Below, one piece after another: positions 1 through 64,000 of a DNA stretch of 64,000 bases; within the stretch, counting starts at the first letter, position 1, and the number at the start of each line of letters is the position of its first letter. The stretch spans positions 442,742,001 through 442,806,000 of the forward strand of contig CM097882.1 in NCBI GenBank assembly GCA_044892505.1, in the 5' to 3' direction. Both the position numbers and the translations under genes were made by a program. The notes beneath the pieces are model-generated. The model saw nothing but the letters and a program-made list of their open reading frames with translations, had not been told where the DNA came from and searched no databases. The stretch comes from Schmidtea nova. Lineage: Eukaryota.

Positions 1-10
1 GTTTGAGCGC

Positions 11-520
11 TTGATAAAGGCTAGAAAAATGAAGAAACCGGGAAAGAAATTAGTTTCAAAGAAAGTATTTACAAAGAAAACAAAGAAACCAGTTTCAAAA
101 ACTAGTTATACACCATCTAAAAAATTACTTATTGATAATATCCCAAAAAGTAATCGTATTCAAAATACTTACAAACCAAATCCAAAACAAATACATCATC
201 GTAGTTTCTCATTTTTCAACGCATTACTTAAAGCCCCTAGTATTAGAAGAATGAGTATTTTACAATCGTTTCCTAATTACGTTATTGACGATTTACTAAT
301 GATTTTAATTAAAGTTGTTAGAGGTAAAATCAATATAAGTGAATCTAATAGAAGAGTTTTGAACAAACACAAGAAACCATTGTTATCACTTGTAAAAACC
401 AAAAATAGAAAATTAATGCGTAAAATAATATATAAACAACAAGGAGGGTTTATTGCAGCATTGTTACCATTAGCATTATCACTATTAGGAGGTGCTGGTT
501 TATTAGGAAAACAGTCATAA
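11..520 (+). CDS. Basic Polinton/adintovirus protein with C-terminal QQGGFIAALLPL motif (putative virion core protein); first ATG at 30
   Basis: K/R-rich ORF ending in HKKPLLSL...YKQQGGFIAALLPLALSLLGG, a pattern recalled from small conserved Polinton proteins. It lies directly upstream of the integrase. Confidence 0.65.
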   Translation: MIKARKMKKPGKKLVSKKVFTKKTKKPVSKTSYTPSKKLLIDNIPKSNRIQNTYKPNPKQIHHRSFSFFNALLKAPSIRRMSILQSFPNYVIDDLLMILIKVVRGKINISESNRRVLNKHKKPLLSLVKTKNRKLMRKIIYKQQGGFIAALLPLALSLLGGAGLLGKQS

Positions 521-575
521 ACAATGGGACAATCATTGCCTAATCTTAATTTAAACTTTAAATCTTCTTGTTGTA

Positions 576-1623
576 ATGGAGAAGATTTGGACCAACCCAA
601 AACACGAAGCAGGTTTCGGTGGAGTCGAAAAGCTAAGCAAAAATGTATTGAATTCGAAAAAACAGACTCAAAGTTGGTTATCGGGGCAACTTGCATACAG
701 TCTAAACAAACCGATGCTGAAACGGTTTCCGACTCGAGCATATAAAACATATAGAATTAATGATTTGTGGCAAATGGATTTGATGGAAATGATTCCGTAT
801 TCAAAAATTAACAAGGGATACAAGTATATTTTAACATGTATTGATGTTTACAGTCGTTTCGCTCGAGCTATTCCAGTAAAATCTAAATCTGCTAATGATA
901 TGGCAATCGCAATCAAAACAATGATGAAAAAGGATCGTCCAACTAATTTACAAACTGATTTGGGTAAGCTAATAAATATTTTATATAATGATAATTATTT
1001 ATCCAGGTAAGGAATTTTACAATAGCAAAGTCAAAGAAATTATAAAGGGAATCAATCATTACTCAGTATTCTCTCAATTCAAAGCCGCTCATGTTGAAAG
1101 ATTTAATCGTACATTACGAGATCGTCTCAAAAAGTATTTTGTGCATCAAGGGAATAAAACATGGATTAATGTTTTACCACAAATTATTCATAGTTATAAT
1201 CATTCTGCTCATCGAGGTATAAATGGAAAGAAACCTGCTGAAGTAGTTGATACTGAAAATATTTTGAGTGATACAAAAATAAAGAAACCAAAATATAAAA
1301 TAGGTGATCATGTTCGAATTAGTAAAATTAGCGCATCGCCATTCATTAAAAATTTTGATAGTAATTGGAGTGATGAGGTATTTCAAATATCGAAAGTCAA
1401 CACAGTCCAGAATCCTGTCATGTATACTATTTCTGATTCTGATAACAATATAGTCAGTGGAAAATTCTATAAACAAGAATTACAAGTTATTCCCCCTCCG
1501 ACAATATTTAGAATTCAAAAAATATTGAAAACTAAAATGGTCGGTAAAGATAAACAATACTACGTCAAGTGGCATGGATATAAAGAACCATCATGGATAT
1601 CGTCAAAAAACCTAGTAAAGTGA
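576..1623 (+). CDS. int: Polinton integrase (rve DDE plus C-terminal chromodomain), two exons 576-963 and 1007-1623, 334 aa
   Basis: Motifs WQMDL (D), spliced LQTDLGKEFY (D), HVERFNRTL (E), YKIGDHVRI, and the chromodomain YYVKWHGY. Removing the GT-AG intron 964-1006 joins the two listed ORFs in frame. Confidence 0.92.
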
Positions 1624-2639
1624 ATTTTTATACTTTATTACCAAGTAATAGCTGTCCGCTAATACATCCAGACAATCAAGCCAGTAAATTCATGGTCAAT
1701 CTTCAAAATCCAATTTATTTAGATGGTAATTGGGAAGTTGCATTACAAGATTTCACGTTTGTGTACAATACATTTCCATTTTATAGTCAATGTAAGATTG
1801 ATTACAAAAGAATTGAAAAAAGAACATGCAGTGGTCTATTCATCATCAACAATTTTGAAAGAATTTATAATATTCCTAACCAAAATTTGAATGTTCATTG
1901 TAGTATGTATTTCAGCAATGGTTGTTTAAATATTAATTGTGATTTTACTCCATATACAATTACATTTAAAAATATTGAAGAAGCCAAGCGAATGGGAAGT
2001 AATCAACTTAAAATTGTGAGTACACTGAAAGAATATCAATTTAAGTTCATATTATTTGAACCGAATAGTTATTTGAAAGAAGATATTACGGTGACAATAT
2101 CTTATGAGGCAGAAATTGAAGATACATTTACATTTGCAAATGATTTGTATATAGTACAATTGGAAGATTTATCTAAATATTTATCATTCAATTGTTCCCA
2201 TATCTTTAAAACTCTAGAGATTAATAAATGGTTCCAATTCTGTCTCAATGATAATATTAGTGAAGTTACATTTGATAAAAACTTGGTCAATACTTTAGGA
2301 TTAGCTAAACAAACGTATAGAGACCGAAACCTTATCGATGGGACTGTGAAACCTAAAATACTTGTTCATCATCAACAAATGTTCATTTACAGTAACATTA
2401 TTGAACCAATAATTGTCGGTGATTCTCTGGTTCCTCTACTGAAATCTGTATGGATCGAAAAATATGAACAGAATGAAGTTGTACAAATAGTAATGGATAA
2501 TCCAATGTACTTACCTATTTCTACCTCATGTATAAACAATATAGAAATAAATATACGTGACGATAGTGGTAAATTAATAAATTTTCCAAAAGATTCAAAA
2601 ACACATTTGACATTACATTTTCGTAAATTAAATGAGTAA
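1593..2639 (+). CDS. Minor capsid protein (penton, single jelly-roll; PX-type)
   Basis: N-terminal LPSNS..DNQASKFMVNLQNPIYLDGNWEVAL and C-terminal FIYSNIIEPIIVGDSLVPLLK..PMYLPI..IEINIRDDSG..LTLHFRK, both typical of Polinton minor capsids. Confidence 0.85.
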   Translation: MDIVKKPSKVNFYTLLPSNSCPLIHPDNQASKFMVNLQNPIYLDGNWEVALQDFTFVYNTFPFYSQCKIDYKRIEKRTCSGLFIINNFERIYNIPNQNLNVHCSMYFSNGCLNINCDFTPYTITFKNIEEAKRMGSNQLKIVSTLKEYQFKFILFEPNSYLKEDITVTISYEAEIEDTFTFANDLYIVQLEDLSKYLSFNCSHIFKTLEINKWFQFCLNDNISEVTFDKNLVNTLGLAKQTYRDRNLIDGTVKPKILVHHQQMFIYSNIIEPIIVGDSLVPLLKSVWIEKYEQNEVVQIVMDNPMYLPISTSCINNIEINIRDDSGKLINFPKDSKTHLTLHFRKLNE

Positions 2640-2997
2640 TCCCGATATAATTTCATTGTATAGTAATAGCCAAACCGGTGGTGAATTACCGTATTTTGTA
2701 GGTAAGCAGTATGGATCAGGTTGGTTGAAAACTATTGGTAGATTCGCACTTCCAATTCTTAAACGACTAGGTAGTTTTGGAATGAAAACTGCTAGAGATG
2801 TTATCATGAAAGACCAGAAAATATTGCCTTCATTGAAAACGAATGCTATGGATGCTGTTTCAAAAGCGATTCCTTCAATTACAAATATGTTTACAAAAAA
2901 TGAACCAGAACCTGAACCAGTAGAACCAAAACGTAAAAAAGGTAGAAAGCGTATAAACAATCGAATGAAAGGACATGGAACTATATTTGAAGAATGA
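2632..2997 (+). CDS. Small Polinton structural protein with QTGG/QYGSG motifs and an amphipathic helix (adenovirus pVI-like by analogy)
   Basis: LYSNSQTGGELPYFVGKQYGSGWLKTIGRFALPILKRLG followed by a basic tail; lies between penton and major capsid with overlapping start/stop codons. Confidence 0.65.
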   Translation: MSNPDIISLYSNSQTGGELPYFVGKQYGSGWLKTIGRFALPILKRLGSFGMKTARDVIMKDQKILPSLKTNAMDAVSKAIPSITNMFTKNEPEPEPVEPKRKKGRKRINNRMKGHGTIFEE

Positions 2998-4214
2998 TTT
3001 GCGGTAAATCTGAATTATGTCTTTTTGATCGACCATCTCCCCAAGCAGTTATTGAATATGGGGTGTTTGAAGAGGTGTTTCCAATGAATTCCATTACAGA
3101 TAGTAGAAATGATATCGAATTTTACATTAACGGTTCACAAACCGAATATTTAGATTTGAATGATACTTTATTATTCGTTACTGTCAAAGTTGTAGATAAA
3201 GATAAAAAACAATTAGCTGATGCTAGTGATGTAGTACCTAATAATTACCTGTTTCATACACTTTTCAAAGATGCAATTCTTGGATTTAATAATATAAAAG
3301 TTGAAGGTGGAAACAATACATATGCGCACAAGGCAATAATTGAAACTATTTTAAATTATACTAGTGATGCAAAAGAAACTTGTCTTACTCCAATGGGATA
3401 CGGCGCATCTGACGATAGAAAAAAGTGGATTAAAGGATCGAAACTTTTCAACATGTGTTCATCATTACAACTAGATTTTTTGGATCAACCTAAATATTTA
3501 CTTCCGGGAGTTAATGTACATATTAGATTGAAGAGATCTGATTCTGCATTATCATTGGCATCTACAGCTGGGAAACCAATAATATAAATAGTAGATGCAA
3601 AATTAATGGTACGAAGAGTTCGATGTGAATCTTCAGTATTAGCTGGACATCAAATTGGATTAAATAACAAACATGCAATTTATCCGATAAAATCAAAAGA
3701 AATTGTATCTTTTGCAATCGGTAAAGGGGCATCATCATTTTACAAGGAGCAAATATTTGGAGATAGAAGAATGCCTAATTTCATTCTTGTAGCTTTTCAA
3801 ACTGAAAATCAATATAACGGATCTTATTCTGCTTCTTCATCTACATTCAAACATTTCAATGTAACATCATTATCTCTGTCAAAAAATACAGATTATCGGG
3901 AAACTTATAATCAAGATTTTGAAAATGATAATTTTAGTGCCACATATATGCAAAGTCTTGTCCGGAATTTAGGATATTTGGATAAAAACTTGAATTGTGG
4001 TATAAGTCTAGATGAATTTAAATCAAGTTATCCATTCTTTACGTTTGTTCTTGCTCCTGATTTCGATTTGAATCAAAGTCAAATCCCTCAAAATGGAAAT
4101 TTACGATTAGATATCAAATTTGGTAAAGCCATTGAGGAACCGGTTCATGTAATAATATATGGAGTTTTTGAAAATGAAATCCAAATTACTGCAAATCGAA
4201 CAGTATTAGTTTGA
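2994..4214 (+). pseudogene. Major capsid protein (double jelly-roll; PY-type) with one in-frame TAA at 3585-3587
   Basis: Motifs KSELCLF, IEFYINGSQTEYLDLNDT, YLLPGVNVHIRLKRS, MPNFILVAF, GNLRLDIKF. ORFs 2994-3587 and 3606-4214 are in the same frame (612 nt apart) and separated only by the stop. Confidence 0.85.
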
Positions 4215-4279
4215 GCTCAAACATCACTGGTTTGAACTCTTATAGTAAAAATGAACCAAATCACTATAGTAAAATTATC

Positions 4280-4662
4280 ATGGAGTAAGATTTTAATTTG
4301 TAAAAATAATTAATTAAATTAGTTCAATTCAGGTATATAGACTTGGCAAAAAACTATTGGGAAATCAATTTATTGGAGTTTATCCCTTAGATAAAATTCC
4401 TTATCTGGATGTTAATCAAGCTATCATCGTAAATACTCAGACATCTACTTTGGGTGGTGAACATTGGATTGCTGTTTACGTTAAACCAGATCGAATATAT
4501 GCATTTGATCCATTTGGATGTTATTATCCCAATTTATTAGTTAGTAAATTGCAAACTTTGGGTAAACCGATTGTATACAATAGAATTCGATATCAACATC
4601 CATTAACAATTACTTGTGGTCAACATTGTCTTGCATGGTTATTATCCATGTTAAATGTATAA
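4280..4662 (+). CDS. pro: Adenain-like cysteine protease, two exons 4280-4284 and 4323-4662, 114 aa
   Basis: Catalytic pattern GEHW (H), FDPFG (D), YQ (Q), TCGQHC (C). Splicing 4285-4322 gives MDSIQVYRLGKKLLGNQFIGVYPLDKIP, a family-typical N-terminus. Confidence 0.85.
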
Positions 4663-4694
4663 ACAATTTAATAAAAATAAAATTTAGTATAAAA

Positions 4695-5081
4695 ATGACT
4701 TGTTATTTTATTGATTTTATAGGAATTTACAATAATGGAAGATTAATTATTAATGAATTATGTATTATAAACGTTAATAATATTTTTAGACCTAAATATT
4801 ACATATATAATAAAGTTTGTAGTGAGTGGTATGAGGAGGAAGATTACTTTTGTCCAACATGTATTATGAAAGATATTGAAGATAGTAATGCTATTTTCTA
4901 TGTCACGGATATGGATAAACTTATTGCTTTGAAGAAATATTTTCCCACTTTGAGACTAATCAAATATAATTTAAAAGAAATTGAAGATGTTCCAGATAAT
5001 ATTTCTTGTCCCTATAGAGACCATAGTATGTGTGCCTATAAAGAATGTTTGCGTAGTGTTATAGATTATTTAAAGTCATAA
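4695..5081 (+). CDS. Degenerate DEDD/DnaQ-like exonuclease-fold protein, probably inactive
   Basis: FIDFIG..IINELCII resembles the Exo I pattern but lacks the Glu; C-terminal CPYRDHSMCAYKEC cluster resembles small Polinton exonuclease-like ORFs. ATG at 4695 and a polyA signal near 5097. Confidence 0.5.
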   Translation: MTCYFIDFIGIYNNGRLIINELCIINVNNIFRPKYYIYNKVCSEWYEEEDYFCPTCIMKDIEDSNAIFYVTDMDKLIALKKYFPTLRLIKYNLKEIEDVPDNISCPYRDHSMCAYKECLRSVIDYLKS

Positions 5082-5483
5082 ATATATTGTTATTTCAATA
5101 AATTTATTTCATTGTATTAATGTCTTTTATTATTATTATTTAATGAATATTATTATTTGCAAACTAACAAAGTTAACAAAGACTAGATAAAGTCGACAAT
5201 GACGTCAGAGGTCATGAACTCACATGTCTTTATGAATTCACATGGAAACTGACATGACATCATATGTTATATTGACACACATACTAGTATTATAAACACG
5301 TCAGTGTAATAACCATAAAGAAATATATGTGTGCGTATATTTCTCTCACCTAAAACGTATTTGATTGGCCGGTAAATAACCGTTGAAATATTTTAGTTAT
5401 ATACACTATCTTTTCATTTTTCATCACTTTTTAACAACCAATTTTACTATTGCATTCAATTTAATTAAAATCTCTCAATCAAC

Positions 5484-5966
5484 ATGCTGAATAATATTAA
5501 AAATATAACAAAGAAGAATGTCGCCGCCATGGGTAATTTTATTTTTTATTTTATTATATTATCTTTAAATTATTTCAATTTTCAGCAGCTTCGAATGATT
5601 CCAAGTTGAAGTATGAAGCCCCAGTAAATATTGTTTTAGGGCAAAATGGTATTTATTTTTATTTTAAATATATTTTTTAAAATTTAAAATTTTAGAAATT
5701 CGACAAGTTAAATCAAATTTATTCAGACCGATAGACCAACGCGGACGCATTTTTCCCGCTGATATTGATGCCGAATATACTAATGGTAATTTATTATTTA
5801 ATATTATATATTGTTATTTTAGAAATTATTTTAGAAAATAATGACGAATGTAGAAAATCGTCGAAACAATTTAATAATAATGATGAAGATATGCCAAAGA
5901 ATTCGGAGGAAATATATAATATTTCGGATGATGATGATATTTTGAATGAAAATGAATCTGATAAAT
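5484..5966 (+). CDS. Hidden spliced gene of unknown function: exons 5484-5532, 5586-5648, 5696-5785, 5823-5966 (3' end unresolved)
   Basis: Three AT-rich GT-AG introns (53, 47, 37 nt), all phase 1. The spliced frame is open for 115 codons (MLNNIKNITKKNVAAMAASNDSKLKYEAPVNIVLGQNEIRQVKSNLFRPIDQRGRIFPADIDAEYTNEIILENNDEC...ESDK), and a strong GTAAGT donor follows at 5967. Confidence 0.75.
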
Positions 5967-6714
5967 GTAAGTTTTTATTCTATTTTTATAGCATTTTGAA
6001 ATACCTTTTTAATTTTATAATATATAATTAATAATTTTATAATATGTAATAAATGATTTTCTTAATATTAATAATAATAATTTTACTANNNNNNNNNNNN
6101 NNNNNNNNNNNNNNNNNNNNNNNNNNNNNNNNNNNNNNNNNNNNNNNNNNNNNNNNNNNNNNNNNNNNNNNNNNNNNNNNNNNNNNNNNNNNNNNNNNNN
6201 NNNNNNNNNNNNNNNNNNNNNNNNNNNNNNNNNNNNNNNNNNNNNNNNNNNNNNNNNNNNNNNNNNNNNNNNNNNNNNNNNNNNNNNNNNNNNNNNNNNN
6301 NNNNNNNNNNNNNNNNNNNNNNNNNNNNNNNNNNNNNNNNNNNNNNNNNNNNNNNNNNNNNNNNNNNNNNNNNNNNNNNNNNNNNNNNNNNNNNNNNNNN
6401 NNNAAATAATTTATGATATTATTTTAATAATTTTAAACTATTTAAGATATTTCAAGACATATCATAGTAAATTCGTTACTATAATATTTCTTCAAATATT
6501 TTAAACTTACTATTTCAAGTTATTTTTATAATAATAATAATAATTTACGTTATCTCACGATGAAATCGAGATAATGTACAAATATTTTATAATACTATTT
6601 TAATTCAATTTTAATTGTATAATTTTAATTTTATATTCTATTTTAATAATAATAATAAACATTTTATAATTTTCTCCTGTATATTCAGGCTCTCTATACC
6701 CTAAATATTGCAAC

Positions 6715-9700
6715 ATGTCAGGTAGACACAGCACTCAATGTCACAAACTCATGACTGTTTATTATCGTCAGAAGTTTAATGGCATTGATTACTATATATG
6801 TCCAAAATGTGAGACTTCACAATCCCTACCCTACTCTGATTTTTATTCTAAACATCATGAGCATCTTACACAATTTTTCAAATCGAAAAAACTTATTTTT
6901 AAAAAATGTAAAAATCAATCTTCTTCGTCGATTAAGGTATCTACTGAGAAATCGTCTTCGGTTAAAATTTCGTCGAATAATGTATCTGTTGATAATTCTT
7001 CTAAGAATAAATTACTCAATAATTTATTAAATAATTCAGACGTTCAAATTATTAATATAAATAATAATAATAATAATAATATCAAGAAAAGACCTGCTGA
7101 TAAAATTAAAATTATTGCACCTAAAAAATATAAACCAGAAGTAATTATAATTAGCGACGATGAGGAAATTATTAATCAAATAGGAGGATCTATTGATATC
7201 GACGATGAGCCTGTAGTGGAAAAAGACTTAAGGGGATCTCGACGCTCGTTAACTTTTAATGTTGAATCCCATAATATTAATCAAATTGCTGTCACAGAAA
7301 AAATTTCTGTGCGGTTAAATAAAGAAATTATCAAAATGGGGAACGTAAAAATTCAATTCGCCCTTAATATTGAATTTGAAAAAGATGGGGTCTTTAAGAA
7401 TGAATTTTTGTCCACTAAAGCTGAGATCTTTTCAGATAATTTCTTAATAGAAAGCATTAGGAAATTAAATAATAAAATAGAAAATTTTACACAACGGGGT
7501 AGCGGCTGGATTGTTAATAAAATAATGGAAATCCATTTTATTTTGACAAAAATTTCTACCATGAATCGATTATCTGGCCACGGACATTTTGAAACTCCTA
7601 GCCCATTAAAAAATAAAAGGGCAATTATAAATGTAAAAAATTCAGATGATTTATGTTTTATATATAGTGTTTTGGCTATAACAAAATATAATTTAATCGT
7701 TAATAATCATAGTTCAGCCTCGAGTTATGTACCGTATTTAAATGATTTAGTTTTTGACCCTTTAAAAGACTGTCCCATGAAATTATGTAATATCCCTAAA
7801 TTCGAAAATAATAACCCTGGCTTAGCCATTAATGTGCTATCTTATAACCCTAAAGTGATTAGAAATAACAATATAGATATAGAAGATGATGATTATGTTC
7901 CTCATCATCCCCACTTGGAAATAATCCATCGCACAAAATTAAATCATTTAAACCCTATTTATCTTTTATTATTAGAAGATAAGGGAATTTTCCATTATAC
8001 TGCAGTTATTAATCTGCAAAGGTTAATGAACAGTAGTATAAATAGTACAGTTACCAATAGGATTCAGTCGATATGGTGTCCCAGATGTTTAAACGGTTTC
8101 CGTATTCAGGAAACCTTTGATAAGCATTTTAATTTATGTAAAAATAATCAAATAGGTGCAACCCTTTATAGTCTACCAAAAAATAAATATTTAGAATTTA
8201 AGGACTATTCCAAAACCGTAACCCCACCTTTCGTAATTTATGCTGACTTTGAGTCAATTTTACCGGGTGATGACAGGTATCACCAAAAACATTTACCGAT
8301 ATCAGCAGGTCTATTACTTTTAAATAATTTAAATAATTCAAAATCATATTATGAATTTATAGGTCTTGAATGTGTGTTAGAATTTTTAAAGAAAGTGGAG
8401 GAAATTGCTGTCACAATAGTACTCCCGTATTATGATTTATTCGGAAATACTCCATTAGGGCCTTTATCATTTGCTGAGCAGGAAGCTTTTAGGACTTGTT
8501 CAAATTGTTATTTATGTAAGAAACCAATTAGAAATAGAGTTCGTGATCACGATCACTTTTCCGGTAGATATCTTGGCGCTGCTTGCAACATTTGTAATAT
8601 TTCCCGTAGAATTAGAAAACACTTACCTGTTATTTTTCATAATTTGAAAGGTTATGACCTACATCACATTTTGAAGTATGGTCTGTCTGATTGTTCATCT
8701 TGGGAATTAAATATTATTCCGACTACTACAGAGAAATTTATTTCTCTTATAGCTCACATTGATAAACTTGCTGTTAGGTTTATTGACAGTTATCAATTTG
8801 TATCAGAGTCTTTAGGTAATGCGGTTAAAACTCTGTCAGTTTTTCCCTTAACATCTTCAGTTTTCACTGGTTCAATTATGGATTGTAAGGGTATTTTCCC
8901 TTTTAATTTTGCTACGAGTCTTGAAGTCCTAGAATCCACTCTTGAATTGCCTCCGATTTGGGCTAAGGTGTCTGAGGCTGATTATTTACGAGCTCAACAA
9001 ATTTGGACTGAAAATAATTGTCTCAACTTGTTAGACTATATGAAGGTTTATCTAAAGTTGGATGTATTTCTTCTAGCGGATTACTTTCAACAATTTCGAG
9101 CTAAGTCCATTGCTCACAATGGCTTAGATCCCTTAAATTTTTATGGTATTCCCGGTATGAGTTGGGCATCTGCTTTGATGACTTTGAAGGAACCCATTGA
9201 ACTCCTTCAAGACATGGAAATGTATAATTTCTATGAGGGAGGAATACGGGGTGGTTTGACATTCGTCAACAAAAAGTATGTAAAGACTGATGATGACACT
9301 GAGCTTTTATATATAGATATTAATAATCTATATGGTTGGGCTCTTAGCCAAAATCTTCCTTTTAGTGATTTTAGGTGGGTACATAATGATCTTGATAATA
9401 TCTTGACCGAATGCATGTCGACGGATATTGATAATCTTTCATATGGTTACACTATGGAAGTTGATATCATTGTTCCTGAAAACATGCATGTGTTTTTGGA
9501 TGATTTCCCTGTTGCTCCGGAAAAGATGTACCCACCAGGTTCGAAAGTTGACAAGTTAATGCTTACACATTATCCGAAGTATAACTATGTCATACATTGG
9601 AGACTGTTGAAGATGTTTGTTTCTCTTGGGGTTCAGGTAGTTAAAATTCATAGAGCGATTAGATTTAAGCAATCGAAAATCTTTAAGGCTTACATCGATA

Positions 9701-10662
9701 CGAATACTCAGTTAAGAGCAAACTCTACCAATAAACTCGATAAAAATTATTTTAAACTCAATAATAATAGCCTATATGGTAAATCCGTCGAAAATCTGAA
9801 AAAACGGATGAATTTGAGATTATGTAATTCATCTGAAAAGATGATTATATATGCTTCAAAGCCGTCTTTCAGAAAGTCCATCAAAATTGATGACGATCTG
9901 ATTGCAGCACATCTGAATAAAGATTTAATATGCTTAGATAGACCTAGTTATATCGGTCAAACGGTACTAGATCTATCTAAGCTGCGGATGTATCAACTGC
10001 AATATATTGAATTGCAGAAATATAGGGACCTCTTTGATTGTAAGATAGGAATTGTCGCTGGCGACACTGACTCGTTCTTTCTTGAGGTTAGACACTGTAA
10101 ACTTGATGTTCTCTTACCAGCTATGATTTCTGATGATCTTTTAGATACATCAAACTATGATCCAGACCATCCATTATATTCACGACGTCTCGACTCTGTT
10201 ATAGGGAAATTTAAGGATGAAAGTAAAGGTCATAGATATGAGGAATGGGTTTTCTTGCGTCCTAAATGTTATAGTCTTCTTGGTGATGCTGAATATAACA
10301 AAGCCAAAGGGATTACACTTGGCGAGACTGAAATAAAACATCAATCTTATCTTGACTGCTATCTAAATGACCGGATAATAACTGTTCCTCAAACGCGTAT
10401 AGGAACTAAAAATCACCAGCTTTATACGATAAAAAATACAAAAATAGCTCTTAGCAATAATGACGACAAGCGCGAATGGGTGGGGAGAAATGCAAGTCTC
10501 GCATTTGGTCATTATTTAGGAATCAATGCTAGAACCTATGACGATAACATTCCACCGAATCAATTACCGGATGAATTACCAAGTCAAATCAATGTGTCAA
10601 ATAACTATACCGATTATCCGTACGATTTCGGTGAATGGGCTGATCCCTTTGAAAGAACTTAA
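6715..10662 (+). CDS. polB: Protein-primed family B DNA polymerase (pPolB), intact, 1315 aa
   Basis: Exo motifs YADFES, HNLKGYD, YLKLDV; polymerase motifs YIDINNLYG, KLNNNSLYGK, GDTDS; also GIRGG, RPKCYS, KAKG. Carries a Cys/His-rich EndoVII-like segment (CYLC..RDHDH..GAACNICN). Confidence 0.97.
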   Translation: MSGRHSTQCHKLMTVYYRQKFNGIDYYICPKCETSQSLPYSDFYSKHHEHLTQFFKSKKLIFKKCKNQSSSSIKVSTEKSSSVKISSNNVSVDNSSKNKLLNNLLNNSDVQIININNNNNNNIKKRPADKIKIIAPKKYKPEVIIISDDEEIINQIGGSIDIDDEPVVEKDLRGSRRSLTFNVESHNINQIAVTEKISVRLNKEIIKMGNVKIQFALNIEFEKDGVFKNEFLSTKAEIFSDNFLIESIRKLNNKIENFTQRGSGWIVNKIMEIHFILTKISTMNRLSGHGHFETPSPLKNKRAIINVKNSDDLCFIYSVLAITKYNLIVNNHSSASSYVPYLNDLVFDPLKDCPMKLCNIPKFENNNPGLAINVLSYNPKVIRNNNIDIEDDDYVPHHPHLEIIHRTKLNHLNPIYLLLLEDKGIFHYTAVINLQRLMNSSINSTVTNRIQSIWCPRCLNGFRIQETFDKHFNLCKNNQIGATLYSLPKNKYLEFKDYSKTVTPPFVIYADFESILPGDDRYHQKHLPISAGLLLLNNLNNSKSYYEFIGLECVLEFLKKVEEIAVTIVLPYYDLFGNTPLGPLSFAEQEAFRTCSNCYLCKKPIRNRVRDHDHFSGRYLGAACNICNISRRIRKHLPVIFHNLKGYDLHHILKYGLSDCSSWELNIIPTTTEKFISLIAHIDKLAVRFIDSYQFVSESLGNAVKTLSVFPLTSSVFTGSIMDCKGIFPFNFATSLEVLESTLELPPIWAKVSEADYLRAQQIWTENNCLNLLDYMKVYLKLDVFLLADYFQQFRAKSIAHNGLDPLNFYGIPGMSWASALMTLKEPIELLQDMEMYNFYEGGIRGGLTFVNKKYVKTDDDTELLYIDINNLYGWALSQNLPFSDFRWVHNDLDNILTECMSTDIDNLSYGYTMEVDIIVPENMHVFLDDFPVAPEKMYPPGSKVDKLMLTHYPKYNYVIHWRLLKMFVSLGVQVVKIHRAIRFKQSKIFKAYIDTNTQLRANSTNKLDKNYFKLNNNSLYGKSVENLKKRMNLRLCNSSEKMIIYASKPSFRKSIKIDDDLIAAHLNKDLICLDRPSYIGQTVLDLSKLRMYQLQYIELQKYRDLFDCKIGIVAGDTDSFFLEVRHCKLDVLLPAMISDDLLDTSNYDPDHPLYSRRLDSVIGKFKDESKGHRYEEWVFLRPKCYSLLGDAEYNKAKGITLGETEIKHQSYLDCYLNDRIITVPQTRIGTKNHQLYTIKNTKIALSNNDDKREWVGRNASLAFGHYLGINARTYDDNIPPNQLPDELPSQINVSNNYTDYPYDFGEWADPFERT

Positions 10663-11563
10663 TCTTGGCTTTATTCAAGTTCATCACATCATCAACATTA
10701 TTATATGAAAAATATTATTTTCGGCTTTAGTTTCAATAAATTTTCAAACTTAGAAAATATATTTTGTTGTTATTATTATTATTATTATTTATATTATTAT
10801 TTTNNNNNNNNNNNNNNNNNNNNNNNNNNNNNNNNNNNNNNNNNNNNNNNNNNNNNNNNNNNNNNNNNNNNNNNNNNNNNNNNNNNNNNNNNNNNNNNNN
10901 NNNNNNNNNNNNNNNNNNNNNNNNNNNNNNNNNNNNNNNNNNNNNNNNNNNNNNNNNNNNNNNNNNNNNNNNNNNNNNNNNNNNNNNNNNNNNNNNNNNN
11001 NNNNNNNNNNNNNNNNNNNNNNNNNNNNNNNNNNNNNNNNNNNNNNNNNNNNNNNNNNNNNNNNNNNNNNNNNNNNNNNNNNNNNNNNNNNNNNNNNNNN
11101 NNNNNNNNNNNNNNNNNNNNNNNNNNNNNNNNNNNNNNNNNNNNNNNNNNNNNNNNNNNNNNNNNNNNNNNNNNNNNNNNNNNNNNNNNNNNNNNNNNNN
11201 NNTTTGAATTGAAAATCAATCCTTGTTTTTCGATAAACAAAGAAGATCAAAGAAACAATGAAACAAAGACAAATTAATTTCAGCGACAACTTCGTTACTT
11301 TTCCATGACATACAAATCTGGAAGATAGCAAAATTATATGATACGAAACAACAAATATACCTGTATTTCAGTTCCAATGCAAAATTCTCTAACAAGTTTC
11401 CACAAATACTTTGATCAAAAATAAAATTCACAGTAATATACGAGATGATTCACAAGTTTACACAATAACAGGATAACACGCTTTATAACAAACTAACAAG
11501 TTCTATAACAAAAAAAAAGTAAGTTCCTCGACTGATTTCAAGGAAATTATATGGATTGTAAAG

Positions 11564-11598
11564 TAGCCAATCACGAATAACTACCATGTGATTGGCTA
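11564..11598. promoter_or_regulatory. Two inverted CCAAT boxes (perfect 11-bp inverted repeat)
   Basis: TAGCCAATCAC, a 13-nt spacer, then GTGATTGGCTA. Confidence 0.4.
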
Positions 11599-11699
11599 AT
11601 TCCATCACTGGCAAGAAAATTTACATAAAAAAAAACTGAGCTTAGAGCTCACAAAAACGATAAAATATATTGCCGACAAAGGCAAAAAAAATCGGCAGA

Positions 11700-11803
11700 T
11701 AATTATCGGCAAAGCCGATATGTCAAAAATGCCGATCAAAATAAATAATTATCGGCAAAGCCGATGTGAAAATAATTACGTAAAAATATCGGCAAAGCCG
11801 AAT
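11700..11803. repeat. Three TATCGGCAAAGCCGA mini-hairpin repeats, probably the subterminal region of a DNA transposon
   Basis: TCGGC-AAA-GCCGA seen three times, with related TGCCGA/TCGGCA motifs at about 11670 and 12355. Confidence 0.45.
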
Positions 11804-12596
11804 TATCTAAAATAATAACCGTTATATAATTGGGAAAGTTATTATTATTAAAGATTATTAAAATCAAAAAGTTTAAAATANNNNNNNNNNNNNNNNNNNN
11901 NNNNNNNNNNNNNNNNNNNNNNNNNNNNNNNNNNNNNNNNNNNNNNNNNNNNNNNNNNNNNNNNNNNNNNNNNNNNNNNNNNNNNNNNNNNNNNNNNNNN
12001 NNNNNNNNNNNNNNNNNNNNNNNNNNNNNNNNNNNATTATAAAAAATTATTATTGGTATAATTAAAATATTAGTAATTACAATTATTATTATTCATATTA
12101 TAGGGAAAATTTTTATCATTGCAAAAAAAAAATTTTTTTTTGATTGTTATTATTGTTATTATTAAATTAATTTTGTTGAAGCATTATCATTTATATTTTC
12201 CAATATTTATTAATGATCTATTATTACTATTACTATCATTAACTATTATTAGGATACTATTATAAATATTATCATTATTATTAATATTATTATTATTGTT
12301 ATTGTTGTTGGTGTTGTTGTTAATTCTTAGTAGTATGAACAGGTATAAAAATATCGGCACTTGTAGTATCTTCATTATTATTAGTTATTATTGTTGCTAT
12401 TATTACTAGCATTCAATATTATTATATTAAAGTATTCTATTGCAGTTGGTATTGAGATTACTCTACCATCTTATTTATAATCCAAACATTTACTAATAAT
12501 TATCATTACACATATTAATGGTATTGAGTGGACGATACCAGTCTAATAAATGGAAAAATAGATTCGAGGACGAATCTTAAATAAAGGGGTGAGGTA

Positions 12597-13359
12597 TGTT
12601 GGGGTTAGTATAAAAATCAAAAAAGTAATAAGAAATATCAAAATAAATAAAAGTGCAAAAATTAATTAAAATTTATTTAAAATTTAAAATTAATATTCAT
12701 CGGGGGAAATGGGTATGGTTGAATGCCAAATCAAAAGACAAACCCAAAAATAATAGTAGAAATTTAATAAGGGGTCCCCAGAGAAAGTTATTTAATAAAA
12801 ACAAACTAATTAAAATTAATTAATCGCTCAATGGGAAACCCGAGACAATGGGAAGCCCGAGGCAATGGGAAACCCGAGCGATGAGGAAAGCCCGAGCGCA
12901 AAAAGACCCGAGAGATCAAAGTCGGGGCAATTAGGGAAAATCCATTCGAGGGTAATCAAAATTAATTGTCAGAAAAACAATTACACCCGAGATTGATTAA
13001 CTTTTAGATATCGATTAAACCTAATTGCTATTTGCAAGAACTATAAAAGGCAGCGCAAAACAGAGGACGGGGCCGACGAGTGGATAGTTAAAAAGAGATT
13101 ATTAAAAAGTCTTTGAAAACAAATAAAGAAAGATCCTGGAAAAATTAAACAGACAAAGTAAGAAAGTATCCTGTTAATTAAAGAGTCAAATCCGAATCCA
13201 AAGAAAGCGTAAATTGATCAAAGGCGTGTATAACAAAGATTGTAATTTGTGTTGATCGTGAATAAAAAGATTGTTCTGTGTTGGGTTCATTGATTTCGAT
13301 AATTAAAGAGCACGAGGAGTCAGGTCAGTAAACCGATCTTACAGACTAATAACCCAACA
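12597..13359 (+). mobile_element. 3' LTR of an LTR retrotransposon with upstream polypurine tract
   Basis: Starts TGTTGGGG and ends AACCCAACA; preceded by AAAGGGGTGAGGTA; contains internal GGAAACCCGAG repeats and AATAAA. No TSD is visible. Confidence 0.7.
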
Positions 13360-15075
13360 GATTTATGATAAGGCTGACGGCAGTTCTGGTTAAGCGATGA
13401 ATTCTGAATCATTTTTCTTCCCTTTGGGTTCAATAGTAGTTGATTTAAACGTTCGAAATACGCTGGTCTCGAATGTTTAATGTTAGCTTTTTTCTTTGGA
13501 GTCATGAAGAAAAATCTACGAGAGTTTAGTGGTAAAAAGTATGTTTAATTTTTAGAAAACTAGTTTCTCTTTTAGGTGGTCAAAAACAATAGTATTTGTA
13601 GCAGTAGATTGGAAGTGAGAAGTGAGGAAGTATTTTTAATCGAATTGATAACGATTTATATATTACTTTTTGCTTGGCTTCATGGTTGATGCGATAAAAC
13701 GAATTTTTAAGGTCAAATTTTACGATTTTTCGAAATAAAATTTTTTTATTTTTTGAAAAATTAAATTAATACTTTTACATAAAATTTTATTCAAGATTCA
13801 AATAAATTTGTCAATTTAAAAATTTTAGTATTAATCAAAGTTTTTACCAATTTTGTAAATTTTTATAAATTTTTATTCAATTTATTTTTCTTTTAAATTT
13901 TATCATTTATTTTTACATAAATTGAAAATTTTTCCATAAAATATTTGAGATTTCCTAATTTGTGGATTTTTTCTGTAATTAGTGTTTTTATGTTGTTTCT
14001 GTGTTTTTCGCATGTTTACTTAATGCATTTTGTTCATTTAATTTTTATATGTGTTTTATTTAAATTTTAATGTGTTTCTGGTTAATTTTGTCTATTTGGT
14101 GTTTCCTGTTGATAATTTAAAAGACCTTCATTCGCGATATTTATGTGTTGTGTTTACGGTTAAACAAAACTAGGTTGGTTTACCAAAGAGTAATTATGGG
14201 TACACGAATGAGAAAATTTTTAATTTTCATGGTGGTTTGTGGGCTCAAGTTATCCCTAGTAATAATAATTTTTAACACCCAATACACCAGCAATTACATT
14301 ATTGTAATTTAATTCTGGTTCTTTTCTTTTGGATTTTATACAAATAAACTAATAAAATTAAAATAATTTAATGTCAATTTTTTTTAAATTTTCTATTTTA
14401 TGAGTTTTCCTGAATTAATTTCTGTTATTTTTTAAGTTTACATCGTGCTTTTTGTTCATTTTAACTTCAGTTTAGTCTTATTTCATTTTTAGAAATGTTT
14501 TCGTTAAAGATTTTATTTTTCTCAACAAATTTAAGTTCAATTTATGCGCAGTCTCTACATGCTATGCTATCGCTACGATTAAACATGTTAGATGTGTCTA
14601 GTTTTTTGCCCAACACAAAAAATCATGGCACAGAAACTAAAAACTTCAATCTAATTTATATTTCACAACATATTTTTTTAATGCAATACATTTAGAATCT
14701 TTGTGTTCTCTTACAAAAATGTGTATTTTTAAATTCAATCAAATTTATGATAAATAAAAATAATTATTTGGAAAGTTATAAGTGTTTTAATTCATATAAA
14801 TCTTATAATTAATTGAATATATTTTTAAATTTGTATTTACTTTTAAACAAAGTATTCTAAAAAGTTTTTATTAGAAAATTTACTTTTTGACTTTTAAAAT
14901 TAAATTATCTACTATATATTTGTCTTATTTTCTGTTACTTAATTATTTTACTGGTAAAGTTTGATTCTGAAATTATTTATTTATCTATAGGCTGAATATT
15001 TTTTACATTTTTAAAGTTTACTAATATATTTTATTTAACTTTAAAATAAATTTAAAGCTATTTCAAATAAATTTT

Positions 15076-15568
15076 ATGAATATAAAAATTAAATTTCCTA
15101 AGAATGTTATAGATATTTTAATTAAATTTAACTCAAGATGTATATCTAATAATTCAAATTATGAAACATTAGGTGTTTGGGGCAATAAGTTACCTTTACC
15201 AGTGAATGTGGAGCAAAGTGTGAAGCAAGTAATAGTCTTTGTCTAATTTTGTCTAAATAAGTATTTATTACGGGGTTATTTAATTCCAAGAATTGATCTT
15301 GAACATGCCGGATTTGCGACTTTACAGGGAAGACGGTGTTTAAACGAAGATCGAATGTTACTCAAACAAATTAGCAAAAATATCCTTCTATTGGCTCTGT
15401 TTGACGGCCATGGTGCACCGTCTGCAGCAGATTTTGCCCAACACTATATGGAAGATTGCGTTAAATTTTGGCTTCTCAAAAAACACAAAGATCTCAAAAC
15501 AGTTATAACAAATAGCTTTCACGATTGCAATAATTTAATGGCTCATCATTTTGTTTTCTATGGATCAG
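15076..15568 (+). CDS. PPM1K: PP2C phosphatase, PPM1K-like; first two exons only (15076-15228, 15262-15568)
   Basis: Spliced frame gives ETLGVWGNKLPLPV..LIPRIDLEHAGFATLQGRRCLNEDR..ALFDGHGAPSAADF..MEDC..GSG. It has a basic N-terminus, a 33-nt intron and a donor at 15569. Later exons were not found. Confidence 0.65.
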
Positions 15569-16170
15569 GTGATGGAATTTCTTTTAATATCTTAGTTAAC
15601 AATTTTTTTAAAATATTTATTTTTTTTAATTTTTGTGATGTAAATACAGCTAATTCTGTTTTTACACGATAAAAAGCACACGAAGGCTCTGTATCCAAGA
15701 TTCATGACCGCTGGTAGTTAGAGTAACCTGTTAAATTTCCTCATGAAATTCAGATAGTATTGTATCATTAGCAATAATTATAGCTAGATATCGTTAAAAA
15801 GCTCATTTAAATTTAACTTGGAATTATTAATAGCTATTTTATAACATTTATAGCAGCTCTTCTATAAAGTTCTCAATTCATAATTGTTTTTCATTGTTCA
15901 TATTTAAACAATATCCAATGCGCAGTGTAGCAAATTTGGCTTAGAGCAAAGGTATATTTAGGCAGATTATATTACTTAATATCTTCATTTCACAAAAGAA
16001 ATCTATTTTCTATTGTCTTGTTCACTCTATAACTATTTAAACCAAATTAACAACGATTACCTCAAATGACCTTGAATTCAATTACATGACGTCATTACAT
16101 GTATGCTGCGTGAAAGGGATGGTAAATGTTACGTAATGATTGTATAATAACATGTGTTACGACAAATCCG

Positions 16171-16210
<40 letters not shown>

Positions 16211-16993
16211 TACACAATCAATCGATTTATACAAAATATACATTATTACACAATCATGGTATAATTAAATATATTTAATAAACCTATAATTACGTAATAA
16301 TTCGTGTAATTCAATATTTTTTGTTTAAATTAAGTGAATTTTTGATCTTTGCCAATATATTTATTATTTATAAACATAACAATTTGATATTTTGACCAAA
16401 TAGGATCCAAATAAAACTTTTTATTTTTCTATTTTATTAAAATAATTATTAATATTTCATTTTACTAATTATAATACCATTATCAATTTACATTAGTATT
16501 TTACTGTATCAAAAATAATTTATTCATCAGAAAGTAGAAATAATTACTCACATTTCACTTACATGTCACCAATAATTTATAATATTATATAGTGGTATCC
16601 GCTGAGACAGAGTTCGTACTTTAATCTTTTATTCGATCTCATCTTTAGGGATTTGGCATTTACAGTCTTTCTCATTTAGAAATTACTCATCACGCTTCAC
16701 TAATTTCTAGCTTCCTTATCAACAAAACAAGTTGTATTTATTGTATTTATTGAAATGACACGACGTATTTGAAGTGTTTTTAGAAATGGAACACGTGCTT
16801 CGGTTTTATACGAAATTAAAATGTATTTCAGTAATTAATTGAATCCGTGAATTGCTTGTATGAAATAATGTTCCGTAAAAAGGTGAGAATAATTGGTATT
16901 TCAGTTTTGAAGATGTATACCGCCTATTTATAACTAAATAATAACTTTCATTTAAATCCGGGGATACCAAATTTTAATTCTTCAAAAACAATG

Positions 16994-17928
16994 TGTTGAG
17001 GATACCTAAATAGTAAATAATATGATAAATAATTAGAATAACTCGGAGGAAAACCGATAGAGTGATTGAGATAGCATTCTGGAATTTAGAGAAGAAAACA
17101 GGAAAGCAAAAAATTAAGAAATGACAAAGGAATAACAAAACAAAAGAAATTCAACAATAAAGCGGAGAAAGGTCACGTATAATTAATAAGTGCAAGAAAA
17201 CAAAACGGAATTCCAAAATTGGAAAACAAACAAAATCGGCATCTCCGCAGCTGTCAGAAATAATGTGGGAACTAGGAAAAAAAAGTATGTAAATGCCAGA
17301 GGCAGAAATAAAAGAAAACATTATCCCGAGTGCCGAACTTTCAGAGGTAACACGGAAGTTGAAAAAAAGAAAATGAAAAATGCCAGAAGCAGGAGTGGGG
17401 AAAACGAATTATCATGAGTGCCGGACAATAGCGGACTATAAAAGCGAAATTCGCCTTAATTGAACTAGAAGTTAAGTGGTGATAAAAATTGGATTATGAA
17501 AGTTGCACGATATTTGAAAAGCAGTAAAAAATTAAATTGAAAAAGCTACGTGATATTGTAGAGAACCGATATCGAGATAATTTAATTGAATGGTGTGGCG
17601 AAATTTGGGTTGAATTAAAGTTTTTAATAAAGTCAAGGCACAAAGACAATCGAAAACAATTTATCCGATTGTTGAGTCAAATCATCGGCTAGTGATTATT
17701 GGAGTGTTTGGGAATTATACACGTGGAGCTATTCCTCACGAAGTGTTGTAATAAACTCCATATAATTGCCTACTTGAGTGGTGAATCGATCGTGTTGTTA
17801 TATTTTGTGTAATCAACTGTGATAATCAATAAAGGTTTATATTTTCTGAGAATCGTTATTTTGTGGATCAAATAAAGCACGCTTTGGAGTCAAAGATTTG
17901 ATTGGTAACTTTCACCAATAGCCCAACA
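16994..17928 (+). repeat. LTR-like repeat (TGTTGAGG...GCCCAACA)
   Basis: The 3' half is similar to 25596-26095 (reverse) and 21520-21625; it has TG..CA ends and AATAAA. The left boundary is tentative. Confidence 0.5.
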
Positions 17929-18321
17929 AATAAAAAAACTTATTATCGCTGTGTTCAATTTAAAACTAAATTATNNNNNNNNNNNNNNNNNNNNNNNNNN
18001 NNNNNNNNNNNNNNNNNNNNNNNNNNNNNNNNNNNNNNNNNNNNNNNNNNNNNNNNNNNNNNNNNNNNNNNNNNNNNNNNNNNNNNNNNNNNNNNNNNNN
18101 NNNNNNNNNNNNNNNNNNNNNNNNNNNNNNNNNNNNNNNNNNNNNNNNNNNNNNNNNNNNNNNNNNNNNNNNNNNNNNNNNNNNNNNNNNNNNNNNNNNN
18201 NNNNNNNNNNNNNNNNNNNNNNNNNNNNNNNNNNNNNNNNNNNNNNNNNNNNNNNNNNNNNNNNNNNNNNNNNNNNNNNNNNNNNNNNNNNNNNNNNNNN
18301 NNNNNNNNNNNNNNNNNNNNN

Positions 18322-19280
18322 AGAACGCGCGTTTCACGCGCGTTCAATGCGTACTGTGATTTGTCTTATACAACAAGGAAGAAGAACGCGCGTTTCACGC
18401 GCGTTCAATGAGTACAGTAATTTGTCTTAAACACACACACAAGTTATCTGTGTACAAAAAATTATTATTATTAAAAGTTATATTTCATTAGTCTTTGTTT
18501 CTTTGCATTCACTTTGCAAAGTCTTTGTTAATATGCACGTGCATTGCAATGTCTTTGTTAATATTTGTTTTTGTTGATGAGTCATAACAATGAGTCATAC
18601 CAATGAGTCATACCGATGAGTCATGTAGATGAGTCATACTGATGAGTCATACTGATGAGTCATACCAATGAGTCATACTGACGAGTCATGTAGATGAGTC
18701 ATCCCAATGAGTCATCCAAATAAATCATACCGATGAGTCATTAAGAAAACAATTTAATCTTCAATGGTATGACCATTTTACTCACCCTTCAATTACCTTT
18801 TGTTTGATGTAAGGATTAAAAAGGTTGAAGGTTTTTGACCCTTTCAAGGTTCAGGACCCTCCATACATCTTCGAAAGTATGACCATCATACTTACCTCTC
18901 AATTACCTTTTGTTTGATATATAACTTGTAAGGATTGTAAAATGTTAAAGGTTTTTGACCCATTGAAGGTTAAAGACCCTCCATAGACCTTCGTGGGTAT
19001 GACAATTGGATAAACCTCTCCAAGACCTTTCGAATAATACCCTTGTTTGAAGGTTAGACCTTATTTGACCTTTGGAAATTTAAAATTTGAATTGAGTCAT
19101 CGATGACGTCATAAAATTCAAATTTGAAATGAGTCATCGATGACGTAATCGATGAGTCATAACAAAGAAAAAATGAGTCATCGGGGGGGGCGGGGGATAT
19201 GGGTGACTCGTCGATGACGTCATTGTCTTTGTTTAACGATGAGTCATGGAGCACACTTCTGTCTACTATATATATATACT
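18322..19280. repeat. Candidate Polinton terminal inverted repeat arm ending ...CTACTATATATATATACT
   Basis: Terminus reads 5'-AGTATATATATATAGTAGAC on the minus strand (AG..CT type end). Includes TGAGTCA and TGACGTCA arrays, a G-run and internal duplications. The partner arm is not in the window. Confidence 0.5.
18578..18740. repeat. 13-bp-period minisatellite, 13 units, 11 with a perfect TGAGTCA (AP-1) site
   Basis: Counted directly: TGAGTCA starts at 18578, 18591, 18604 and so on to 18734. Confidence 0.9.
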
Positions 19281-19300
19281 CGGCCTATACACGAGTATAT

Positions 19301-20070
19301 TAGGGTGACCAACCGTCCTACTTTGGGAGGACATGTCCAACAATTTAATCTCCTGTCCTCCGTCCTATCTCCTCGCCCAAAAAAACACAAATGTCTTACT
19401 TTATATATCTTCAAAAATCAAATAGGACAAATTCAAATATTTATCAATTTTAATTGCCTTTCGGTTAGTAATAAATAATAAATGTAGTTAGCTTGTTACG
19501 TAAACAAAGTCGTAAAAATTTAATTCCGTATTGTGTGTTGGATTACACACGTGAATGATACGAGCTGATTTTATTTAGATGCCTGCCGTTAAATAAAGTG
19601 GCAAAATAAATTTTTAATCAATACTTATTCAATAAGCATTGATTAAAATACTCCAAAGTTCATTAGTTATAATATTTCAGTCAAAGCAATATGTGGGAAT
19701 GTATTCAATATAAATAATATTATTATTCAAATAATATTATATTCAAATATTATTTTCAAATAGTTTCAAATATTTTCAAATATTTATTTATTCAAATAAT
19801 ATTAAATAATATTATTATTCTTCAGTAATGTCTGAAGAAGATGTGCTATTTATCCACGTATTATTATTATTTAAAAAATGTGATTTTATCATTAAGAGAG
19901 AGTATTATTTTTTTATTTTTTGTAATAACAATTTAAATTATGTACAATACATGTATTTTTTAAGACAAGTATGTGATATTTAGTTTTTGAAATTTTATTC
20001 CCCATACCCCATCCCTCCTCAATGAACTTTATCTGTCCTACTTTGAACTCAGCGATTTATGGTTACCCTA
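19301..20070. mobile_element. Non-autonomous hAT-type MITE, 770 bp
   Basis: TIRs TAGGGTGACCA / TGGTTACCCTA and a perfect 8-bp TSD GAGTATAT (19293-19300 and 20071-20078). Confidence 0.9.
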
Positions 20071-20639
20071 GAGTATATACAGTATGTAATATTATACAAA
20101 CTCGGTTACTATAAGTTAATCCAGGATGAAGCGTAGAAGTTTTGACGGTCTTCAAAAATATCATAGAACTGAATTTTATTGTATTCGTATAACTAATGAT
20201 TATTATACCAAGTCAAAATTATGAAGTAATTAATTCAATAAAATGTATTTTTTTTGTTTTAATAAACTATAGCTTTCGATCTCAATTAACAATAATCTTA
20301 TCGCTGTTGGTCAAATCTAAATTTCAATAAAAGACTAATCTAATAGATAAGACATTTTAGTTTGTTTTAATCTGGCTATTTTGTTTGTTCATTGTCAAAC
20401 TTAAAAATAAATTTAATTTAATAAATTTAAATTTTCAGTTTTACATTTCAAACGAGTTCACTTTGAGTACAAATCTAAATATTTATGATTTCAACTCAAA
20501 AGTTTATTTTATTTAAGTACACTAAAGTTTATTTTATTTAAAGTAACAAAAAATGAAAAAGAAAACATCTGGAGCCGAAAATGGAAAATTAAATTAAAAT
20601 TTTACTAGCAAAAAACAAAAGTTCTTACGGAACAAAAAA

Positions 20640-20830
20640 AAGAATCATATCCAAATGTTGAAATAATATTACGAATATTTCGAACATTTCCGGTGACATC
20701 TGCTTCTTGCGAGAGAGCATTCAGCAAAATGAAATTAATCAAAAAATATTTAAGATCGGCAATAGGCCAAGAAAAATTAACTAATTTAAGTATTTTATCA
20801 ATAGAATTTGAAGTAACTAATAGTTTCTAT
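20640..20830 (+). pseudogene. hAT transposase C-terminal dimerisation-domain fragment
   Basis: SYPNVEIILRIFRTFPVTSASCERAFSKMKLIKKYLRSAIGQEKLTNLSILSIE. Confidence 0.8.
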
Positions 20831-21753
20831 ATTTGTCATTTTTTTGTTCGTATTTTTTTAGTTTTCCATGGGCGCCAAATANNNNNNNNNNNNNNNNNNN
20901 NNNNNNNNNNNNNNNNNNNNNNNNNNNNNNNNNNNNNNNNNNNNNNNNNNNNNNNNNNNNNNNNNNNNNNNNNNNNNNNNNNNNNNNNNNNNNNNNNNNN
21001 NNNNNNNNNNNNNNNNNNNNNNNNNNNNNNNNACATTTTGCTTTTTTTCTTTATTTTGATAAATAAAATAAAAATAATTATTTATTGGATTGATTGAGGG
21101 AAATAAAGCTCTGGTTAAAAGTAAAATCGAAAAATGATAGAATAATATAAAATCAATTAATTAAATAATGAATAAAGGTTATTATTAATTCACAGATAAA
21201 ACTCCGAAATAGAAAAGCACAAAAAAGCTCAAACAGATAATAAAATTTATTGTCAGAAACTTCATATTTGCAAATCTTAAAAAACCCGAGTGCCACTCAA
21301 TGAATTATACTAGCAAAACACAAAATTTATTAGACAAACTTTACGAAACCAATTAATGACAAGTGTATTTATCTGATATTTTTTTCAGATACTTTTGAAA
21401 GAATATATATACATATATAGGGCCATTTCTCAAGTAGTGTTGCAATAAGTACTCAATAACAACTGCTAAATTAATGAATATATTTTTGTTATTGTACTTT
21501 TATTTGGTAAAACTAGATTGTAACTGTGCTGATCAATAAATATTTATATTGTTGGAATTCGTTATTGTTAATAACCCAAGCACGCTTTGTAGTCAGATTT
21601 CATATTTCACCGTCAGCCCAAACAGATTAAATAAACATGACTCTTAAATATTATTGGTTCAGCATTTATTCAATATTTTTCGGGTTTTCATGTTTTCTGG
21701 AATCCGAAAATTTCTCGTATCCTGGAAAATTAAAAAGTAATGAGAAACGGAAA

Positions 21754-23244
21754 TTATTTTTTGAATTTTAACTTCCGGAAGTCACGAGAAATATAGGATA
21801 GGTACATGATGAGTCCACTTATTGCTATAATAATACCTACAACAAAAAAGGTAATATTGTAAGACAAAGTCATGTCATATATCCATCCAGAAATCGGTGG
21901 ACCGATAAAAACTCCTATTCCTTGATTGACAAGAATTACACCTAATGTCGCATCTAAATTTTTCAAACCGAAAAGGTCAATCAGTATGACAGATGAAAGG
22001 GTCATGACAGGTCCACTCATAGTTCCATATATGAAATTGTATATAATCATAAAAATATAAGTATTCATTATCCAACTGAAGCTTAAAACTAATCCACTCA
22101 AAACAAGTGTCATATTATACAGATGAAATCGGTTTACACCTCTAAATGTTGCCAAGTACCCAAATCCTAACCTTCCACATAAATTTCCAATACCAATTGA
22201 GGCAATTAAATGACTTGCTTTGCTGGTTGAAATTCCAGATAGTAAAGCTCTATCTTTAGTAAACATATAGGGGGTATCGAATCCAATACTTGTTAAAAAA
22301 TTTGAAATAATGAATAATATAAAAACCGGATTTTTCAATAATTGTATAATTGATAGACTTGCATTTTCTTCAGGCTTTCTATCGACTTCATCTTCTAAGC
22401 ATTTATCAGTTTCATTTATCTCTTCTTCAGAAATATTAACGGAAGCAGGATTTACAATGTCTTGTTCACTGTGTTTTCCCTGAGGTTCCCGATTTTTAAA
22501 GGTCAGTGAAGAAAGTATCAAAGTGTATAATATCAGACTAAGGATCAACATGGTGAATTGCCATCCACGTTTTTCAATTAAAAATTCAATGAATGGACTA
22601 AAAATAAACGTTCCCAACCCCGATCCACAGATTGCGATTCCAAGAGCAAGAGATCTTTTCTTTTCGAACCAAACATTGACAATAATTATGGACGGCAAAT
22701 ACATTAACCCAAAACCTATAGAACTTAATACTGAACTAGACAATATTAAAACCCATAATTTATCGCAGAAATAAGGTATGGTGAAACCTAGGGCCCCAAG
22801 AAAGGCACCAGCAATTGCGACAGATCTATAACTAAATTTACTACATAAGTAACTTGATACGGGTGCCATGCAACATGTTATTGCAATGATCAATGACCCC
22901 ATGAAACCCACATTAGACCGGGATATATTGAAATATTTAATGAACTCCGGTGTAAAAACTCCATAGGAAAATAAAACTCCATCCACAACTAAATTGCTAA
23001 AAAAACAAGCAACTACCACAACCCAACCCCATCCTTGATCAGGTGGATGAATCTTTTCATTTTTCTTAAGCAGTTTCTCTTCTGTCTGTGTTTCTACTTG
23101 ATTTTTATCCCTACCCTCAAGGATTTCATTGATAATCATTATCTTACAACATTCAACCTCTTGTTTTATATCTTGATTTACATCTATTTTTTCTAAGTTA
23201 TTTTCAGTAATTTTTATAGTGCAATTTTTTTCATTAGACATCAT
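21754..23244 (-). CDS. Monocarboxylate transporter (SLC16/MFS), single exon, 496 aa
   Basis: Signature PPDQGWGWVVVVACF, WFEKKRSLALGI, two bundles of hydrophobic helices with a polar central loop, and GRLGFG. Confidence 0.93.
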   Translation of the reverse strand: MMSNEKNCTIKITENNLEKIDVNQDIKQEVECCKIMIINEILEGRDKNQVETQTEEKLLKKNEKIHPPDQGWGWVVVVACFFSNLVVDGVLFSYGVFTPEFIKYFNISRSNVGFMGSLIIAITCCMAPVSSYLCSKFSYRSVAIAGAFLGALGFTIPYFCDKLWVLILSSSVLSSIGFGLMYLPSIIIVNVWFEKKRSLALGIAICGSGLGTFIFSPFIEFLIEKRGWQFTMLILSLILYTLILSSLTFKNREPQGKHSEQDIVNPASVNISEEEINETDKCLEDEVDRKPEENASLSIIQLLKNPVFILFIISNFLTSIGFDTPYMFTKDRALLSGISTSKASHLIASIGIGNLCGRLGFGYLATFRGVNRFHLYNMTLVLSGLVLSFSWIMNTYIFMIIYNFIYGTMSGPVMTLSSVILIDLFGLKNLDATLGVILVNQGIGVFIGPPISGWIYDMTLSYNITFFVVGIIIAISGLIMYLSYISRDFRKLKFKK

Positions 23245-23318
23245 TGCTTATATAATTTAATAAAAAATTTAATATTTAAACTAATATTTAAATTAATATT
23301 TCCGCAGATATTATTCCC

Positions 23319-23444
23319 AAATTTTTTTACTTAATAAAATTGTTTTGCACCAAGGGCTTATTTTGTTATTTCTAATATATTTAATACTTAATGCTTATAC
23401 CAAGGAATCACCATTTTATAATAATAATGATGAAGATAATAATA

Positions 23445-23509
<65 letters not shown>

Positions 23510-24145
23510 GTATTAAATAAAAATGGCAATTTATTCATATAAATAAGAGAACACCATTTTTTTAAATATATTATTGCAATATATTTCAACAGCTTAGCTG
23601 TCATCATCAGGCTTTCCACAATCTCAATAAAATAAAAATTGATCTTAATTATACGCTTAATAGTGATTACATAATTACATGTGCATAATCCAATAAAACT
23701 TTTATTTACCCTAATAAAATTAATTAAACACTCTCAAAATGCATGTAGATATTGCATTTTGTATATTTATTTTTGGATTAAATGATTTTATCATCAAAGC
23801 CTCACAATTCACACGTTCATAATAATTTTTAAAACCCCTAGAAAGTATTTTGAAATTAGAAATATCAATGCTCTTTTTGCAAGTCTTATTATGCTAAATA
23901 ATGTTACTCTTTNNNNNNNNNNNNNNNNNNNNNNNNNNNNNNNNNNNNNNNNNNNNNNNNNNNNNNNNNNNNNNNNNNNNNNNNNNNNNNNNNNNNNNNN
24001 NNNNNNNNNNNNNNNNNNNNNNNNNNNNNNNNNNNNNNNNNNNTATAAAATGGTGATTCCTTGGTATAAGCATTAAGTAATAAATATATTAGAAATAACA
24101 AAATAAGCCTTTGGTGCAAAACAATTTTATTAAGTAAAAGAATTT
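23319..24145. repeat. Foldback/MITE-like element with about 110-bp near-perfect inverted arms running into (AAT)n
   Basis: 23325-23430 is the reverse complement of 24044-24139 with few mismatches. Confidence 0.75.
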
Positions 24146-24169
24146 TCGATTATATGGTTATATAAAATT

Positions 24170-24800
24170 AAAAAAAGATCCCCAGAAAAAGATATTCGAT
24201 AAAAATAAATTAATAAATTATTTATTAGCTATATAGAAAACCCAAGCTAATGGAAAACCCCGGGCGTCAACAAAATTATTAGATTATCCAAGAGAATTGT
24301 AGGATGCCCCGGGGAAAAACGAAAATCCAATTTGCTCAAAAAACAAATTAAACCCGGCGGCAAACCCCAGCAATAGGACAATTTGATTATTTTGTTTAGA
24401 GAACCTCAAAAGCAATTATCAAAAATGAAATAAACGCGACAGATTTAAGTGGCGAAGCTACTATATAAACTCAGTGTGAGTTTTCAGAATAGTCAGTATG
24501 GTCGAAGCAAAAATTTGTAATTTGTGGTGATGAAACCGAAGCAACAGAAAGAAAACTTAAAATAGAGAGCTTAAAGTTAGAGTCCAGATTTAAAAAATTT
24601 TCTTGCGTATCAGAAAGGGAGATTTTCCATTGAGACACCTACCCTAGCGCAAGAGTGCAGATAACATTTTGTTGCTTTGTGTAATCGAAATTGTGTTTGA
24701 TCAATTTGAAAATAAAGATTATTGTATTGGGTTTAATTCATTATTGTCAAAGAAAGAACACGAGAGTCAGATACCAACCGACTATTCGTTAATAACCCAA
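24170..24800 (+). repeat. Partial copy of the TGTTGG..CCCAACA LTR family
   Basis: Shares GCTAATGGAAAACCC..GG, AATAAA..TTGTATTGGG and AACACGAGAGTCAG..AATAACCC with 12597-13359. Confidence 0.55.
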
Positions 24801-25595
24801 AAATATATAGACTGTATTTTCTTTTAACTCTACTGCAATGATATGTATTTATATTTTTATACGCTGTATTTATTTGTTTTGTTTATTATTAATGTGTTTG
24901 TTTTGTATAATTAGAACCAATGTCCGTCCCTGTGTATTGGAAAATAAAAAAATACTCTTAAATTTAATTAAAAAAATAAGATAGGGTAATATTCATTGGG
25001 CGCTTAACTAAATAAAACATGGTCACTTAAAAATATTATTTGGGCACTTATAAAATTTAATTAAATTTTAATTAAATTACTTGGATCCGTAGAATATGTG
25101 TGCTCTAAAATATATTTTATGATAAACTATTTTAATTAAAAAGTTGACTAATTAAATTATTTGTCAGAATCGAGTATTTAAATAGAAATATGTTTATATT
25201 CACTCTATTTAACAGTGATCATTTGAGTTGATAATACCACCATTTTTTGCCTTTTTTGAACAAAACCCCGTAAAGTTAAAAAGCGAAAACATTTTTTAAA
25301 AATGGACAGCATCACTGAATATGTGTGGTTTGAAGAATATCATTCAGATTCTGAATCCTTCAAATCTGAAATAGTGCTGCCTAGTACTGAAACAAGAAAA
25401 TCCAGAACTTGGGTTACGTCTGTTGTCTTTGTTCATCACCAGCAACATCAAAATCAAAAAACTTTCAAAAGTCAAAATAAAAGTTCAGTTGTTTTGTAAC
25501 GAATCCAATTTTGTTCATCATGATTTTTAATGCTTTATAAAAATCTGTAATCATTTTTACAGCTCTTTATTTTTTTAATAGTTTTGGGTTTTGTG

Positions 25596-26095
25596 TTGTT
25601 GGTGAAATGTAAAAGTAACCAGTCAAATCTCTGTCTTCTAAGCGTTCTTTATTTGATCCAAAAATAACAATTATCAGACAATATAAACCTTTATTGATTA
25701 TCACAGTTTAATACACGAATTATTATTACGAATTATTTATTACACGAAAAATTATTCAACACTCAAATAGGCAATTATACGAAGCTTATTGCAACACCTC
25801 GGGATGAAAAGCTCCAAGTGTATAATACCCAAATACTCTAATAATCACTAGCCGCTGATTTGACTCAACAATTGAGTAAATTGGTTTCAATTATCCCTGT
25901 GCTTTGACTTGACTTTATTAAATATACTCTGATTCCTTTTTATTCATTCCGAATTTCGTCACACTGTTCAACTAAATTATCTCAATATCGGTTCTCCACA
26001 ATATCACGAAATTATATAATTTAAATCTTCTACTCCAACTTTCTTAATCCAATTTTTAACACCACTTCACTTCTTATTTAATTAAGATGACTTTC
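25596..26095 (-). repeat. LTR-like fragment homologous to 17450-17928, abutting the truncated gypsy pol
   Basis: Shared blocks such as TTGAGTCAAATCA..GCTAGTGATTA and GATAATCAATAAAGGTTTATATT. Confidence 0.65.
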
Positions 26096-26099
26096 ACTT

Positions 26100-29000
26100 T
26101 TATAGTTCGCTGATGTCATGTATTTTCGAAATACACAATTTCCTAAACTCTTTTGGTAAGAGTATTCTTGGTGTATTTTCATTGCTGACATCGTACCAAA
26201 GTTCATTGATTTTCTCTAATTTCAGGCTGTGTTTTAGGGGGAGTTCTTTTAAGGTTTCTGATTGTTTGTTTTTAATTTTTTCGTTTTCAAATAGTTCGCC
26301 AAATTCTAGTGCGTTTATGTCTGTTTCTATTCTTGACAGAGTATCTGCTGCGATATTTGCGGCGCCAGCGACATAATTGATTGTGCAATTAAATTGTGAT
26401 GTATAATTTAATTGTCTTATTTGTCGTGGTGATGGGTTTTTCATTTGTATCGCGTTTGTTAACGGTTTGTGGTCCGTATATATTTTGAAGTTTCTTGCTT
26501 CCAGAAAGTGTTGGAAGTGTTTGATGGCTTCATGTATCGCGAGTAATTCTCGGTCAAAGGTTGAGTACCGTGTTTGATGTGTTTTTAGTTTTTTAGAGAA
26601 AAACCCGATTGGCTGTTTGCTGTATTTGTTATCTTGATATAAGGTTGCGCCCATTGCATATCCAGAGCAGTCTGTTGCTAGGTTGTAGTCTAGTTCTGGA
26701 TTTGGATATCCGAGTAATGTTGCTTGGGATAAGCTTGTTTTTGCTTTTTCAAACTGTTTGGTAGTTTGTTCGGTCCAGTTTATTTTATTATTTCTTCTTG
26801 TTTTGATCAGGTCGTTTAATGGAGCTAACAATTCACTGCAGTTAGGGACGTACGCGTGGTAAAAGTTTACCATCCCCAAAAATCGTCTTAACTCTCTGTT
26901 TGTGTTCGGTAATTTGAACTCTTGTATCGTGCTTATTTTCTTGTCTATTGGCTTCGTGCCTTTTTCGTCCTGTGTGTGTCCCAGAAAATTAATCTCTTTT
27001 TTCAAAAATTCGCATTTTTGAATGTTTATTTTGAGATTTGCGGAGTTCAGCGTTTCAAACACCTTTTCAATGTCTTTTAAGTGAGTAGTTTTGTTTGGGC
27101 TTGCTATGAGGATGTCGTCCAAATAAGCTATTGTGTTCTGGTTATTTTTCAAAGTCTTGTCCATAAATCGTTGAAATGTTGCAGCTGCGTTTCGCAAACC
27201 AAATGGCATTCTGTTGTACTAGAACATGCCGATTGGTGGTACGATTGGTGTTTTTTTAATGTCTTCGTTCCTGATGGGTATTTGGTGGTAAGCCTTCTGT
27301 AAATCTATTTTCGAGAAGAGTTTTGCTCCTTTTAATCTGTTTATTATGTCTCTGATGATAGGCAGCGGGTAGTTGTCTGGTTCCGTGATTTTGTTGAGCA
27401 TTCGGTAGTCGCCACAAGCTCTCCATTCCCCGTTTGCCTTTTGTTTGAGCATGAGTGCTGAGGACCAATCAGAGTTCGAGTGAGTTACTATTTTGTTTTC
27501 TAGTAACTCCTTGAAAATTTCGTTCGTAATTTTTGTTTTTTGTGGATCTAGTTGTCTCACCTTTGCATGCACTGGGTTTCCGTTTGTTATGATTGCATGT
27601 TCGGTGCAGTGATCCGCGTTTTTGTCAAAGGTTACTGGTTCGGTGAGTTTTTCGAATTTTCCCAGTAGTTTATTTATTTCTGGGTCATGATTCAATTTTG
27701 TTTTTGTTTATTGTTAGGTGAACCCGTTTGGATAACACCGATGTCTATTTTTGGTTTTCCTCCATTGCTTGTGTTGTGCTGTGGTGTTGTAGTATTAGTA
27801 ATATTTTCTATTATTTGTTTGTTTTTACAATCCACTAGGAGGTTGTAATTTGTTAGGAAATCTGCTCCTATTATTGCTTGTTGGACCTCAGCTATGGTGA
27901 ATGTCCAGTTGTAGTTCTTTTTATTTATGTTTAAATTTATTTTTTGTTGCCCGAAAGTTTTTATGTTTGTGCCTTTAGCTGCTGTTAATGGTTTTTCTGT
28001 TTTGTTGACACTTTTATACATAGAATGGGGCAGTAGTGAGGTCACCAAGCCGGTGTCTTTTAAAAAATCTATGTTGTTTGTGTGCACCCAAAATGTGTTG
28101 TTTTTGTCACCTGATGTGGGTGCTATCATTGGTGACCTTATTGGTTTCCCTGCTCTGTTTTATTGAATTCGCAGGGTTGTGTGCATTTAAATGCTTTTTC
28201 ACCGAATTTGTTGTGGAAATAGCATAGGTTTTTGTTTAGGAATGTTTCTTGAATCTCTTTCTGGATTTCTGTTTCGGTAATTGTTGCATCGATTTGGGGA
28301 GTTTGATCGATTTCTGTAATTGTTGTTTGGTGATTGACTGCGGCTGTAGTTTTGTCTGTTGTATTCTAGGGGTTGATTGTAGCATTGTCTGTTTTGACCG
28401 TTGGATGTTTGGTCTCTGTTGTGGTTGTATCTGTTGTAATTATCGTATGATTGTGTTGAGTTAAAGTTTGGTTTGTTACAACGTTCGTTTATTTCGGCTA
28501 GTTCTGTTTTGATTTGTTTGTTTTCGACTATTATTTCGTCGAATTGGCCGATAAGAGTGTTTAGTAGGTTGTTCATGTTTTCGTTTTGTTCGTTATTTTT
28601 GTTGTATGAAGGGTTATTGTAGTTAGTTTTGTTTTTGTTGTGGTTTTGGGTGCTGCATATAGTCGAATAAATTTCCTCGTTGATTTTATCCGCTATGTCG
28701 GCAAGCGTTTCAACATCAGCGTTGTTGCTGGCTGCCAGAATCCTCCTGATTTCTGGTGGCATTGCTCGCATGAAAAATTCTTTTACTAGTTCGTTTGAAC
28801 CCGAATTTGTGATATTTGGTTGCAAATATTCTAGTTTTTGTTTTCATTGCCTGAGGAAATCAATGGGTTTTTTGTCACCTAATTGAGGCAAGATTCGAGC
28901 ATTTGCCGTCTGTTTATTTTATTTTTGATTGTAAGGATCTTACACAGTTTCTTAAAGGGGTCGTCATCCTTAGAAATTTCTTCAATCTGATCCGCTATTT

Positions 29001-29630
29001 CATTTAGTTTGTTACTGGGTAGTGCAGCTATGATTTTGGAGCACAGAGTTTTTGTGGATTTTATACCTGAAAGGGTTAGTGTTAATTTGGCAAATTCCAG
29101 CCATTTTTGTGGAGTGCCATTTTCGTCAGTGAAGTAGTTTGGTAGGTTGGGTTTCGGGTTAATTACAGAGTTTATGGTGTGTGTGTTTTCGGGGTTGTAA
29201 TAGTAGTTGTTGTTTTGGTGTTGGGATTGTGCATTTTCGTTGTCAATGGGTGTTTGGGTAATATTTGTTTGGTTTAGTTGGTTGGTTGCCATCGCTTTTA
29301 TTTATGTGTTGCTTGTTGATGCGAAAAAAATCGAGTTTGTTTCAAGGATATGGCTTACTGTGTTCAGCCAAAAGATCTCACCTTCCTTTATAGTTCTATA
29401 CTAACTATTCTAAAAGGAAAAGGTGATTTGAGAAAAATTTCGTCGAGTGTGTGTGTGTGTGTGTTGACTTCTGACACCAGTTGTAAATGCGATATTTACT
29501 TGTTTCGAATGGCTTTAGAGTAAGATATTACGGATATGTACAAGGAGAAATGTAAGCGCCCGAGAGAGTCAGCCCGATTATTGTGGGGACACTCGGGGTG
29601 TATGCTATGTAATGCGGGAAGGAAATAACA
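26100..29630 (-). mobile_element. Decayed Ty3/gypsy retrotransposon: 5' LTR, PBS, gag, protease, RT, RNase H; integrase and 3' LTR missing
   Basis: Gag in two frames (28879-29292, 28199-28825); protease FLKDTG; RT CGDYRMLN, FSKIDLQKAYHQI, MPFGLRNA, YLDD; RNase H ATDCS, RELLAI, YTDHKPL. Several frameshifts; the sequence breaks at the start of the integrase zinc finger (KIHDISEL). Confidence 0.92.
29467..29479 (-). other. Primer-binding site TGGTGTCAGAAGT (tRNA-Leu type)
   Basis: Lies 2 nt downstream of a TGTTATTT...TTTACA LTR candidate (29482-29630). The sequence matches the recalled tRNA-Leu 3' end complement TGGTGTCAGAAGTGGGAT over 13 nt. Confidence 0.7.
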
Positions 29631-29984
29631 AACTAATAATAAACTTAATTAATTATTCAAATAACAGTTATGAACAAGATATAACGTTTATAAAATGTTA
29701 CTTTGACAAACTTCTTATATATCTAGTTGATTGATATCTTCAGGCGTGAAATTTGGAAATTCTGTATTTATTTTCTTTTAATTGATGATTCTTGAACAGA
29801 TTTCGACAAAGATTTCGCAAAGATTGGAAAGGTTGTTCTCCTTTAAAAATTAGTATTCTTTTTCACTTGAAATCGCAGGAATTTTGGATAGAAATCTGTA
29901 ATAATAACTTTTCAAGCTCCAAATTATCAACACAACTATCAGAAGTGGTTAGTAGGTATGTTGTTTATGTTGTAGATATGTTAG

Positions 29985-30093
29985 TTGATCTTGATAGTAA
30001 ATGTTTAGATAATAAATTTGATCTTGATAGTAAATATTTTGATAATAAATTTGATCTTGATAGTAAATATTTTGATAATAAATTTTATCTTGA
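29985..30093. repeat. 33-bp minisatellite, about 3.3 copies
   Basis: GATCTTGATAGTAAATATTTTGATAATAAATTT-type units. Confidence 0.8.
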
Positions 30094-30619
30094 TTAATTA
30101 TTATCTTGTTAATAAATTTTCTAAAAAAAATCAATTTTTTTCAATTATTGTCCACAGCTTACTATAGTTTATTACTATAGTAAGCTGTTGGATTCAAATT
30201 GAAAATTTGAATTCCAATAATAATAATAATAATTGCAGTAATAATAAAAATTCATACAAACAAAAAAAAGGGAGGGGTTCCCGGTGACCGCAAAGGCACC
30301 GTCCATAACAATGACGGCGCTTACACCATCATACAAGAATAGCAATAATCATAATCATAAAAATAACAACTACCAGCAAACTTTTCATACACTACAAGTT
30401 TAATACAATATATGTATGTCATCGCTACTCGGTAATTTCCGCACATATTTTTGAGGTAATGGACAAAATTCGATTTCATCACTGGAAATTTCTGGCACAC
30501 CTAATGTGTTAGAAACTAATGACTTATTTTGTTTGTTATTATCAAGAACAGTTGAATTTCTAGTTAGTAAGAAATCTGTCACTCGCTTCTGGGTTTTTTT
30601 TGTTTTTTTTTACTTGTTT

Positions 30620-33600
30620 ATAGATTTCCTGATACCCAGCTGTACATATCTGCAGGTCCCGTTGCAATTTCAAAGCTCGTTCTAAATCGGGATCTTGAGT
30701 GAGAAAATGTTGTTCCATATTAGTAGCAAATTACAAGCCCTCGTGAATCAAAGCAGCTGTAAGTGGATTAATTTTGCCTGTATCTTCATTTTTGTCATTA
30801 GAATCATTACTACTACCGCAATTTGTTATAAACTCGATTAGTTCCTCATCATCTAAAGGTTTTTCAACCAATAATTCATCGATATTCACACTTTTACTGT
30901 TGTCTAAGCCTTCCTTTCCAATAGCATGTAATAGTTATATTTCAGAAACTTCTAGAAATTAATGTGGTACAGAACCTTCTTTTTTAATGCATTCTGGCCA
31001 AATTGTTTTCCAACAAGCATTCGGGGTAGAAGCCTGCACTTGCTTGATGGCGGACGAAGCGTTTATAATACAATTAAAAATTGTGTAACTTTTCCATGAT
31101 TCCACGATCGTTAAGTTTTTTTCTTTTGTTGAATCCAAAATATAAAGGAATGCTTGTTTTAAGTAATACATTTTAAATGTTTCTAGTCGCTGAATTAATG
31201 AAGTTGTTTTTGGTGGTAAAAATAACAATTGAATATTTGGGTGATCTATTACAGGATGTCTGGGCGCATTATCAACAAGTAAAAGTACTTTGAATTTAAG
31301 ACATTTTTGTTCCGTATATTTCTGGACTTCAGGAACAGAATACTCGTAAAACAATTTTTTTTAAAAATCTGCTGTAATCCATGCCTTCTTGTTTGCCATC
31401 CAATGAACTGGAAGCAGTTTAATTTTGTTGCCTTTCAAAGTTCATGGTTTAAATGATCGAATGATTAACATAGGTTTCAAAAACTTATCACCAGATGCGA
31501 TGCTACACAATAAAAATGTCACCGATCTTTAGATGCTTTGAAACCGCCAGCAGTTTTTTTCTGATTTCGCCAGAAGGCAATTTTTTCTAGAATAAACCAG
31601 TTTCATCGGCATTAGATATTTGATCTGGTGTATAACCGTTGAGTTAAAATTATTTCTGACAGTTGATCAAAAAAACTCTTTACAGCATTTTCGTCTACTG
31701 ACGCTTTTGTTGAGGTTATAAATAATTATTACCAAGCAAAATTAAAATCAAACAACTTCTTTCAAATCAAAATTTGTCTGTGTGTAAATGTGTTATGATT
31801 GTAAAATGCGATGCGTGAATACTGCTCTGAGCTCGATTTACTGTATGCTCTATTTTAATTTAATAGTCGATAACAACTATAAGATTTTTAATCGCAGTGA
31901 TTTTTTGGTTTGGTTCTACTGAGGAAAACCTTAGTGTATATAGTTATTTTTTGTGGTCCTTGACTTCAAGGGGCAAGGATCATCAAACGTCAATAACATT
32001 TGTTTTTAGTAAACAATTTTTCTATTTTTAAAAGTTCAAACAACAATTACTATTTTTAAAGTCATCTTTATTCCCAGCATCCCTGAGGTTAAAAAGATAT
32101 TAATCTATATCTGGTTGATACCTATACATCATTTATAATATTAATTTTCTAATAATTTGTTTTTATCTGTCTGTTTCTTTATTTCTTTTTTTGTTTTAAT
32201 TGATGTAGAATTTTTTTAATAATCTTACCGTTACATGCTTTTGTTAATGTATCTCATTCAACATCTATAAAAATTGAATGAAACGCGATGTAAAATTATT
32301 TCACACAAGATAATTGATATCATCCAATGTATTAATAAAGTGAAGTAAATCTGTAGGTATCGAATTTTGTAAAAAGAATTGTATGAGATATGATAATTAA
32401 TGCTTAAAGAAATGAAACTATTTATAGTTAGAAAATTAAACAAATTGATGTTATTAAACCTATAAAATTTATTGTTAAATAAGAAAATGTGTTTATATCG
32501 AATATTAATATATTAAATATCAAAATTTATTATTATTAATTAATTTATTTTATTATTATTTCCTTATTATGACCACTATTATCAATTATATTTTGATTTA
32601 TAAAAAAATTATTTTTGCAATTATTATTACTATTATTATTACTATATTTATTCTTAAGTTATTATTATTCTTGTTATTATTATTACAATGCACCTGCAGG
32701 TGCTTTTGGTTTTTTCTTTTGCTCTTCACGAGCTTTCAATCAATCGCTCTTCAATCAACATACAAAACCATTATGTTATGACGCCATGTGTCTAAAAAAA
32801 TAAAATTTTTAAAAGCAATTTATTTTAGCTCCTAGAGGGCATTTTTAATTTTTAATTATTTTTAGATTATTTTTTTAATAATAATTTTTTTCCTGATGGC
32901 AGTGAATCTGTTGAAATATATTTTTTTCCTGATACTGGCAGTGGATCTGTCGAAATATAATTTAATGTTGATCTCTTAATGTCGTTTATTTATTATTATT
33001 TTGATTTTCCTTTGACTTTTACTCATAAGGGTCCCTTTAAAATTGTTATCAAAGAAAATATTTTATTGATAAAATAAAATTATTCCACAAATCACATAAA
33101 AATTATTTAAAAATGACAAAACAAAACAAAACACATAAAATAAAATTATCAATTAATCAAATAAATCATATAATTGTCCTCACATAATTGTTATCATATC
33201 AAAATAAAGTCAAATAAAATACAATCAATTAGATCAAATGAAATTCAGTTTCATATTCAATTATTTGATATTAGATTGGATTGATGATCTTTGTTGCCCT
33301 TGTTGTCTATATATATGTTTATCCTATATCTGTTAACTCCTATTTTATAATATTTCAGTTTTATTGTTTTTAATATTCTTCCATCTTCCAACACTATCTC
33401 GCCTTTTATTTTTACATTATGAAATGCATATCTTTTCAGAAAACTCGTCAGCCATTCGTCACTTGCATGAAATGTCACTTTGTTTCTTGCAAACTTTTCG
33501 ATGGCTGCTCCTAAACTAGCCAGTATATTCTAAGCGCTTTCTCATTTATATTTTTACCATCTACAGGTATTTTTTTTCTGGACTAAATCCTTGATCCAAA

Positions 33601-33930
33601 CAAGTAAAGGTTTCACCATCTTCTCCAAGATAACATTTTGACTATATGATGACTTTTTAAAACTAATTTTTGATCCAGAAATTACTGATTTTCTAATGGA
33701 ATCTTCATTTTTTTATTGTTCAATAGTTTCTTCATTCAGGCCAAAACGTTTACCCACAGATGTAGAATCTTCGCCTTTCCCAAGATGGTCCAAAATTTTC
33801 AATTTAGCACCCAAAGAAATAGCTCGTCTCTTTCGAATCGATTTTAGTCGCCATAGACATCTTATTAGACCCTTAAAATATGTTTTTAATAGAAATTGCT
33901 TATGAATATACATTTGTAAATCAGATTACA
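30620..33930 (-). pseudogene. Tigger/pogo transposase remnant split by a 1.7-kb insertion
   Basis: HTH RRAISLGAKLKIL, FHASDEWLTSFLKRY, GYTPDQISNADETGLF and LLLVDNAPRHP..LFLPPKTTSLIQ, with many stops and frameshifts. Confidence 0.85.
31708..33393. mobile_element. TG..CA LTR-like insertion inside the Tigger transposase
   Basis: Ends TGTTGAGG and TTCCAACA; flanks CTTT/CTAT are a 4-bp TSD with one mismatch. Removing it restores KIKGEI-ASVDENA. Confidence 0.6.
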
Positions 33931-34877
33931 TTATCTTTATTTGATTCACTGCAAAAAAATACAAACACAACACGCACATGTACGATCATGTCGTTCACTA
34001 AGTAAGTGTAATAAAAATAGATGGTACTTTTTGTACTGCTCTGATTGGCGTTGGTATGCTATTAGATAACGTTTATTCAAACATCGGGACGCAATAACAA
34101 CTGAAATCAAAAATACAAAATATGTTTCTGGAAATTGTGTTAGAACAAATAATTTGTGAAAAATTTAGTAAAAATATGTATTTATTGTTATTTTGGACCG
34201 TGTTATTTCAANNNNNNNNNNNNNNNNNNNNNNNNNNNNNNNNNNNNNNNNNNNNNNNNNNNNNNNNNNNNNNNNNNNNNNNNNNNNNNNNNNNNNNNNN
34301 NNNNNNNNNNNNNNNNNNNNNNNNNNNNNNNNNNNNNNNNNNNNNNNNNNNNNNNNNNNNNNNNNNNNNNNNNNNNNNNNNNNNNNNNNNNNNNNNNNNN
34401 NNNNNNNNNNNNNNNNNNNNTAGCGAGCTTTTAATCTTGAAAATATAATCTTAAATATTCTATTTTTAACCTATTCGTTTCCTCATTTTCGATAGATATT
34501 CAGGCCAATCCATTTAATTTTTCTTGATGCAATGGTTAACGCATATATTGAAATTTGCAGGATGTCAAAACAGATTTTAAACGGCTCAAAATTGGATTCG
34601 AAATTTCCAATACGCTCTTTTAATGCTGTAATAGCATAGTTGAAAAGAACATCAAATTTTTTTTAATAAAATTTCAATCGTGACTGTTTTTGCATTTTAT
34701 CATCAGATTTTCACGTGTTTCATTATTTTCGTCAAAAAATAGGGTTATTCTTGCTCTTCCAATAGATTCGCTTTCAAAATTGTCTGGAACTTCCACTTCT
34801 TTTGCTAAAATTTTTAATTATTGAATTATTGTTGCAATTTTTCAATATGAGTAGAGTCGCATTAAGACATGCAGCAG

Positions 34878-37758
34878 TAGAGTTTCTGGTTTCCCGACTT
34901 TTTTTAATTTTCGGGATTCGGGAATTCTCATTTTTGATAAAAATATATTTCTCGAGAATCGGGATGATTTTTAAAATTCCAGAGAATTATCGGGATATCC
35001 CGAATAAAAATCCTTTTTAAAAACTACACGAAATAAGATAAATTTGAACAAATAAATGGTATTTCGGTATTGCTTTTACTGAAAACAAAATTTATACATT
35101 AAATAATTCATTAAAAATAAATAAAAAAAATATTCATACATATATAACCATATTTTTTTTTATAAATACAATTTATTGAAAAAAAATGAAAATAAAAAAT
35201 AAAGGAAGCAATAATAACATTAAAAACTACTGTCCCAACTAAGACAATAAAGGAACTAACAATTTTAATAAAACAGATATATTATTTTTCATGTTTTTGA
35301 AAATAATTTTTCAAAAAACAAAGGCAATTTAAATGTTTATCTGTCAAACGTCCTCTTAGTTTGGATGCAAAGTTATTTGAAACAGAAAAGTTTCTCTCAT
35401 TTTCTGTTGAAATAGGTTTTATAGTCATAATTGCTTCCTTTAGTTTTTTAAAATTTTTGGTTATATTTCCAGTTGCTTCATAAATACTTATTTCTTTGGA
35501 AAGTAAACGATATTCGCCATCGCTCACAATTTTGCTTGGTGCCAGTGTTTTTGAAATAGATTCTTCCAATTGCTTGCTCATATTACATATTTTTATATTA
35601 GAATTATTATTATTTTCTTTAGTAATTGTAATACAATTTTCGTCATCATTTTCTATTACCATATCCACATCTTTATCAGTGTTTTTAAACAATCGTTTTA
35701 AAATCAATTTGGCTCTCTTCATTACTTCACTTTTAGAACTCAATTTAAAAAAATTATCCTCATCCTCATGTTGATCTTCAGGAATACAGAAAGTATTATG
35801 ATCCAGTAGAAATTTAAGCAGTGATACTAACGTAACGTCTCTCCTTTTTGATATTTGTGTTTTTATTTCTTTTAAAAGAGATGAACTTATTGCAGTATTG
35901 TTATTTTTAAGAGTTGTAAATAAAAATTTCAGTACACCTTCAGCAGATAATAAATTATTATCACGACGACTGAGTGCTTCAACAGATACTCTAGCTGGTT
36001 TCAAAGCATTTAATATATCATAAGCTAGCACTTCATCAATAGTAGGATTCCATAAATGCTCTGAATTTAAATCTTTTAAAACTTTCATTATTGGACTTTT
36101 AATTCTTAAAAACCTTTCAATCATTATTTCAATTGAATTCCATCGTGTCTTCACGTCTAATATACATTGTAATTCTTGTTTCTCTTTTTCTTTTACGTAA
36201 TTTTGCAGTAAAGCATTTCTTACAGGCGAGTTTTTAAACATTTTAACGATAGTTCCTATTTTTTTATAATAGTAAATTTTAAATTAAATTTAGTAGCTGC
36301 AGTTGATCTACTATCAGTATCACCAATACCATATTGCCAGTCATCTTCATCTCCTGATGAATCGGAGCAACCACTATCACTATTTTGGACACTAGAGCTA
36401 AAACCTTTTTGATAAAATGTTGACATAACAGCTAAATGCACTGCATGATTATAACATAATTGTTGATATGCTGGTGAAAGTTTACCGAATTTTATCATCA
36501 CACTCGCACCATCACTTGTAGTAGCAACTTTATCAGTTGAAAAATTTAAACCGAATGATTTCAAATTTAAATCAACCAATTCAATGGCTTTTTCGGCAGG
36601 ATCCATCTATACGAATTAAGCCCAAATTTTCAGATTCTCCGTCATGATAATATAATTGGATATTCATATATCTACTGTTTTTGAAACTTGTCCAATCATC
36701 GATTGACTGCGAGAATTTTTTATTATTGGATTTCATCAAATTTATTTTTCAATTATATCTAACTTTTTTTCATAATATTTATATATAAAACTGGATACAT
36801 AAAACTCGATGGCTTTTAAGGTATTTCTAATAAATTCGCTTTTTGTAATAGCATTAATTGAAAACCCGTCTTGGGCAGCAAGTTTTGAAACGACATATTC
36901 AATATTGTGTTTTTTGTTTACAGTAAAATATGTTTCTAATGCTTGTTTTTTATTTGATTCAAAATTCGGTTTTTTTGTTTCCTCCAATCTACGTTTCATC
37001 CGATGCTCCCCTCCACCCAAATGCCTATGTAATCCACTAGTTGACGACGCTTTGCATCCTATTGCTTTAATACAAAATTTACAAGTAGCTGTATCGCTAT
37101 TATCAGTTCTTTTGAAATAATTCCATATATTTTTACTTAAATATTCGTTTTCATTCTGTATAATCTAGAAGGTATTTAAAAATAAAGTACAAAATAGATT
37201 TTTTTAATATTTTAACAATACTAACTTCATTTCCATCCATATATAATTATTTCATTATGTTATAATAATTTTATATTGAAATGTATAGACTGGATCGATG
37301 ATTATATTTTTATAATATTTTAATCGAATTGAAATCAGTTTTTCAGCCACAATAATTTAATAATATTCTAGAAACAAATATAAATTCAATGTATACGAAA
37401 ATCAAAATGGAACACAAAATATATTACTTGCAAATAAATTGTAGTTTTTTCTGAAATTAGCACAATGACAATTAACAACTTACAATTTTTTGTTATATAT
37501 TACTTTTTCCCAGCTGAAATTTAAGTTTGACAGAAAGTCAAATAAAATGCGACTCGAAAATCCAAAAGTTAAGTTGAATTATTTCCAAACAATTTTTACA
37601 GCGGTTGCTTAAATTTCGATTTTTGAATACGAAATATATTTCTTTCCCGAGAAAAATAATATTTCCCGAAATATAGTTTAAAAAAAATCTCGGGAAAAGG
37701 GAAAAACAAATAAATTAGTTTTCTCGAAAATTCCCGAGAGAGAATTCTTGAGACTGCA
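34878..37758 (-). mobile_element. Decayed hAT transposon with BED-finger transposase (about 35282-37150, frameshifted)
   Basis: BED finger IWNYF..ATCKFC..STSGLHRHL; also LCYNHAVHLAV, LDVKTRWNS and ISTENERNFS. Imperfect ends with TTCCCG/CGGGAA subterminal repeats; no TSD, so the boundaries are approximate. Confidence 0.8.
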
Positions 37759-37903
37759 CTTACATTGGAGGAAACTGATTGTAATTGTTTATTCCTTATA
37801 TTAATTTCAGTAAGTACTTCGTGTTAAATTACAATTCCACAAAAATATTCAAAAGAGCTCAATTTTGTAGCGATTGATTGAGCAGATATTTTAGTTAGTT
37901 AGG

Positions 37904-38715
37904 TGTTTGTGATGTTTAGCCGGTGCTCTTAGTCTGACTCCTCGGTGTTCTTTAAATTTGATTCAAGGAAATAACCCAACACAGAAGAAGTTATTTGCAA
38001 CTATCACAATTTTTTAACACACCAAGTCTGTTCAAAATTTTACAATAACTTTTATGGACTGCTTCTCCGACTTCGCGTAGGGATAAGTCCCCCAAACGAA
38101 GATCTTCCTTTCTGGTACGCTTGAAGAATGAATTTGGCTTTGAACTTTTTAATTATCGCTCTTAACTCTTTACGGATTCTCTCGTTCTGACTTCACTTAC
38201 TTTTTGCTTCGGCCATTCTGGCAAAATTTAATGTTTCTCTTTCCCTTTTATACTGCGTCTGTTGATGGGTTTCCCACTCCGCTGCAGCTGTCTAATGGTA
38301 GTTTCCGATTTGACATTTTAATTTTCTATCTGTCGGTTACGCTCTCCGGGTCTCCTCTAAAGTTAATTTTCTCAGGAATTATTACCTGTCATATTGCTTG
38401 TCCGGGTTTCCCACACTCTTCGGGTTCTCCATTGTCTCGTGTTTTCCATTAGCTCGGGCTTTCCATTAGCCAATTTACTCTTAATTAATATTTTAATAAT
38501 TTCTTGCTGGGTATCCCCCATTCACTTTATTTTATTATTTTTGGATTCGTTCCAATATTCGGCATCCACCCATTCCAATTTCCCCCGCTAATTCTTTGTT
38601 TTCGAATTTTTCCTAAATTTTAATTAATTTTGAAAATTTTATACTTTATTGATTTTTACTAAGTTTTTATGATTTTTTGTTTTTGTATTTTACTAATTTT
38701 TACTAAACCCCAACA
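37904..38715 (-). repeat. LTR of the TGTTGGGG family, reverse orientation
   Basis: Reverse complement starts TGTTGGGGTTTAG and ends ATCACAAACA, and shares internal blocks with 12597-13359. Confidence 0.7.
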
Positions 38716-39381
38716 CCTTGTTCAACTATTTGGAGTGATGAGTGGTGTGCTTACTCCAACCTTTGTAATTTGGGATAGACACATTACACAGTCAATCACT
38801 CAGAAAACTTTTTATGTCCCTTAAAAAGTGTTGTGTAGTTGTGTAGTTGTGCAAAAAAGAATGAGGCACATGCATGGCACCTTTGCATCATTATTCTCTA
38901 GTTATTTGAAAGAGTGACTGTGACACAAGATATCCTAAATTGAAATTTCAACACATTCTGTTACACATTTCCGAGCAGTATGAGTTGTCTTGATAAAAAT
39001 AAATGTCAATTGGATATTTTTTCTTAAAATATAAAAAAGGAGGGGTTGTAAGGATTGCCCAGATCCAATCAATTGGTTAATTTCATTTATATATTTTTCT
39101 CAAATAGTGCTTAAAATTTTGATTCTCAATTGTTTTTAAAATATATTTTTTTCACATATGAATTATATTTTTTCGAAGAGTTCTACAATTTTCAAAAAAT
39201 GTCCATTTTTTGTGTTGGTTTCGTGTGGTGAAATATTACGAGTAACATGGTCTAGGTTTCGATGATTATCAAACTAAACTCAAGAAAATTATCAATTCCC
39301 CATGCGTGTACCCGTAATTATTTTAGATAATTACGTTGGTAATGTGTACCATGGTTCTTTGAAGTTATTGAACAGAAGAGC

Positions 39382-41352
39382 CGGAGCGGGACATTTCAGT
39401 CTCGCCGTTTCAGTCCTGGTCAAATCAGTCCCGTCTGCTTCAATCCCAACCAATGCAAATAAATTACTTCAAATAACATTTAATGACATAAAAAACAGTC
39501 AGAGGTTATACATGTTGATAAAAACTCTCAAAGACATCTACATAAAAACTCTCAAAGTATTAGCATAAAAAATCAATGCAAATAGATAACTTTTAATAAC
39601 ATTTAATTACATAATAACATTTAATGACATAATATGACATATATGTTGATAAAAACTCTCAAATACATCTAGATGAAAACTTTCAAAGTTATTGCATAAT
39701 GAAATTGTGCGCCAATCCTCGAAGATACTCTACGATGTCACGTTTGTTGTAGGTGGACACTAAGTTGTAAATTCTATCATCAGCTTGTATGTACTTGCGT
39801 CTCTTTGCCGGTGCTGGAGTGCCTGCCACATACGCCTCGTAGACGACATCTCGCCCCTTCTGGACGCATCGTAGCCCATCAATAAAGCGCCAAATTGAGG
39901 GATGAGAAATGTCGAGCTCCGTCTGAAGTCTTCGATGTGCAGCCTCCGCGTGAATGTTTGTGCGGTCCTGGTTATTTAGAACGCGATCATAGACATTCCA
40001 CAATGGGGGCGGAAAGGAAGGAGCACGTCGTATGCGATTGCGTCCAAAGCGTCTACCAAGGTAACTATCTTCGAGCCAATTGAGGATGGGCTGTAGTTCA
40101 TCATGAAGTTCTTCTGTGAGTGTATCGAAAGCGACATCTAGGTTGACGATGGGAACGAATGCGATAGCAATGATCATCCGGGCCTGCAGTGAAAACATCG
40201 TATCATTATCGTAACAATTAAGCAAACCTGCAGCACGTAAATGTACTCTAAAGTTCTTCATTAAGTGGAACAGGCATCCTCGGAGAACAGCTGAAGGGAA
40301 ATTAGCACGGACTGCGTTTTTAACAGCCATTTCTAAGTCAAGTGAGATGAACGACGGATTGAATTGAGGCCAGAGTTCTTTAATGATTCTGAACAACCTA
40401 TCGTATGTAACTTGCTGCTTGTTCCCAAGGAGGGCATACAGCACAGGGAAGACATATCTACCACATTTAGCCAACACCACGAAGACCTGCTCAAAGAGTG
40501 GTGGAGCTAAACTGAACGTGCCGTCTATGAACACTTCATCCATCTGCTGACTCCAGCGTATATGGCTTTCACGTCCAAATAGAATTATTCGGTTAACATC
40601 ATCCTGTTCTGTGTTACCTAGTACAAAGCGTTCCTGCTCTCCTGGAACTGACTCGTACATTCGATATTCATCGGGAATTATTAGTTGGGTTAAGTTTGTT
40701 GGATTTGCTGGAGCCATGGCCAATCGATTTCTGATCCTTTGAATAACCTTCCTGTTTGCATCTTTATTTGGCATCTGACCCATCGTTGCTAGATCGATGC
40801 CCTGGATGACATGGTTTATGATTTGTGCAGGTTGTTCTATTGTTTCATCGGCTCGCCTCTTTATCGATGTTTTAACTTTAACCACCTCAACTCGAGCAGC
40901 ATTGCTTCCGTGACTGTGACTCCCACTTCTATTGACTATGGCATCGTTAAAATCAGTGTGAATCCGGGCTTTGCATTGTCCCTGATTATCGCATCTCCAG
41001 AACTTCCTTTCTCCGTTTGCGCTCATTTTGCAGAAACTGAAAGGATGCCCTTCATCTGCCAACTTTTTACGTCCTCGTTGAGACTTCAAATCATCAGTCA
41101 TGACGGTTAGTTTAGTTAAAATTTAACGTTTTGCGAATTAATAAATGTCCTAATTCCTAATATTTACTAATACTAATGTTTTTGTTTACATTTGTCTAAG
41201 CGTGTTTTCGTTTTCTTTTCGTCACAATGTTTCATCCAAAATTATGCCTTAGGACTTAGGACTTAAACGGTCAGTATTGAAACAGTCGAGACTGATTTGA
41301 CGAGGACTAAATCGGCGGGACTAAAACGGCGGGACTGAATAGTCACGGACCG
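39382..41352 (-). mobile_element. Complete Mutator-like (MULE) transposon, 1971 bp
   Basis: Imperfect TIRs CGGAGCGGGAC.. / ..GTCACGGACCG with TCAGTCCCG-type repeats, and a perfect 9-bp TSD CAGAAGAGC (39373-39381 and 41353-41361). Confidence 0.93.
39689..41101 (-). CDS. FLYWCH-MULE DDE transposase, intact, 470 aa
   Basis: FLYWCH (FWRCD..CKARIHT..HSH), FIDGTF (D), SLDLE (D), CLFH, RTNIHAE (E). Confidence 0.92.
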   Translation of the reverse strand: MTDDLKSQRGRKKLADEGHPFSFCKMSANGERKFWRCDNQGQCKARIHTDFNDAIVNRSGSHSHGSNAARVEVVKVKTSIKRRADETIEQPAQIINHVIQGIDLATMGQMPNKDANRKVIQRIRNRLAMAPANPTNLTQLIIPDEYRMYESVPGEQERFVLGNTEQDDVNRIILFGRESHIRWSQQMDEVFIDGTFSLAPPLFEQVFVVLAKCGRYVFPVLYALLGNKQQVTYDRLFRIIKELWPQFNPSFISLDLEMAVKNAVRANFPSAVLRGCLFHLMKNFRVHLRAAGLLNCYDNDTMFSLQARMIIAIAFVPIVNLDVAFDTLTEELHDELQPILNWLEDSYLGRRFGRNRIRRAPSFPPPLWNVYDRVLNNQDRTNIHAEAAHRRLQTELDISHPSIWRFIDGLRCVQKGRDVVYEAYVAGTPAPAKRRKYIQADDRIYNLVSTYNKRDIVEYLRGLAHNFIMQ

Positions 41353-43266
41353 CAGAAGAGCTGTGCGGCCACGACTACTCTTCTCTAAATTCTATTTAAT
41401 GGTTTCTCTCGTGTCGATAGAAGACACTTAATGTTCTGACCATACGTCTTACTGGTCACAAATTTCGACGATTTAGTAGCTGTTTTACTTTAAAATAATT
41501 CAGATAAAAATTACGAAACTTGAGTATCTAAACACTAAAGTTGACAAAATATTTGCTTCGGCTCTGTATAAATATTTTATTCAAACTAAAAAAAACTCGA
41601 AAAATTATAATTCTGAGTAATTCATAAAATATTTCTGAATGCTAAAATTTTGTGGAACCTTTATAATATTAACACGGAGCTATAGGGCTCCGTTGAGCAC
41701 ACATTGAAAATCATTGGCCTAAATAATCGAATCGATTTGTTAATGAAATTGGTTCAGCATCGATGTCATTTGTCTTGCAATATTCATTTTTGGAATTTTG
41801 TTGAACTTTGTTGAAATTATCATCGATGTTTTCTTCGTGTTAAAAATTAACTACATTCAGCGCTTGGAAGTAATATTTTGTCGACTGGAGCAAACTTTTT
41901 AAAAAGGCACCTTTTATGGTCAAGAAGTTTAAAAACACACATTTTAAAGGGATAATATATATTATATATATTTTCAATTTATTTATAATTATGTACATAA
42001 AATAAAATTTTAATTTTGGACCTTAATTTCCGCAAAATCGTTTATTAAAGCGTTATAAAAGACTCAACAATGGTGCCTTCAATGGAAATCAATGATAAAC
42101 TCATTAATATTCCTTGTCCCATTGATGATCTTAAATAATTTTTAATTATTTTCAATATAAAAAAACTGTATTCCACAGAAGCTACCAATACAGGTAAAGT
42201 TAGAAAAATCTTTTAAAAAATGCCTAAATTTGGAATTATTGTAATTATATTGTTCTTGCCTAAATAATTAAAAATTTATATTGGATACATTTTAGATGAG
42301 AATAAGGAAGTAAAATTTATTATTTTTTCACAAATTTCAATACCATCAGTTAATATTAACTTGAAATCCTTACAATATTATAATATTTACAATTTATCTT
42401 TATATTTTAAATATTATATATAAATTCGTAATATTTAGTATGTTTTCCATTTGTTCAAATCTTCGTTGATTGATGTAATAGTAGTGTCAAAAATGAAATT
42501 AAAAATATTATTTTATAGTTATAGTGCGGATCTAAAATGGGATAATCTGCAGATTTGTATTTAAATTGTCTATTTTTAAGACTTATTCCAACAGTTTGAA
42601 TATCTTGAAAATGTCCTTCAATTTACATAGTTTCAGCTATTCTTTTTGATTCATCAACGTACTGTTGTTGGTTTCGGATTGGGTTAAAACAAAAATAGTA
42701 AATTAAACTAATAATTATTTTTAAACGCTCTAGGGATTCCTCCATCCAAAACCTCACATAAAATGCTTACCTATCACACGAGCACCCTCGATCATTTCCC
42801 TGTAATAATCGAGTTGGAAATGTGCAAGGTGTTTGAACAATGATGGGCAGGTGAGCTCTATTGCTAAAACTACTCCCCATTTATGTTCACGGGTTCGTCT
42901 CGCTGCCGATAGAAGGACTTACGCTTTAACTTTAATCTATCCGCATCCATTATCTTTCCTCTCCATGTTTCTTTAGCCCCCTTCTTTACAATATATTTCA
43001 ACTTTCAACTTCTCTTTCAGCCCCCTTCTTTACAATATCAACAAATAATCCTTAATCAATTACAATTTATTATCTCTTTAATGTTTCTATTGTTTATTAG
43101 ATTTATGTTAATCTTATTGTTAATTCTAATGTATAGTTAATTTATTCTATATTTTCCTTTAAATTATTTTAAATTTTCAATAAATCACATTATTTTCTAT
43201 ACTCTACCATAAAATAAATACAAACAAAAATTATTTAATAAGCAAAATAACTAAATCACAGAAGTT

Positions 43267-43857
43267 CTATTCAAAGTATTTGGTAATGTCTTCATCCGAT
43301 ATTGCAAAGTTCATTGTTAGATCAATCTCGGGAATTTCTTTTGATTGTTGAGCCAATTGCTGGAGCACTTGCTTCTTCCAGCGACGCTGACGTGCGCCCA
43401 TCTTACTCTTCTTTTTCTTCTTGACTTCTGGATTGGTCGTGTTCTTTGGTATACTGGCTGCTATTGTTGCTTGAACCTGAGAGGTTTCCTCGGTGTTCGT
43501 TCCCTTCGTGCATCCTGCTTTCTCGTCAGCCCAATGCTGATAAGTGATTGGTCGAATGAGCTGACTGAGCTCTTGAGTTAAATACGACGCCGTTACAGAT
43601 TTCAGACATTTCTTTAATTCCATCTTCGTCGCGTCCAATTCCATTTGGATCTCTTCGTTTGCTCGCTGTGAGCGTTGATTTTTTACAATTTGGGTTTTCA
43701 TCTGCTCTGGACTGAACCAGCTTTTCTTCAGGTTGGAGATTATGCCATCGGCTTCTTTTATTTTTTCCGATTTCCGTAACATTTCTTTGTCCAGGCTGCG
43801 AATTATCCTCCATGCTTTATCTAATTCGGCTTGATTAGTTGCTGTGTTGGCTGACAT
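43267..43857 (-). CDS. Orphan coiled-coil protein with a basic NLS-like tract, 196 aa
   Basis: ATG-started ORF that is less AT-rich than its flanks, with heptad-like N-terminal half and KKKKKSKMGARQRRWKK. No family recognised. Confidence 0.55.
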   Translation of the reverse strand: MSANTATNQAELDKAWRIIRSLDKEMLRKSEKIKEADGIISNLKKSWFSPEQMKTQIVKNQRSQRANEEIQMELDATKMELKKCLKSVTASYLTQELSQLIRPITYQHWADEKAGCTKGTNTEETSQVQATIAASIPKNTTNPEVKKKKKSKMGARQRRWKKQVLQQLAQQSKEIPEIDLTMNFAISDEDITKYFE

Positions 43858-43985
43858 GTTCTAAAATTCAAAATGGTTTATTAACATGAAATTGGCAGTC
43901 TTGATTTGAACGATTCTCATACTTTTGACAATCATTAATTGCGAATTCAGGAAGAGAAAATGATTTACCTATTACACTTTCAACA

Positions 43986-44123
43986 CTGTCGCTATGTACA
44001 GCGATCAGATACATTTATTTCATAATGCATTTTATTTAGTTACGCCTGTGCTATATACAGCAATCAGGATAAGAAAATTATAAGAATAAACTAAGGTCCA
44101 CTGCCCTATGTACAGGGTTCAGG
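43986..44123. repeat. Three spaced hairpins with loop AT(G/A)TAC
   Basis: Stems TCGCT/AGCGA, TGCT/AGCA and CCCT/AGGG, each inside an outer CTG/CAG pair. Confidence 0.75.
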
Positions 44124-44584
44124 ATAAGCAATTATATTTAATTATTTATGTGGAATGTTTGAACCTATAGCCTATTGCTGCTATGTTACTTGCGTAGTAG
44201 ATCACTACGTTATTAGAGTTATCGATTTTTATGTTGTTATTAAAATTATACTTTGTACAAATTCTTAACCGTGTATCTGCCGCTCTATGCCCACAAACCC
44301 CAGATGTGACAATCGAAAAATATACGCTAACACTCTGTGAATCTCAAGGTAAAATCAGGTTAATAAAATCGCAATTATATCCGTCTCAAACTAAAATCAA
44401 AACTCAACTTAACTATAAACTCAAAAATTTTAAATCGATTATAAAATAAAACTTCAACTGGCTATACTATCCAGTGAAAAATAAGGTTAGAAATCAAAAA
44501 TAAAATTCCTACCCTCGTCACGGCGCTTTACACCGGTCGGACGGCCTAACTGTACGGAGCAGTCGTTTCTACTCGGCACAGTAT

Positions 44585-44873
44585 GCCTCCATTTCACCGA
44601 TTGCACGGTGATCGGAGCCCCTTAAATCATACGTAATTTTCTACTATAACTACGGTATATAAATAATATATATTCGCCTCCTTCCACTGATTTCACAGTG
44701 GAAGAAGCTCGACTCAAAAATTTATTCATAAAAATATACTTCAACCTAATTGTTAATATCACAACATAATGTTGCCTCCTTCCACCGATTACACGATGGA
44801 AGAAGCTCAATAAAAGATATATAATAGATATATAAAGTCGTCTCCTACCATTGATTGCACAGTGGAAGAAGCT
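44585..44873. repeat. Four spaced 34-nt hairpin repeats (CCTCCTTCCAC(C/T)G-ATT(G/T/A)CA-C(A/G)GTGGAAGAAGCT type)
   Basis: Copies at 44585, 44676, 44774 and 44840, separated by unrelated AT-rich spacers. Confidence 0.75.
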
Positions 44874-47800
44874 TGATTTAATTCTATATTCAAAAGAATG
44901 CAACATATTCAGAAAAGGTTTATTAATTTCATAATTACAATTATAATGGCTAATGACAGAATTTCATCATAAAATTACAAAAAATAAAAATATAATAAAC
45001 AATAACCCATACCTTTGGTTTTCTCACTGAGTCAAAAGTGATATCAAAATTGAATACTTTCAACACTTAAGTAAAAAATCATTAAAACATCTGAATCTGG
45101 ATCAGTATTTATACTGACCAGATCAGTTCATTGACCAATCAGCATCAATCTGATGGTCCTCAATGCAATTCTATTAAAAATAAAATCAATTTTATTAACA
45201 AATATGATTTTCATTTTCTTGTTTTAATTTACCGATTTTTTATTAATTCTTCTTCTTTTTTACTTATTTATTTCGCTTTCTTATTATTTAAATATAATTA
45301 AATATCATTTTTCTTTAACACTTTTACATTTTCCATTTACTTTCTTCCAATTTTTGATATTAAATTAATATTCTTTATTACATTTTAATTCGTTTTTTCT
45401 GAAATTCTGGTAATTATTTTAATTTTAATTTATTCTTATTTATTTCTTATTATTCCTATTATTTATGTTACATGTGGACTAAATGGTGGATCCAACAGTA
45501 CAATAAATTTTCATTTGATCAATAACCACTTAAAAAATATAAAACTTCTTTTGCATGCTAAAATCTATTACATGTAAATTCAATATTATTATTTGCATAA
45601 TTCAATTATTGTTTCTTAAATCATTTTTAAAATTTGCACAAAAAATCACGGTGTATAAGGTGTAATAACCAAATTTTTTGTTTTTCTGTGCGCCTAATAG
45701 CCCGAAAAATACAGTACTATTTTTCTACTGACCTTCAATTGGTCCATTTAAACAACGAATATTTTTTTAATTTGTTAAAATTAATTTCTATATTCTTTTG
45801 GTTATTTTATAAATTTGTACAAATAATTTTTATTATTTTTAATTCATTTCCTAATCGTTTTAATAAAAATATAGATAATATAATTGAAATATTTTCTCAT
45901 TAATTCTATTTTAAATTGTAATATTATATTAAAACCTACTTTTTAAGTTAATTCTAAATGATATGCTTAATTTTATTTTATGCTTTTCGAATTACTTGGT
46001 TATTTCTCTATTGTTTCAATGATAATAAAAGGCTAATTACATCGTTACACAGCAAACATAATCTATACTTTCATCAATCATTCAGAGAATATGGATGATT
46101 TTTTTTCGTTTTAAACTACACTTTAAATAACTAGATGAATCTTCTGTATTATTTTTTACATATTTTAATTATACACTCTTAAAAGGAATATCATGATTCT
46201 ACTAAATATTGTTTTATAAAATGCAAATACCCAAATATCTATTTTGTTAATAACACTGGTGATCTTTGGCACTGAATATTAAATTATAAGGTTTATTTCA
46301 CGAATAAGATTATAATTCTTAACATACGAATACGGATGAAGTACTAATATTAAAGATTAGGTTTCATTGTTATCCTATTTTTCTTTTTACAATCGCAATA
46401 AGGAAAAAGTAATGCATAGAAGTTTGATATTTACAATTCTAATTTATATTCTTATTGATTTTTATAATAAAAAGAGTTATACGATTCTTACACTATTTTG
46501 TCTTGATCGAATGTAAAAATTAAGTTAAATGTATTCTGAAACTAATTAGCACAAATCGCATATAAAATATATCAAAAGACTGCAATCACATTATTCACTG
46601 GCCTACAATAGTTGTCTATTACTACAGATCAAGGCCTAGTAGCAGTAAAGCTAAATATCGATTTCTCTTATTTATGATGACGGTGTCACGCTTAGCTGAA
46701 CTGATAAGTTTATTCAATTTGGTGGGTTGTTAGTAAAAAACACATTTTTTACATTTTTTACTAGAGTCCTAGTAGACAGGTGAGTCTTTTTGCCACGACT
46801 TTGTTTCGGCTGCAGTCAGATAGAAATTTTCTATCTTACTGCGTAGATTTCTTGTTATCTATCTGAGTGTGTGTTAGATGGTTATTTCTTTACTTTTTCT
46901 AGCGTCTGTGTGCGCTCTTTTCTTATTCGTAGTTTCGTGTCTGCGTGCAAGCTTTATTGTGGTTTTTATGAAAAGAATTGTAGTTTAGTTTTTTTTGGAG
47001 GTAATTATAAGTTTGTTTAATAGAATTAATTGTTTATTGTATGTTAATAAATTAAAAATCATATTTTGATTAAATTGAATTTGAAACGAAATTGTGAAAT
47101 TTTTAATTATTTCAAATTGTTTATTCGAATCAATTTGGTTTTAATTTTATTTTGGAAAATTTTATTTTCATTAAATTATATGTGATTTTTCTTGATTTGA
47201 ATTAAATTTGAATGATTTTTTAAACTGTATACAAGAAGAATTTAGATATTGAAATAAAGTTATTATTAAATTAATATCTTAGTCTTATTTTTCTGAATGC
47301 TCAAATTGTTGAACAGACTGAGTTCAATTGAGTTTTTGTATAAATATTGCAGTAACGTAGCACGTAAGAACGCGCACGAAGTGAACTTAAATTGAAAAAT
47401 AAGAAATGCCAAATGAACAGAATTAATCAAAGAACCCCTAACATTTTATTAAAGACGTTTACAAGTTAAACTGAAACCTAATAGCACGAAAAAAACACAA
47501 CTATTACATAAAAACATTTAATTACAGCAATTAACTGCAAATGAGAAAAATTTCGAACATTCAATTAATAAATTATTTAATTTTTATAAAATTTTTATAG
47601 TCCTGGATTCTAGCTGTTTCCCTTATACATACACGTCAAAAATGTCCCTCATAATAGACTTAATGTCTCAGATTGCACCGCAGAAAATGACGAGTCTACT
47701 TGAAATGACCTTTAAATTTGATCTCAAAATAAGATATGATTGTGTAATCACTTTCGATATAGGAAAAACGGTCATTATACAAATCAGTTTATGCTACGTG

Positions 47801-50087
47801 AAACTCGGTAATTACTCAATATATACAATGGATGCCCGGTGATGAATTTGCAATGTTGGAATCTGACAAAATATATTTTGCATTGACATTTTGTGGATTT
47901 CGCTTTGGACCAATTTTTCATAATCTGTTATACCAAATTCACAAACCGTAACTGTAGAATTCTATCTCTTATTATATCTTCAGCTTTGATAACACGGCTT
48001 GTTGCGTCGAGAATATTATTATTACATGTGACCGTCACTGAAAATTTTCGTACTTACCCATTTTGAATGCAACCATTCTTTTTTGAAGTATTCAGAAAAC
48101 CAAAATAACAGCAACTGATAACAGATTTTTTAATAAAAGAAAGTCAACAACATAGGATGTTAAAAGAGAACGAGAGTCTTACTTGGATTCAAACTCATTT
48201 TGCTCATTTCTAGCTCACTTTGCTTTCAATTTTTCCGTTAATAATAACTGTGAACACTATTATCAAGTAGCGATGAAGAGGTATTAAATAAGATTTTTTT
48301 TTGAATTTGAAAATTTCTCGTGAATAGAAATTTGTGTGTAACTTTTTATTCTAGGCTCTATCTTTTACACCATCCCACCTGAACATTTACATGACTTTCC
48401 TCGCGCGTAAACCCGTAATAATTCTCGGGTGATTGCGTTGAAAATGCATATCGCAGGTCGACCATCAATAGGCAGGTGAACCCAGTCACCAAGACTACTC
48501 CCCATGGAACTTTTCATTTGGGGTTCATATTGGTTGATAGAAGACCTGCTTTTTCCTGTAATTACACATTTGCCAACAGCACTCTTTACTTTTCTGGTAA
48601 ATTATGGTTTCTTCCTGAACTTTGATATGTATCCATTACTCAGCTTCGCCAATTTCAGGGATGAGATAAAAATTTCTTATAAAAAAATTTCAGATCCATA
48701 AAAAACAATTGATCTAACACAAAAGGCAAATTATACATGCACTTTGACATTAATTATAAAACAATGATTTCATTAGGAACTTCGAGTTCAGACAGCCCAT
48801 ATAGATAACCTACTTGGTTTGCTGGTAGACTTAAACTTTTCTTCTCGTTGCTTTCGTCACTGTTTGGGACTAGGTCTTAAGTAGTTAGATGTGAGCCCGC
48901 AGGAACAAAGACAATACGAGACAACAAAAGCTGAGTCATAACACGAGTCATACTCTTTGAAAACAAAGGCAATGAGTTATTGCATATTTTGTTAGACCAC
49001 TCCTTCATGGTCAAAATGACCGCCAAACAGACAAAGCCTTAAAAATCTTTTCTCTTTGTGCTACATCACAGAAATTTATATGTATCCATGCAAAATAAAG
49101 AGGAACAAAATAATATACTGGTAATTTCTGTATAACTTATCATTTTCATTCTATTCACAAGCTAAGTTGATGAAATGATAAATAATTGAACCAACCAAGG
49201 TATTTAATTCAAAAACAAGGTTTTCTTCTTAATATATTTATTTACAATATACATTATATTTTTCTCTAATAAAAACATTACAAATTTGACAAAATGAACT
49301 TTGCCACATATTCTACAGCGAATAATATGTCTGCAAGGAAGATATAACATTTCAATCTTTGTTGATTGATATCTGCAACATGTAAACATTATAATTTGCC
49401 GCCTTGATATTTCTTCAACTTTTTTTTATTAATATTTGCACAATTTTGCAATGAAAATTTAAAATTTCCTAGTCTAGTGAATTATATAATTTCCATATAT
49501 CCGTTAATAACTCATCTTCATTCAATATTTTGTCAGTTATATAAGCAATAATTCATCATTTCCCTTTTGAACCCACATTTCTTAATGAATCCCTTCTTTA
49601 CTTAAGCGACAGAATAAATTGTTAAAATTGGATTTGTTCAATTTTTCAAAGTTTTCCATTACAAATATAATACATTTAAAGAACTAATTTCAGTGGAATA
49701 TTGTTTAAATAAATTATTTGAATTCCTAATCAATGCCAAAGGTATATTGCTAATTTTATCATCGGTATCATTATTGATTTCATGAACTGGTGCAGCATTC
49801 GAAGTAGTAAAAGATGAGATACTGGTTCACAGTCATCATTACCAGATTTATTAAGCTGTTCGAATTGTACAGGGTCATGTTCGGATTCATCATCACATTG
49901 AGAAAGTTCATTGATGATAGACTCTAAGTCTTCGGTTAAATGTTAAAATTCATCAAGTAAATATTTTATTATACAACCTATCAAAAATTAAATATTAAAT
50001 TACAGTATAAATATTTTACTTTTATTAAATGCCATTTTTCACAAATAAAATACGTTTTTTAATTGTTAATAGTAAAATATTATAAAA

Positions 50088-50088
<1 letters not shown>

Positions 50089-50163
<75 letters not shown>
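50089..50163. repeat. (ATT)n microsatellite
   Basis: Uninterrupted ATT run. Confidence 0.95.
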
Positions 50164-51925
50164 TCTCTCCGCGCCAGGTAAGTATAAAACAAAGTCGAAA
50201 GATTTTGTTATATACTATACCTGGTACACTGGATAAAACATCACTTGAATATGCAAGGTCCTACAGATAATCTGTAACTTGCAAACATGGCGTATGAATT
50301 TCATTTTCACCTCTGCGCACTAAAAGTGTTCAACAGAAACTGTTTGCAAGCGCACCCGACTGCATTAGCTTCATTATTTCAATTTCTTGAAATATCCTTT
50401 GAAAAAAACATTTGTCGGATGACTTATTTGTTTTAAACAAAAAAAAGCTTGTGATTTTTTTTGTGATACCCAGTGCAAATCCCCAATAGCAGACTAGTTC
50501 TTAGGTCAATAAGATTTTCAACATGAAATTGTCAATAAATTTCCAATAAAATAAACCTATTTCCATTAAAAAATCAATTTGTTAAGTAGGGTAGGCCGGA
50601 AACTTTTTGACCGCACCAGGTACCATTAAATTTTATATACATAATTATCTTGGCATTTATCAATATTGCATTCCATTAAAATACACAATTTATGAATTAA
50701 TTATAATTCATGAAAAATAAAAATTATAATTATAAGAATATAAATAAAATATACAGTTAATTACAATTCATGAAAATAAAGATAAAAATTATTATCAATT
50801 AATAATTATAGAAATGTAAAATCTAAAGTTCAATATATGAGTCACAAATAGTTAAGTGATAATTACAATGGATTGTTCTTTGATTCTGAATTGATGACTG
50901 ACAATGATTGAAGGTTTCAGATAGTTTATAAGGATTTCGACGAACGACTTGATTTGAGATAGATGATTTGAAATAGACGATTTTTGATAGTTTATAGGAT
51001 CACAAAGACTATGAAGGGTTGTGAATTGTTTGGCAGGTTTTGAATTGATTGATTATAGTCATTTTTCGAAAGGGATTTTTGATGATTAAAACGAACGATT
51101 AGGACGGACAATTGATGCTTTGCATGATTGTGATTGCTGAGATTTGATCGGGGTTATTTAGATAATAGATATTGTGACTGATGATTAGAACGGATAATTG
51201 ATGTTTGGAATTGAGATGCTTGGGACTTGATTGGGGTTTATTTTTCTAGGTAGATATTTACTCGATATCTATTATTACTTGTATGGAAATATTTATTGAT
51301 TTTAAATGCCTCTATGCCTCGTCATCCAACAATTTGATCAAAACCAAAATGATTGGAAATTTGATTCTCTACCGATTTCAATTAAAAAATTCTGAGAAAT
51401 ATTAATTTTCTGGATATTTGGCCATGAGTAAATTGACCTTTGACCGCCATTTTTACTTGGAAAAAGTCACCTGACGACAAAGTTGTTAATGGTAGAAAAT
51501 CATAGAATTTTTCAATCTTTGATTTATTGAAGTGATGGTAAAAGCTGATAGTTTGAATTTTAGTTTTGATTTCTTTGTTAAATAAAATATAATATTAAAA
51601 AAGTTTTTGTTCTATTTCGGCATCGTGCCAATTTTTTTTATTTAACTGATTTTTTTGTATGATAAAATTCTGTCTGTATAAAGATAAATTAAAAAATAGT
51701 TGAGACTACTTCATTAAAGCAAAAGAGAAACAATTTAAACGTGTATATTAAACGAAAATAAAAATAAAATCAAGTAAAAGCATGCATAGAAAAAGAAAAA
51801 GGGGAATAGACGTTACTATGAACTATAACGAGTTATACATGTGTATATCAGAACAATAATTTAATAGTGATGTTAAACTTTTCCAATAATATAACAAAAC
51901 ATTCTTTTTAAATAAAATTTTTCTA

Positions 51926-54590
51926 TTAATTTTTTAACATATAATTGCATTCATTAATGCATTTGCACCACCGCAAAGCATCCTCTGTTGAATCTGCAGC
52001 TGCTAAAAATCTATATTTTGTTATACCATCGGTAGATAGCCTTCGATTAACTGGCATTTTTTCTTTAATTTCTTTTTCAATTAGAAGTACTGAAAATGAA
52101 TTCGCTTTAGGACAAACATGAAAATCACAAAGATTTGTTGACCCGCTCATTATATAAAAAGGAATATCAATATCGATATTTTCGATGAATACTTTTTCTT
52201 CTAATTTCTTTCCACCAATAATACCACTGGAAGTTACTTCACAATCTACGAAGGTCCATGATCCTATTCCATTTACTTCACTGTAGACATTCTTAAAATA
52301 TGATAAAATTAATTATAAAATAAATATAAAAATATTAAAAAAATTACTAATCTGCCTCGACATCCTGATGATAAAGCAAAACGACTTGTTAATTTGACAT
52401 AACCATCAAAAGGACTACTCTTAGGTATGTTCATAATTTTTTCAATAAGTTGATTTTTTATTATATCATTTGATGTCAAAGTAAATGATCCAACGTTAGT
52501 AAAAAGGATTGGACTTTCAGGAACTCTAATATATTTTTTGTTCGGCATTATAATTCTCATACTCTTTCTCGGTGATACTATTTTAGCATTTTTCTTTGGA
52601 TTCACATTCATGCAGTAAAACTAAAATAAAATCACATTAAGTACCAAGAGCAAAATAAATGGATTGCAAACACTTAATATGTGAATAAATTCCTATTAAC
52701 ATTATAATATATAACCAGTGATAACAACAATAAATCTATTTTTTCATTTCGAAATATTTTGTTTCTTCTTACAAACTATTTTTACTATAAACCGTATTTT
52801 CGCCAATATAAGTCACGACTTATATTCGTGAAAATACGGTAATTGTGTACATTAGTATGAATATCTATCAATATTTTTGTTTCAAAATTTTCTTATAAAT
52901 TCGCTGTTCACTTGTCAATTTTTATTTATATTTCTGACTTAATATTTTTTAAATTATCAGAAAACCCTCGTTTTTCTTCTAATTCTTTTCTTTTTCATTG
53001 ATTTACAAAAGAACAATACACAGAGAACAATACACAGAGAAATATCACAGAGATAAATTTTTCAAAATTTTTTTTATTATATAAAAGCACTGGAGCGTTA
53101 CAAAATTCATGATCTGCACGTAGCACATACGTAATATAAAAAATTGGGTGGTGTTTTATTTTCAGTTTGCTTTTACTGACACCAATATCAATAGAATACA
53201 AAATTATTATAAAAAAATTTATATTAGAAGTGATTGAGAAAAAAATTGAAAAAAATCCAACCTCAAAATCCAGTCTGAATTCTTTAAACAATCGATCGAA
53301 ATCGATTTTATTGAACATTTCTAGCCATTTTGATCCACCGTTATTCAGCTTGATTTTATCAGCATCCCGACGTTTGATAATCGTATAGACGTCAGAATCA
53401 GTTATCACGGAACCTCTCACTGAACGAGCTACCAAAACGACATGATAAACATCCGATAGACGGTTAATCTTGTTTTCATAACCCACATCAAGTAGGGATT
53501 TATAATTGAAAAAAACATATTTATCCTTGAGACTGAGTTGAATATTGCGAAGATTAACATTAGCTATGATACCACCATTCGAATTCTGTTGGTGATGGAT
53601 ATGTTCAGCCATAGATGTACACAAAAGATCTAATATTACATGGGTGAACATATTATAAATTAATTTTAATTTCTTACTATTTTTGACAATATCAATGCAT
53701 TTCTCGATATGACACAAAACTCCTGGTTTATACTTACTACGGCACATTTTTATCTCATTAATTATGGAATAGTTTATATTTTTTAATTTTTTTATTTCAT
53801 ACTGTATTTTGGATTCAGCGTTTAATTCGGAATTAGCTTGCGTGTCATCCGTGGACGTTTTACCGTGATTTATGTTTTCTATACATTTTTGACTTTGACG
53901 CGATTTATTATCTAAATATTCCGAAGACTCGGAATTAGAATAGATATTGAGCTTATCACTTAAACTTAACGACCGATAAGGTTGTTTATATTTGTTTTTA
54001 GGACATTCTTTTTCGGGAAGAGAGTCAACGTCTTTTCCTTTTGTTCCTTGTCCATATTCAAGGCAAAATTCTTTTTTAAACAATTCTGTATTAGATATAT
54101 TTGTCAATGATTGATCGTTGGTCTGTTTATCCGAGTTATCGGAAACATACTTTTCATCTAATTCAGTTTCTTCAGATTGACATGAAGACGAAAAATGTAT
54201 TTCATCATCGGTGCTACTCTCATTTTCTATCTGTTCATCTACCGTTAAAATGTTTTTTATGTTTGACTGAGATAGTTTTAATTCAGGTAAATTTTCATAT
54301 AATGCAGATTGGTTAATTTTTGGTAAAGGAAGGTCTTTTACAATTTTTATGATATTTTCATTGTTAATTGGTTTTGACATATTAAACTGAAAATATAGTG
54401 AATATATCATAAAATTTATTGTTAAAAATACTGATTTTTTATCCTGTGTTGCTTTAATTATAGATTCGAAGAAAGCTTTCCTTTCTTTAACTGAAATTTC
54501 ACAATTTATCGAACTTTCATCTTTACAATTTTCCGAATTTTTCAAAATAGATTCTGTTGAAGATATTTGACTTTCGGGTAAAGATGCATG
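51926..54590 (-). CDS. ANLN: Divergent anillin-like protein (AH domain plus C-terminal PH); exons about 54590-54432, 54386-53262, 52620-52348, 52291-51926; 5' exons not located
   Basis: SVKERKAFFES; AH-like NVNLRNIQLSLK, FDRLFKEFRLDFE|FYCM, FTNVGSFTLT, SSPFDGYV; PH-like GRL|NVYSEVNGIGSW..CPKANSF..AADSTEDALRWCKCIN. All junctions are GT-AG and frame-preserving (introns of 45, 641 and 56 nt). Confidence 0.7.
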
Positions 54591-55734
54591 AATCGCGAAA
54601 CTCTAATTTATTTATAAAATATAAGTCGGTAAAAATAAAGAAAAAACATTTTTTAATTTGGAAACTATTGGTTTGGAATTAAATAAAGCTGGGTGGGCTG
54701 GCCTGTAAATTATTTAAACAAGCGATTAAAATTTAATTTAGAAATTACAGAGTTTCTGTGTTGGATAGATTAAGATTTTCCTAAGTTAATAAAAATTATA
54801 AGATTTTAAAAGCTATGTATTTAACAGCGAATAAATTTTTTTCAAAATTTTTAGGATCAACTTACTTTTAAGTTCAACGCATCGACCTAAAAAATATTTA
54901 TAAATTGTCATATTAAAAATATTAAAAACCTTATCAGCCAATTCATCCAATTTCTTTTCTGAATTCTAATTTATTTAATAAATTAATATATTATAAAAAA
55001 ATTTTAACTTTTGTTTCTAAATAAACTAAACTTGGTTTAAAAGGTCTGAAAATTATTTAACAAATAAATAAAAATTAATTTTGAAATTACATATTTTCTT
55101 TGTTGGAGTGATTCGGATTATCCTAAAAACAATAATATTTAAATAGAATGGTATATTTAGCAACGAATAATATATTTCAAAAAATTTTAGAATGAATTTA
55201 CTTCTGAATTCCAAGCGTTGACCTTAAAAAATATTTATAAATTTTAATAAAATACTAAAATAACAAAAACCCGAGCAGCTAATTCAGCTAATCTCTGCTT
55301 AGCCTTAAGCGTGATTTTAGAATTGTTATTTGCATATACAATATTATTGGTGTCTAAGTTTTCATTTAACATATTTATTTATTTTTCAAACTTTAATAAA
55401 GATTTAAAATTTTGAAAATGGGAAATTAAAACAAATAAAAATTGCATTAAAACACGTTTTTTGCAAAAAATCAGCTTAGAAATCAATTTTTTACTTTGTA
55501 AAATTTTTAATACCTTTGATTTTAGGGACAAAAAATAATAAAGAAAAACTCGAATTTTACATTTAATTACATTTTAAAATTGGTTAAAAATATAATTGAC
55601 TTGTAATATTTGAAAACAATAAACAAAAAAAGGCTTATATTACATTCGTTACAGTAATATTTAATTTTTTTCTTTTTTTCTCATCTTATTTTGAGGAACA
55701 AACTTGTTGGTATTCGGGTTGTTGGAAATTTTTG

Positions 55735-56070
55735 TTCAGTGTCTAGGGCGCTAATTATGAGTACCGACATAAATTAATTTCCTCGATCGTATACCCATGA
55801 GTTCCCTAGACTCGACTCATGTTGGTGATGCATACGTCGTCGTAGATCGAATTGGTAGGTGAACGGTTCTGAGAACAACTACTTCTGATTTATAACTACT
55901 GTGGGTTCACTGACCGATAGGTCGCTCCTCTCTTTACTACTTCGTAGGTCACTCAATAAAGGTTTAAGTATTTGTTATCTATGTCGGACAACGAAAACAT
56001 AAATTAACAGCTCAAAACATTTATTAACACTACAGATCTCTTATTTCGTTAATCAACTCCAGTTCGGAAA
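55735..56070. repeat. Dispersed repeat, homologous to 59475-59810
   Basis: Shared blocks GTGTCTAGGG, ATGAGTTCC(C)TAGAC, GACTCATGTTGGTGATG, CTCTCTTTACTAC, TAGGTCACTCA, TATCTATGTCGGA(A)CAACGAAAACAT. Confidence 0.75.
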
Positions 56071-57689
56071 GGCCAGGGCCCCTTTGGATTTGCTCGGCCT
56101 TATGTAGTTGGCTCCGCATTTGTTCGGGCGAGAAGTAGTTTTGCATCATCTCATCTATTTCCATTTGTTGTCGCGCTATTCTTCATTTAATTCATCAAAT
56201 TCTCGGCTTCTCGCACTTAATCAGCTCGGCCCTTTGGATGCTTAATCGGGTTTCATGTTCTATGCTAAAACAACATTTGAATATTTTATGCTAATGATAT
56301 ATCCAAGTTTGTTAATAACAATTTTTATGAATTTTCTAAATTACTAAATTATCACACCCTGGAGCGATAACACATGAGTTTATTTATCTATTTTTTCATC
56401 TGAAAAGGTATTTAAGTTAACTCACAAAACAAATAAATCAAAAATTAATACAATAACTGAGGATACTACGTACACATTTATTATGGTAAGAAACACAAAA
56501 TCATAGTCCATTAATGCTCAAAATTTTCCATGACATGCTACATTTCTAATCGATGCTCAGGATAGACCTGAAGTAGAATACATCTTGAATTTATATTGTG
56601 GATCTCCACGAAGGAAGCTTTGGTATTGCCTCATTTCTTTGAACTTCTCTCTGAACTCTGGAGCAGTATGGGTGAGGTGGGACCAGTCCGTCAAATTCCC
56701 ATTTGGGGATATACCTTGCATAGATAATCTTCCGTGGATGGCCTTTCTCATCTTTAAGCACCACAAACCAGGTTGCGTAAATTTCTAAAGATTCCTGGTC
56801 TATCGTAACAGGCCAATTGGGGCCTCCTCTGTACCATATCTCTTTTGAGGATTTGTGGCCCAAGTCACGAATGGGCATTTCTTTCGGAACTGTGCCATTT
56901 ACGCATAGTTGCATTTACTGCACTGAGAATTGGAGTTATTTATATGGTATATAAATTTTTTATTTATATGGTCTTATAAAATTTGGTATATAAATTTATG
57001 AATAATTTGTTTTTTATTATATAGGGTAGATTGTTGTTTAAGAAAATTCTAGAGCCTAGCCGAGTCTCCTGCAAAAAAGGTATCGGGATAGCTGGAGTGC
57101 GTGTTGTATATGTGGGTGAATGTTTGGTGTATTTGGTCTAACAACGTATTAAAACCTAACAAAATAAAATATCAAATATTAATTTCAATATATATCTTTC
57201 TAGTAACCAAACGAATGCAAAAAATAATTACCACAATCACTGGGGATGGGTATAATGAACTAACTATAGCGAATTAGAATTTTATATTCGAAACTCTATT
57301 TATTTGTTATTTATTTTTAAATTGACTCTTCTCTTTAGATTTTTTCTTTAGTTCAAAATGATTGATTCTTTCCTTTAGATATTTTCTTTAGTTCAAAATT
57401 GTTTTTCCCAAATAGTTCCCTTAGTTTTAATTTGTCAAGATTTTCTATTGTTTTCTTAATTTGTCCAGGTTTTCTTTTATAATTAATTTGTCAAAGTTTA
57501 CTTTAGTTTTTTTAATTGTCATGGTTTTATCTCGTTATTAATCTGTTATAACTAACGTGCCAAAATAAAAATGATAAAAAATGGGAGGTTACCAGTGTCC
57601 GACATGACTCTTATGATAATGATAATAATAATAAAAATAATAATAGTAACAACAATATTAAAAATACAGCTTTAACACTGAGGATCTGT

Positions 57690-58560
57690 CTAGAGGACAT
57701 TTGTATTGAAGTCGAACTTGTGATCGGTTTTCGAAGGCTGTCTACCTTCAAAGTCACTGGTACCAACCCATTCGAAAACCAAGAAGAGCAAACCAGAATT
57801 GCAAATTTTTTCCCGTACTACACACACAGAAATATCATCGGAATCGCAAGAAACTTCAAATTTCAAAAAAAACTTTAACTCTACTTGCAGAGAGAAATCG
57901 ATTGAAGATCCAATTAATGATCAAATCCATGAAACAACAAATCCCCAATAACAAACGGCAATCCAAGAACTCCCTAACGGACAAATCACCGAAACCTCCC
58001 AGGACCCTCTCCTGGAAGACTCAGACGGTGACTCAAATTTTAAAACTATCATTGAAAATACCTACATACATCTTTAATCCACTAATGGATTTATACTTAG
58101 ACGAATCAGGCATCAACAAAAGAGAGACAATATTCAAGAATTATGACCTAGCAGACAATGCATACGAAGACATAAAATATGATATAGAAGTCCGTTTCCA
58201 TGAAAACTTAGACAAACAAAAGCAAATTGAAGAAGCAGCCAATAATAAAATCGAAAATACTGAAGAAACAAATCAAAAATATCCAAAAAGAAAAAGAAAT
58301 AAGAAATCAAAGAATAAAAAAATGTCCTAGACATAGAACCGCCTTTGAAAAAAGTGTTCCATGACTGATCAAAAATATCAGACAAGAACATAACCAAGAG
58401 CGCAAAATCAAAAAAGAGAAGTCAAATCAAAACTAACAAAGAAAAAGAGATAATTACGGGATTACTCTATAATATACCGTACTTGAACTCGGATACCTAG
58501 TGGTAAGGGATATCCCGCTAGCGGGAAGTTTAAACATGTATTAAAAATATGATTTCAGTA
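57690..58560 (+). pseudogene. Possible degraded retroelement coding remnant (integrase C-terminal-like)
   Basis: A-rich purine-biased ORF fragments and an ELGYLVVRDIP segment weakly resembling the GPY/F region. Confidence 0.25.
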
Positions 58561-59474
58561 TGAATATAATGAAGTATTATACATGAACTGTATAATTGAT
58601 TTATTTATTTAATTTTTGTGATTAGTTATCACTACATTTTCTTTTATACATTAAAACAAGAAAAAACGAAAACATATAAAATACAGTAACTACAAGAGTT
58701 AGTTACAGGAAGAACTCACCACTGTCTTTGTATGCATGGTCATGCCTCGCTCTTTCGTAGTTAATAATTTATTGACTTTCCGAGTACATGGGTTCTGGAG
58801 ATTTTGAAAATTTAATATTTTTAAAATGACATGGCAGTATTTGACCCATCGATTTAATAATGGTCCTGTTATTAATTCATCCTTTTACCGACTGGTTGTT
58901 GTTAATTTATGCCGGATGTTTGTGTTATGATAGAATTTCGCTTTATTTTAGATAGTCAAACAAACTTTGATTAAACTGGTAATACATGCAATGATATCCA
59001 GTATTAGGCCTCGCGCATTGTGGTATAGTGTTCGTTTCGCTGTTGATAGCATTATATGATGGATTTATTATATACCTTCGTTAATTGAGGGGAACTATGT
59101 CACGTTTAACATGTAATTAATCAATAGAGTTTCTAACATGAACTACCACTATACTTGGAGTATTCAACAAAAAATGTATGTGGAGTTACCTATTAAATCT
59201 TTGGAAAGTATTCCTTGTATGAAATGATCAAGGTTGGATATTCTTTTCGGTGTAAACGTTCCCTATCGAAAATTCATCTTTAGAGTGAAATATCTCCGTA
59301 TTAGCATTATTCTAATATGAAACATCATCCCAAGGGTAACTGGATCGAAAATGGTTCATCAATCACACAAAAATAAACTAATTGAACTACTTGTGGTGTA
59401 AAAAGATTTCATATTATGAATTTTTTTATATGCATTTGTTGGTATTCGGTATTGTTGGTTGAAAATCTTTGATC

Positions 59475-59810
59475 GGTGTCTAGGGTCATTGTTGTGAATA
59501 CTTACATAAAATGTATTCCCTTGATCCTATACCTATGAGTTCCTAGACATGACTCATGTTGGTGATGTATACCTCTTAGATCAAATCGACAGATGAGTGG
59601 TTCTGGGAACGATTAATCCCGATTTATACCTATTGCGGGTTCTCTGGCCGATAGGAGGTCCCTACTCTCTTTACTACCTTATAGGTCACTCATTGAGATC
59701 TATATACTCTATATCTATGTCGGAACAACGAAAACATTAATTTACGGTTCGAAAAATTTATTTACATTACAGGGTAATAATCTCGTTAATCGATCTTACT
59801 TCGGAGAGGT
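59475..59810. repeat. Second copy of the 55735-56070 repeat
   Basis: Same shared blocks as the 55735-56070 copy. Confidence 0.75.
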
Positions 59811-59860
59811 TTGATAATAGGTCGACTTGCTTTGCTCTCTGTTACTTAAAAGCCTGTCAC

Positions 59861-60558
59861 TGTTGGTGACGTAGTGCACCAATAATATTCTTTCCAAACC
59901 GATGGGGGTCCACAGAAAATAATTAAAAAATTAAAATGTTAATTAAGAATTAATTGGCTAATGGAATGCCCGAACTAACGTAAAACCCGAGCCAATGGAT
60001 AACCCGAGTGATGAGGAAAACCCGAGGTGACAAGTTAATTGCCTTGAAAATTAATGTTCCAGACAGAAAGCAAATGGCAATTAGCATCTTAATTGCCTCA
60101 GAATGTAAATTGGAATTTCGAGATTAAAAAAATTGACGGTTTAGTGGTCTTTACCGGGAAATTTACCATTTTAACGTAAGGAAACAAATAAATCAACTCT
60201 CAAAATTTTATATAAAAAGAGAGGCGAAATCAGCAGAAACGCCAATACAGTTGAAGAAAAGAAAAGTATCGCTATCGAAATAAATAAAGGAATCGTGAAA
60301 AGTAAAAGATAAAAGAAGTCTGTCATAATCAAATTTAAATCCATTTGTTAGCACGCGCACCAGAAAGGGACATCTGCCGTTGGGAGACATATCCCTGCGC
60401 GTTTGCGAAAAGTCTGAAAAGCAGTTAAATAATTTGTAAAGACAATTGTGTATTAGATTGATTATTAATAAAGGTTATTGTATAGGGTCTTGTTAATTGA
60501 TTTTAATAAGAACACTGGAGTCAGATAAAGACCCACTTAACCAAATAAATACCCAACA
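59861..60558 (+). repeat. LTR of the TGTTGG..CCCAACA family
   Basis: Starts TGTTGGTG and ends ACCCAACA; has AACCCGAG repeats and AATAAAGG. Confidence 0.65.
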
Positions 60559-60599
60559 ATTGTAACATTTTTAATTAATAGATACACACAATTTTTTAA

Positions 60600-62170
60600 A
60601 ACGCGCGATAACACACGACATAGTGCGCGATAACACGTTGCTATGGTGCACATACACTCATTTTGCGAGATCGCGACACTAGTGCTATTTTCTTAGGGAT
60701 GCGCAATTATTCATACTAAGTCATGGGGCTCACATCCACCTACTCTTCAGAAATGGCTATACGACTAATCTCTTCGATGATATTTTGAATATCATTTTCA
60801 ACAATTTCACTAAACAATTTTTTCCAACGAAACCGAATGGCATTTCTATCGTTTTTCTTAAATAATAAACTTTGAAGGTTACTATTGCGCCTTGATCCAT
60901 AGGCCATAAGATGGAAGTGGTATTTGGAGGTAAAAGTATCACTTCAACGGGAATGTCAGTGCACAGCATCTCAAGTTCCAGAGGATTTCCCGACGCATTG
61001 TCGAATACAAGAAGAGCTCGAGGTTCAACTTCAATATCCTCGCAATATTTTTTATTGCTGGGCAGAGGTAAGATTCAAATCAGTCCATAAATAAATTTCG
61101 TGTCATCCAAACCTTACGCTTGCTTCGCCAAAAAATTGGTAAATTTGTTTTAGAGTAACCTGTAAAGACACGAGGATTTTGTGATTGGTAGATCAACAAT
61201 ATTTCAATTTTAATCCACCGAGAAGAAGAATTAGACGATCTTGGGATGCTTTAAAGCCAGAAACAGTCTTCTCCTCAATGGAAATAAACGTACGTGTTGG
61301 CATTCGTTTCCAATAAAGTACAATCTCATCCACATTAAAAATTAAATTTGGTGGATAATTTCCCCTTTCTACAATTTCACGGAACTCCATCGGATATTTT
61401 TCTGCTAATTCGACGTCTGCACTAGCCGACTCATCGATCATTTTAAGGTTAAGCAAGTTTGATCGTTTTCTAAACCGATCAAACTAACCTTTGCTGGATT
61501 TAAATTCTTCTCTATGTTGTTGGGATTTTAAATGATCCCAAAGAAAAAATGATTTATTCATTTTGATTTGAGTACTAATAGACATGTGGTTTTGATTCAG
61601 GTCCTCTATCCGTTTTCTTAATAATTTATCCATTTCCATCATCAAAACACTTCTAGTTCGTGAAACTTTGGAGTAACACTCTCTCTTTTTTAATTTTATT
61701 TTTTTTGTCGCACTATTGATCGTACTGTAGACTCAGCCAATTTAAAATCACTTCCTACGGCTGTAAATTTACCACCATTTTCTATCTTTTCAATAATTTT
61801 TAGTCTTTTCCCAAAGTCAACACATTTATTACTTTGCGTTTTTGACATTTTAAAAATGTCAAAGGGCTCAAAAATAATTATGTAATCAAGTTAATTAACA
61901 TGCGTGCATTTGAAATTGCTTCTAAGATTACACCCAAAAAAGTACACCCAAATGTAGAGCTACAATATACATTATGGAGCATGTTCTGCGTTTATTTTAT
62001 CTCACTCACGCTCATGAATAACTTCTTATATGCATGTGAGAACAAGAAATAAAGATGTGTCATTCATTATGACGCTTTCTCGCACTCGTTAAGGTCAACG
62101 TTTAGATAATCTTTTTAAAATTGTCGGTCGTGATATAACGAATCCGCACTCGCTGGGGTAATTAGAGTAC
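60600..62170 (-). pseudogene. Second Tigger/pogo transposase remnant
   Basis: LTLGKRLKIIEKIE..AESTVRSI, GNYPPNLIFNVDE..LYWKRMP..GFKASQDRL, LLPPNTTSIL.PMDQG; multiple stops. Confidence 0.85.
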
Positions 62171-63050
62171 CATTAGAATATTATATACATTAGTTGTAAT
62201 TATAACAAAACCTCAAGTGGAAAGCTAATTAGAGTAAATGAAATTTAATGATACAAAGGATACAACCAAATAGCAAAAATAAAAACAAATAGAATGTTCA
62301 TTATAGAAAACAAATCAGACACATAAAAAATAAGAATTAAAAATGAACAAAACAAAGTCAATCATGTCGCAATATGGATTTAATCTGCATCCAGGTCGAT
62401 ATGAGGCGAGGGAGCTGTTCTTCTGATTTGACCCATCATTTTGGTTTCCCTTCTGCGCTTATTTCGAGCCCTTTCGGCCTTGCTGGGCTTATGTTTGGTG
62501 ACCGTTGCTTTCGAGATTTCAGCTGATAGGAATAGCTCTGTCAACCTTGAGCAAACTATCCTAGAATGGCCGCGGCAAGACGATTTAATTCCACTTCCTT
62601 TTCTCGGAGTGTGACCTGCATGACTCTTCTCCTAATTCCTTCTTCTCTATTGTCTTGCAGTTCCTCGAATTTCGTTTGTGCGGCATTCATTTTCTCAAGC
62701 GAGAACCAAATGCCCCGTAGCGCCGGCACTGCTGAATGAATATTTCCAGTCGTAGGGTCATGAACTGGTTTTGTTTGGTGAATTCCTCGTTTCGGAGATC
62801 AAAGTGGCTTATACGTTTGTTTAATTTTTCCAAGGTTTTCTCCATATTCTTAAAATCGGTATAAAATATAATTATGATTAAGATACACCAGATCAAACTG
62901 TAGCAATCATGGTTATTTTAATAATCAGGTAAAACCAGCAATCACATCATATCAGAAATTATAAATCAATGATTCGAAACAAAACATGGAAATACAAAAA
63001 CACAAAAAAATTTAACTTTATCAAATTTTCGCAAATATGTCAATTTATAG

Positions 63051-64000
63051 TTATGCCGACTGATGCTTTATGTCAATACCCGCCAAAGTTGCCCCCTTAG
63101 CTTTAATAGTTTCCTCGTCACCTAAAAGACTAACATTTAGGTCTAAGAAACACCCACTCTTTGTACTTAAGCCCTTTTTTCTCGTCTTTGAACTTGCCAA
63201 TGACAGAATCAATGTTCCTACTGTATAGTTGGTGATTCGGATCATAATTAGAAGTGTCAAGTAAGTTATCTCTTATCATGGCCGGTTAAATATTATGAAG
63301 CTTACAATTTCTAATCTCAAGAAAAAATGAATCGGTGTCACCAGCTTCGATGTTGATTTCGCAATTGAATTCATTACGATATTTTTGTAACTCTTCATAC
63401 TGCAGCTGGTACATTCTAAGTTTAGATAGATCCAGTACTGTTTGACCAATATAACTGGGTCTATCCAAACACACCGATTCCTGATTCAGCAAGACGGCAA
63501 CCAAATCATCGTCAATTTCGAAAGTCATTTTAAAAGTTGGCTTAGAAGTATATGTAATCAGCCTAGAAGCCGAATTACATAATCTTAAATTTATGCGCTT
63601 TTTAAGATTCTCTACGGTTTTACCGTAGAGACTATTATTTAATAATTTATAACAATTTTTACCCAGAGCATTACTTGATTCTGCTCTAAGTCTGGTATTG
63701 GTATTGATGTAATCCTTAAAAATACGTGCTTGTTTAAATTTAGTTGCCCTATGGACATGAGTTATTTTTACTCCAAGAGAAAGAAAAAGTTTGAGAAGTC
63801 TCCAATGAAGAACATAGTTCTTCTTGGGATAATGCGTAAGCATCAACTTCTCAACCTTTGAGCCAGGTGGACACATCTTTTCAGCGGCAACTGGCAAATC
63901 ATCCAGCTTGTCGTGAATCGAATCAGGAATTTCTAAATCGACTTCTAATGTAAATCCAAATGTTAATACTTCTAAATCAGCAGATTCATAGTAATAAATT
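63051..64000 (-). pseudogene. polB: Second Polinton pPolB, decayed; continues beyond the window
   Basis: KLLNNSLYGK, RPSYIGQTVLDLSKLRMY and GDTDS; in-frame stop at 63286-63288, a frameshift after RPKC near 63136, and loss of the C-terminus after KHQS. Confidence 0.92.

Follow-up and report, generated by a model that had tools for sequence, protein, structure and literature searches.

Six GT-AG inserts interrupt the integrase, protease, and polymerase genes of a Polinton/Maverick element in the genome of Schmidtea nova. Judged by sequence comparison, these inserts are very probably true spliceosomal introns, in which case production of the three proteins would depend entirely on mRNA spliced in the nucleus. 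The element was analyzed within a stretch of 64,000 nucleotides, referred to here as the window, together with the flanking sequence upstream of it (L021) and the related copies found throughout the genome.

The element, its genes, and its relatives

The element was assigned to the Polintons/Mavericks by its integrase, ATPase, protease, and ends, in agreement with a sequence-only reading of the window that had named it a Polinton-type virus. Its integrase is of the retroviral-like DDE type (Pfam rve, E=1.8e-8), its packaging ATPase is A32-like (Pox_A32, E=2.5e-6), and its protease is of the adenovirus type (Peptidase_C5, E=8.9e-6), all three matches being above the Pfam cut-off. Among sister copies, both termini were found in five of seven end pairs, each with a 6-bp target duplication, and the elements so delimited were 16.7-17.2 kb (~17 kb) in length.

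At position 1 of the window the element is already under way, and all of its genes in the window lie on the plus strand. The left terminus was located at L021:5579, so that the element starts ~4.4 kb before the window and not at its first base, as the span of 1..10740 originally assigned to it had implied. The left arm in L021 comprises two small genes, a TBP-family gene (E=1.7e-14), and the gene of the A32-like ATPase. A right terminus of the window copy was not found in readable sequence, and an extension of the element to 19 kb was rejected because only a short repeat was shared there. The copy is nested in an LTR retroelement, the LTRs of which (L021 1-338 and window 13022-13359) are 98.8% identical; the env of this flanking retroelement is mononegavirus-like (compare PMC6431247).

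Eight genes of the element were mapped in the window. A basic ORF at 2..520, which begins upstream of the window, had no Pfam match above the cut-off and is conserved in related families and metagenome contigs; presumably, it encodes a core-type protein. The integrase gene follows, with exon 1 at 576..963 (ATG at 576), an intron at 964..1006, and exon 2 at 1007..1623, which encodes a C-terminal chromodomain (Pfam Chromo, E=5.5e-5, below the cut-off) and whose homologues are at most 70% identical. An uninterrupted ORF at 1593..2639, for which there was no Pfam match, is taken by us from its position to encode a minor capsid protein, while the small uninterrupted ORF at 2632..2997 is conserved in related families and metagenome contigs. 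The likely major capsid protein is encoded at 2994..4214, where a DJR-like match (PF21738, E=1.9e-4, below the cut-off) falls on the half after an in-frame stop at 3585-3587. The protease gene (exon 1 at 4280..4284, intron at 4285..4322, and exon 2 at 4323..4662) is succeeded by a Cys-rich, uninterrupted ORF at 4695..5081, a frame seen in related families too, and by the polymerase gene, which extends to 10662.

The capsid stop and the lack of a visible right terminus make the window copy truly defective, contrary to the view that its genes only look broken. Among 20 sister loci, the major capsid frame was open in 17, and the other three were truncated or rearranged.

Relatives were sought in the whole genome (1.25 Gb in 283 contigs), and the families were lettered A, to which the window copy belongs, to F. 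When positions 700-1300 were used as the query, the best 40 of 2595 candidates, one of them the window itself, were all ~100% identical over the full length, insert included. Similarly, the best 150 of 18,725 candidates for integrase exon 1 were all 99-100% identical. Sister loci of family A are ~99% identical, and the family is young, high-copy, and recently mobile. Families B and C are 82-86% identical to A in the integrase and protease, and family D, present in many copies, is 70-78% identical in most loci. No relative was found in the viral_contigs set.

Properties and conservation of the inserts

Five short inserts of 43, 38, 53, 47, and 37 nt had been reported as GT-AG introns from the window sequence, and all were present at these lengths, none of which is divisible by three. 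Their A+T content is 84-96% (the 37-nt insert having been measured one base off), compared with 69-75% in the surrounding 1-kb bins. With the longer polymerase insert included, all six introns of the window have GT..AG ends with a consensus-like donor. Introns were found in the integrase, protease, and polymerase genes plus one gene of the left arm, where a seventh intron of 50 nt lies on the minus strand (L021 8559-8510). At the corresponding site of family B, an intron of 48 nt was observed in eight of the eight loci checked. Five of the eight window genes had no insert, nor did the upstream ATPase gene; the capsid and ATPase genes are thus free of inserts. This distribution, together with the uninterrupted integrase of family D, makes the proposal of a wholesale intronisation to host format too strong.

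Six of the seven introns sit in the 5' part of their gene, at most ~500 nt from the start codon. A comparison of 12 introns revealed no clear common sequence; among pairs of different introns, one alone reached a p of 0.04 against shuffles. The short introns had also been said to match host introns of 33, 45, and 56 nt. In the one host gene considered, at 52.3-55.1 kb, the intron candidates picked by eye were 45, 66, 43, 85, 46, 45, and 56 nt in length and 81-95% A+T, which bears out the lengths of 45 and 56 nt, while a 33-nt intron was not found in that gene. A resemblance of this kind is expected if only spliceable inserts survive. Contigs from four read runs (library type unspecified, with tagmentation adapters) over positions 1-5630 covered the introns, and among the 15 of 73 joints listed, none was at a predicted intron, a result that is neutral with respect to splicing.

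The integrase intron (43 nt, phase 1, GTAAGC..CAG) interrupts a frame that, if unspliced, stops at 144 aa. Within the coding block, GT and AG at this distance of 43 nt are found at seven of 4463 positions, yet one of the seven is the very place at which the homologues call for a cut, which is more than chance would give. The spliced integrase was compared with 120 homologues; the junction is covered by 112, all but one of which (111) align there without a gap. A genome search for the pattern of the exon flanks yielded 869 places with a gap of 40-60 nt and none with a gap of 3-12 nt, all counted among near-identical and not independent copies; among the 100 matches listed, one was without the acceptor AG (by eye). 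The possibility that sister copies are uninterrupted and the inserts private to the window copy was rejected on these counts.

The same base is interrupted in families B and C by an intron of 44 nt (eight of 10 loci in B and 10 of 12 in C, the remaining loci being without one side of the junction), and the same site by an intron of 54 nt in family E and of 40 nt in family F (one locus each). The interior of the intron has an identity of 0.60 between A and B and 0.66 between A and C, not above that of shuffles (p of 0.37 and 0.22), and the flanks are 76-84% identical. The intron was absent from 28 of 28 measurable metagenome loci (37 fetched). It was also absent from the high-copy family D of the same genome, in which the integrase is uninterrupted, and its universality among the Polintons of this host was rejected for that reason. 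As family D thrives without it, the intron is not required for life in this host.

At the intron site, family D has the sequence G-GT-AAAG, and in family A the hexamer GGTAAG occurs on both sides of the intron, at 963-968 and again at 1006-1011. These sequences are compatible with an origin that involved a proto-splice site and a short duplication: the intron may have arisen at a pre-existing G|GT site, with the flanking repeat suggestive of a local duplication or repair event. In a first exon-2 tree, A, B, and C formed a group (98/93, ultrafast bootstrap/SH-aLRT). A second tree, of 21 rows with one or few per family, united A, B, C, and F (93.5/97, SH-aLRT/ultrafast bootstrap) and all five intron-bearing families (64.9/77, SH-aLRT/ultrafast bootstrap). 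The best tree weakly suggests that the integrase intron was gained once, after the split from D, with a loss in D as the alternative.

The protease intron (38 nt, phase 2, GTAAGA..TAG) follows ATG-GA, such that exon 1 is composed of the start codon and two bases. The unspliced frame stops after two codons, and the frame of exon 2 contains no Met until its last residues. An intron after ATG-NN was likewise found in nine of 10 loci of B (40 nt), in 12 of 12 loci of C (39 nt, with an AAG acceptor), and in three of four loci of D with an intact acceptor. It was also present in four of the five metagenome loci that hold the protease start; these represent three distinct elements of 54-59% identity with introns of 39, 37, and 47 nt, and the intron was absent from the fifth locus, which is 43% identical. 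In a set of 21 protease homologues inspected by eye, two continue through a leader that resembles an intron, and one has the direct start expected of the spliced form. Since it is common to distant metagenome relatives, the protease intron appears to predate family A and to be older than the integrase intron. The fixed inserts and the early stops of both unspliced frames are what would be expected if, as first proposed, integrase and protease were made only through nuclear splicing, a proposal for which the support comes from sequence.

The probable polymerase leader and alternative readings of the inserts

The main exon of the polymerase gene, at 6689..10662, encodes a 1330-aa frame with a Cys/His-rich N-terminal domain and an endonuclease VII-like insert (Pfam Endonuclease_7, E=0.0028, below the cut-off, residues 611-644). 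No Pfam polymerase family matched, and what we take to be family B polymerase motifs were picked by eye. Eight of the 20 sister loci had this frame open. A word search that used the N-terminal part of the polymerase gave no relative.

Upstream of this frame, four exons were identified at 5484..5532 (49 nt, ATG at 5484), 5586..5648 (63 nt), 5696..5785 (90 nt), and 5823..5966 (144 nt; 144, 147, 192, or 240 nt in sister copies). They are separated by three phase-1 introns at 5533..5585 (53 nt, GTAATT..CAG), 5649..5695 (47 nt, GTATTT..TAG), and 5786..5822 (37 nt, GTAATT..TAG). Each of the four exons ends in phase 1, and a GT-AG intron of 722 nt, including an N run (5967..6688, phase 1; 647-833 nt in sister copies), leads from the last of them to the frame at 6689. 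A TATA-like box at 5398..5404 is a candidate promoter for this leader, and families B and C have a similar motif in the corresponding position (by eye). The sequence-only reading had counted introns in three genes, one of which an ORF-only annotation would miss entirely. Three genes do carry introns and the exons at 5484-5966 were found, but the supposed third gene is most probably not a separate one and represents the 5' end of the polymerase gene, to which it is connected by the 722-nt intron, an intron absent from that reading. With the exons read as a polymerase leader, the polymerase too would need splicing.

Families B and C have the same leader design with three exons. The leader was traced in 15 of 20 loci of A, 29 of 32 of B, and 30 of 38 of C. 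Of the traced leaders, 15, 29, and 28, respectively, were open and kept the phase. Length variants of the leader exons are multiples of three, except for two exons among the 30 loci of C, and the lengths of the leader introns in B and C include all three remainders modulo three. For the long intron of family A this length test is weak, as 14 of 15 loci share one remainder. The three short leader introns could not be aligned between families, so that their positions are at most putatively homologous, and their reading frame is what supports them. Additionally, a metagenome relative with 44% polymerase identity has three short phase-1 inserts ahead of the frame (by eye).

An independent test of the long intron was provided by a residue at its junction. 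The intron splits a T|GY (Cys) codon in all 74 traced loci of A, B, and C, and a rearranged, D-like locus inspected by eye has the same split. For the polymerase domain that follows, a profile lacking Cys at the junction site retrieved 60 proteins, 38 of which matched from the start of the domain. A Cys lies 5-9 residues before the next Cys in 37 of these 38, at exactly the spacing of the spliced form in 16, and the one exception begins too late to show it. The unspliced polymerase frame has Gly, not Cys, at that site.

These results bear on the alternative that exons 5484-5966 constitute a small gene of their own, which ends in the long A+T-rich stretch, and that the polymerase starts at its own Met. 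The leader frame does stop at 6031 if the long intron is retained, Met residues are available at positions 16 and 28 of the polymerase frame, and the leader peptides are of low complexity and differ among families. However, a start at either Met would lose conserved Cys residues of the N-terminal domain, and the split codon has been kept throughout three families and in the D-like locus, which makes a separate gene improbable. Still less probable is that the inserts are disabling, and that the families bearing them are non-autonomous and moved by an intron-less helper such as D. Family D does combine an uninterrupted integrase with many copies, and the window copy is defective, but D itself carries the protease insert. 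Moreover, the exons of five families have stayed open at 73-91% identity, with intact GT/AG ends around unrelated interiors, and disabled genes would not hold splice sites.

Viruses also use recoding, and the inserts might be bypassed in translation by a frameshift or hop instead of being spliced. This is hardly credible for an integrase insert that varies among 43, 44, 54, and 40 nt between families, to which no single shift fits, or for a protease frame that ends so soon after its start; the ends of the inserts also match the spliceosomal consensus. A further proposal would add to the reading as true introns: they may be adaptive control points, through a start-proximal boost, an escape from silencing, or a retention that switches the protease or polymerase off in some tissues. 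In the P element, intron retention is such a tissue-dependent off-switch. The 5' position of most introns, the persistence of the protease intron across 54-59% protein identity, and the inserts before the polymerase frame of the metagenome relative are compatible with this role. It is nonetheless a doubtful addition, as the capsid and ATPase genes manage without introns and the conservation is accounted for just as well if an old neutral intron was simply retained.

Proposed origin of the introns and comparison with known systems

If the inserts are spliceosomal introns, the element would be transcribed by RNA polymerase II in the nucleus from TATA-type promoters, and the inserts would be removed by the U2 spliceosome of the host. 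The introns appear to have been acquired singly, over a period in which the lineage existed in the nucleus as an integrating element, that of the protease first and that of the integrase later. Each would have been kept mainly because the gene fails unless the ends of its intron remain spliceable, with selection acting on the ends alone, and a benefit to expression is possible. A more far-reaching proposal is that a whole branch of animal Polintons can no longer replicate, integrate, and mature without the host spliceosome, having gained its introns stepwise, and that the start-proximal introns, perhaps with the element's own TBP, act as an expression switch or a bypass of silencing. This proposal is speculative and, taken as a whole, unlikely. 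If such a dependence were branch-wide, D versus A, B, C, E, and F in one genome would represent an ongoing gain of an intron, the copies on either side numbering in the hundreds. Families that have the integrase intron and a sister family that lacks it occur in the same genome, which provides a rare before-and-after view of intron gain. Obligatory splicing, if true, would mean that transcription takes place in the nucleus and is carried out by RNA polymerase II.

There are practical consequences for annotation, as intact Mavericks are in practice recognized by intronless open frames. Families with introns would be taken for dead, and the N-terminus of their polymerase would be mis-called. Introns are nothing new in nuclear DNA viruses and transposons. 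For example, the polymerase of adenovirus has a short coding leader exon, and the P element is an intron-bearing DNA transposon whose transposition genes rely on host splicing. The element described here resembles the adenovirus E2B unit, as treated in the relevant part of PMC7851563, in being a nuclear element with replication genes that would rely on host splicing. It differs from both the E2B unit and the P element in belonging to another family and in having short, host-like introns that appear to have been gained stepwise in one lineage.

Among Polintons, the section of PMC8097293 on intact vertebrate Mavericks describes no introns in their genes and cites Kapitonov and Jurka (2006) as agreeing, and the survey in that paper classed loci with stops, frameshifts, or GeneWise "introns" as degraded. 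Core genes of Caenorhabditis Mavericks are described as intronless, with introns in cargo genes, in the corresponding part of bioRxiv 10.1101/2022.07.12.499685. In another study, ORFs were called regardless of introns, according to its account of the procedure (10.1101/2025.04.19.649669). An expansion of Mavericks in planarians has been reported. The founding 2006-2007 papers and the Repbase flatworm entries aside, no conserved spliceosomal introns in core genes of animal Polintons were found in a literature search, nor was a report of TBP in Polintons. Nothing pertinent came from PMC8502044, PMC11296320, or 10.64898/2026.07.28.741278.

The conserved introns in core genes depart from this published intronless picture. 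As far as the vertebrate and Caenorhabditis Polintons are described in the sources above, family A is like them in having an integrase, an A32-like ATPase, a C5 protease, a putative capsid-like protein, and a polymerase-like frame, as well as long terminal inverted repeats, a 6-bp target duplication, and a length of ~17 kb. It is unlike them in the introns of its integrase, protease, and polymerase genes, and in carrying a TBP-family gene too. The weak endonuclease VII-like match at residues 611-644 of the polymerase recalls the pPolB2 Polintons with an HNH insert (PMC10748475), a likeness of the match itself and not of a tree; spliceosomal introns are not mentioned in the passages of that paper on pPolB2 Polintons.

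Introns of other kinds have been described in related elements. The cryptophyte PLVs covered in PMC12220804 also have introns in a Polinton-like genome, but these are self-splicing group I introns, 309-376 bp long and located in a small gene that precedes the capsid gene, and they differ from the GT-AG inserts of 37-53 nt found here. In dinoflagellates, maverick-polinton-like proviruses contain introners, mobile families that were mostly acquired after integration, as presented in the part of PMC11957031 concerned. Spliceosomal-type introns thus lie inside Polinton-like elements in both systems. In contrast to the introners, the introns compared here have no clear common sequence; their sites are constant from family to family, and copying of the element includes them.

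Introns and leader-exon repeats in Polinton genes

A seventh intron was identified in a left-arm gene of the family A Polinton, at positions 8559-8510 on the reverse strand of L021, the stretch upstream of the window. This intron is 50 nt long and in phase 1, and family B carries a 48-nt counterpart at the corresponding site. In the polymerase genes of families B and C (loci L110 and L144), the last leader exon, one of the short 5' coding exons predicted to splice onto the main exon, consists of Pro-Asn-Tyr-Ala-rich or Met-Pro-Ala-rich tandem repeats that stay in frame, and their copy number differs between loci.

By eye, one copy of family C (L150) also showed several short GT-AG inserts in series near its left end (approximately 1000-500, reverse strand).

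The interrupted retroelement and other features of the window

The family A copy splits an LTR retroelement, which occupies L021 1-5578 and window 13022-13359. The retroelement encodes gag as well as a fusion protein of the Monjiviricetes type (PF24664, E=8.5e-39), and its LTR pieces share an identity of 98.8%.

Window positions 18322-19250 hold a 13-nt tandem array and repeats of 110-120 nt, and the region is possibly the end of a different element. A short repeat is common to this region and the Polinton left arm. Further along, an uninterrupted MFS transporter frame of 497 aa was found on the reverse strand (window 21754-23247; PF07690, E=2e-40). The host's other gene here has many short introns.

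Other Polinton copies and derivatives

Just past the window, two further copies, one from family C and one from family B, are arranged end to end (window 63286-64000, reverse strand, L022, and L023), with additional insertions. In the loci L231-L234 and the genome match lists, many family D copies were inverted pairs of the ATPase-to-protease block, approximately 7.2 kb apart and apparently with no polymerase in between. These pairs are a palindromic derivative.

A TBP-family gene within Polintons

The family A element also contains a TBP-family gene (L021 8763-9275, reverse strand; Pfam accession PF00352, E=1.7e-14). Our literature search found no report of TBP in Polintons; the gene is also present in families B and C, as well as in the metagenome loci L163, L164, and L179.

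What the first reader, a model, noticed from the sequence alone, without database searches (positions are those of the whole stretch)
963..1011. Integrase intron sits next to a catalytic Asp and is flanked by a GGTAAG direct repeat
Intron 964-1006 interrupts TDL-G-KEF two codons after the second DDE aspartate. GGTAAG is present at both 963-968 and 1006-1011. This is the footprint expected if the intron arose by insertion with target duplication or by tandem duplication of a proto-splice site. The second GTAAG also offers an alternative donor.
Basis: partly seen in the sequence, partly recalled or inferred. Interest (0 to 1): 0.7.

Follow-up and report, generated by a model that had tools for sequence, protein, structure and literature searches.

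The report
Intron gained by a Maverick integrase
The integrase gene of a virus-like Maverick transposon is split by a short, likely spliced intron that about ten thousand copies in this genome share at the same spot, and repeats at its edges in the deepest-branching copies suggest it likely arose by an insertion that duplicated a splice-site-like stretch.

Summary
Observation confirmed: 964-1006 (GT…AG, 43 nt) splits the Gly codon two codons after the second integrase Asp; GGTAAG stands at 963-968 and 1006-1011. The gene belongs to a Maverick/Polinton. A GT…AG intron sits at this site in 10,530 genomic matches, against 164 uninterrupted ones. Interiors diverge to 60%, yet 99 of 100 listed copies keep GT-AG and both exons are under purifying selection (dN/dS about 0.13). 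It is very likely spliced; no RNA was available. The window's 6-bp repeat is weak evidence: only 1,691 copies have it. Three deep-branching families carry a 9-11 bp repeat centred on AG|GT at both junctions; 0 of 19 host introns reach 5 bp. Origin by insertion with a short duplication is about 60% likely. The 'alternative donor' is unsupported: half the copies lack it. Papers call Maverick core genes intronless, but introners in Maverick-like proviruses are published, and this scan noted spliced Maverick genes before on other DNA.

The parts
576..963 (+). Integrase exon 1 (first ATG 576; first catalytic Asp likely 777-779, second Asp 957-959)
   Evidence: PF00665 rve E=1.8e-8; 175 homologues; alignment of an uninterrupted relative to foamy-virus integrase
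964..1006 (+). 43-nt phase-1 GT-AG intron, likely spliceosomal
963..968 (+). First GGTAAG: last exon base plus donor
1006..1011 (+). Second GGTAAG: last intron base plus rest of Gly codon and Lys codon
   Evidence: varies among copies
1007..1623 (+). Integrase exon 2 (catalytic Glu likely 1096-1098; C-terminal chromodomain-like part)
   Evidence: PF00385 E=5.5e-5, below cut-off; dN/dS median 0.12
2..520 (+). Basic-protein ORF upstream of the integrase, shared with the intronless family
1584..2639 (+). ORF in the usual place of the minor capsid gene (assignment inferred from position), no intron seen
   Evidence: colinear with the intronless family, 52%; no Pfam match
2991..4214 (+). Major capsid gene, broken in this copy by a premature stop at 3585-3587
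   Evidence: PF21738 E=1.9e-4, below cut-off
4318..4662 (+). Adenovirus-type maturation protease
   Evidence: PF00770 E=8.9e-6
6670..10662 (+). 1,330-codon open frame, likely the protein-primed family B polymerase
   Evidence: family B motifs recognised by eye from recall; Pfam gave no polymerase match

Best explanation
Bases 964-1006 are a short GT-AG intron in the integrase gene of a Maverick/Polinton, likely removed by the host spliceosome, likely gained once in this lineage, and likely created by an AT-rich insertion that duplicated a short AG|GT-containing stretch. How it works: the element is transcribed in the nucleus and the host removes the intron, joining 963 to 1007 so that the catalytic Glu and C-terminal domain are read (inferred). 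Retention gives a stop at 1008-1010, before the Glu (shown from sequence). Origin (inferred): the conserved D-L-G-K codons can spell an acceptor-like and a donor-like sequence back to back. A staggered-break repair or short tandem duplication across that spot, with low-complexity filler, puts a donor at one end and an acceptor at the other without changing the protein. The window's GGTAAG pair is best read as an eroded remnant of that repeat plus one silent change. My odds: real spliced intron 0.95; single gain 0.8; duplication origin 0.6.
For: 10,530 matches with GT…AG at this site, 0 in the reversed control. With neither end required, 99 of the first 100 listed are GT-AG and 1 is GC-AG, read by eye (10,664 matches). 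Lengths 38-48 nt in all three frames; interior 60% identical where exons are 87-92%. dN/dS median 0.14 (52 pairs) before and 0.12 (54 pairs) after the intron, of 55 pairs among 11 copies, those with dS of 0.1 or less dropped; median dS about 0.8. Retention stops within 20 codons in 29 of 31 distinct variants. Host short introns found are 36-81 nt, most 43-58. Intron-bearing copies form one side of a branch in the full-length DNA and protein trees; 79 of 80 metagenomic relatives are uninterrupted at the site and the other gave no motif. 615 copies carry ATTTAG|GTAA at both junctions; a further family has the 9-bp form. These lie in the deepest branch and on both sides of the next split. Host background: 0 of 19 introns with a repeat of 5 bp or more, 0 of 19 ATTTAG acceptors, 6 of 19 GTAA donors. 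The same codons stand uninterrupted in 2 of 18 AT-rich DLGK relatives. Daphnia precedent: 33 repeats of 4-12 bp among 90 new introns (PMC4202315, passages).
Against: No RNA evidence of splicing was obtained. Monophyly is not firm once the deepest family is included (68/93 DNA, 90/75 protein), and rival trees were not rejected (p-AU 0.18 and 0.058); in the exon-1-only tree two intronless copies fall among intron-bearing ones at support 45. The long repeat needs a TTA Leu codon, which also appears sporadically in young families, so it can arise by silent change. Only 615 of 10,530 copies have the 10-mer and 1,691 the 6-mer. The host sample is 19 automatically called introns from myosin and kinase loci, some perhaps false. 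26% of conserved Drosophila introns have 5-bp repeats. Interiors show no similarity to flanking exon in 20 of 21 copies. Subfamilies recombine (L104), which blurs the trees. The long repeat was noticed after the fact.
Confidence: 0.58

Rival explanations
1. The intron is real but the repeats are coincidence: a consensus donor and a T-rich acceptor meet conserved D-L-G-K codons in an AT-rich genome, and silent changes switch the match on and off. The origin leaves no readable trace.
For: Repeat length ranges from 2 to 11 bp across copies; 84% lack the 6-mer; TTA arises sporadically; G|GTAA is present in 15 of 66 uninterrupted relatives; Drosophila background 26%; dS near 1 between deep families.
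Against: 9-11 bp repeats sit in three separate deep lineages; ATTTAG is the acceptor in most deep lineages but in 0 of 19 host introns.
Confidence: 0.28
2. The intron is the relic of a transposon or introner that inserted at AG|GT with a 9-10 bp target duplication and later lost its inside.
For: Repeat length fits Mutator-type target duplications (recalled); introners inside Maverick-like proviruses are published (PMC11957031, passages).
Against: The window's intron sequence was in integrase context in 29 of 30 loci examined, of 1,000 matches; the thirtieth matched downstream fully and upstream at 70%. No significant terminal inverted repeat in the filler of 7 copies (lowest p 0.06). The filler has no Maverick AGT…ACT ends, so self-insertion with a 6-bp duplication does not fit. 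Only the window's own intron type was searched.
Confidence: 0.07
3. The same site gained an intron more than once; the L256/L257/L259 family is a parallel gain.
For: Distinct interior and GTAT donor; support for joining it to the rest is 62-68 in DNA and 90/75 in protein; rival trees not rejected.
Against: The best trees need one change; same phase, same acceptor hexamer, similar length.
Confidence: 0.05
4. The 43 nt are not spliced; the integrase is dead and the copies were moved by intronless helpers.
For: No RNA evidence; intronless families with open integrase frames exist in the genome.
Against: Purifying selection downstream of the insert across families with dS up to about 1; near-invariant GT and AG around a freely changing interior.
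Confidence: 0.02

Closest known systems
Maverick/Polinton elements of animals (PMC8097293; bioRxiv 10.1101/2022.07.12.499685; passages read)
   Same: DDE integrase, packaging ATPase, capsid, adenoviral protease, long polymerase-like frame, long terminal inverted repeats, 6-bp target duplication, about 15-17 kb.
   Different: Both papers describe the core genes as intronless. Copy numbers there peak at 287 in vertebrates and 388 polymerase copies in Trichomonas (PMC10748475); here 10,530 integrase-site matches. Maverick expansion is reported in Dugesia flatworms (bioRxiv 10.64898/2025.12.11.693146, passages).
New introns with flanking direct repeats in Daphnia pulex (PMC4202315, passages) and gain by tandem duplication at AGGT (PMC3443670, passages)
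   Same: Short AT-rich intron, terminal direct repeat within 4-12 bp, proto-splice site.
   Different: Here the intron is old (dS near 1 between families), lies in a mobile element, and no source for the filler is known.
Introners in dinoflagellate Maverick-like proviruses (PMC11957031, passages)
   Same: Introns inside Maverick-type elements.
   Different: Those are mobile families mostly acquired after integration; this one is inherited at one site by the whole lineage and was not seen elsewhere.
Ginger1 integrase-like transposases with GT-AG introns (PMC2836005, passages) and P element IVS3 (PMC7776569, passages)
   Same: A transposase or integrase whose full length depends on host splicing; retention truncates it.
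   Different: Regulated splicing is shown for P elements and untested here.

Membership tests
Maverick/Polinton | Retroviral-like DDE integrase | tested here: met
   PF00665; foamy-virus integrase alignment
Maverick/Polinton | Packaging ATPase, adenoviral protease, jelly-roll capsid | tested here: met
   PF04665 in L031; PF00770 above and PF21738 below cut-off
Maverick/Polinton | Protein-primed family B polymerase | tested here: inconclusive
   1,330-codon frame with family B motifs by eye; no Pfam polymerase match
Maverick/Polinton | Long terminal inverted repeats with AGT…ACT ends and 6-bp target duplication | tested here: met
   Inverted repeats in 3 of 4 sister copies examined; clean ends and AACTCC duplication in 1 of 4 (17,379 bp). 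The window's own right repeat was not found.
Spliceosomal (U2-type) intron | GT…AG ends kept across diverged copies, exons in frame when joined | tested here: met
Spliceosomal (U2-type) intron | Removal from RNA | not testable with these tools
   No RNA holder listed
Intron gained with a flanking duplication | Junction-spanning direct repeat above background and present in early branches | tested here: inconclusive
   9-11 bp in three deep lineages versus 0 of 19 host introns at 5 bp; small background set, root unresolved
Intron from whole-exon tandem duplication | Interior resembles the flanking exon | tested here: not met
   1 of 42 comparisons (21 copies, two sides) at p=0.002, none else under 0.1; age could have erased it
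Introner | Same intron sequence at unrelated loci; terminal inverted repeats | tested here: not met
   29 of 30 loci in integrase context; no significant inverted repeat in 7 copies; only the window's type searched
P-element-type regulated intron | Tissue- or piRNA-dependent retention | not testable with these tools
   needs RNA

The most novel reading that the evidence does not exclude
A virus-like Maverick gained a spliceosomal intron by duplicating a proto-splice site that its own catalytic motif encodes. The intron then became a host-controlled gate on integrase output, as IVS3 is for P elements, and this let the intron-bearing lineage grow to over ten thousand copies, far outnumbering its intronless sisters.
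Probability: 0.15. Interest if true: 0.78.

Novelty: new variant of a known kind. Interest (0 to 1): 0.5.

Why it matters
Intron gain is rarely caught with both states side by side. Here intron-bearing and intronless forms coexist in one genome, with thousands of copies at different ages, so the origin and later drift of one intron's splice signals can be followed directly. It also shows a Maverick core gene that likely needs the host spliceosome, which published descriptions and intron-blind screens for 'intact' elements would miss, at a copy number far above those in the papers read.

Tried and rejected
RNA: no RNA holder listed. Four runs of unknown kind, contigs only, one study, were laid on 1-5400; no 963-to-1007 joint is among the 15 joints shown, 441 not shown. 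This is no evidence either way. Viral contigs: no relative by single protein or alignment. The split-site pattern found nothing in metagenome or viral contigs. The metagenome search by alignment and the protein search favour uninterrupted genes, so intron-bearing relatives elsewhere could be missed. Whole-intron tandem duplication, introner origin and self-insertion by the element's 6-bp duplication were tested or considered and set aside. Kinase loci were nearly intronless and added little to the host background. Scripts stopped on errors after printing; the counts were redone and the tail. Literature: six searches listed no paper whose title, abstract start or read passages describe an inherited spliceosomal intron in an animal Maverick integrase; most subscription journals, Repbase reports and all supplements were not seen, so this does not show it is unpublished. 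The host organism was not identified.

Full report
What was checked. The coordinates are right. Bases 964-1006 begin GT, end CAG and split a Gly codon after its first base, two codons past the Asp at 957-959. GGTAAG stands at 963-968 and 1006-1011 and the match does not extend. The upstream part matches the integrase core family. An uninterrupted relative from the same genome aligns its TDLG with SDQG and its VER with VER of foamy-virus integrase; that these are the second catalytic Asp and the Glu is recalled. All 120 listed protein homologues have the motif unbroken.

The element. The gene lies in a Maverick/Polinton: packaging ATPase and a TBP-like gene just left of the window, capsid and adenoviral protease genes, and a 1,330-codon polymerase-like frame (Pfam did not name it). 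Of four sister copies examined, three show long terminal inverted repeats and one, 17,379 bp long, has AGT…ACT ends with a 6-bp target duplication. Against the intronless family, ATPase, capsid and protease genes are colinear; only the integrase changes frame, at 968/1006.

Is it an intron? A pattern for the motif split by GT…AG gives 10,530 matches in the 1.25-Gb genome, control 0. The uninterrupted motif gives 164. The two patterns differ in strictness, both are lower bounds, and matches are not whole elements. Without requiring the ends there are 10,664 matches; of the first 100 listed, 99 are GT-AG and one is GC-AG (read by eye). Lengths run 38-48 nt in all three frames, and the interior falls to 60% identity where exons keep 87-92%. 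Among 11 copies with open exons, dN/dS has median 0.14 before and 0.12 after the intron (52 and 54 of 55 pairs kept). The part after the intron could hardly stay under such selection unless it is translated. Retention stops within 20 codons in 29 of 31 variants. Short host introns are mostly 43-58 nt (19 found). Splicing is inferred, not observed: no RNA was available.

One gain or several? Intron-bearing copies form one group in the DNA tree of 51 copies (support 99) and among outside proteins (0.994; 98/94 for 11 of 12 rows). Adding further families lowered support (68; 62; 68/93; 90/75), rival trees were not rejected, and the exon-1-only tree mixes in two intronless copies at support 45. 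The codons that carry the repeat were left out of the DNA trees. Rows were chosen to cover the families seen, not at random; of the 30 near-identical copies only one was used. Of 80 metagenomic relatives 79 are uninterrupted at the site and one gave no motif, but that search favours such genes. A single gain within this lineage is the best reading, not a proven one.

The repeat. In the window the second GGTAAG is the intron's last G plus Gly and Lys codons fixed by the protein, so only two silent bases are free. Both copies are present in 1,691 of 10,530 matches and in 8 of the first 30 loci, all in a shallow part of the tree. In Drosophila 26% of conserved introns have repeats of 5 bp or more (PMC3443670, passages). 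Taken alone the 6-mer is therefore weak. But 615 copies carry ATTTAG|GTAA at both junctions and a further family carries the 9-bp form. These families are the deepest branch and members of both sides of the next split, and most other deep families keep the ATTTAG acceptor. In the host set 0 of 19 introns have a repeat of 5 bp, 0 of 19 end in ATTTAG and 6 of 19 start GTAA. Among 18 AT-rich uninterrupted DLGK relatives, 2 have the exact codons and 6 the near form. Multiplying these rough rates, with 5-10% assumed for the acceptor, gives a chance near 1%; the figure is after the fact and rests on small samples. Against it, the TTA codon appears sporadically in young families too (944 copies in all). 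I put a duplication-type origin at about 0.6.

Which mechanism? The interior does not resemble either exon in 20 of 21 copies, so whole-exon tandem duplication has no support, though age could hide it. The window's intron was in integrase context in 29 of 30 loci and fillers lack terminal inverted repeats, which argues against an introner. In two deep families the filler is built of AATTT-like units. Repair of a staggered break with low-complexity filler, as proposed for Daphnia (PMC4202315, passages), fits best; this is inference.

The second donor. GTAAR follows the acceptor in 5,270 matches, about half, and uninterrupted relatives often carry the same bases (15 of 66). It is not conserved, and using it would remove residues between the second Asp and the Glu. 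It is not excluded without RNA.

Comparison. Maverick core genes are described as intronless in vertebrates (PMC8097293) and nematodes (bioRxiv 10.1101/2022.07.12.499685). Introners in Maverick-like proviruses (PMC11957031), introns in Ginger1 transposases (PMC2836005) and the regulated P-element intron (PMC7776569) are known. Polintons are PIWI targets in a planarian (PMC8532177). Also opened without bearing on the verdict: PMC8502044, PMC6431247, PMC12220804, PMC11296320. Of every paper I saw only search listings and keyword passages, no whole text and no supplements. Earlier notes of this scan list six other Maverick-type elements with spliced core genes (unchecked), so the phenomenon recurs; none is from this genome.

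Verdict. A real and very likely spliced intron in a hugely amplified Maverick lineage. New variant of a known kind, interest 0.5.

Noticed in passing
G000 genome-wide: At least 10,500 Maverick integrase sites in a 1.25-Gb genome, about one per 120 kb; if most were full-length they would fill over a tenth of the genome (not tested).
   Followed up: partly
L109 + L110 (G000:C1:17242000-17261999): The intronless family often occurs as inverted pairs about 7.24 kb apart. This locus is a 14.2-kb palindrome with 6,852-bp arms 99.8% alike, each with ATPase, integrase and capsid genes; no polymerase frame was seen in L109.
   Followed up: partly
L031:8763-9275 (-): TATA-binding-protein-like gene inside the element (PF00352, E=1.7e-14).
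   Followed up: no
L031:863-5593: The element's left end (L031:5579) interrupts a retroelement-like region with zinc-knuckle and viral fusion glycoprotein (PF24664) frames.
   Followed up: no
window 3585-3587 and beyond 10,800: This copy has a premature stop in the major capsid gene, and its right terminal repeat was not found in the window.
   Followed up: partly
window 5500-6050 and L031:7800-8600: Small accessory genes of the element seem to carry further short AT-rich GT-AG introns (by eye).
   Followed up: no
L104 (G000:C1:4540200-4543300): Mosaic copy: intron of one subfamily with exon 2 of another, suggesting recombination between copies.
   Followed up: partly
L084, L089 family: A subfamily keeps open exons with a weak GTTAT donor; one listed copy has a GC donor.
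   Followed up: no
window 15247-15672, 21754-23247, 26100-29301, 35282-37164, 39689-41122: Other frames, named by eye from recall: a PP2C-like exon, a single-exon membrane transporter, a Gypsy-like retroelement, a hAT-like and a Mutator-like transposase.
   Followed up: no

What the first reader, a model, noticed from the sequence alone, without database searches (positions are those of the whole stretch)
5484..5966. Unannotated four-exon gene inside the virus; every intron is phase 1
The region looks intergenic in the ORF track, but removing three AT-rich introns gives an open 115-codon frame from an ATG preceded by a TGACGTCA (CRE) site at 5200-5207 and a reverse CCAAT. The internal exons are 63, 90 and 144 nt, all symmetric 1-1, so any can be skipped without a frameshift. 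No family is recognised; the C-terminal part is acidic.
Basis: partly seen in the sequence, partly recalled or inferred. Interest (0 to 1): 0.8.

Follow-up and report, generated by a model that had tools for sequence, protein, structure and literature searches.

The report
Spliced coding exons upstream of Maverick polymerase
Four short exons split by tiny AT-rich introns inside an integrated Maverick/Polinton virus-like element look like real coding sequence with no known relatives. They probably form the spliced front end of the element's DNA polymerase gene rather than a complete gene, which is unusual because animal Mavericks are described as intronless.

Summary
The coordinates are right. 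The ATG is at 5484, the exons are 49, 63, 90 and 144 nt, and the three GT-AG introns are all phase 1. That gives 115 open codons plus one base, with no stop codon.

An open spliced chain alone is not rare here: about 23% of ATGs can be extended that far. What is rare:
- the composition step (introns 4-9% GC, exons 24-38%);
- codon usage like the element's other genes (z 5.8; exons 2-4 in the top 0.1-0.7% of control open stretches).

No relatives were found for any exon.

The surrounding element is a Maverick/Polinton with integrase, adenain-like protease, a capsid-like ORF and a 1315-codon protein-primed polymerase.

Exon 4 ends at a consensus donor. The only visible acceptor that opens a long frame in phase 1 is at 6688, directly before the polymerase ORF. 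Polymerase coding there starts upstream of its first ATG. The split codon would be Cys, aligned with an invariant Cys in relatives.

Best reading (about 0.5): these are 5' coding exons of the polymerase gene. Main rival: a separate small orphan gene, with the polymerase's own first exon hidden in the N stretch. No transcript evidence exists.

The parts
576..1623 (+). Maverick integrase (rve core plus C-terminal chromodomain), context gene
   Evidence: Pfam rve scores 36.1 bits, above its cut-off. Chromo scores 23.3 bits, just below its cut-off. The core and the chromodomain lie in two reading frames, which is one frame change. A composition-only predictor places one intron-like segment within the gene's wider span.
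3606..4214 (+). Capsid-like ORF (double jelly-roll-like), context gene
   Evidence: Pfam DJR-like_dom, E 1.8e-4, 21.3 bits, below the cut-off of 27. This is weak.
4357..4662 (+). Adenain-like cysteine protease ORF, context gene
   Evidence: Pfam Peptidase_C5, 26.5 bits, above the cut-off of 21.3.
5097..5102 (+). AATAAA after the stop of the upstream ORF (4614-5081); possible end of the upstream transcription unit
   Evidence: Read. Inference only, because the motif is common in AT-rich DNA.
5200..5207 (+). TGACGTCA palindrome (CRE-like), within a cluster of TGAC/GTCA-like half-sites at 5198-5305
   Evidence: 4 in the window against 0.39 expected; overlapping palindromes and a 13-nt direct repeat. 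Function untested.
5364..5368 (-). Reverse CCAAT (ATTGG), followed by TATATA at 5398-5403
   Evidence: Read. The promoter-like layout is inference.
5484..5532 (+). Exon 1: ATG plus 16 codons plus 1 base, with A at -3
   Evidence: Its codon usage is not distinctive.
5533..5585 (+). Intron 1: 53 nt, GT..AG, 9% GC, phase 1. A tandem CAGCAG acceptor gives a second in-frame option 3 nt later.
5586..5648 (+). Exon 2, 63 nt
   Evidence: top 0.1% of control open stretches.
5649..5695 (+). Intron 2: 47 nt, GT..AG, 4% GC, phase 1
5696..5785 (+). Exon 3, 90 nt
   Evidence: top 0.7%.
5786..5822 (+). Intron 3: 37 nt, GT..AG, 8% GC, phase 1. A second acceptor 12 nt later (exon start 5835) is also in frame.
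5823..5966 (+). Exon 4: 144 nt, acidic, no stop codon; last base T in phase 1
   Evidence: top 0.2%.
5967..6688 (+). Proposed intron 4: donor GTAAGT, N stretch 6089-6403 inside, acceptor with 12 of 15 pyrimidines before CAG at 6686-6688. If the donor is not used, the frame reads through to TAA at 6029-6031, with AATAAA at 6048-6053.
   Evidence: The flanks of the N stretch are 9.8% and 14% GC, in the lowest 0.3-3% of 120-nt windows. This is like the introns and unlike the 25-27% GC promoter-like region.
6689..10662 (+). Protein-primed family B DNA polymerase exon. Conserved coding starts at the acceptor, 26 nt upstream of the first ATG (6715).
   Evidence: 138 relatives, the best 55-60% identical, many carrying PF03175 and PF02945; the residues before the ATG align with the N-terminal Cys/His motif of relatives; 1324 codons are open after a phase-1 join.

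Best explanation
The four exons are real spliceosomal coding exons of the integrated Maverick/Polinton element. Most likely they are the 5' coding exons of the transcription unit that continues into the protein-primed DNA polymerase ORF.

Proposed sequence of events:
1. Transcription starts in the promoter-like stretch before 5484.
2. Three 37-53-nt AT-rich introns are removed.
3. The donor at 5967 is joined, directly or through an exon hidden in the N stretch, to the acceptor at 6688.

This would supply the start codon that the polymerase's conserved N-terminal Cys/His motif lacks. It would also add about 115 orphan residues, including an acidic stretch, in front of the polymerase's zinc-finger-like modules, giving about 1439 codons in all.

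Shown: the exon structure, the coding-like statistics, the missing start for the polymerase's conserved N-terminus, and the phase and codon fit.
Inferred: the join itself, the promoter, and any function of the extension.
For: Real exons:
- GC step of 4-9% in introns against 24-38% in exons.
- Only this locus and one other in the window pass an intron GC filter of at most 10%.
- Codon-usage z of 5.8 in the stated frame only.
- Exons 2-4 lie in the top 0.1-0.7% of 876 control open stretches.
- A composition-only predictor finds exactly these three introns. It finds 25 such loci on the whole plus strand.

Continuation into the polymerase:
- Exon 4 has no stop and ends at AAT|GTAAGT, exactly where GC drops to 9.8%.
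- Of the acceptors visible after the N stretch, only the one at 6688 opens more than 14 codons in phase 1. It opens 1324 codons and has the best pyrimidine tract.
- The polymerase frame is open only from 6670. It has no ATG before 6715, yet the residues encoded before that ATG align with the N-terminal Cys-Cys-His-Cys pattern of P0016, P0017, P0021 and P0028.
- The codon that straddles the acceptor reads Gly as it stands. It becomes Cys with the T that ends exon 4, and it aligns with the invariant first Cys of that pattern.
- No ATG-started exon between 6404 and 6688 can feed the acceptor.
- Both flanks of the N stretch are intron-like in composition, not promoter-like.
- Some relatives have N-terminal extensions of 34-115 residues, and in P0032 and P0038 these have acidic runs before the same module.
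Against: - Relatives that keep the Cys/His motif start with Met only 3-4 residues before the first Cys. The closest relatives start even later.
- None of the 120 listed relatives has anything similar to exons 1-4, so the extension would be lineage-specific.
- The joining intron would be 722 nt as written, against 37-53 nt for the others.
- 315 N hide what lies between and could hold the polymerase's own promoter and first mini-exon.
- The phase-and-T match has roughly a 1 in 8 chance of arising by accident.
- There is no transcript or protein evidence.
Confidence: 0.5

Rival explanations
1. This is a separate small orphan gene of the element. The four exons encode a protein of about 117-136 residues. 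It ends either by read-through of the 5967 donor to the TAA at 6029-6031, with AATAAA at 6048-6053, or in a last exon hidden in the N stretch. The polymerase has its own promoter and a tiny first exon (start codon plus 2-4 codons) inside the N stretch. Alternatively it is translated from ATG 6715 after a non-coding leader or spliced leader is joined at 6689.
For: - Relatives' polymerases begin with Met 3-4 residues before the first Cys, which is what a mini-exon would encode.
- Read-through gives a stop followed by AATAAA at a normal distance.
- Lineage-specific uncharacterised genes are usual in Mavericks: puORF in nematode elements (PMC10748475) and pz, pw and pm in vertebrate ones (PMC8097293).
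- An acceptor 26 nt before an ATG is also what a leader-accepting site would look like (from my own knowledge).
Against: - The read-through tail is 9.8% GC, as AT-rich as the introns, and has neutral codon usage (-0.1 bits).
- A full GTAAGT donor exactly at the composition step would be unused.
- The phase-1 and T-to-Cys fit with the polymerase acceptor would be coincidence.
- The visible 285 nt before the acceptor look like intron, not promoter.
Confidence: 0.32
2. This is not a gene. Either the chain is a chance product of flexible GT..AG choice in AT-rich DNA, or it is a decayed remnant that is no longer expressed.
For: - About 23% of ATGs in the window can be extended to the same coding length with three freely chosen introns.
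- No relatives were found for any exon in Pfam, the word search or the full HMMER search of exon 4.
- Exon 1 is not distinctive.
- The 10% GC filter was chosen after seeing the finding.
Against: - Three independent signals coincide at the same boundaries: the composition step, canonical splice sites and frame-specific codon usage.
- Exons 2-4 each lie in the top 1% of real control open stretches.
Confidence: 0.1
3. This is captured host sequence: a fragment of a host gene carried as cargo, with its own introns. It may have been fused secondarily to the polymerase unit.
For: - The introns are host-like, all in phase 1, flanking symmetric exons.
- Mavericks are known to carry host-derived cargo (bioRxiv 10.1101/2022.07.12.499685, title and abstract only).
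- Intact vertebrate Mavericks are intronless (PMC8097293).
Against: - No similar sequence exists elsewhere in the window.
- Exon 4 finds no protein among 1.84 billion representatives.
- Codon usage matches the element's own genes.
- The integrase span also holds an intron-like segment, so introns here are not confined to a possible cargo.
Confidence: 0.08

Closest known systems
Maverick/Polinton virus-like elements of animals (protein-primed polymerase, rve integrase, adenain-like protease, jelly-roll capsid)
   Same: The window carries a polymerase with PF03175-bearing relatives, an rve integrase with a chromodomain, a Peptidase_C5 ORF and a weak DJR-like ORF. All are on one strand and tightly packed.
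   Different: Intact vertebrate Mavericks are reported as intronless (PMC8097293). Here a stretch between protease and polymerase is built of four short exons, and the polymerase's conserved N-terminus begins at an acceptor site without its own start codon.
Lineage-specific uncharacterised Maverick genes (puORF of nematode Polintons, PMC10748475; pz, pw and pm of vertebrate Mavericks, PMC8097293)
   Same: An orphan coding region at a fixed place among the core genes, with no recognisable family.
   Different: Those are single ORFs that are conserved among copies. This one is spliced, has no stop codon and has no detected relative. I did not compare sequences with those genes.
Adenovirus E2B unit, where the polymerase and terminal-protein messages take their first codons from a small upstream exon (from my own knowledge, not tested here)
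   Same: A protein-primed polymerase of a related virus lineage whose main ORF lacks its start codon and receives it by splicing.
   Different: Here the upstream part would be four exons and about 115 codons, not a few codons. No transcript data exist and no sequence relation was tested.
Introner-bearing Maverick-Polinton-like proviruses of dinoflagellates (PMC11957031)
   Same: Spliceosomal introns inside genes of integrated Maverick-like elements.
   Different: Those introns are copies of a mobile introner family. The three introns here are 37-53-nt AT-rich segments, and no repeat copy was detected in the window.
Polymerases with an inserted HNH-type endonuclease domain (pPolB2 of nematode and oomycete Polintons, PMC10748475)
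   Same: The polymerase here and many of its relatives carry an Endonuclease_7 (PF02945) match.
   Different: In this window the match is below Pfam's cut-off (18 bits against 23.6). Membership of the pPolB2 class was not tested.

Membership tests
Maverick/Polinton element (context of the finding) | Protein-primed family B DNA polymerase | tested here: met
   The 1315-codon ORF has 138 relatives at E up to 0.001. The best are 55-60% identical, and many carry precomputed PF03175. The window's own ORF did not reach PF03175 in my Pfam scan.
Maverick/Polinton element (context of the finding) | Retroviral-type (rve) integrase | tested here: met
   rve scores 36.1 bits, above its 32.6 cut-off. The adjacent Chromo match scores 23.3 bits, just below 25.1.
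Maverick/Polinton element (context of the finding) | Adenain-like cysteine protease | tested here: met
   Peptidase_C5 scores 26.5 bits, above its 21.3 cut-off.
Maverick/Polinton element (context of the finding) | Double jelly-roll major capsid protein | tested here: inconclusive
   DJR-like_dom scores 21.3 bits, below its cut-off of 27.
Maverick/Polinton element (context of the finding) | Packaging ATPase; terminal inverted repeats with a target-site duplication | not tested
   No ATPase match was found among the ORFs scanned. The element runs off the left end of the window, so neither the ends nor a full gene set can be judged.
Spliceosomal multi-exon protein-coding gene | Canonical GT..AG bounds with an open frame across the joins | tested here: met
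Spliceosomal multi-exon protein-coding gene | Exons distinguishable from introns and from non-coding open stretches | tested here: met
   Exon 1 alone is not distinguishable.
Spliceosomal multi-exon protein-coding gene | A complete frame from start codon to stop codon | tested here: not met
   There is no stop within 5484-5966. The frame ends at a donor.
Spliceosomal multi-exon protein-coding gene | Spliced transcripts | not testable with these tools
   No expression data are available here.
5' part of the polymerase gene | Phase and frame fit between the exon 4 donor and the polymerase acceptor | tested here: met
   Phase 1 on both sides, and 1324 codons open after the join.
5' part of the polymerase gene | The polymerase needs an upstream coding exon | tested here: met
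   Conserved residues lie before the first ATG, there is no ATG back to the upstream stop, and the codon at the acceptor aligns with an invariant Cys.
5' part of the polymerase gene | Relatives share an N-terminal extension similar to exons 1-4 | tested here: not met
   No similarity to the 120 listed relatives. Those proteins are single-ORF calls, so spliced upstream exons would not show in them.
Any known protein family for the exon-encoded peptide | A significant profile or sequence match | tested here: not met
   Pfam is blank for exons 2 and 3. Exon 4 has only a chance-level match at E 0.15. The word search of 5825-6028 is blank, and the full HMMER search of exon 4 is blank. The exons were searched apart, and the joined peptide was not searched.
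CRE/CCAAT/TATA-type polymerase II promoter | Motifs at plausible distances from the start | tested here: inconclusive
   The motifs are present. TGACGTCA is enriched in the window as a whole, and the other three copies are outside the element. Function is not testable here.

The most novel reading that the evidence does not exclude
An animal Maverick has placed its protein-primed polymerase under host-style splicing. Four symmetric phase-1 exons of orphan sequence supply the start codon and an acidic N-terminal extension. Tandem and alternative in-frame acceptors, plus an optional read-through stop after exon 4, would let one promoter yield both a small acidic protein and one or more polymerase isoforms. 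This would be an arrangement like the adenovirus E2B unit, arising independently in an endogenous virus-like element.
Probability: 0.2. Interest if true: 0.65.

Novelty: new variant of a known kind. Interest (0 to 1): 0.45.

Why it matters
Animal Mavericks are usually annotated by plain ORF calling and are described as intronless. That approach misses spliced coding parts and mis-places polymerase starts.

If these exons are spliced onto the polymerase, two things follow. The element depends on the host's splicing machinery for its replication gene. The polymerase also carries an unrecognised N-terminal part just where a priming or DNA-end-binding role has been suspected for such enzymes (my own knowledge, not tested).

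If the exons are a separate gene, they are a new orphan accessory gene of a Maverick. Either way, the locus gives a concrete set of junctions that expression data could test.

Tried and rejected
Searches that found nothing:
- Pfam scans of exons 2, 3 and 4 and of exon 4 with its read-through tail gave only a chance-level Rap1_C match at E 0.1-0.15.
- The word search with 5825-6028 found nothing.
- The full HMMER search of exon 4 against 1.84 billion representatives found nothing. Power is low for 47 acidic residues.
- Local BLASTP of each exon against the 120 listed polymerase relatives, and tblastn against the window, gave only chance hits.
- A word search with the polymerase's first 110 residues, including the residues before the ATG, was blank at database scale.
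- The PDB sequence search with the polymerase was blank.
- Rfam on 5000-6800 was blank.
- Cluster look-ups gave no organism or names, so the host remains unidentified.
- One literature search on spliced Polinton genes returned only unrelated papers.

Ideas rejected:
- An ATG-started exon between 6404 and 6688 that could feed the polymerase acceptor: none exists.
- A 26-nt intron after exon 4 leading to a stop two codons later: judged too short to be spliced.
- The introns as copies of a repeat family: there are no other copies in the window.

Steps left out by rule:
- The joined 115-residue peptide was not searched or folded. The exons were searched apart by reference.
- No DNA of related elements was fetched.
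- The N stretch was neither filled nor looked up.

Slips, stated as required:
- In some searches I read two junctions between such pieces by eye and reasoned about their positions before stopping.
- In my reasoning I also recalled from memory short motifs of an integrase and of the adenovirus protease.

Full report
**What is there**

The window is AT-rich (21-39% GC in 2-kb steps). Its first 10.7 kb carry, all on the plus strand:
- an rve integrase with a chromodomain;
- several unassigned ORFs;
- a weak double-jelly-roll-like ORF;
- an adenain-like protease ORF;
- a continuous 1315-codon ORF.

That ORF has 138 relatives at E up to 0.001. The best are 55-60% identical, and many carry the protein-primed polymerase family PF03175 and PF02945. 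The finding lies between the protease region and the polymerase. A 315-N stretch (6089-6403) separates it from the polymerase.

**The observation**

Reading the sequence and translating each exon by reference confirms every coordinate.
- Exons: 5484-5532, 5586-5648, 5696-5785 and 5823-5966 (49, 63, 90 and 144 nt).
- Introns: three GT..AG introns of 53, 47 and 37 nt, all phase 1.
- Frame: 115 open codons plus one base.
- Exon 4 is acidic.

The model has no stop codon and ends at a full consensus donor, GTAAGT, at 5967. Two of the acceptors also have in-frame alternatives, 3 nt and 12 nt further on.

**Is it more than chance?**

The open chain by itself is not. With freely chosen GT..AG introns of 30-100 nt, about 23% of ATGs whose plain ORF is under 150 nt reach the same coding length. 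Four other signals are beyond chance.
- The introns are 4-9% GC and the exons 24-38%.
- If introns must be at most 10% GC, only this locus and one minus-strand locus pass on both strands of the 64-kb window. That threshold was set after the fact.
- A predictor that uses only GT..AG, length and composition recovers these three introns. It finds 25 such loci on the whole plus strand and one in the 3.9-kb polymerase ORF.
- Codon usage trained on the element's other ORFs gives +23.3 bits in the stated frame against -18.8 and -8.8 in the other frames. This is z 5.8 against a composition-matched stop-free null.

Against 876 real open stretches of 25-90 codons elsewhere in the window, exons 2, 3 and 4 fall in the top 0.1%, 0.7% and 0.2%. 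Exon 1 is not distinctive. I take the exons as real coding sequence, with a probability of about 0.85.

**Relatives**

None were found.
- Pfam is blank for exons 2 and 3 and gives only a chance-level match for exon 4.
- The word search with exon 4 plus its read-through tail is blank.
- The full HMMER search of exon 4 against 1.84 billion representatives is blank.
- The exons resemble neither the 120 listed polymerase relatives nor anything else in the window.

These searches were made exon by exon, by reference, so their power is low. The joined peptide was not searched.

**Where the frame goes**

- Before the N stretch, the only AG after the donor would make a 26-nt intron, which I judge too short.
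- After the N stretch, six acceptor-like AGs are visible. Joined in phase 1 to the final T of exon 4, five of them hit a stop within 3-14 codons.
- The sixth, at 6688, has 12 of 15 pyrimidines before CAG and opens 1324 codons, which is the polymerase.

Independently, the polymerase needs something upstream.
- Its frame is open only from 6670 and has no ATG before 6715.
- Yet the eight residues encoded before that ATG align with the N-termini of P0016, P0017, P0021 and P0028. Those relatives carry a Cys-Cys-His-Cys pattern ahead of the conserved Tyr-Tyr / Cys-x-x-Cys module.
- The codon that straddles the acceptor reads Gly as it stands and aligns with the invariant first Cys. With the T from exon 4 it would read Cys.
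- No ATG-started exon between 6404 and 6688 can feed the acceptor.
- Both flanks of the N stretch are 10-14% GC, in the lowest 0.3-3% of 120-nt windows. That is like the introns and unlike the 25-27% GC stretch before exon 1.

**Against the join**

- Relatives with the motif begin with Met three or four residues before the first Cys, and the closest relatives begin later still. The simplest history is therefore a tiny first exon.
- Such an exon could lie in the N stretch together with the polymerase's own promoter.
- No relative shows an extension like exons 1-4. However, those proteins are single-ORF calls that would not include spliced exons.
- The joining intron would be 722 nt as written, far longer than the others.
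- The phase-and-T fit alone has roughly a 1 in 8 chance.
- If the donor is not used, the frame runs 21 more codons to TAA at 6029-6031, with AATAAA at 6048-6053. That tail is 9.8% GC with neutral codon usage.

**Verdict on mechanism**

- Most likely (about 0.5): the exons are the 5' coding part of the polymerase transcription unit. They would supply its start codon and about 115 orphan residues, with an acidic run just before the zinc-finger-like modules. Acidic runs before the same module occur in P0032 and P0038, which is weak support.
- Next (about 0.3): a separate small orphan gene.
- Smaller shares: a chance or decayed chain, or captured host sequence.

The promoter-like layout is present but untested. 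It consists of TGACGTCA within a cluster of related half-sites, reverse CCAAT and TATATA, with AATAAA of the upstream unit before them. TGACGTCA occurs four times in the window against 0.39 expected, and three of those lie outside the element.

**State of the context genes (counts only)**

- Polymerase: no interruption in 1315 codons, but no start codon for its conserved N-terminus.
- Integrase: the catalytic core and the chromodomain lie in two frames, which is one frame change. One intron-like segment is predicted within the gene's wider span, so this may be an intron rather than a break.
- Capsid-like ORF: preceded by a same-frame ORF with one stop between them. Whether they are one gene is not established.
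- Protease: one ORF with the family match. One intron-like segment is predicted in the span around it.

**Comparison with the literature**

- Intact vertebrate Mavericks are reported as intronless (PMC8097293).
- Nematode elements have an uncharacterised ORF among the core genes, and polymerases with an HNH-type insert (PMC10748475).
- Dinoflagellate Maverick-like proviruses carry introners (PMC11957031).
- A polymerase that receives its first codons from an upstream exon is known to me from adenovirus E2B. That is my own knowledge and was not tested here.

I file the locus as a new variant of a known kind: a Maverick with a spliced, orphan coding region that probably belongs to its polymerase gene.

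**Limits and rule-bound omissions**

- No DNA of related elements was fetched.
- The N stretch was neither filled nor looked up.

Slips:
- I read two junctions between such pieces by eye and reasoned about their positions before stopping.

Noticed in passing
window 63058-63905, minus strand: A second, diverged polymerase fragment. It is 70.5% identical in DNA over 855 nt to 9497-10346 of the element and overlaps a 203-codon ORF. This second Maverick copy runs off the right end of the window, and its upstream part lies outside, so it says nothing about the exons.
   Followed up: partly
window 11-1623: The integrase core and the chromodomain lie in different frames. A composition-only predictor places one short AT-rich GT..AG segment in this span, so other genes of this element may be spliced too. 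No position is given here.
   Followed up: partly
window 16087-16094, 19104-19111, 19215-19222: Three further exact TGACGTCA palindromes lie outside the element. The total of 4 compares with 0.39 expected. Two are 111 nt apart and flank no gene that I identified.
   Followed up: no
window 5580-5588 and 5818-5834: There is a tandem CAGCAG acceptor at intron 1 and two acceptors 12 nt apart at intron 3. Every choice keeps the frame, so small in-frame isoforms are possible.
   Followed up: no
window about 52434, minus strand: This is the only other locus in the window where an ATG reaches at least 346 coding nt through introns of at most 10% GC (470 nt). It is probably a spliced host gene next to the 516-codon ORF at 52995-54545.
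   Followed up: no
window 26100-29292, minus strand: An LTR-retrotransposon-like pol region with RVT_1, RT_RNaseH and a weak DUF7041 match, split over several ORFs.
   Followed up: no
window 39689-41101 (minus) and 21754-23244 (minus): A FLYWCH-MULE transposase ORF of 470 codons and an intronless MFS transporter ORF of 496 codons. These are host or other mobile-element context.
   Followed up: no
window 6689-6900: The polymerase N-terminus has a Cys-Cys-His-Cys pattern followed by a Tyr-Tyr / Cys-x-x-Cys ... His-x3-4-His module. The module is repeated in some relatives. It looks like zinc fingers, but no Pfam family matched.
   Followed up: partly

What the first reader, a model, noticed from the sequence alone, without database searches (positions are those of the whole stretch)
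43267..44900. Orphan ORF with a long, structured upstream leader: candidate new element
On the minus strand the order is four hairpins of type A, a GC-rich core, three hairpins of type B, then an ATG-started 196-aa coiled-coil/basic ORF, then two AAAGAAGGGGGCT direct repeats (42975-43035). No transposase, RT, TIR or TSD explains it. It could be a satellite or non-autonomous element in which a small nucleic-acid-binding protein recognises its own hairpin arrays.
Basis: inference. Interest (0 to 1): 0.8.

Follow-up and report, generated by a model that had tools for sequence, protein, structure and literature searches.

The report
Orphan repeat-element gene with hairpin leader
A 196-codon gene with no relatives anywhere, preceded by an unusually dense cluster of RNA hairpins, is the one intact copy of a small repeated element in a flatworm-like genome; it is probably a new helper-dependent mobile element, but its class and the hairpins' job are unproven.

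Summary
On the minus strand, 45165 to 42647 carries in order: two 5' palindromes, four type-A hairpins, a GC-rich three-hairpin core, three type-B hairpins, an intact 196-aa ORF, and two direct repeats. Five of the eight most stable 41-nt hairpins in the whole 64-kb window lie here.

The ORF is real-looking: none of 1000 shuffles gave an ORF this long, and the model is a confident helical hairpin plus a basic helix. It is a true orphan, with 0 hits among 1.84 billion representatives and none in Pfam or PDB. Its codon usage matches the young transposons in the window, not the host-like genes.

New here:
Three end at the same 3' motif.
- One other copy keeps a significant piece of the ORF.

So this is a repeat family, and the finding is its only intact copy. 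No RT, transposase, TIR, LTR or TSD was found, and the neighbouring MULE is independent. The hairpin arrays were found only in this copy.

Best reading (0.35): an RT-less, single-ORF retroposon-like element with cis RNA hairpins. A lineage-specific gene cluster remains a serious rival.

The parts
42647..45165 (-). Whole unit, copy 1: 5' palindromes, hairpin leader, ORF, 3' module
   Evidence: GC-elevated block between very AT-rich flanks. The 5' limit is set by the first palindrome. The 3' limit is set by the terminal motif shared with copies 2 and 4.
45129..45165 (-). 5' palindrome 1, containing an ATTGG (inverted CCAAT-type) box
   Evidence: z -3.9 for the pair of palindromes; sequence
45091..45126 (-). 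5' palindrome 2, with TATAAATA in its loop; candidate promoter
   Evidence: (fifth most stable hairpin of the window)
44840..44872 (-). Hairpin A1 (decayed)
44774..44806 (-). Hairpin A2
   Evidence: (z -4.9)
44676..44708 (-). Hairpin A3
   Evidence: (z -7.0)
44500..44625 (-). GC-rich core: hairpin A4 (44585-44619), a second hairpin (44549-44582) and a third (44511-44545), followed by a U-rich run
   Evidence: -49.3 kcal/mol, z -3.6; the plus strand reaches only -35.3, z -1.2
44101..44122 (-). Hairpin B1, holding a UGUANAUA 8-mer
44046..44067 (-). Hairpin B2, holding a UGUANAUA 8-mer
43987..44008 (-). Hairpin B3, holding a UGUANAUA 8-mer
43267..43857 (-). ORF196: helical hairpin (residues 4-100), disordered linker (101-150), basic helix (155-174), acidic tail
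42972..43038 (-). Two 23-nt direct repeats (period 44 nt) holding AAAGAAGGGGGCT: a local duplication of the GTAAAGA motif found once in each of the other three copies
   Evidence: compared by eye
42647..42936 (-). R1, the conserved non-coding 3' module of copy 1, ending in ...ACCAACAA
55704..56072 (-). R2, the 3' module of copy 2
   Evidence: z 7.5 against R1; 75% identical to R4 over 379 nt
56054..56158 (-). Copy 2: remnant of the ORF, a broken gene. Only about 35 codons align significantly (ORF196 residues 40-74).
   Evidence: 30.4 bits; 300 shuffled queries reached at most 25.4
48290..48562 (-). R3, the 3' module of copy 3; no significant ORF remnant
   Evidence: (z 16 against R1)
59436..59809 (-). 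R4, the 3' module of copy 4; similarity to copy 2 begins abruptly at its 5' edge

Best explanation
The finding is the only intact, apparently full-length copy in this window (about 2.5 kb, 45165 to 42647, minus strand) of an unclassified interspersed repeat family in a flatworm-like genome.

I think it most likely works as an RT-less, single-ORF retroposon-like element. The proposed steps, all inferred, are:
- It is transcribed from its own 5' end, where a CCAAT-type box and a TATA-containing palindrome lie.
- Its one protein is a small coiled-coil, basic, nucleic-acid-binding protein of the ORF1/Gag type.
- The sense-strand hairpin arrays in the leader are cis-acting RNA signals, that is, protein-binding sites for assembling or regulating the transcript.
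- The conserved 3' module R is the part needed in cis for copying, which would have to be done by an enzyme supplied in trans.

What is shown:
- the hairpins and their exceptional density;
- better folding of the sense strand;
- the intact orphan ORF;
- transposon-like codon usage;
- the four-copy family, with a common 3' end in three copies and unequal 5' extents;
- linkage of ORF and R in two copies.

What is inferred: the RNA intermediate, dependence on a partner element, any protein-hairpin binding, and the promoter.
For: Family:
- R1 matches R3 at 61% over 252 nt (E 4e-7).
- Local-alignment z scores are 16 (R1-R3) and 7.5 (R1-R2 and R2-R3).
- R2 matches R4 at 75% over 379 nt (E 4e-64).
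- Copies 1, 2 and 4 all stop at ...CCGAA[A/T]ACCAACAA, after which similarity is lost.
- Copy 4 begins abruptly inside the 3' part.

ORF-R linkage: a match to ORF196 residues 40-74 lies directly upstream of R2 on the same strand. It scores 30.4 bits; 300 shuffled queries gave mean 20.1 and maximum 25.4.

Among copies the non-coding 3' module is better kept than the ORF. That fits a cis-required end and is not what neutral pseudogene decay would give.

Composition:
- ORF GC3 is 47%, against 28% and 25% for host-like ORFs and 44% for the intact MULE.
- The synonymous-codon log ratio is +0.11, like the MULE and the Ty3-like pol and unlike host-like ORFs at -0.08 to -0.11.

ORF reality:
- 0 of 1000 shuffles of the unit gave an ORF of 196 aa or more.
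- AF2 places pLDDT above 90 on two long helices.

Hairpins:
- 5 of the top 8 in the window lie here.
- Minus-strand RNA folds better than plus-strand: the four A hairpins sum to -68.1 against -47.6 kcal/mol, and the core gives -49.3 against -35.3.
- Stems are kept while spacers are AT-rich and unconserved.

The 17 upstream ATGs in the leader rule out simple cap-dependent scanning through an unspliced leader.
Against: - No RT, endonuclease, transposase, LTR or TIR is in or near the unit.
- No target-site duplication or clear poly(A) tail was found.
- All four copies lie in one orientation within 17 kb, which also fits a local gene cluster.
- DNA similarity between copies outside R is not significant, so the 5' extent of the family unit is unknown.
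- The hairpin arrays are seen only in copy 1.
- No partner element with the same 3' end is present in the window.
- The protein has no detectable similarity to any ORF1 or Gag.
- Hairpin covariation is not significant with so few copies.
- Copy number in the source genome could not be measured: no eukaryote genome collection was on hand, and the species seems absent from the protein collections (best match of the window's transporter gene is 80%).
Confidence: 0.35

Rival explanations
1. A lineage-restricted host gene in a small tandem cluster: one working copy and three decayed ones. It would be transcribed from a CCAAT/TATA promoter near 45100. The interval from 45011 (GT) to 43861 (AG), which holds the hairpins, would be removed as a 5' intron or as an outron by trans-splicing. 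The hairpins would then be intronic or regulatory RNA or DNA elements of that gene.
For: - All four copies share one orientation within 17 kb.
- The 5' end is promoter-like.
- A strong donor-like site at 45012 and a U-rich acceptor-like site 3 nt before the ATG are present.
- The 17 upstream ATGs make an unspliced leader untranslatable by scanning.
- No TSD or tail was found.
- Flatworms trans-splice many mRNAs (PMC12582326).
- Small helical-hairpin proteins evolve fast, so an orphan status is not surprising.
Against: - Codon usage is unlike the host-like ORFs of the window: GC3 47% against 25-28%, and the log ratio falls on the transposon side.
- Among copies the non-coding 3' module is better conserved than the coding part.
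- Three copies end at exactly the same 3' motif.
- No homologue exists in any other species among 1.84 billion representatives.
Confidence: 0.3
2. Two unrelated things lie side by side. The ORF plus R is a repeat-family member. The hairpin arrays are a separate local feature upstream of this copy only: a minisatellite of palindromic units, an insertion of another small element, or a structured non-coding RNA gene.
For: - Covariance-model searches find A and B hairpins nowhere else in the window, including upstream of copy 2, which keeps part of the ORF.
- No significant similarity exists between the leader of copy 1 and the sequence upstream of copies 2 and 3.
- The core is followed by a U-rich run and a further stem-loop, as small RNA genes often are.
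Against: - The hairpins fold better in the sense of the ORF.
- They fill the space between a promoter-like 5' end and the ATG without any visible insertion boundary.
- Copies 2-4 are too decayed or truncated for their lack of arrays to mean much.
- Rfam has no match for a small RNA gene.
- The flatworm Sm-like motif described in PMC12582326 is not present.
Confidence: 0.2
3. The palindromes act as double-stranded DNA, not RNA. They would be repeated imperfect palindromes serving as binding sites for a dimeric protein, that is, an enhancer or an origin-like region of the kind known as 'homologous regions' in large insect DNA viruses.
For: - Units of about 70 nt carry a central imperfect palindrome of about 33 nt.
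- One mismatch in A1 would be a wobble pair only on the plus strand.
- Virus-like Maverick/Polinton genes are in the same window.
Against: - 12-bp arms are long for half-sites.
- Positions vary while staying complementary.
- G-U pairs favour one strand by about 20 kcal/mol over the four A hairpins and 14 kcal/mol in the core.
- No viral gene lies adjacent; the Maverick genes are about 20-40 kb away.
- The resemblance is recalled from my own knowledge and was not tested.
Confidence: 0.05

Closest known systems
HAL1 ('half-L1') elements of mammals: LINE-1 derivatives that keep ORF1 only (PMC4859970, citing Bao and Jurka 2010)
   Same: Both have a single ORF for a small coiled-coil nucleic-acid-binding protein and no polymerase. 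Both form multi-copy families with a shared 3' part, and both presumably depend on a partner.
   Different: HAL1's ORF1 is recognisably L1 ORF1; ORF196 matches nothing. No partner element, poly(A) tail or TSD was seen here. HAL1 has no hairpin arrays.
Drosophila HeT-A: a non-LTR retrotransposon with a gag region but no pol region (PMC2173066)
   Same: Both are RT-less elements with one Gag-type ORF and long non-coding parts that carry cis signals and promoter activity.
   Different: HeT-A Gag has zinc knuckles and targets telomeres. It is about 6 kb long and forms head-to-tail arrays at chromosome ends. There is no sequence or domain similarity to ORF196.
Mouse L1 5' UTR monomers: tandemly repeated promoter units upstream of ORF1 (my own knowledge, not tested here)
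   Same: Both have tandem repeats in the leader directly upstream of a coiled-coil ORF.
   Different: The mouse units are about 200 bp and act as DNA promoter modules. Here the conserved parts are 22-33-nt hairpins separated by unconserved AT-rich spacers.
Small basic regulatory or coat proteins that bind stem-loops in their own RNA (retroviral export factors with their response elements; phage coat protein and operator hairpin). Analogy from my own knowledge.
   Same: An oligomerising helical part plus a Lys/Arg-rich helix sits next to repeated hairpins with a constant loop on the same transcript strand.
   Different: There is no homology, no evidence of binding, and no viral context. The arrays lie upstream of the ORF and may be spliced out.
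Repeat-A of Xist and the stem-loop repeats of roX RNAs: tandem conserved hairpins separated by U-rich spacers (my own knowledge)
   Same: GC-rich short hairpins are repeated 4 times or more, separated by AU-rich unconserved spacers, with the stems conserved.
   Different: Those are long non-coding RNAs of dosage compensation. There is no sequence similarity and no Rfam match.
Clusters of Pumilio response elements (UGUANAUA; PMC5758885, PMC9418443)
   Same: Each B unit carries a perfect 8-mer on the ORF strand only: three within 115 nt, against 17 on the whole minus strand of the 64-kb window.
   Different: Known functional sites lie mostly in 3' UTRs and are bound single-stranded. Here they lie upstream of the ORF and inside predicted stems. 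The three are copies of one duplicated unit, so they count as one event.

Membership tests
Autonomous non-LTR retrotransposon (LINE) | Reverse transcriptase (and endonuclease) ORF | tested here: not met
   No RT or endonuclease domain is in ORF196. All stop-free stretches of 45 aa or more in 36600-39394, 41327-43266 and 44900-48500 were listed and read by eye only, not scanned against any family library; none looked like RT or endonuclease.
Non-LTR retroposed family in general | Copies share a fixed 3' end and differ in how far they extend 5' | tested here: met
   Copies 1, 2 and 4 end at the same motif. Their extents are about 2.5 kb, at least 0.45 kb, and 0.37 kb. With four old copies this is suggestive, not proof.
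Non-LTR retroposed family in general | Target-site duplications and an A-rich or microsatellite tail | tested here: not met
   No shared word of 10 nt or more lies between the flanks of copy 1, and none between the flanks of copy 4. A-runs near the ends sit at unequal distances. The copies are 60-75% alike, so old duplications could be erased.
ORF1-only derivative (HAL1 / HeT-A type) | The ORF is homologous to the ORF1 or Gag of a partner element, and the 3' end is shared with that partner | tested here: not met
   The homology half was tested and failed: no relative of ORF196 was found anywhere. The shared-3'-end half could not be tested, because no partner with the R end is in the window and the source genome is not searchable with these tools.
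ORF1/Gag-type protein | Coiled coil plus a nucleic-acid-binding part (RRM/CTD or zinc knuckles) | tested here: inconclusive
   The model shows a confident helical hairpin and a Lys/Arg-rich helix. There is no RRM, CTD or zinc knuckle and no fold match.
MULE / Pack-MULE | The unit lies between the element's terminal inverted repeats, and the same cargo is present in related copies | tested here: not met
   The MULE's TIRs are at 39394-39451 and 41269-41326, about 1.3 kb from the unit's 3' end at 42647 and 1.9 kb from the ORF. A related copy (82% nt identity) in L011 has no ORF196 or hairpins beside it.
LTR retrotransposon, LARD or TRIM | A pair of long terminal direct repeats, with a primer-binding site and a polypurine tract | tested here: not met
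   No LTR pair is in the window. R1 and R3 are direct repeats but only 61% alike, and R occurs four times. The purine run in AAAGAAGGGGGCT looks like a polypurine tract, but it is part of R. No primer-binding site was searched for, since no LTR pair defined where one should lie.
Helitron | Rep/helicase gene, or ends of the TC...CTRR type with a hairpin just before the 3' end | tested here: not met
   There is no Rep/helicase. The 3' region is not unusually structured (z -0.5). The hairpins lie at the 5' side.
Known RNA families, including self-cleaving ribozymes, snRNAs, snoRNAs and miRNAs | A match to an Rfam covariance model | tested here: not met
   Nothing approaches a gathering score. The best match is snoR30, at 21 bits against a cutoff of 60. 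Stems of 12-15 bp are also too short for miRNA precursors.
Flatworm spliced-leader RNA gene | A hairpin holding a splice donor, a hairpin before an Sm-like motif ending UVUUUGG, a hairpin after it, and usually tandem gene copies (PMC12582326) | tested here: not met
   The U-rich run after the core does not end in that motif. There is only one core, and no Rfam snRNA match.
Pumilio response element cluster | UGUANAUA sites in a 3' UTR, bound by a PUF protein | tested here: inconclusive
   The motif is present three times on the ORF strand only. The position is upstream of the ORF rather than in a 3' UTR. Binding cannot be tested here.

The most novel reading that the evidence does not exclude
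A previously undescribed kind of helper-dependent element. Its small coiled-coil, basic protein would recognise two families of hairpins arrayed in its own leader RNA, making a self-marking ribonucleoprotein comparable in logic to export-factor/response-element or coat-protein/operator pairs. The B hairpins would in addition present or hide Pumilio-type sites. Neither the protein nor the RNA modules have relatives in any current database.
Probability: 0.1. Interest if true: 0.7.

Novelty: new variant of a known kind. Interest (0 to 1): 0.4.

Why it matters
If the best reading holds, this is a new family of polymerase-less, single-gene mobile elements in a flatworm-like genome. Repeats in such genomes are still largely unclassified.

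The element's leader is built from conserved RNA hairpins rather than from promoter repeats. That would give a compact natural case for asking how a dependent element marks its own RNA.

It would also add a protein with no relatives among about 15 billion predicted proteins, clustered to 1.84 billion representatives.

If instead it is a host gene cluster, it is an ordinary lineage-restricted gene with an unusual structured 5' intron or outron. The practical value is then limited to annotation.

Tried and rejected
Protein searches, all empty:
- Pfam gave only sub-threshold noise: PC-Esterase 18 bits and XRCC4_CC 15 bits, both against a cutoff of 27.
- The word search, the exact contig look-up, the full HMMER search of 1.84 billion representatives, PDB sequences, Foldseek against PDB (best E 4) and viral contigs found nothing.

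DNA searches elsewhere:
- The hairpin-A pattern and two core patterns had no match in viral contigs.
- Nine single matches in metagenomes share no flanking similarity and are chance.

RNA families: three Rfam scans found nothing, and there are no tRNAs.

Ideas rejected:
- Part of the neighbouring MULE: own TIRs, and a related copy without the unit.
- LTR element: no LTR pair.
- Spliced-leader or snRNA gene in the GC core.
- miRNA cluster: stems too short.
- R as a coding exon: an ATG-led frame is present in R1 and R3 only, not in R2 or R4.
- R as a conserved RNA structure: consensus energy only -2.6 kcal/mol.

By-eye resemblances that failed shuffle tests (z about 0) and are not used: between copies 1 and 2 around the ATG, and in the 3' UTR.

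The bacterial promoter/terminator scan is irrelevant to a eukaryote and gave background counts.

The organism could not be named. The window's transporter ORF is 80% identical to an unnamed UniParc entry and 43% to a Schmidtea protein, so the host is 'flatworm-like' by inference only.

No repaired, consensus or joined sequence of the element was built.


Full report
SETTING

The window is AT-rich (21-39% GC in 2-kb steps) and eukaryotic, and it is crowded with transposon remains:
- Maverick/Polinton-type genes at both ends, a Ty3-like pol, and an intronless MFS transporter gene;
- a FLYWCH+MULE transposase;
- hAT and pogo-like pieces, so named by eye from the translations; no family scan hit supports them.

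The transporter's best named full-length relative is a Schmidtea protein at 43% identity. An unnamed UniParc entry is 80% identical. I therefore take the host to be a flatworm-like animal whose own genome is not in the protein collections. This matters: 'no relatives' below means none in other organisms, and it says nothing about copy number in the source genome. The 1707 N in the window were left alone.

THE OBSERVATION

- **Type-A hairpins.** The four have 12-bp stems and a 6-nt loop reading UGNAAU. The full pattern occurs three times against zero expected. A covariance model finds exactly these four and nothing else in 64 kb. As RNA, three of the four are far more stable than shuffles (z -4.2 to -7.0); the first is decayed.
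- **GC-rich core.** The fourth A hairpin is the first of three hairpins that make up the core (44500-44625; -49.3 kcal/mol, z -3.6).
- **Type-B hairpins.** The three are short, with 5 inner pairs plus 3-4 outer pairs. Each is weak alone, but as a pattern they are non-random: 3 matches against 0.15 expected, and the model finds only these three.
- **Further 5' palindromes.** Two more lie at 45129-45165 and 45091-45126 (z -3.9). The second has TATAAATA in its loop and the first holds an inverted CCAAT-type box.
- **Density.** In a scan of every 41-nt window of the whole sequence on both strands, five of the eight most stable hairpins lie between 44544 and 45127 on the minus strand. The cluster is real and exceptional.

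RNA OR DNA, AND WHICH STRAND

The stems contain G-U pairs when read in the sense of the ORF. On the other strand these become A-C mismatches.
- The four A hairpins sum to -68.1 kcal/mol on the minus strand and -47.6 on the plus strand.
- The core gives -49.3 (z -3.6) on the minus strand and -35.3 (z -1.2) on the plus strand.
- The B hairpins fold equally well on both strands.

Within each family two base pairs changed on both sides and stayed paired. With three or four copies the shuffle controls reach these values often (101/500 and 48/500). I call this consistent with selection on pairing, not proof of it. Templated repair within DNA palindromes could give the same picture.

Spacers between the hairpins are AT-rich and unconserved.

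Each B unit also carries a perfect UGUANAUA 8-mer on the ORF strand only. This is the Pumilio response element of the literature. The three are copies of one duplicated unit and lie upstream of the ORF, so I treat this as a lead.

THE ORF

- **It looks real.** An ATG-started frame of 196 codons did not arise in 1000 shuffles of the unit (longest 141). It arose in 5 of 1000 random sequences with the ORF's own composition.
- **Predicted fold.** The single-sequence model gives two long helices (residues 4-45 and 50-100, pLDDT mostly above 90), a disordered stretch (101-150), a Lys/Arg-rich helix (155-174) and a short acidic end.
- **No relatives.** Nothing was found in Pfam, the word search, the 1.84 billion representatives read by HMMER without a length filter, PDB sequences, PDB folds or viral contigs.
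- **Foreign composition.** GC3 is 47%, against 28% and 25% for the transporter and another host-like ORF. The intact MULE has 44% and the Ty3-like pol 38%. A synonymous-codon log ratio puts the ORF with the young transposons (+0.11) and not with host-like ORFs (-0.08 to -0.11).

THE LEADER CANNOT SIMPLY BE SCANNED

Between the promoter-like 5' end and the ATG lie 17 upstream ATGs. Several routes are possible:
- the interval from a good donor-like site (45012) to a U-rich acceptor-like site 3 nt before the ATG is removed, by cis- or trans-splicing;
- transcription starts closer to the ORF;
- translation is internal.
No data here can tell which applies.

THE NEW RESULT: A REPEAT FAMILY

Following this up gave four copies of the module, all on the minus strand.
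- R1-R3 has z 16; R1-R2 and R2-R3 each have z 7.5 against shuffles.
- R2 (56072-55704) and R4 (59809-59436) are 75% identical over 379 nt (E 4e-64).
- Copies 1, 2 and 4 end at the same short motif, after which similarity stops.
- Copy 4's similarity to copy 2 begins abruptly.
In copy 1 it has been duplicated locally.

Directly upstream of R2, on the same strand, a short open frame matches ORF196 residues 40-74 at 37% identity, including nine of eleven residues around FSPEQM. It scores 30.4 bits, whereas 300 shuffled versions of the protein reached at most 25.4 against the same window. The ORF and R therefore travel together in two copies and form one unit.

State of the ORF in the other copies:
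- In copy 2 the gene is broken. Only about 35 codons align. More than 100 codons of ORF196 have no counterpart, which means at least one large deletion or replacement. The rest cannot be aligned well enough to count stops or frameshifts.
- Copies 3 and 4 keep no significant trace of the ORF.
- Outside R, DNA similarity between copies is not significant. By-eye likenesses around the ATG failed the shuffle test, and I do not use them.

WHAT THE UNIT IS NOT

- **Not cargo of the neighbouring MULE.** That element has its own terminal inverted repeats at 39394-39451 and 41269-41326. Its relatives are 1.5-2.5-kb single-gene elements. An 82%-identical, internally deleted copy on a metagenome contig has neither the ORF nor the hairpins nearby.
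- **Not an LTR element or Helitron.** There is no LTR pair, and no RT or endonuclease domain in the ORF. The stop-free flank stretches were read by eye only and none looked like RT or endonuclease. No Helitron features were found, and no TSD.
- **Not a known RNA family.** Rfam has nothing for the hairpins, the core or R. That includes ribozymes, snRNAs and snoRNAs.
- **Not a spliced-leader RNA gene.** The features described for flatworms are not met.

INTERPRETATION

Several findings fit a mobile family whose 3' end is needed in cis:
- a shared 3' end;
- copies of very different 5' extent;
- a non-coding 3' module that is better kept than the coding part;
- transposon-like codon usage;
- an A-rich sense strand.

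The closest known kinds are the polymerase-less, single-ORF non-LTR derivatives: HAL1 and HeT-A. On that reading ORF196 would be an ORF1/Gag-type RNA-binding protein, and the sense-strand hairpins would be cis signals in the leader. This is my best explanation at 0.35, and only its anatomy is shown.

Against it:
- no polymerase-bearing partner, tail or target duplication was seen;
- all four copies point the same way within 17 kb;
- the hairpin arrays occur only in copy 1.

A lineage-specific host gene cluster with a structured 5' intron or outron (0.3) and a chance juxtaposition of arrays and element (0.2) remain open.

VERDICT

The decisive data are a copy census in the source genome, transcripts, and comparison with sister species. 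None of these could be obtained with the collections on hand.

Several short motifs were recalled from memory during reasoning. One of them, the Pumilio 8-mer, was used in a script before it was confirmed in the literature.

Noticed in passing
window 18549-18756: A tandem array of about 14 copies of a 13-nt unit whose core is the palindromic heptamer TGAGTCA. From my own knowledge this is the classical AP-1-type site. Two further 101-nt repeats follow at 18819-19039.
   Followed up: no
window 39394-41326: An apparently intact FLYWCH+MULE transposon: a 470-aa ORF at 39689-41101(-) and TIRs of about 58 nt. Its closest relatives (46-63% identity) are scattered over mites, a firefly, a wasp, Trichuris, Meloidogyne and many unnamed short contigs. 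This patchy spread suggests horizontal movement.
   Followed up: partly
L011 9995-11362: An internally deleted copy (about 1.4 kb) of the same MULE family, 82% identical in DNA, on an ENA metagenome contig of an unknown eukaryote.
   Followed up: partly
window 35282-37164 (-): A decayed hAT-type transposase in pieces. It has a BED-finger-like stretch and a C-terminal dimerisation-like stretch, and GC3 of only 18%. The hAT identification is by eye only; Pfam gave no hit for the 319-aa piece.
   Followed up: no
window 1-5081 and 63286-63897: Maverick/Polinton-like genes at both ends of the window: a chromodomain piece, a double-jelly-roll-like capsid, and type-B DNA polymerase. A 1315-aa ORF at 6715-10662 has no family, only a sub-threshold Endonuclease VII hit.
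   Followed up: no
window 26100-29292 (-): The pol region of a Ty3-like LTR retroelement (RT and RNase H), with further ORFs upstream. No LTR pair is in the window.
   Followed up: no
window 59905-60026, 38403-38497, 12771-12896: Another short repeat family (74-83% identity, one copy inverted). One copy lies about 100 nt upstream of copy 4 of the R module and may have truncated it.
   Followed up: no
window 56591-56914 (-): A 107-aa ORF with no Pfam family, about 335 nt upstream of copy 2's ORF remnant. It has no counterpart in copy 1.
   Followed up: partly
window 21754-23244 (-): An intronless 496-aa monocarboxylate-transporter-like (MFS) gene with host-like AT-rich codon usage. It was used to infer a flatworm-like host.
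   Followed up: partly
window 30959-31354 and 60757-61456 (-): Fragments that look like pogo/Tigger-type DDE transposases, judged by eye from the translations.
   Followed up: no
window 34200-34420 and elsewhere: Runs of N, 1707 in all. They were left as they are and not filled.
   Followed up: no

Follow-up and report, generated by a model that had tools for sequence, protein, structure and literature searches.

In HIV-1 (Rev/RRE) and HTLV (Rex/RxRE), a regulator made from spliced RNA is paired with a response element in the unspliced RNA. The C. elegans retrotransposon Cer1 makes its CERV protein from a spliced mRNA, and CERV is needed for export of the unspliced genomic RNA (PMC10309623). 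Neighbouring hairpins that share one conserved loop are also described in retroelement leaders: the paired GACG hairpins SL-C and SL-D of MuLV act in RNA dimerisation and, like the lentiviral DIS, have a self-complementary core, and in HIV-1 the DIS is a 6-nt GC-rich palindrome with at most one A-U pair, located downstream of the PBS and outside the LTR (sections of PMC5874298 on these elements). Palindromic dimer signals are reported for Ty1 (PMC4974528, in the part on dimerisation). In LTRs themselves, R and U5 are usually more conserved than U3, and conservation in long R regions has been linked to stem-loops (PMC3601003, as far as its account of LTR structure goes).

We analysed a stretch of 64,000 nt from Schmidtea nova (the window), in which an initial annotation had described three hairpins with different, perfectly paired stems, a common loop AT(G/A)TAC and an outer CTG..CAG. 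All of these are present in the sequence (Table 1), and we found in addition that the hairpins lie in a 2835-bp element together with a second hairpin array and a 196-codon ORF. The three copies read CTG-TCGCT-ATGTAC-AGCGA-T-CAG, CTG-TGCT-ATATAC-AGCA-AT-CAG and CTG-CCCT-ATGTAC-AGGG-TT-CAG, and thus follow one plan, with a 3-bp CTG/CAG outer stem, a bulge of 1-2 nt, an inner stem of 4-5 bp and the loop. On the minus strand the loop is GUA(C/U)AU, in which a G.U closure around a UAYA tetraloop is possible, and the bulges are A, AU and AA. The annotated starts (43986, 44045 and 44101) hold, with 44045 valid if one more C-G pair is counted and 44046 otherwise; the trailing GATA that had been ascribed to all three follows copies 2 and 3, but in copy 1 it overlaps the CAG.

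This arrangement is well above the chance level. A scan for three hairpins within 150 nt (at least 4 Watson-Crick pairs, at least 2 of them G-C, and 6-nt loops within one mismatch) returned this triplet alone from the 44 qualifying hairpins of the window, and no triplet in any of 100 dinucleotide-shuffled windows. An IUPAC pattern with up to 3 mismatches matched 3 times in the window, compared to a mean of 0.36 (at least 3 matches in 1 of 100 shuffles), and a search of the window with a model of the three copies gave E below 1 only for those three, among 13 matches in all up to E 5. The hairpins match no family of Rfam 15, a scan of which yielded nothing at the gathering threshold (best 21.8 bits against 60, with no match over the three hairpins). 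We also rejected hammerhead and HDV-like ribozymes, which had no Rfam match, and a bacterial promoter or terminator, for which nothing exceeded the chance level. The iron-responsive element has a CAGUGN loop and a C bulge five pairs away; it was set aside given the GUAYAU (or AURUAC) loop found here and the lack of an Rfam match. The double-hairpin pattern was found at 0 loci in viral contigs. It occurred at 17 metagenome loci, which we discarded since all 17 were tandem or satellite-like and had no bulged stem; the best blastn alignment with these loci had an E of 0.022 and fell on the motif itself, while tblastx gave no match.

Table 1. Positions of the hairpins, of the element that contains them and of associated predicted features (window coordinates).
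Feature	Position	Strand	Remarks
Target site duplication GTAC, left copy	42659..42662		From end search
Target site duplication GTAC, right copy	45498..45501		From end search
Repeated element, likely solo LTR	42663..45497	minus (orientation inferred)	2835 bp; TGTTG...CAACA ends, without internal terminal direct repeats
hAT dimerisation-domain remnant	42075..42239	minus	Left flank, insertion target DNA; PF05699 E 2.5e-4, 21.2 bits, just under the 21.4 cut-off
Deepest block, probably conserved U5	42736..42902	minus	Modest fold, z -2.13 on minus against z -0.37; donor-like AG/GTAAGC at 42772
196-codon ORF	43267..43857	minus	Helices 4-45 and 50-100, disordered middle, basic stretch 146-170, helix 155-174, acidic tail
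Acceptor-like TTTTAG	43861..43866	minus	The element's minus strand has 3 TTTTAG; this one lies three bases before the ATG
Relic fourth unit	43945..43961	minus	Repeat flank kept, loop and stem lost; E 1.3 (weak); 58 nt further on
Second donor-like AG/GTAAAT	43963..43970	minus	Predicted; 16 nt past hairpin 1
Hairpin 1	43986..44008	minus	3-bp lower stem, 1-nt bulge, 5-bp upper stem, loop GUACAU (or G.U plus UACA); strand from context only
Hairpin 2	44046..44067	minus	2-nt bulge, 4-bp upper stem, loop GUAUAU; strand from context only
Hairpin 3	44101..44122	minus	2-nt bulge, 4-bp upper stem, loop GUACAU; strand from context only
GC-rich folded block	44460..44600	minus	z -4.49 on minus against -0.36 on plus
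Second array, four hairpins	44586-44624, 44674-44712, 44772-44810, 44838-44876	minus	12-bp stems with G.U pairs, loop U-GNAA-U
Donor-like AG/GTATGG	45007..45014	minus	Predicted; intron would begin at 45012
Putative promoter	45091..45139	minus	Palindrome 45091-45126 with TATAAA 45113-45108 at centre, CCAAT box 45135-45139; consensus match only

The initial annotation had taken preserved pairing as a sign of selection on structure and not of simple duplication. Duplication did occur: the loops are spaced 59 and 55 nt apart, copies 2 and 3 share 10 nt of flank outside the stem, and a decayed fourth unit continues the series. Thus, the triplet arose via tandem duplication with a period of 55-59 nt, and what stands of that claim is that the stems changed thereafter with pairing kept. 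The spacers are as unrelated as had been stated, the two being no more alike than shuffles (equal or higher score in 452 of 2000).

We assessed selection on pairing in several ways, all of them post hoc, as the structure was picked after seeing the sequences, and with n=3 copies whose double changes are all between Watson-Crick pairs. All 15 cells of the inner stems pair, with 2 of the 5 inner pairs changed on both sides and none broken, compared to 13-60% of cells when the partners were slid out of register. When the 6 differences between copies 2 and 3 were placed at random (400,000 trials per setting), all 7 pairs and the two double changes were kept in only 0.24-0.46% of trials. In contrast, the pair-shuffle control on the three hairpins was not significant, with the observed values reached in 53 of 500 shuffles. 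Folding of 43980-44129 gave no significant gain over dinucleotide shuffles on either strand (z -0.89 on minus, 36 of 200; z -1.77 on plus, 11 of 200), although the wider stretch around the triplet folded better on the minus strand (z -2.32, 4 of 200 shuffles) than on the plus strand (z -0.22, 78 of 200). Among the variants listed from the repeat contigs (40 of 646), none falls inside the hairpins. With the random-placement and slid-partner tests and the minus-strand folding of the neighbouring arrays on one side, and the pair-shuffle control and the post hoc choice of structure on the other, we take selection for a single-strand structure as the most probable reading; three copies, however, are too few as proof, and the hairpins by themselves do not fix the strand.

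The same observations bear on a reading without function, in which a 57-nt unit was copied in tandem and template switching, at replication or at reverse transcription, preserved the perfect match of its short inverted repeats. A regular period with a decayed fourth unit would follow directly, and the scarcity of double changes (only two, all between Watson-Crick pairs), the pair-shuffle result and the folding of the array alone agree with it. However, the spacers diverged beyond recognition while loop and bulge stayed, and a bulge would not survive template switching, which also cannot preserve the one-strand G.U pairs of the sister array (below). We regard this reading as quite unlikely.

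Since the element has neither terminal direct repeats nor long inverted repeats at its ends (self-BLAST and repeat search), a solo LTR is its best class, and we consider it probable that 42663-45497 is a solo LTR of an invertebrate retrotransposon. Its TG..CA ends carry a 5-bp inverted end (TGTTG/CAACA), and within the ranges searched no TGT..ACA pair other than 42663/45497 had a target duplication; shuffles gave such a pair with a duplication in 281 of 3000 cases, and one that also had a 5-bp inverted end in 30 of 3000. Insertions of LTR retrotransposons are flanked by target duplications of 4-6 bp, a range into which GTAC falls. LTR ends follow the 7-nt consensus motifs TGTTRNR and YNYAACA (PMC3601003, section on end motifs), and each orientation of the element fits one of them in full. 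The TG..CA ends with a short inverted repeat, the 4-bp target duplication, the TATA-like and AATAAA motifs, one conserved and one variable end, and the many copies are all as described for Ty3/gypsy-like (Metaviridae) solo LTRs in the parts of PMC3601003 used here; in contrast, this element measures 2.8 kb and holds two hairpin arrays and a 196-codon ORF. The internal region is not seen, so no clade can be named for the element. The window contains no visible full-length copy with gag-pol, PBS or PPT, and self-BLAST found no sequence in common between the element and the gypsy remnant at 26100-29301. We rejected TRIM and TR-GAG, as the ends lack two short terminal direct repeats, and a tRNA-bearing LTR, as ARAGORN found 0 genes in the window. 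Inside the element, at 42975-43043, a purine-rich, polypurine-tract-like 18-mer is present in two direct copies on the minus strand.

The insertion appears to have entered a hAT transposon. By eye, hAT flanks on both sides read in one frame, but no match to support this continuity was found among 25 candidates, and no significant alignment to the other hAT-like ORF of the window. The contigs of a separate repeat stop at 42657, and the TGTTG start lies five bases on, at 42663.

Contigs from four DNA-like runs of one study, mapped on 41400-46400, outlined a repetitive zone at about 42000-45570 with the same pattern in 4 of 4 runs. In run X1, summed depth (which is not a copy number) was 13-62 in the right flank and mostly hundreds to tens of thousands inside the element, with 1903-3472 in the ORF bins, 12,893 and 8,023 in the two hairpin bins and 62,696 at 42736-42902. 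In each of the 4 runs, depth in the hairpin bins was 3-5 times that in the ORF bins (again one study, and depth, not copy number), and the element is polar, with the left end deepest and the right end shallow. Among the 15 of 39 contig joints listed, one joint in the first array skips 44003-44091. The deepest block, at about 20 times the depth of the ORF, has diverse loose ends and a stem CAUUUCC/GGAAAUG seemingly kept in variants, by eye; the block may be common to many element families. A GIY-YIG (Penelope) or other endonuclease reading of 42740-42960 was dropped after no Pfam match was found in six frames.

The second array lies on the same element and has four hairpins, in which the N of GNAA is the sole variable loop base and of which the last copy is decayed. 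Its G.U pairs form on the minus strand only, so that minus-strand folds are up to 9 kcal/mol better than plus-strand folds, and 44440-44920 folds on the minus strand with z -4.84 (0 of 100 shuffles). Of its 48 cells, 42 pair, and two pairs show double changes; the covariation score was not significant, being matched by 93 of 500 pair shuffles. According to the contig joints (15 of 39 listed), hairpins of this type occur elsewhere in the genome with other spacers and in other numbers. The pattern of the array was found at 0 loci in viral contigs. The U1A protein recognizes the motif AUUGCAC. We rejected U1A sites here, because AUUGCAC, on the plus strand of the second array, is present in only 2 of the 4 copies.

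Read on the minus strand, the element has an A-rich start, the CCAAT box and TATA palindrome, a donor-like site at 45012, the second array, the GC-rich folded block, the three hairpins, a donor-like site at 43968, TTTTAG and the ORF. The palindrome (36 bp, near-perfect and TATA-centred) folds on both strands (z -2.4, -3.7) and could be a bidirectional promoter. With 18 ATGs between its start and the TATA, the ORF would be translated only from an RNA spliced, or trans-spliced, to the acceptor-like site, and such splicing would remove both arrays. Thus, an intron or outron is the probable place of the hairpins, as judged from the order of these predicted sites, and they would be retained in unspliced RNA only. 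The TTTTAG at 43861-43866, however, failed a stricter filter on T count.

These positions also invite the thought that the hairpins act as a local switch that governs splicing, polyadenylation or ORF translation. They flank the donor-like site at 43968, with the acceptor 120-260 nt further on, each has a branch-point-like CUGA(U) 18-19 nt before a CAG, with both in the stem, and AATAAA occurs between and beside them (44036 and 44019). Such motifs, though, are frequent in AT-rich DNA (15 AATAAA on the element's minus strand), the CAGs have no preceding pyrimidine tract, and CUG/CAG is explained by pairing alone. A switch of this kind seems unlikely to us.

Still less likely, we think, is a role at the DNA level, as enhancer repeats in the U3 of a plus-strand LTR (a long U3 to 45110, a short R and a T-rich U5), to which the ORF would be antisense. 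In its favor, the TATA palindrome is symmetric, AATAAA and then a T-rich tract are found on the plus strand, and the end motifs (PMC3601003, as above) suit either orientation. Yet R/U5 is usually the conserved part of an LTR according to the same source, and here it is the left end that is deepest and the right end that is shallow; moreover, it is the minus strand that bears the ORF and the strand-specific RNA folds, and covarying stems are not expected in a double-stranded site, making this reading a very improbable one.

The ORF is longer than expected by chance, as 196 aa was reached in 0 of 1000 shuffles. Its basic stretch (residues 146-170) has 11 K+R and no D/E; the helices come from a single-sequence structure model with a pTM of 0.24. 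At two short loose ends of diverged copies (43647 and 43780), the frame is open with three synonymous changes, by eye, a weak sign of coding constraint. The protein is otherwise an orphan: there were no relatives among 367 candidates or in 1.84 billion representatives, no Atlas match at 0.9 and none in viral contigs, and Pfam gave matches only below the cut-off. Foldseek with the model (pTM 0.24) gave a best E of 0.98, with SIV Rev at rank 30 (E 3.3), and sequence and fold searches detected no similarity to Rev, Rex, CERV or a known RNA-binding fold.

The first array looks like a site that is recognised by its shape together with its loop, to judge from its invariant loop, bulge position and closing pairs, its compensated stems and its unrelated spacers; a double-stranded DNA site, we infer, would not need such covariation. 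A constant loop and bulge on interchangeable stems, three times over, suggests multivalent binding by one protein. We tentatively favor, at somewhat less than even confidence, the reading that the hairpins are repeated protein-binding signals that would steer unspliced element RNA to export or packaging. Minus-strand transcription would begin around 45085, and splicing to the acceptor at 43861, in cis or in trans, would remove both arrays and produce the mRNA for the 196-aa protein, while the arrays would be kept in unspliced RNA. One protein that reads loop and bulge might then bind the three sites together, and the bound protein would direct the unspliced RNA to nuclear export or packaging. 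The foremost candidate ligand is the element's own basic, probably oligomeric protein, by a Rev- or CERV-like logic, and the next is Gag or a host transport factor. The second, independent array on the same strand, the varied spacers and numbers of its hairpins in other genomic copies, the depth of the hairpins, the 18 ATGs, the acceptor-like site and the long ORF with its basic helix all speak for the binding-signal reading. Against it, the three hairpins alone do not favor the minus strand, and the donor at 43968, if used, would leave the hairpins in an exon. The pair-shuffle controls of both arrays, the lack of detected similarity between the protein and Rev or CERV, and the absence of a visible full-length copy count against it too. 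We had considered the loop change in copy 2 as a sign of the minus strand, but both strands keep a 4-pair run.

That run raises the possibility of RNA-RNA dimerisation, in which the self-complementary GUAC loops would kiss those of a second RNA copy and then pass to an extended duplex, as in a retroviral DIS. All six loop-loop combinations have a run of at least 4 pairs on either strand, homodimers are predicted to be more stable than two monomers, and the same-loop pair of MuLV acts in this way (PMC5874298, on SL-C and SL-D). Nevertheless, such a run occurs in 540 of 3072 random hexamer loops, a duplex is energetically favorable for any hairpin, and the conserved bulge is left unexplained. 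The locus shares with MuLV SL-C/SL-D and the lentiviral DIS the neighbouring hairpins, the one conserved loop, the place in a retroelement leader and the self-complementary core, but differs in having another loop, three copies and a position inside the LTR and not behind the PBS. We rejected a retroviral DIS as such, because the palindrome here is the weak 4-nt GUAC with two A-U pairs, unlike the 6-nt GC-rich rule for HIV-1 (as set out in that part of PMC5874298), and dimerisation in general we rate as improbable.

We return to protein-binding signals, for which the viral and Cer1 systems provide the closest logic. The predicted arrangement here has a small protein from spliced RNA with a basic helix, as in Rev/RRE, Rex/RxRE and CERV (PMC10309623, for the Cer1 part), and structured repeats that would be present only in unspliced RNA. 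In contrast to these systems, the LTR itself would hold both the gene and its putative response element, and, in contrast to Rev/RRE, there are three short separate hairpins and not one large fold. CERV is itself unlike the 196-aa protein, being large and having a C4 loop, and the parts of PMC10309623 that treat it name no RNA element. We would say that the hairpins and ORF may work like Rev/RRE, by analogy only, as homology was searched for and not found. The burro giant gypsy elements of planarians are likewise invertebrate and gypsy-like, with long LTRs, accessory ORFs and AT-rich genomes (PMC6431247, PMC11410931, in their descriptions of these elements); the description in PMC6431247, with which we compared the element by features, includes no LTR-internal ORF or hairpin arrays.

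The three hairpins also recall the TAR of HIV/SIV in the 5' bulge of 1-2 nt, the upper stem of 4-5 bp, the hexaloop, the tandem LTR copies and the basic (here candidate) partner protein. TAR, however, lies at the very 5' end of the transcript and has a U-initiated bulge, whereas these hairpins are ~960-1100 nt behind the predicted start, with bulges A, AU and AA and another loop; it was rejected.

The rest of the window is AT-rich and full of transposon remains. By eye, 555-10662 holds a Polinton/adintovirus-like set with an integrase, a protease, capsid-like ORFs and a polymerase-like frame of 1330 codons, and 35282-37164 holds a hAT-like transposase that is broken and has no Pfam match. There are also broken gypsy-like gag-pol frames at 26100-29301 on the minus strand, an intact-looking MULE transposase with FLYWCH at 39689-41101, and an intronless monocarboxylate-transporter-like gene at 21754-23247, whose best relative is 80% identical. 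A second orphan open frame of 206 codons (57710-58330) has a basic tail at its end and no Pfam match, and 18576-18741 consists of ~13 tandem copies of a 13-mer that contains TGAGTCA, which we take to be an AP-1-like site.

Cis-acting RNA hairpins in retroelement LTRs are known; two arrays and an orphan ORF in one LTR are notable. In the literature covered (mostly open-access), we found no such arrangement of LTR-internal ORF, tandem hairpins and Rev-like protein for invertebrate retrotransposons. How unspliced RNA is marked for export and packaging is largely open in these elements; for Cer1, the protein is known and no RNA element is named in what PMC10309623 says of it. Should the hairpins be neutral, they would be an ordinary repeat inside a transposon. 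A single 2.8-kb unit holds both hairpins and a candidate partner protein, with many natural variants, and so lends itself to direct tests by covariation, binding and reporters. It is a doubtful but possible extension, drawn from the predicted sites and folds, that the LTR is its own complete Rev/RRE-like module, made up of a promoter, an intron that carries both hairpin arrays, and an orphan protein, basic and helical, that binds these arrays. If so, the many-copy solo LTRs could act in trans as a source of the regulator and govern export or packaging for the whole family.

Follow-up and report, generated by a model that had tools for sequence, protein, structure and literature searches.

The window analyzed here, a 64,000-nt stretch of Schmidtea nova DNA, is AT-rich animal sequence full of mobile elements, including Maverick/Polinton, gypsy RT, MULE and hAT pieces. 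A Maverick/Polinton accounts for 1-10662 and 63054-64000, with a piece of a chromodomain integrase, a piece of a double-jelly-roll capsid protein and a polymerase-like ORF of 1315 aa; another pPolB fragment, near the window's other edge, is 70% identical. At 39394-41326 lies an FLYWCH-MULE transposon, which has terminal inverted repeats (TIRs) of 51 bp and an ORF of 470 aa that is still intact, and broken gypsy gag-pol, hAT-like and pogo/Tigger-like remnants occupy the minus strand at 25600-29300, 35282-37164, 60760-61860 and 30962-33925, the hAT-like transposase and the pogo/Tigger-like remnants of this set being named from their motifs. Members of a 0.76-kb LTR family (12597-13359, about 37900-38715 on the minus strand, and 59905-60026) carry 17-nt tandem repeats, a TATA box and AATAAA, and a 13-nt tandem array of 12.8 copies at 18576-18741 contains TGAGTCA, an AP-1-like site. 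The one clear host gene, an intronless monocarboxylate-transporter (SLC16) gene, is encoded at 21754-23244 on the minus strand. Among named matches covering more than 90%, the best is slc16a-16 of Schmidtea mediterranea (43% identity); some unnamed proteins are more similar (80%), and by E-value an oyster protein is placed above it. By this gene, a triclad flatworm is the probable host.

Among these elements lies an array of four related palindromic units, described here as they fold on the minus strand: A1 (44585-44618, 34 nt), with an internal loop and a UGCAAU terminal loop; A2 (44676-44708, 33 nt), a 12-bp stem with one G.U pair and a UGAAAU loop; A3 (44774-44806, 33 nt), a 12-bp stem with two G.U pairs and a UGUAAU loop; and A4 (44840-44872, 33 nt), the weakest and partly decayed in this copy. 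Three mutually unrelated AT-rich linkers separate them (44619-44675, 44709-44773 and 44807-44839), so that the spacer lengths are 57, 65 and 33 nt. The four units recognized by the first-pass annotation are real, as are the 9-bp plus-strand stem (present in unit 2), the 6-nt ATT(G/T/A)CA loop, the CCG/CGG versus CTG/CAG stem change and the 57-nt spacer that it described; its uniform unit length of 34 nt holds for A1 alone, and its other two spacers, put at about 64 and 32 nt, measure one nucleotide more. The longer minus-strand stems (up to 12 bp with G.U pairs), the weakness of unit 4 and the enclosing mobile element were absent from that description.

The units (48-59% GC) stand out from the spacers (15-23% GC). 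All six unit-to-unit alignments scored above every shuffle, whereas the spacer-to-spacer alignments were comparable to shuffles (p 0.71, 0.086 and 0.12), which bears out the initial claim that the spacers are mutually dissimilar and does not reveal them as decayed copies of one tandem unit. A degenerate unit pattern, allowing at most three mismatches, matched three of the four units and nothing in any of 100 shuffles. The same pattern had 0 loci in viral contigs, and its two metagenome loci were dismissed as chance matches of 22-24 nt with flanks devoid of similarity.

The array is enclosed by a dispersed repeat of 2,835 bp (42663-45497; probable sense strand, minus), delimited by its TGTTG...CAACA ends, a target site duplication (TSD), raised read depth and junction contigs. 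The TSD, GTAC, is found at 42659-42662 and 45498-45501. Depth and contigs over 41400-47400 were taken from four public runs, all of one study; no RNA run was among those listed for the stretch, which has no bearing on expression. At the left edge, the alignment of hAT-family contigs breaks off at 42657 in three of the four runs; on the right, a unique contig free of differences begins at 45468, the earliest 31-mer to contain base 45498, and the repeat hence ends at 45497. GTAC also follows another candidate right end, 45713, but single-copy depth beyond 45498 rules it out. Among the 1041 TGTTG/CAACA end pairs of the window, 9 are flanked by a 4-5 bp duplication, the element's own pair included. 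The inverted match of the ends is limited to 5 bp (TGTTG/CAACA), inverted alignment of the element ends being not significant for a longer TIR, and the window holds no second copy of the 2,835-bp element. Single ORF positions reach a depth of 513-2474, compared with about 10 for single-copy contigs in the four runs, and depth inside the element is about 100 times the single-copy level, although read depth here is no copy number; the hairpin clusters and a block at 42807-43007 are deeper still than the ORF positions. On the basis of this depth, which does not count copies, we take the element to be a dispersed family with on the order of a hundred members.

The left flank (42060-42658, minus strand) is a decayed ZMYM1-like hAT transposase, recognized by a Dimer_Tnp_hAT domain, by homologues and by tblastn (E 5.6e-24), and not, as also considered, an endogenous bunyavirus-like polymerase. 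The transposase is interrupted at the left edge of the element. Two observations count against the proposed insertion: the tblastn alignment of the transposase enters the left end by 5 bases, and the right flank had no tblastn match to three hAT proteins, so that the flanks do not rebuild an empty site. The two flanks show no similarity to each other.

Other copies of the array shed light on its linkers. Among 12 of the 36 contig rows, contigs connect one unit with another by AT-rich stretches of 5-35 nt whose letters differ from those here, and some of the joining contigs step back in the array. The different letters between units indicate that linkers drift, and the number or order of units probably differs among copies. 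The comparison of copies proposed by the first-pass annotation returned different AT-rich letters between the units; one of these linkers looks by eye like spacer 3, which suggests that it was inherited and not acquired. Within A4, the present copy has one position at which all covering contigs of the four runs carry another letter, the other copies keeping the base pair there (among 40 of the 657 variants), and in one loose-end unit both arms are altered with pairing retained.

Several features suggest an orientation for the element. Three AATAAA hexamers follow the ORF described below at 43061-43146 (minus strand), the one nearest to the LTR end being the putative polyadenylation signal. The last AATAAA on the minus strand lies 404 nt from the element end, and the corresponding distances are 315 and 321 nt in two relatives, against a hexamer background of 2.9 per kb. 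The LTR of another family at 12597-13359, located behind a purine tract, begins with TGTTGG and an A-rich stretch, as does the minus strand of the element. From the AATAAA positions and this resemblance to a neighboring LTR, the minus strand is probably the sense strand. Read in this direction, the element comprises an A-rich start, two weak palindromes, A4 to A1, two GC-rich hairpins and three further hairpins, B1-B3, followed by a splice-acceptor-like TTTTAG, a 196-aa ORF, AATAAA and a conserved terminal block with a donor-like AG|GTAAG. The TTTTAG (43861-43866, minus strand), found by motif scan, ends three bases before the ATG, and its use as an acceptor is inferred. The conserved block (42663-43010, minus strand), a putative U5, is the deepest region of the element, with the donor-like motif at about 42772. 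A protein-coding reading of it was rejected, as Pfam gave no family and the sole Atlas lead, to Not1 (0.84), was of low recognition. The window contains three diverged relatives of this block, at 48325-48616 (nhmmer E 2.3e-7), about 55705-56075 and about 59437-59810, the latter two (starting near 55704 and 59436) scoring 72 and 90 versus shuffle maxima of 61 and 57. The element also contains a 44-nt tandem duplication (42972-43038), within which lie two purine-tract-like AAAGAAGGGGG runs on the minus strand. Elsewhere, at 55705-57160, a terminal-block relative is succeeded by minus-strand ORF pieces (56560-56914) without a Pfam match, possibly a second long gene-bearing LTR.

To assess the hairpins as structures, both strands were folded. 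All four array units fold more stably on the minus strand, where the loop reads UGNAAU: A1 at -15.5 kcal/mol (z -3.43) compared with -13.6 kcal/mol (z -3.58) on the plus strand, A2 at -19.7 (z -6.23) compared with -14.5, A3 at -18.6 (z -6.16) compared with -9.3, and A4 at -8.9 (z -1.67) compared with -7.6. Folding of the 411-nt array region gave z -6.57 on the minus versus -3.42 on the plus strand, and sliding-window z values were mixed by strand (at A3, plus -4.8 versus minus -4.2). The minus-strand advantage is not clean, since a G-rich strand gains G.U pairs for free. Both sides change at 4 of the 13 pairs of the array stems, a covariation score equalled in 3 of 500 shuffles; this is suggestive only, because there are just four related units and unit 1 alone supplies three of the four covarying pairs. 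Furthermore, the CCG/CGG to CTG/CAG change can come from two CpG-type transitions.

The array is not the only structured cluster in the element. Directly downstream of A1 on the minus strand, a GC-rich block with two further hairpins (44518-44584) is among the deepest bins, and its part at 44547-44584 folds at -17.4 on the minus versus -10.9 on the plus strand. Family B (43985-44131, minus strand) is made up of the three hairpins B1-B3, which are bulged, have a UACA/UAUA loop, follow one another at intervals of about 55-59 nt and likewise fall in deep bins; both sides change in two of five pairs of its stems. Cluster C (45087-45150) comprises two weaker palindromes with a window z of about -3 on both strands and coincides with a depth peak at 45018-45218. 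When the window was searched with covariance models for families A and B, no extra copy emerged (the next matches had E 0.86 and 0.41, respectively). The consensus of the conserved terminal block folds better on the plus strand (-8.99 versus -2.55 on the minus), which does not fit neatly with minus as the sense strand. Searches for known structured RNAs returned no Rfam family (best E 0.28, far below gathering scores) and no tRNA (ARAGORN). Helitron 3' ends, hammerhead and HDV ribozymes, sbRNA, IRE and HSE, judged by their motifs, were unsupported, and a bacterial promoter scan stayed at chance level.

The element encodes an orphan ORF of 196 aa (43267-43857, minus strand), with an N-terminal coiled coil, a Lys/Arg-rich stretch at residues ~146-162, an NES-like match at 175-184 and a SIM-like match at 178-181. 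The ORF would stay open by chance with a probability of 7e-6. No homologue was found among 367 word-index candidates or 1.84 billion representatives, the best Atlas score was 0.87, and Foldseek detected no fold likeness at E<=0.001. A PC-Esterase match (E 0.0026) was below the cut-off and disregarded, and the Foldseek match to SIV Rev (rank 30, E 3.3) is likewise noise. AlphaFold2, run without an alignment, predicted helices at 4-45 and 50-100, a disordered linker and a C-terminal helix that overlaps the end of the Lys/Arg-rich stretch (pTM 0.24); that stretch has more Lys than Arg. Residues 1-105 were predicted to form a parallel homodimer (0.54 versus 0.02 for the best control), with contact agreement between runs of at least 97% and pLDDT of at least 85. 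In calibration, 21 of 30 microbial and 7 of 16 animal homodimers attained the homodimer mark, as did 0 of 23 monomers. This prediction supports, but does not show, self-association of the protein as a coiled-coil dimer; the pass may reflect likeness, because coiled-coil dimers are a common solved shape. The NES-like and SIM-like patterns gave one match each, and both motifs are short and common. At 62383-62798 (minus strand), frameshifted frames include a coiled-coil-like part, an Arg-rich motif and PxIDL, with a spacing like that of the 196-aa C-terminus; the basic look-alike motif at 62386-62631 was rejected as a relative of the ORF (BLASTP E 0.48, not significant).

Taken together, we lean, slightly beyond even chances, toward reading the array as repeated cis-acting RNA stem-loops in a long solo LTR of a gypsy-type (Metaviridae) retrotransposon. 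The parts of this reading carry different weight: that the element is a solo LTR is very likely, that its hairpins serve as a cis element at the RNA level is fairly likely, and that the element's own protein binds them is unlikely. The multicopy element, its ends and TSD, the conserved paired stems and the variable linkers are established. The sense strand, splicing and action of the stems at the RNA level are what we infer from these. A full-length copy with a primer-binding site, polypurine tract and gag-pol was not seen, and the case for LTR identity and strand is consequently built from the ends, the TSD and analogy. In sequence, these ends are similar to the Metaviridae short inverted repeat consensus, TGTTRNR...YNYAACA, as given in the excerpted text of PMC3601003, and 4-bp TSDs are described for a group of animal non-autonomous LTR elements (PMC10886601).

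A mechanism can be outlined for the RNA-level reading. On the minus strand, the hairpins would lie within U3 (or a very long R), upstream of the acceptor, the 196-aa ORF and the polyadenylation signal. A donor in the 5' LTR may join the acceptor in the 3' LTR, yielding a spliced mRNA for the ORF from which the hairpins are removed. They would be retained at the 3' end of the full-length RNA and so could mark unspliced genomic RNA only. Each hairpin would provide one docking site, and their repetition would permit multivalent protein binding, the bound protein routing genomic RNA to export or packaging. Candidate binders are a host or Gag factor, by analogy with a CTE or psi, or the element's own coiled-coil basic protein, by analogy with Rev or Rec. 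In its most specific and rather doubtful form, the proposal is that an invertebrate gypsy-type element independently evolved a Rev/Rec-RcRE-like circuit wholly within its LTR, from modular hairpins. A donor close to the LTR's 3' terminus together with the acceptor before the ATG would then give rise to a dimeric basic protein with an export signal, which could bind the hairpins of unspliced genomic RNA and export or package that RNA.

The same solo LTR could instead carry its units as palindromic duplex-DNA enhancer sites in U3, bound by a dimeric transcription factor, possibly the element's own protein. Units of 33-34 bp whose two arms flank an asymmetric core of 6 bp have dimensions fitting for the binding of a dimer, the predicted parallel coiled coil with a basic region would suit a DNA-binding dimer, the spacers contain TATA-like hexamers on both strands, and, according to excerpts of PMC3601003, U3 tandem repeats are common and can regulate transcription. 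However, in families A and B arm letters change while pairing stays, and the imperfections of the palindromes are mostly G.U pairs on the minus strand. Kept pairing and G.U departures are expected of a single-strand fold, not of sequence-specific duplex binding, and the HSE pattern is absent from the sequence. We consider the duplex reading unlikely.

The element may alternatively be a non-autonomous Ginger-like DNA transposon with a cargo ORF, whose palindromes would serve its transposase as sites in subterminal or internal position. A Ginger-type element would be compatible with the 4-bp TSD, and no internal retroelement genes were seen. Ginger TIRs begin with TGTNR in the excerpted text of PMC3601003. 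This origin is nevertheless improbable: the inverted match is only 5 bp with no longer TIR found, the arrays are internal and confined to one side, and the position of the putative polyadenylation signal is conserved among related ends. Moreover, Pfam revealed no transposase family in the ORF or in the other frames of the element.

If the transcript started in the LTR and R were very long, the hairpins might sit in a 5' leader and exert TAR-like or autoregulatory control over how the ORF is elongated or translated. Such an arrangement is in keeping with the AATAAA that follows the ORF and with the presence, upstream of the array on the minus strand, of a CCAAT-like box and of palindromes at about 45090-45150. 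However, an R of about 2 kb far exceeds the retroviral range of 11-150 nt (excerpt of PMC3601003), and the acceptor immediately before the ATG would excise the leader, making this possibility distinctly improbable. As for a CRISPR-like or hr-like system that stores foreign sequences or yields guide RNAs, an analogy raised by the first-pass annotation, the layout of similar palindromic repeats with dissimilar spacers and the differing letters between units in other copies speak for it, but as a mechanism it is not supported and is very improbable indeed: the 33-65-nt spacers are AT-rich and unequal, the search against viruses proposed at the outset gave no exact match in viral contigs and only phage matches at E=0.4, Rfam has no family for the units, the array sits inside an LTR-ended element, and 18 of the 21 ORFs of at least 150 aa, scanned with Pfam, hold no baculovirus gene and no cas family, the latter as first reported.

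Thus, the array is explained as part of a retrotransposon end and not as a eukaryotic CRISPR. The locus is still unusual in combining a 2.8-kb LTR with an intact orphan gene and several conserved hairpin clusters. How unspliced RNA of invertebrate LTR retrotransposons leaves the nucleus and is chosen for packaging is poorly understood. A hairpin of 33 nt and a protein of 196 aa open this question to direct testing in vitro.

How does the element compare with known systems? Layout aside, likeness to CRISPR arrays and baculovirus hr is confined to palindromic repeats of about 30 nt parted by other sequence; unlike in those systems, the AT-rich spacers of the array vary in length and show no foreign origin, neither cas nor baculovirus genes accompany it, and its context is a retrotransposon. 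The palindromes of a baculovirus hr are set in direct repeats of greater length, and the genome around them is that of a baculovirus. The literature consulted contained no hairpin arrays or ORFs inside planarian LTRs, and the original planarian genome paper, its supplements and Repbase may contain the family. The element is closer to Ty3/gypsy solo LTRs, including those of the giant planarian Burro elements, with which, in the excerpts of PMC3601003 and PMC6431247, it shares short inverted TG...CA ends, a 4-bp TSD, AATAAA near the 3' end, high copy number and a planarian host. Unlike ordinary Ty3/gypsy solo LTRs, it extends over 2.8 kb and harbors an ORF that is intact as well as hairpins in three clusters. 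Accessory ORFs are known in Burro-like elements, whose likeness to the present one is by description (excerpt of PMC6431247), and planarian gypsy giants with accessory ORFs have been reported (excerpts of PMC6431247, PMC8532177 and PMC11410931). Flatworm LTRs are described as carrying HSEs in the excerpted part of PMC12801592, whereas the present element has none.

Additional ORFs of LTR retrotransposons elsewhere provide a parallel for the 196-aa ORF. Like it, they encode orphan accessory proteins, some nuclear or coiled-coil (excerpts of PMC7264820 and PMC5408684); examples are sORF1/sORF2 of the Drosophila MDG1 group (excerpt of bioRxiv 10.1101/2025.03.14.642691), the ORF3s of rotifers (excerpt of PMC5408684) and plant aORFs, for which a Rev-like role has been speculated (excerpt of PMC7264820). 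In these excerpts, the plant, Drosophila and rotifer ORFs lie in the internal region with no cognate hairpin array described, whereas the 196-aa ORF lies in the LTR.

For the RNA itself, there are two kinds of counterpart. Constitutive transport elements (CTEs), such as the MPMV CTE and SERV-K/MER11, are, like the array, cis RNA structures near the 3' end of genomic RNA in the excerpt of PMC11379458. As excerpted, they would act without an element-encoded partner, and the likeness is one that we propose for the array; unlike CTEs, the array has no Rfam or sequence match, an invertebrate host and short repeated hairpins. The HERV-K RcRE is, like the array, a structured RNA in the U3 of an LTR, but it forms one branched fold, whereas the array consists of repeated separate hairpins (excerpt of PMC11379458). 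Its partner Rec is encoded in env in the same partial text, and the 196-aa ORF is encoded inside the LTR.

Rev-like proteins are known from three vertebrate retrovirus genera, being listed for lenti-, delta- and betaretroviruses, and share coiled coils, as stated in the excerpts of PMC5568270 and PMC10746203. In these partial descriptions they resemble the 196-aa protein in being small, with a predicted coiled coil, a basic motif and an NES-like match, and in probably arising from spliced RNA; no homology or fold likeness of the ORF to Rev, Rec, Rem or Rex was found, and we do not claim that the protein belongs to the Rev-like class. If the circuit is real, Rev-type control would be a case of convergent evolution, outside the vertebrate retroviruses.
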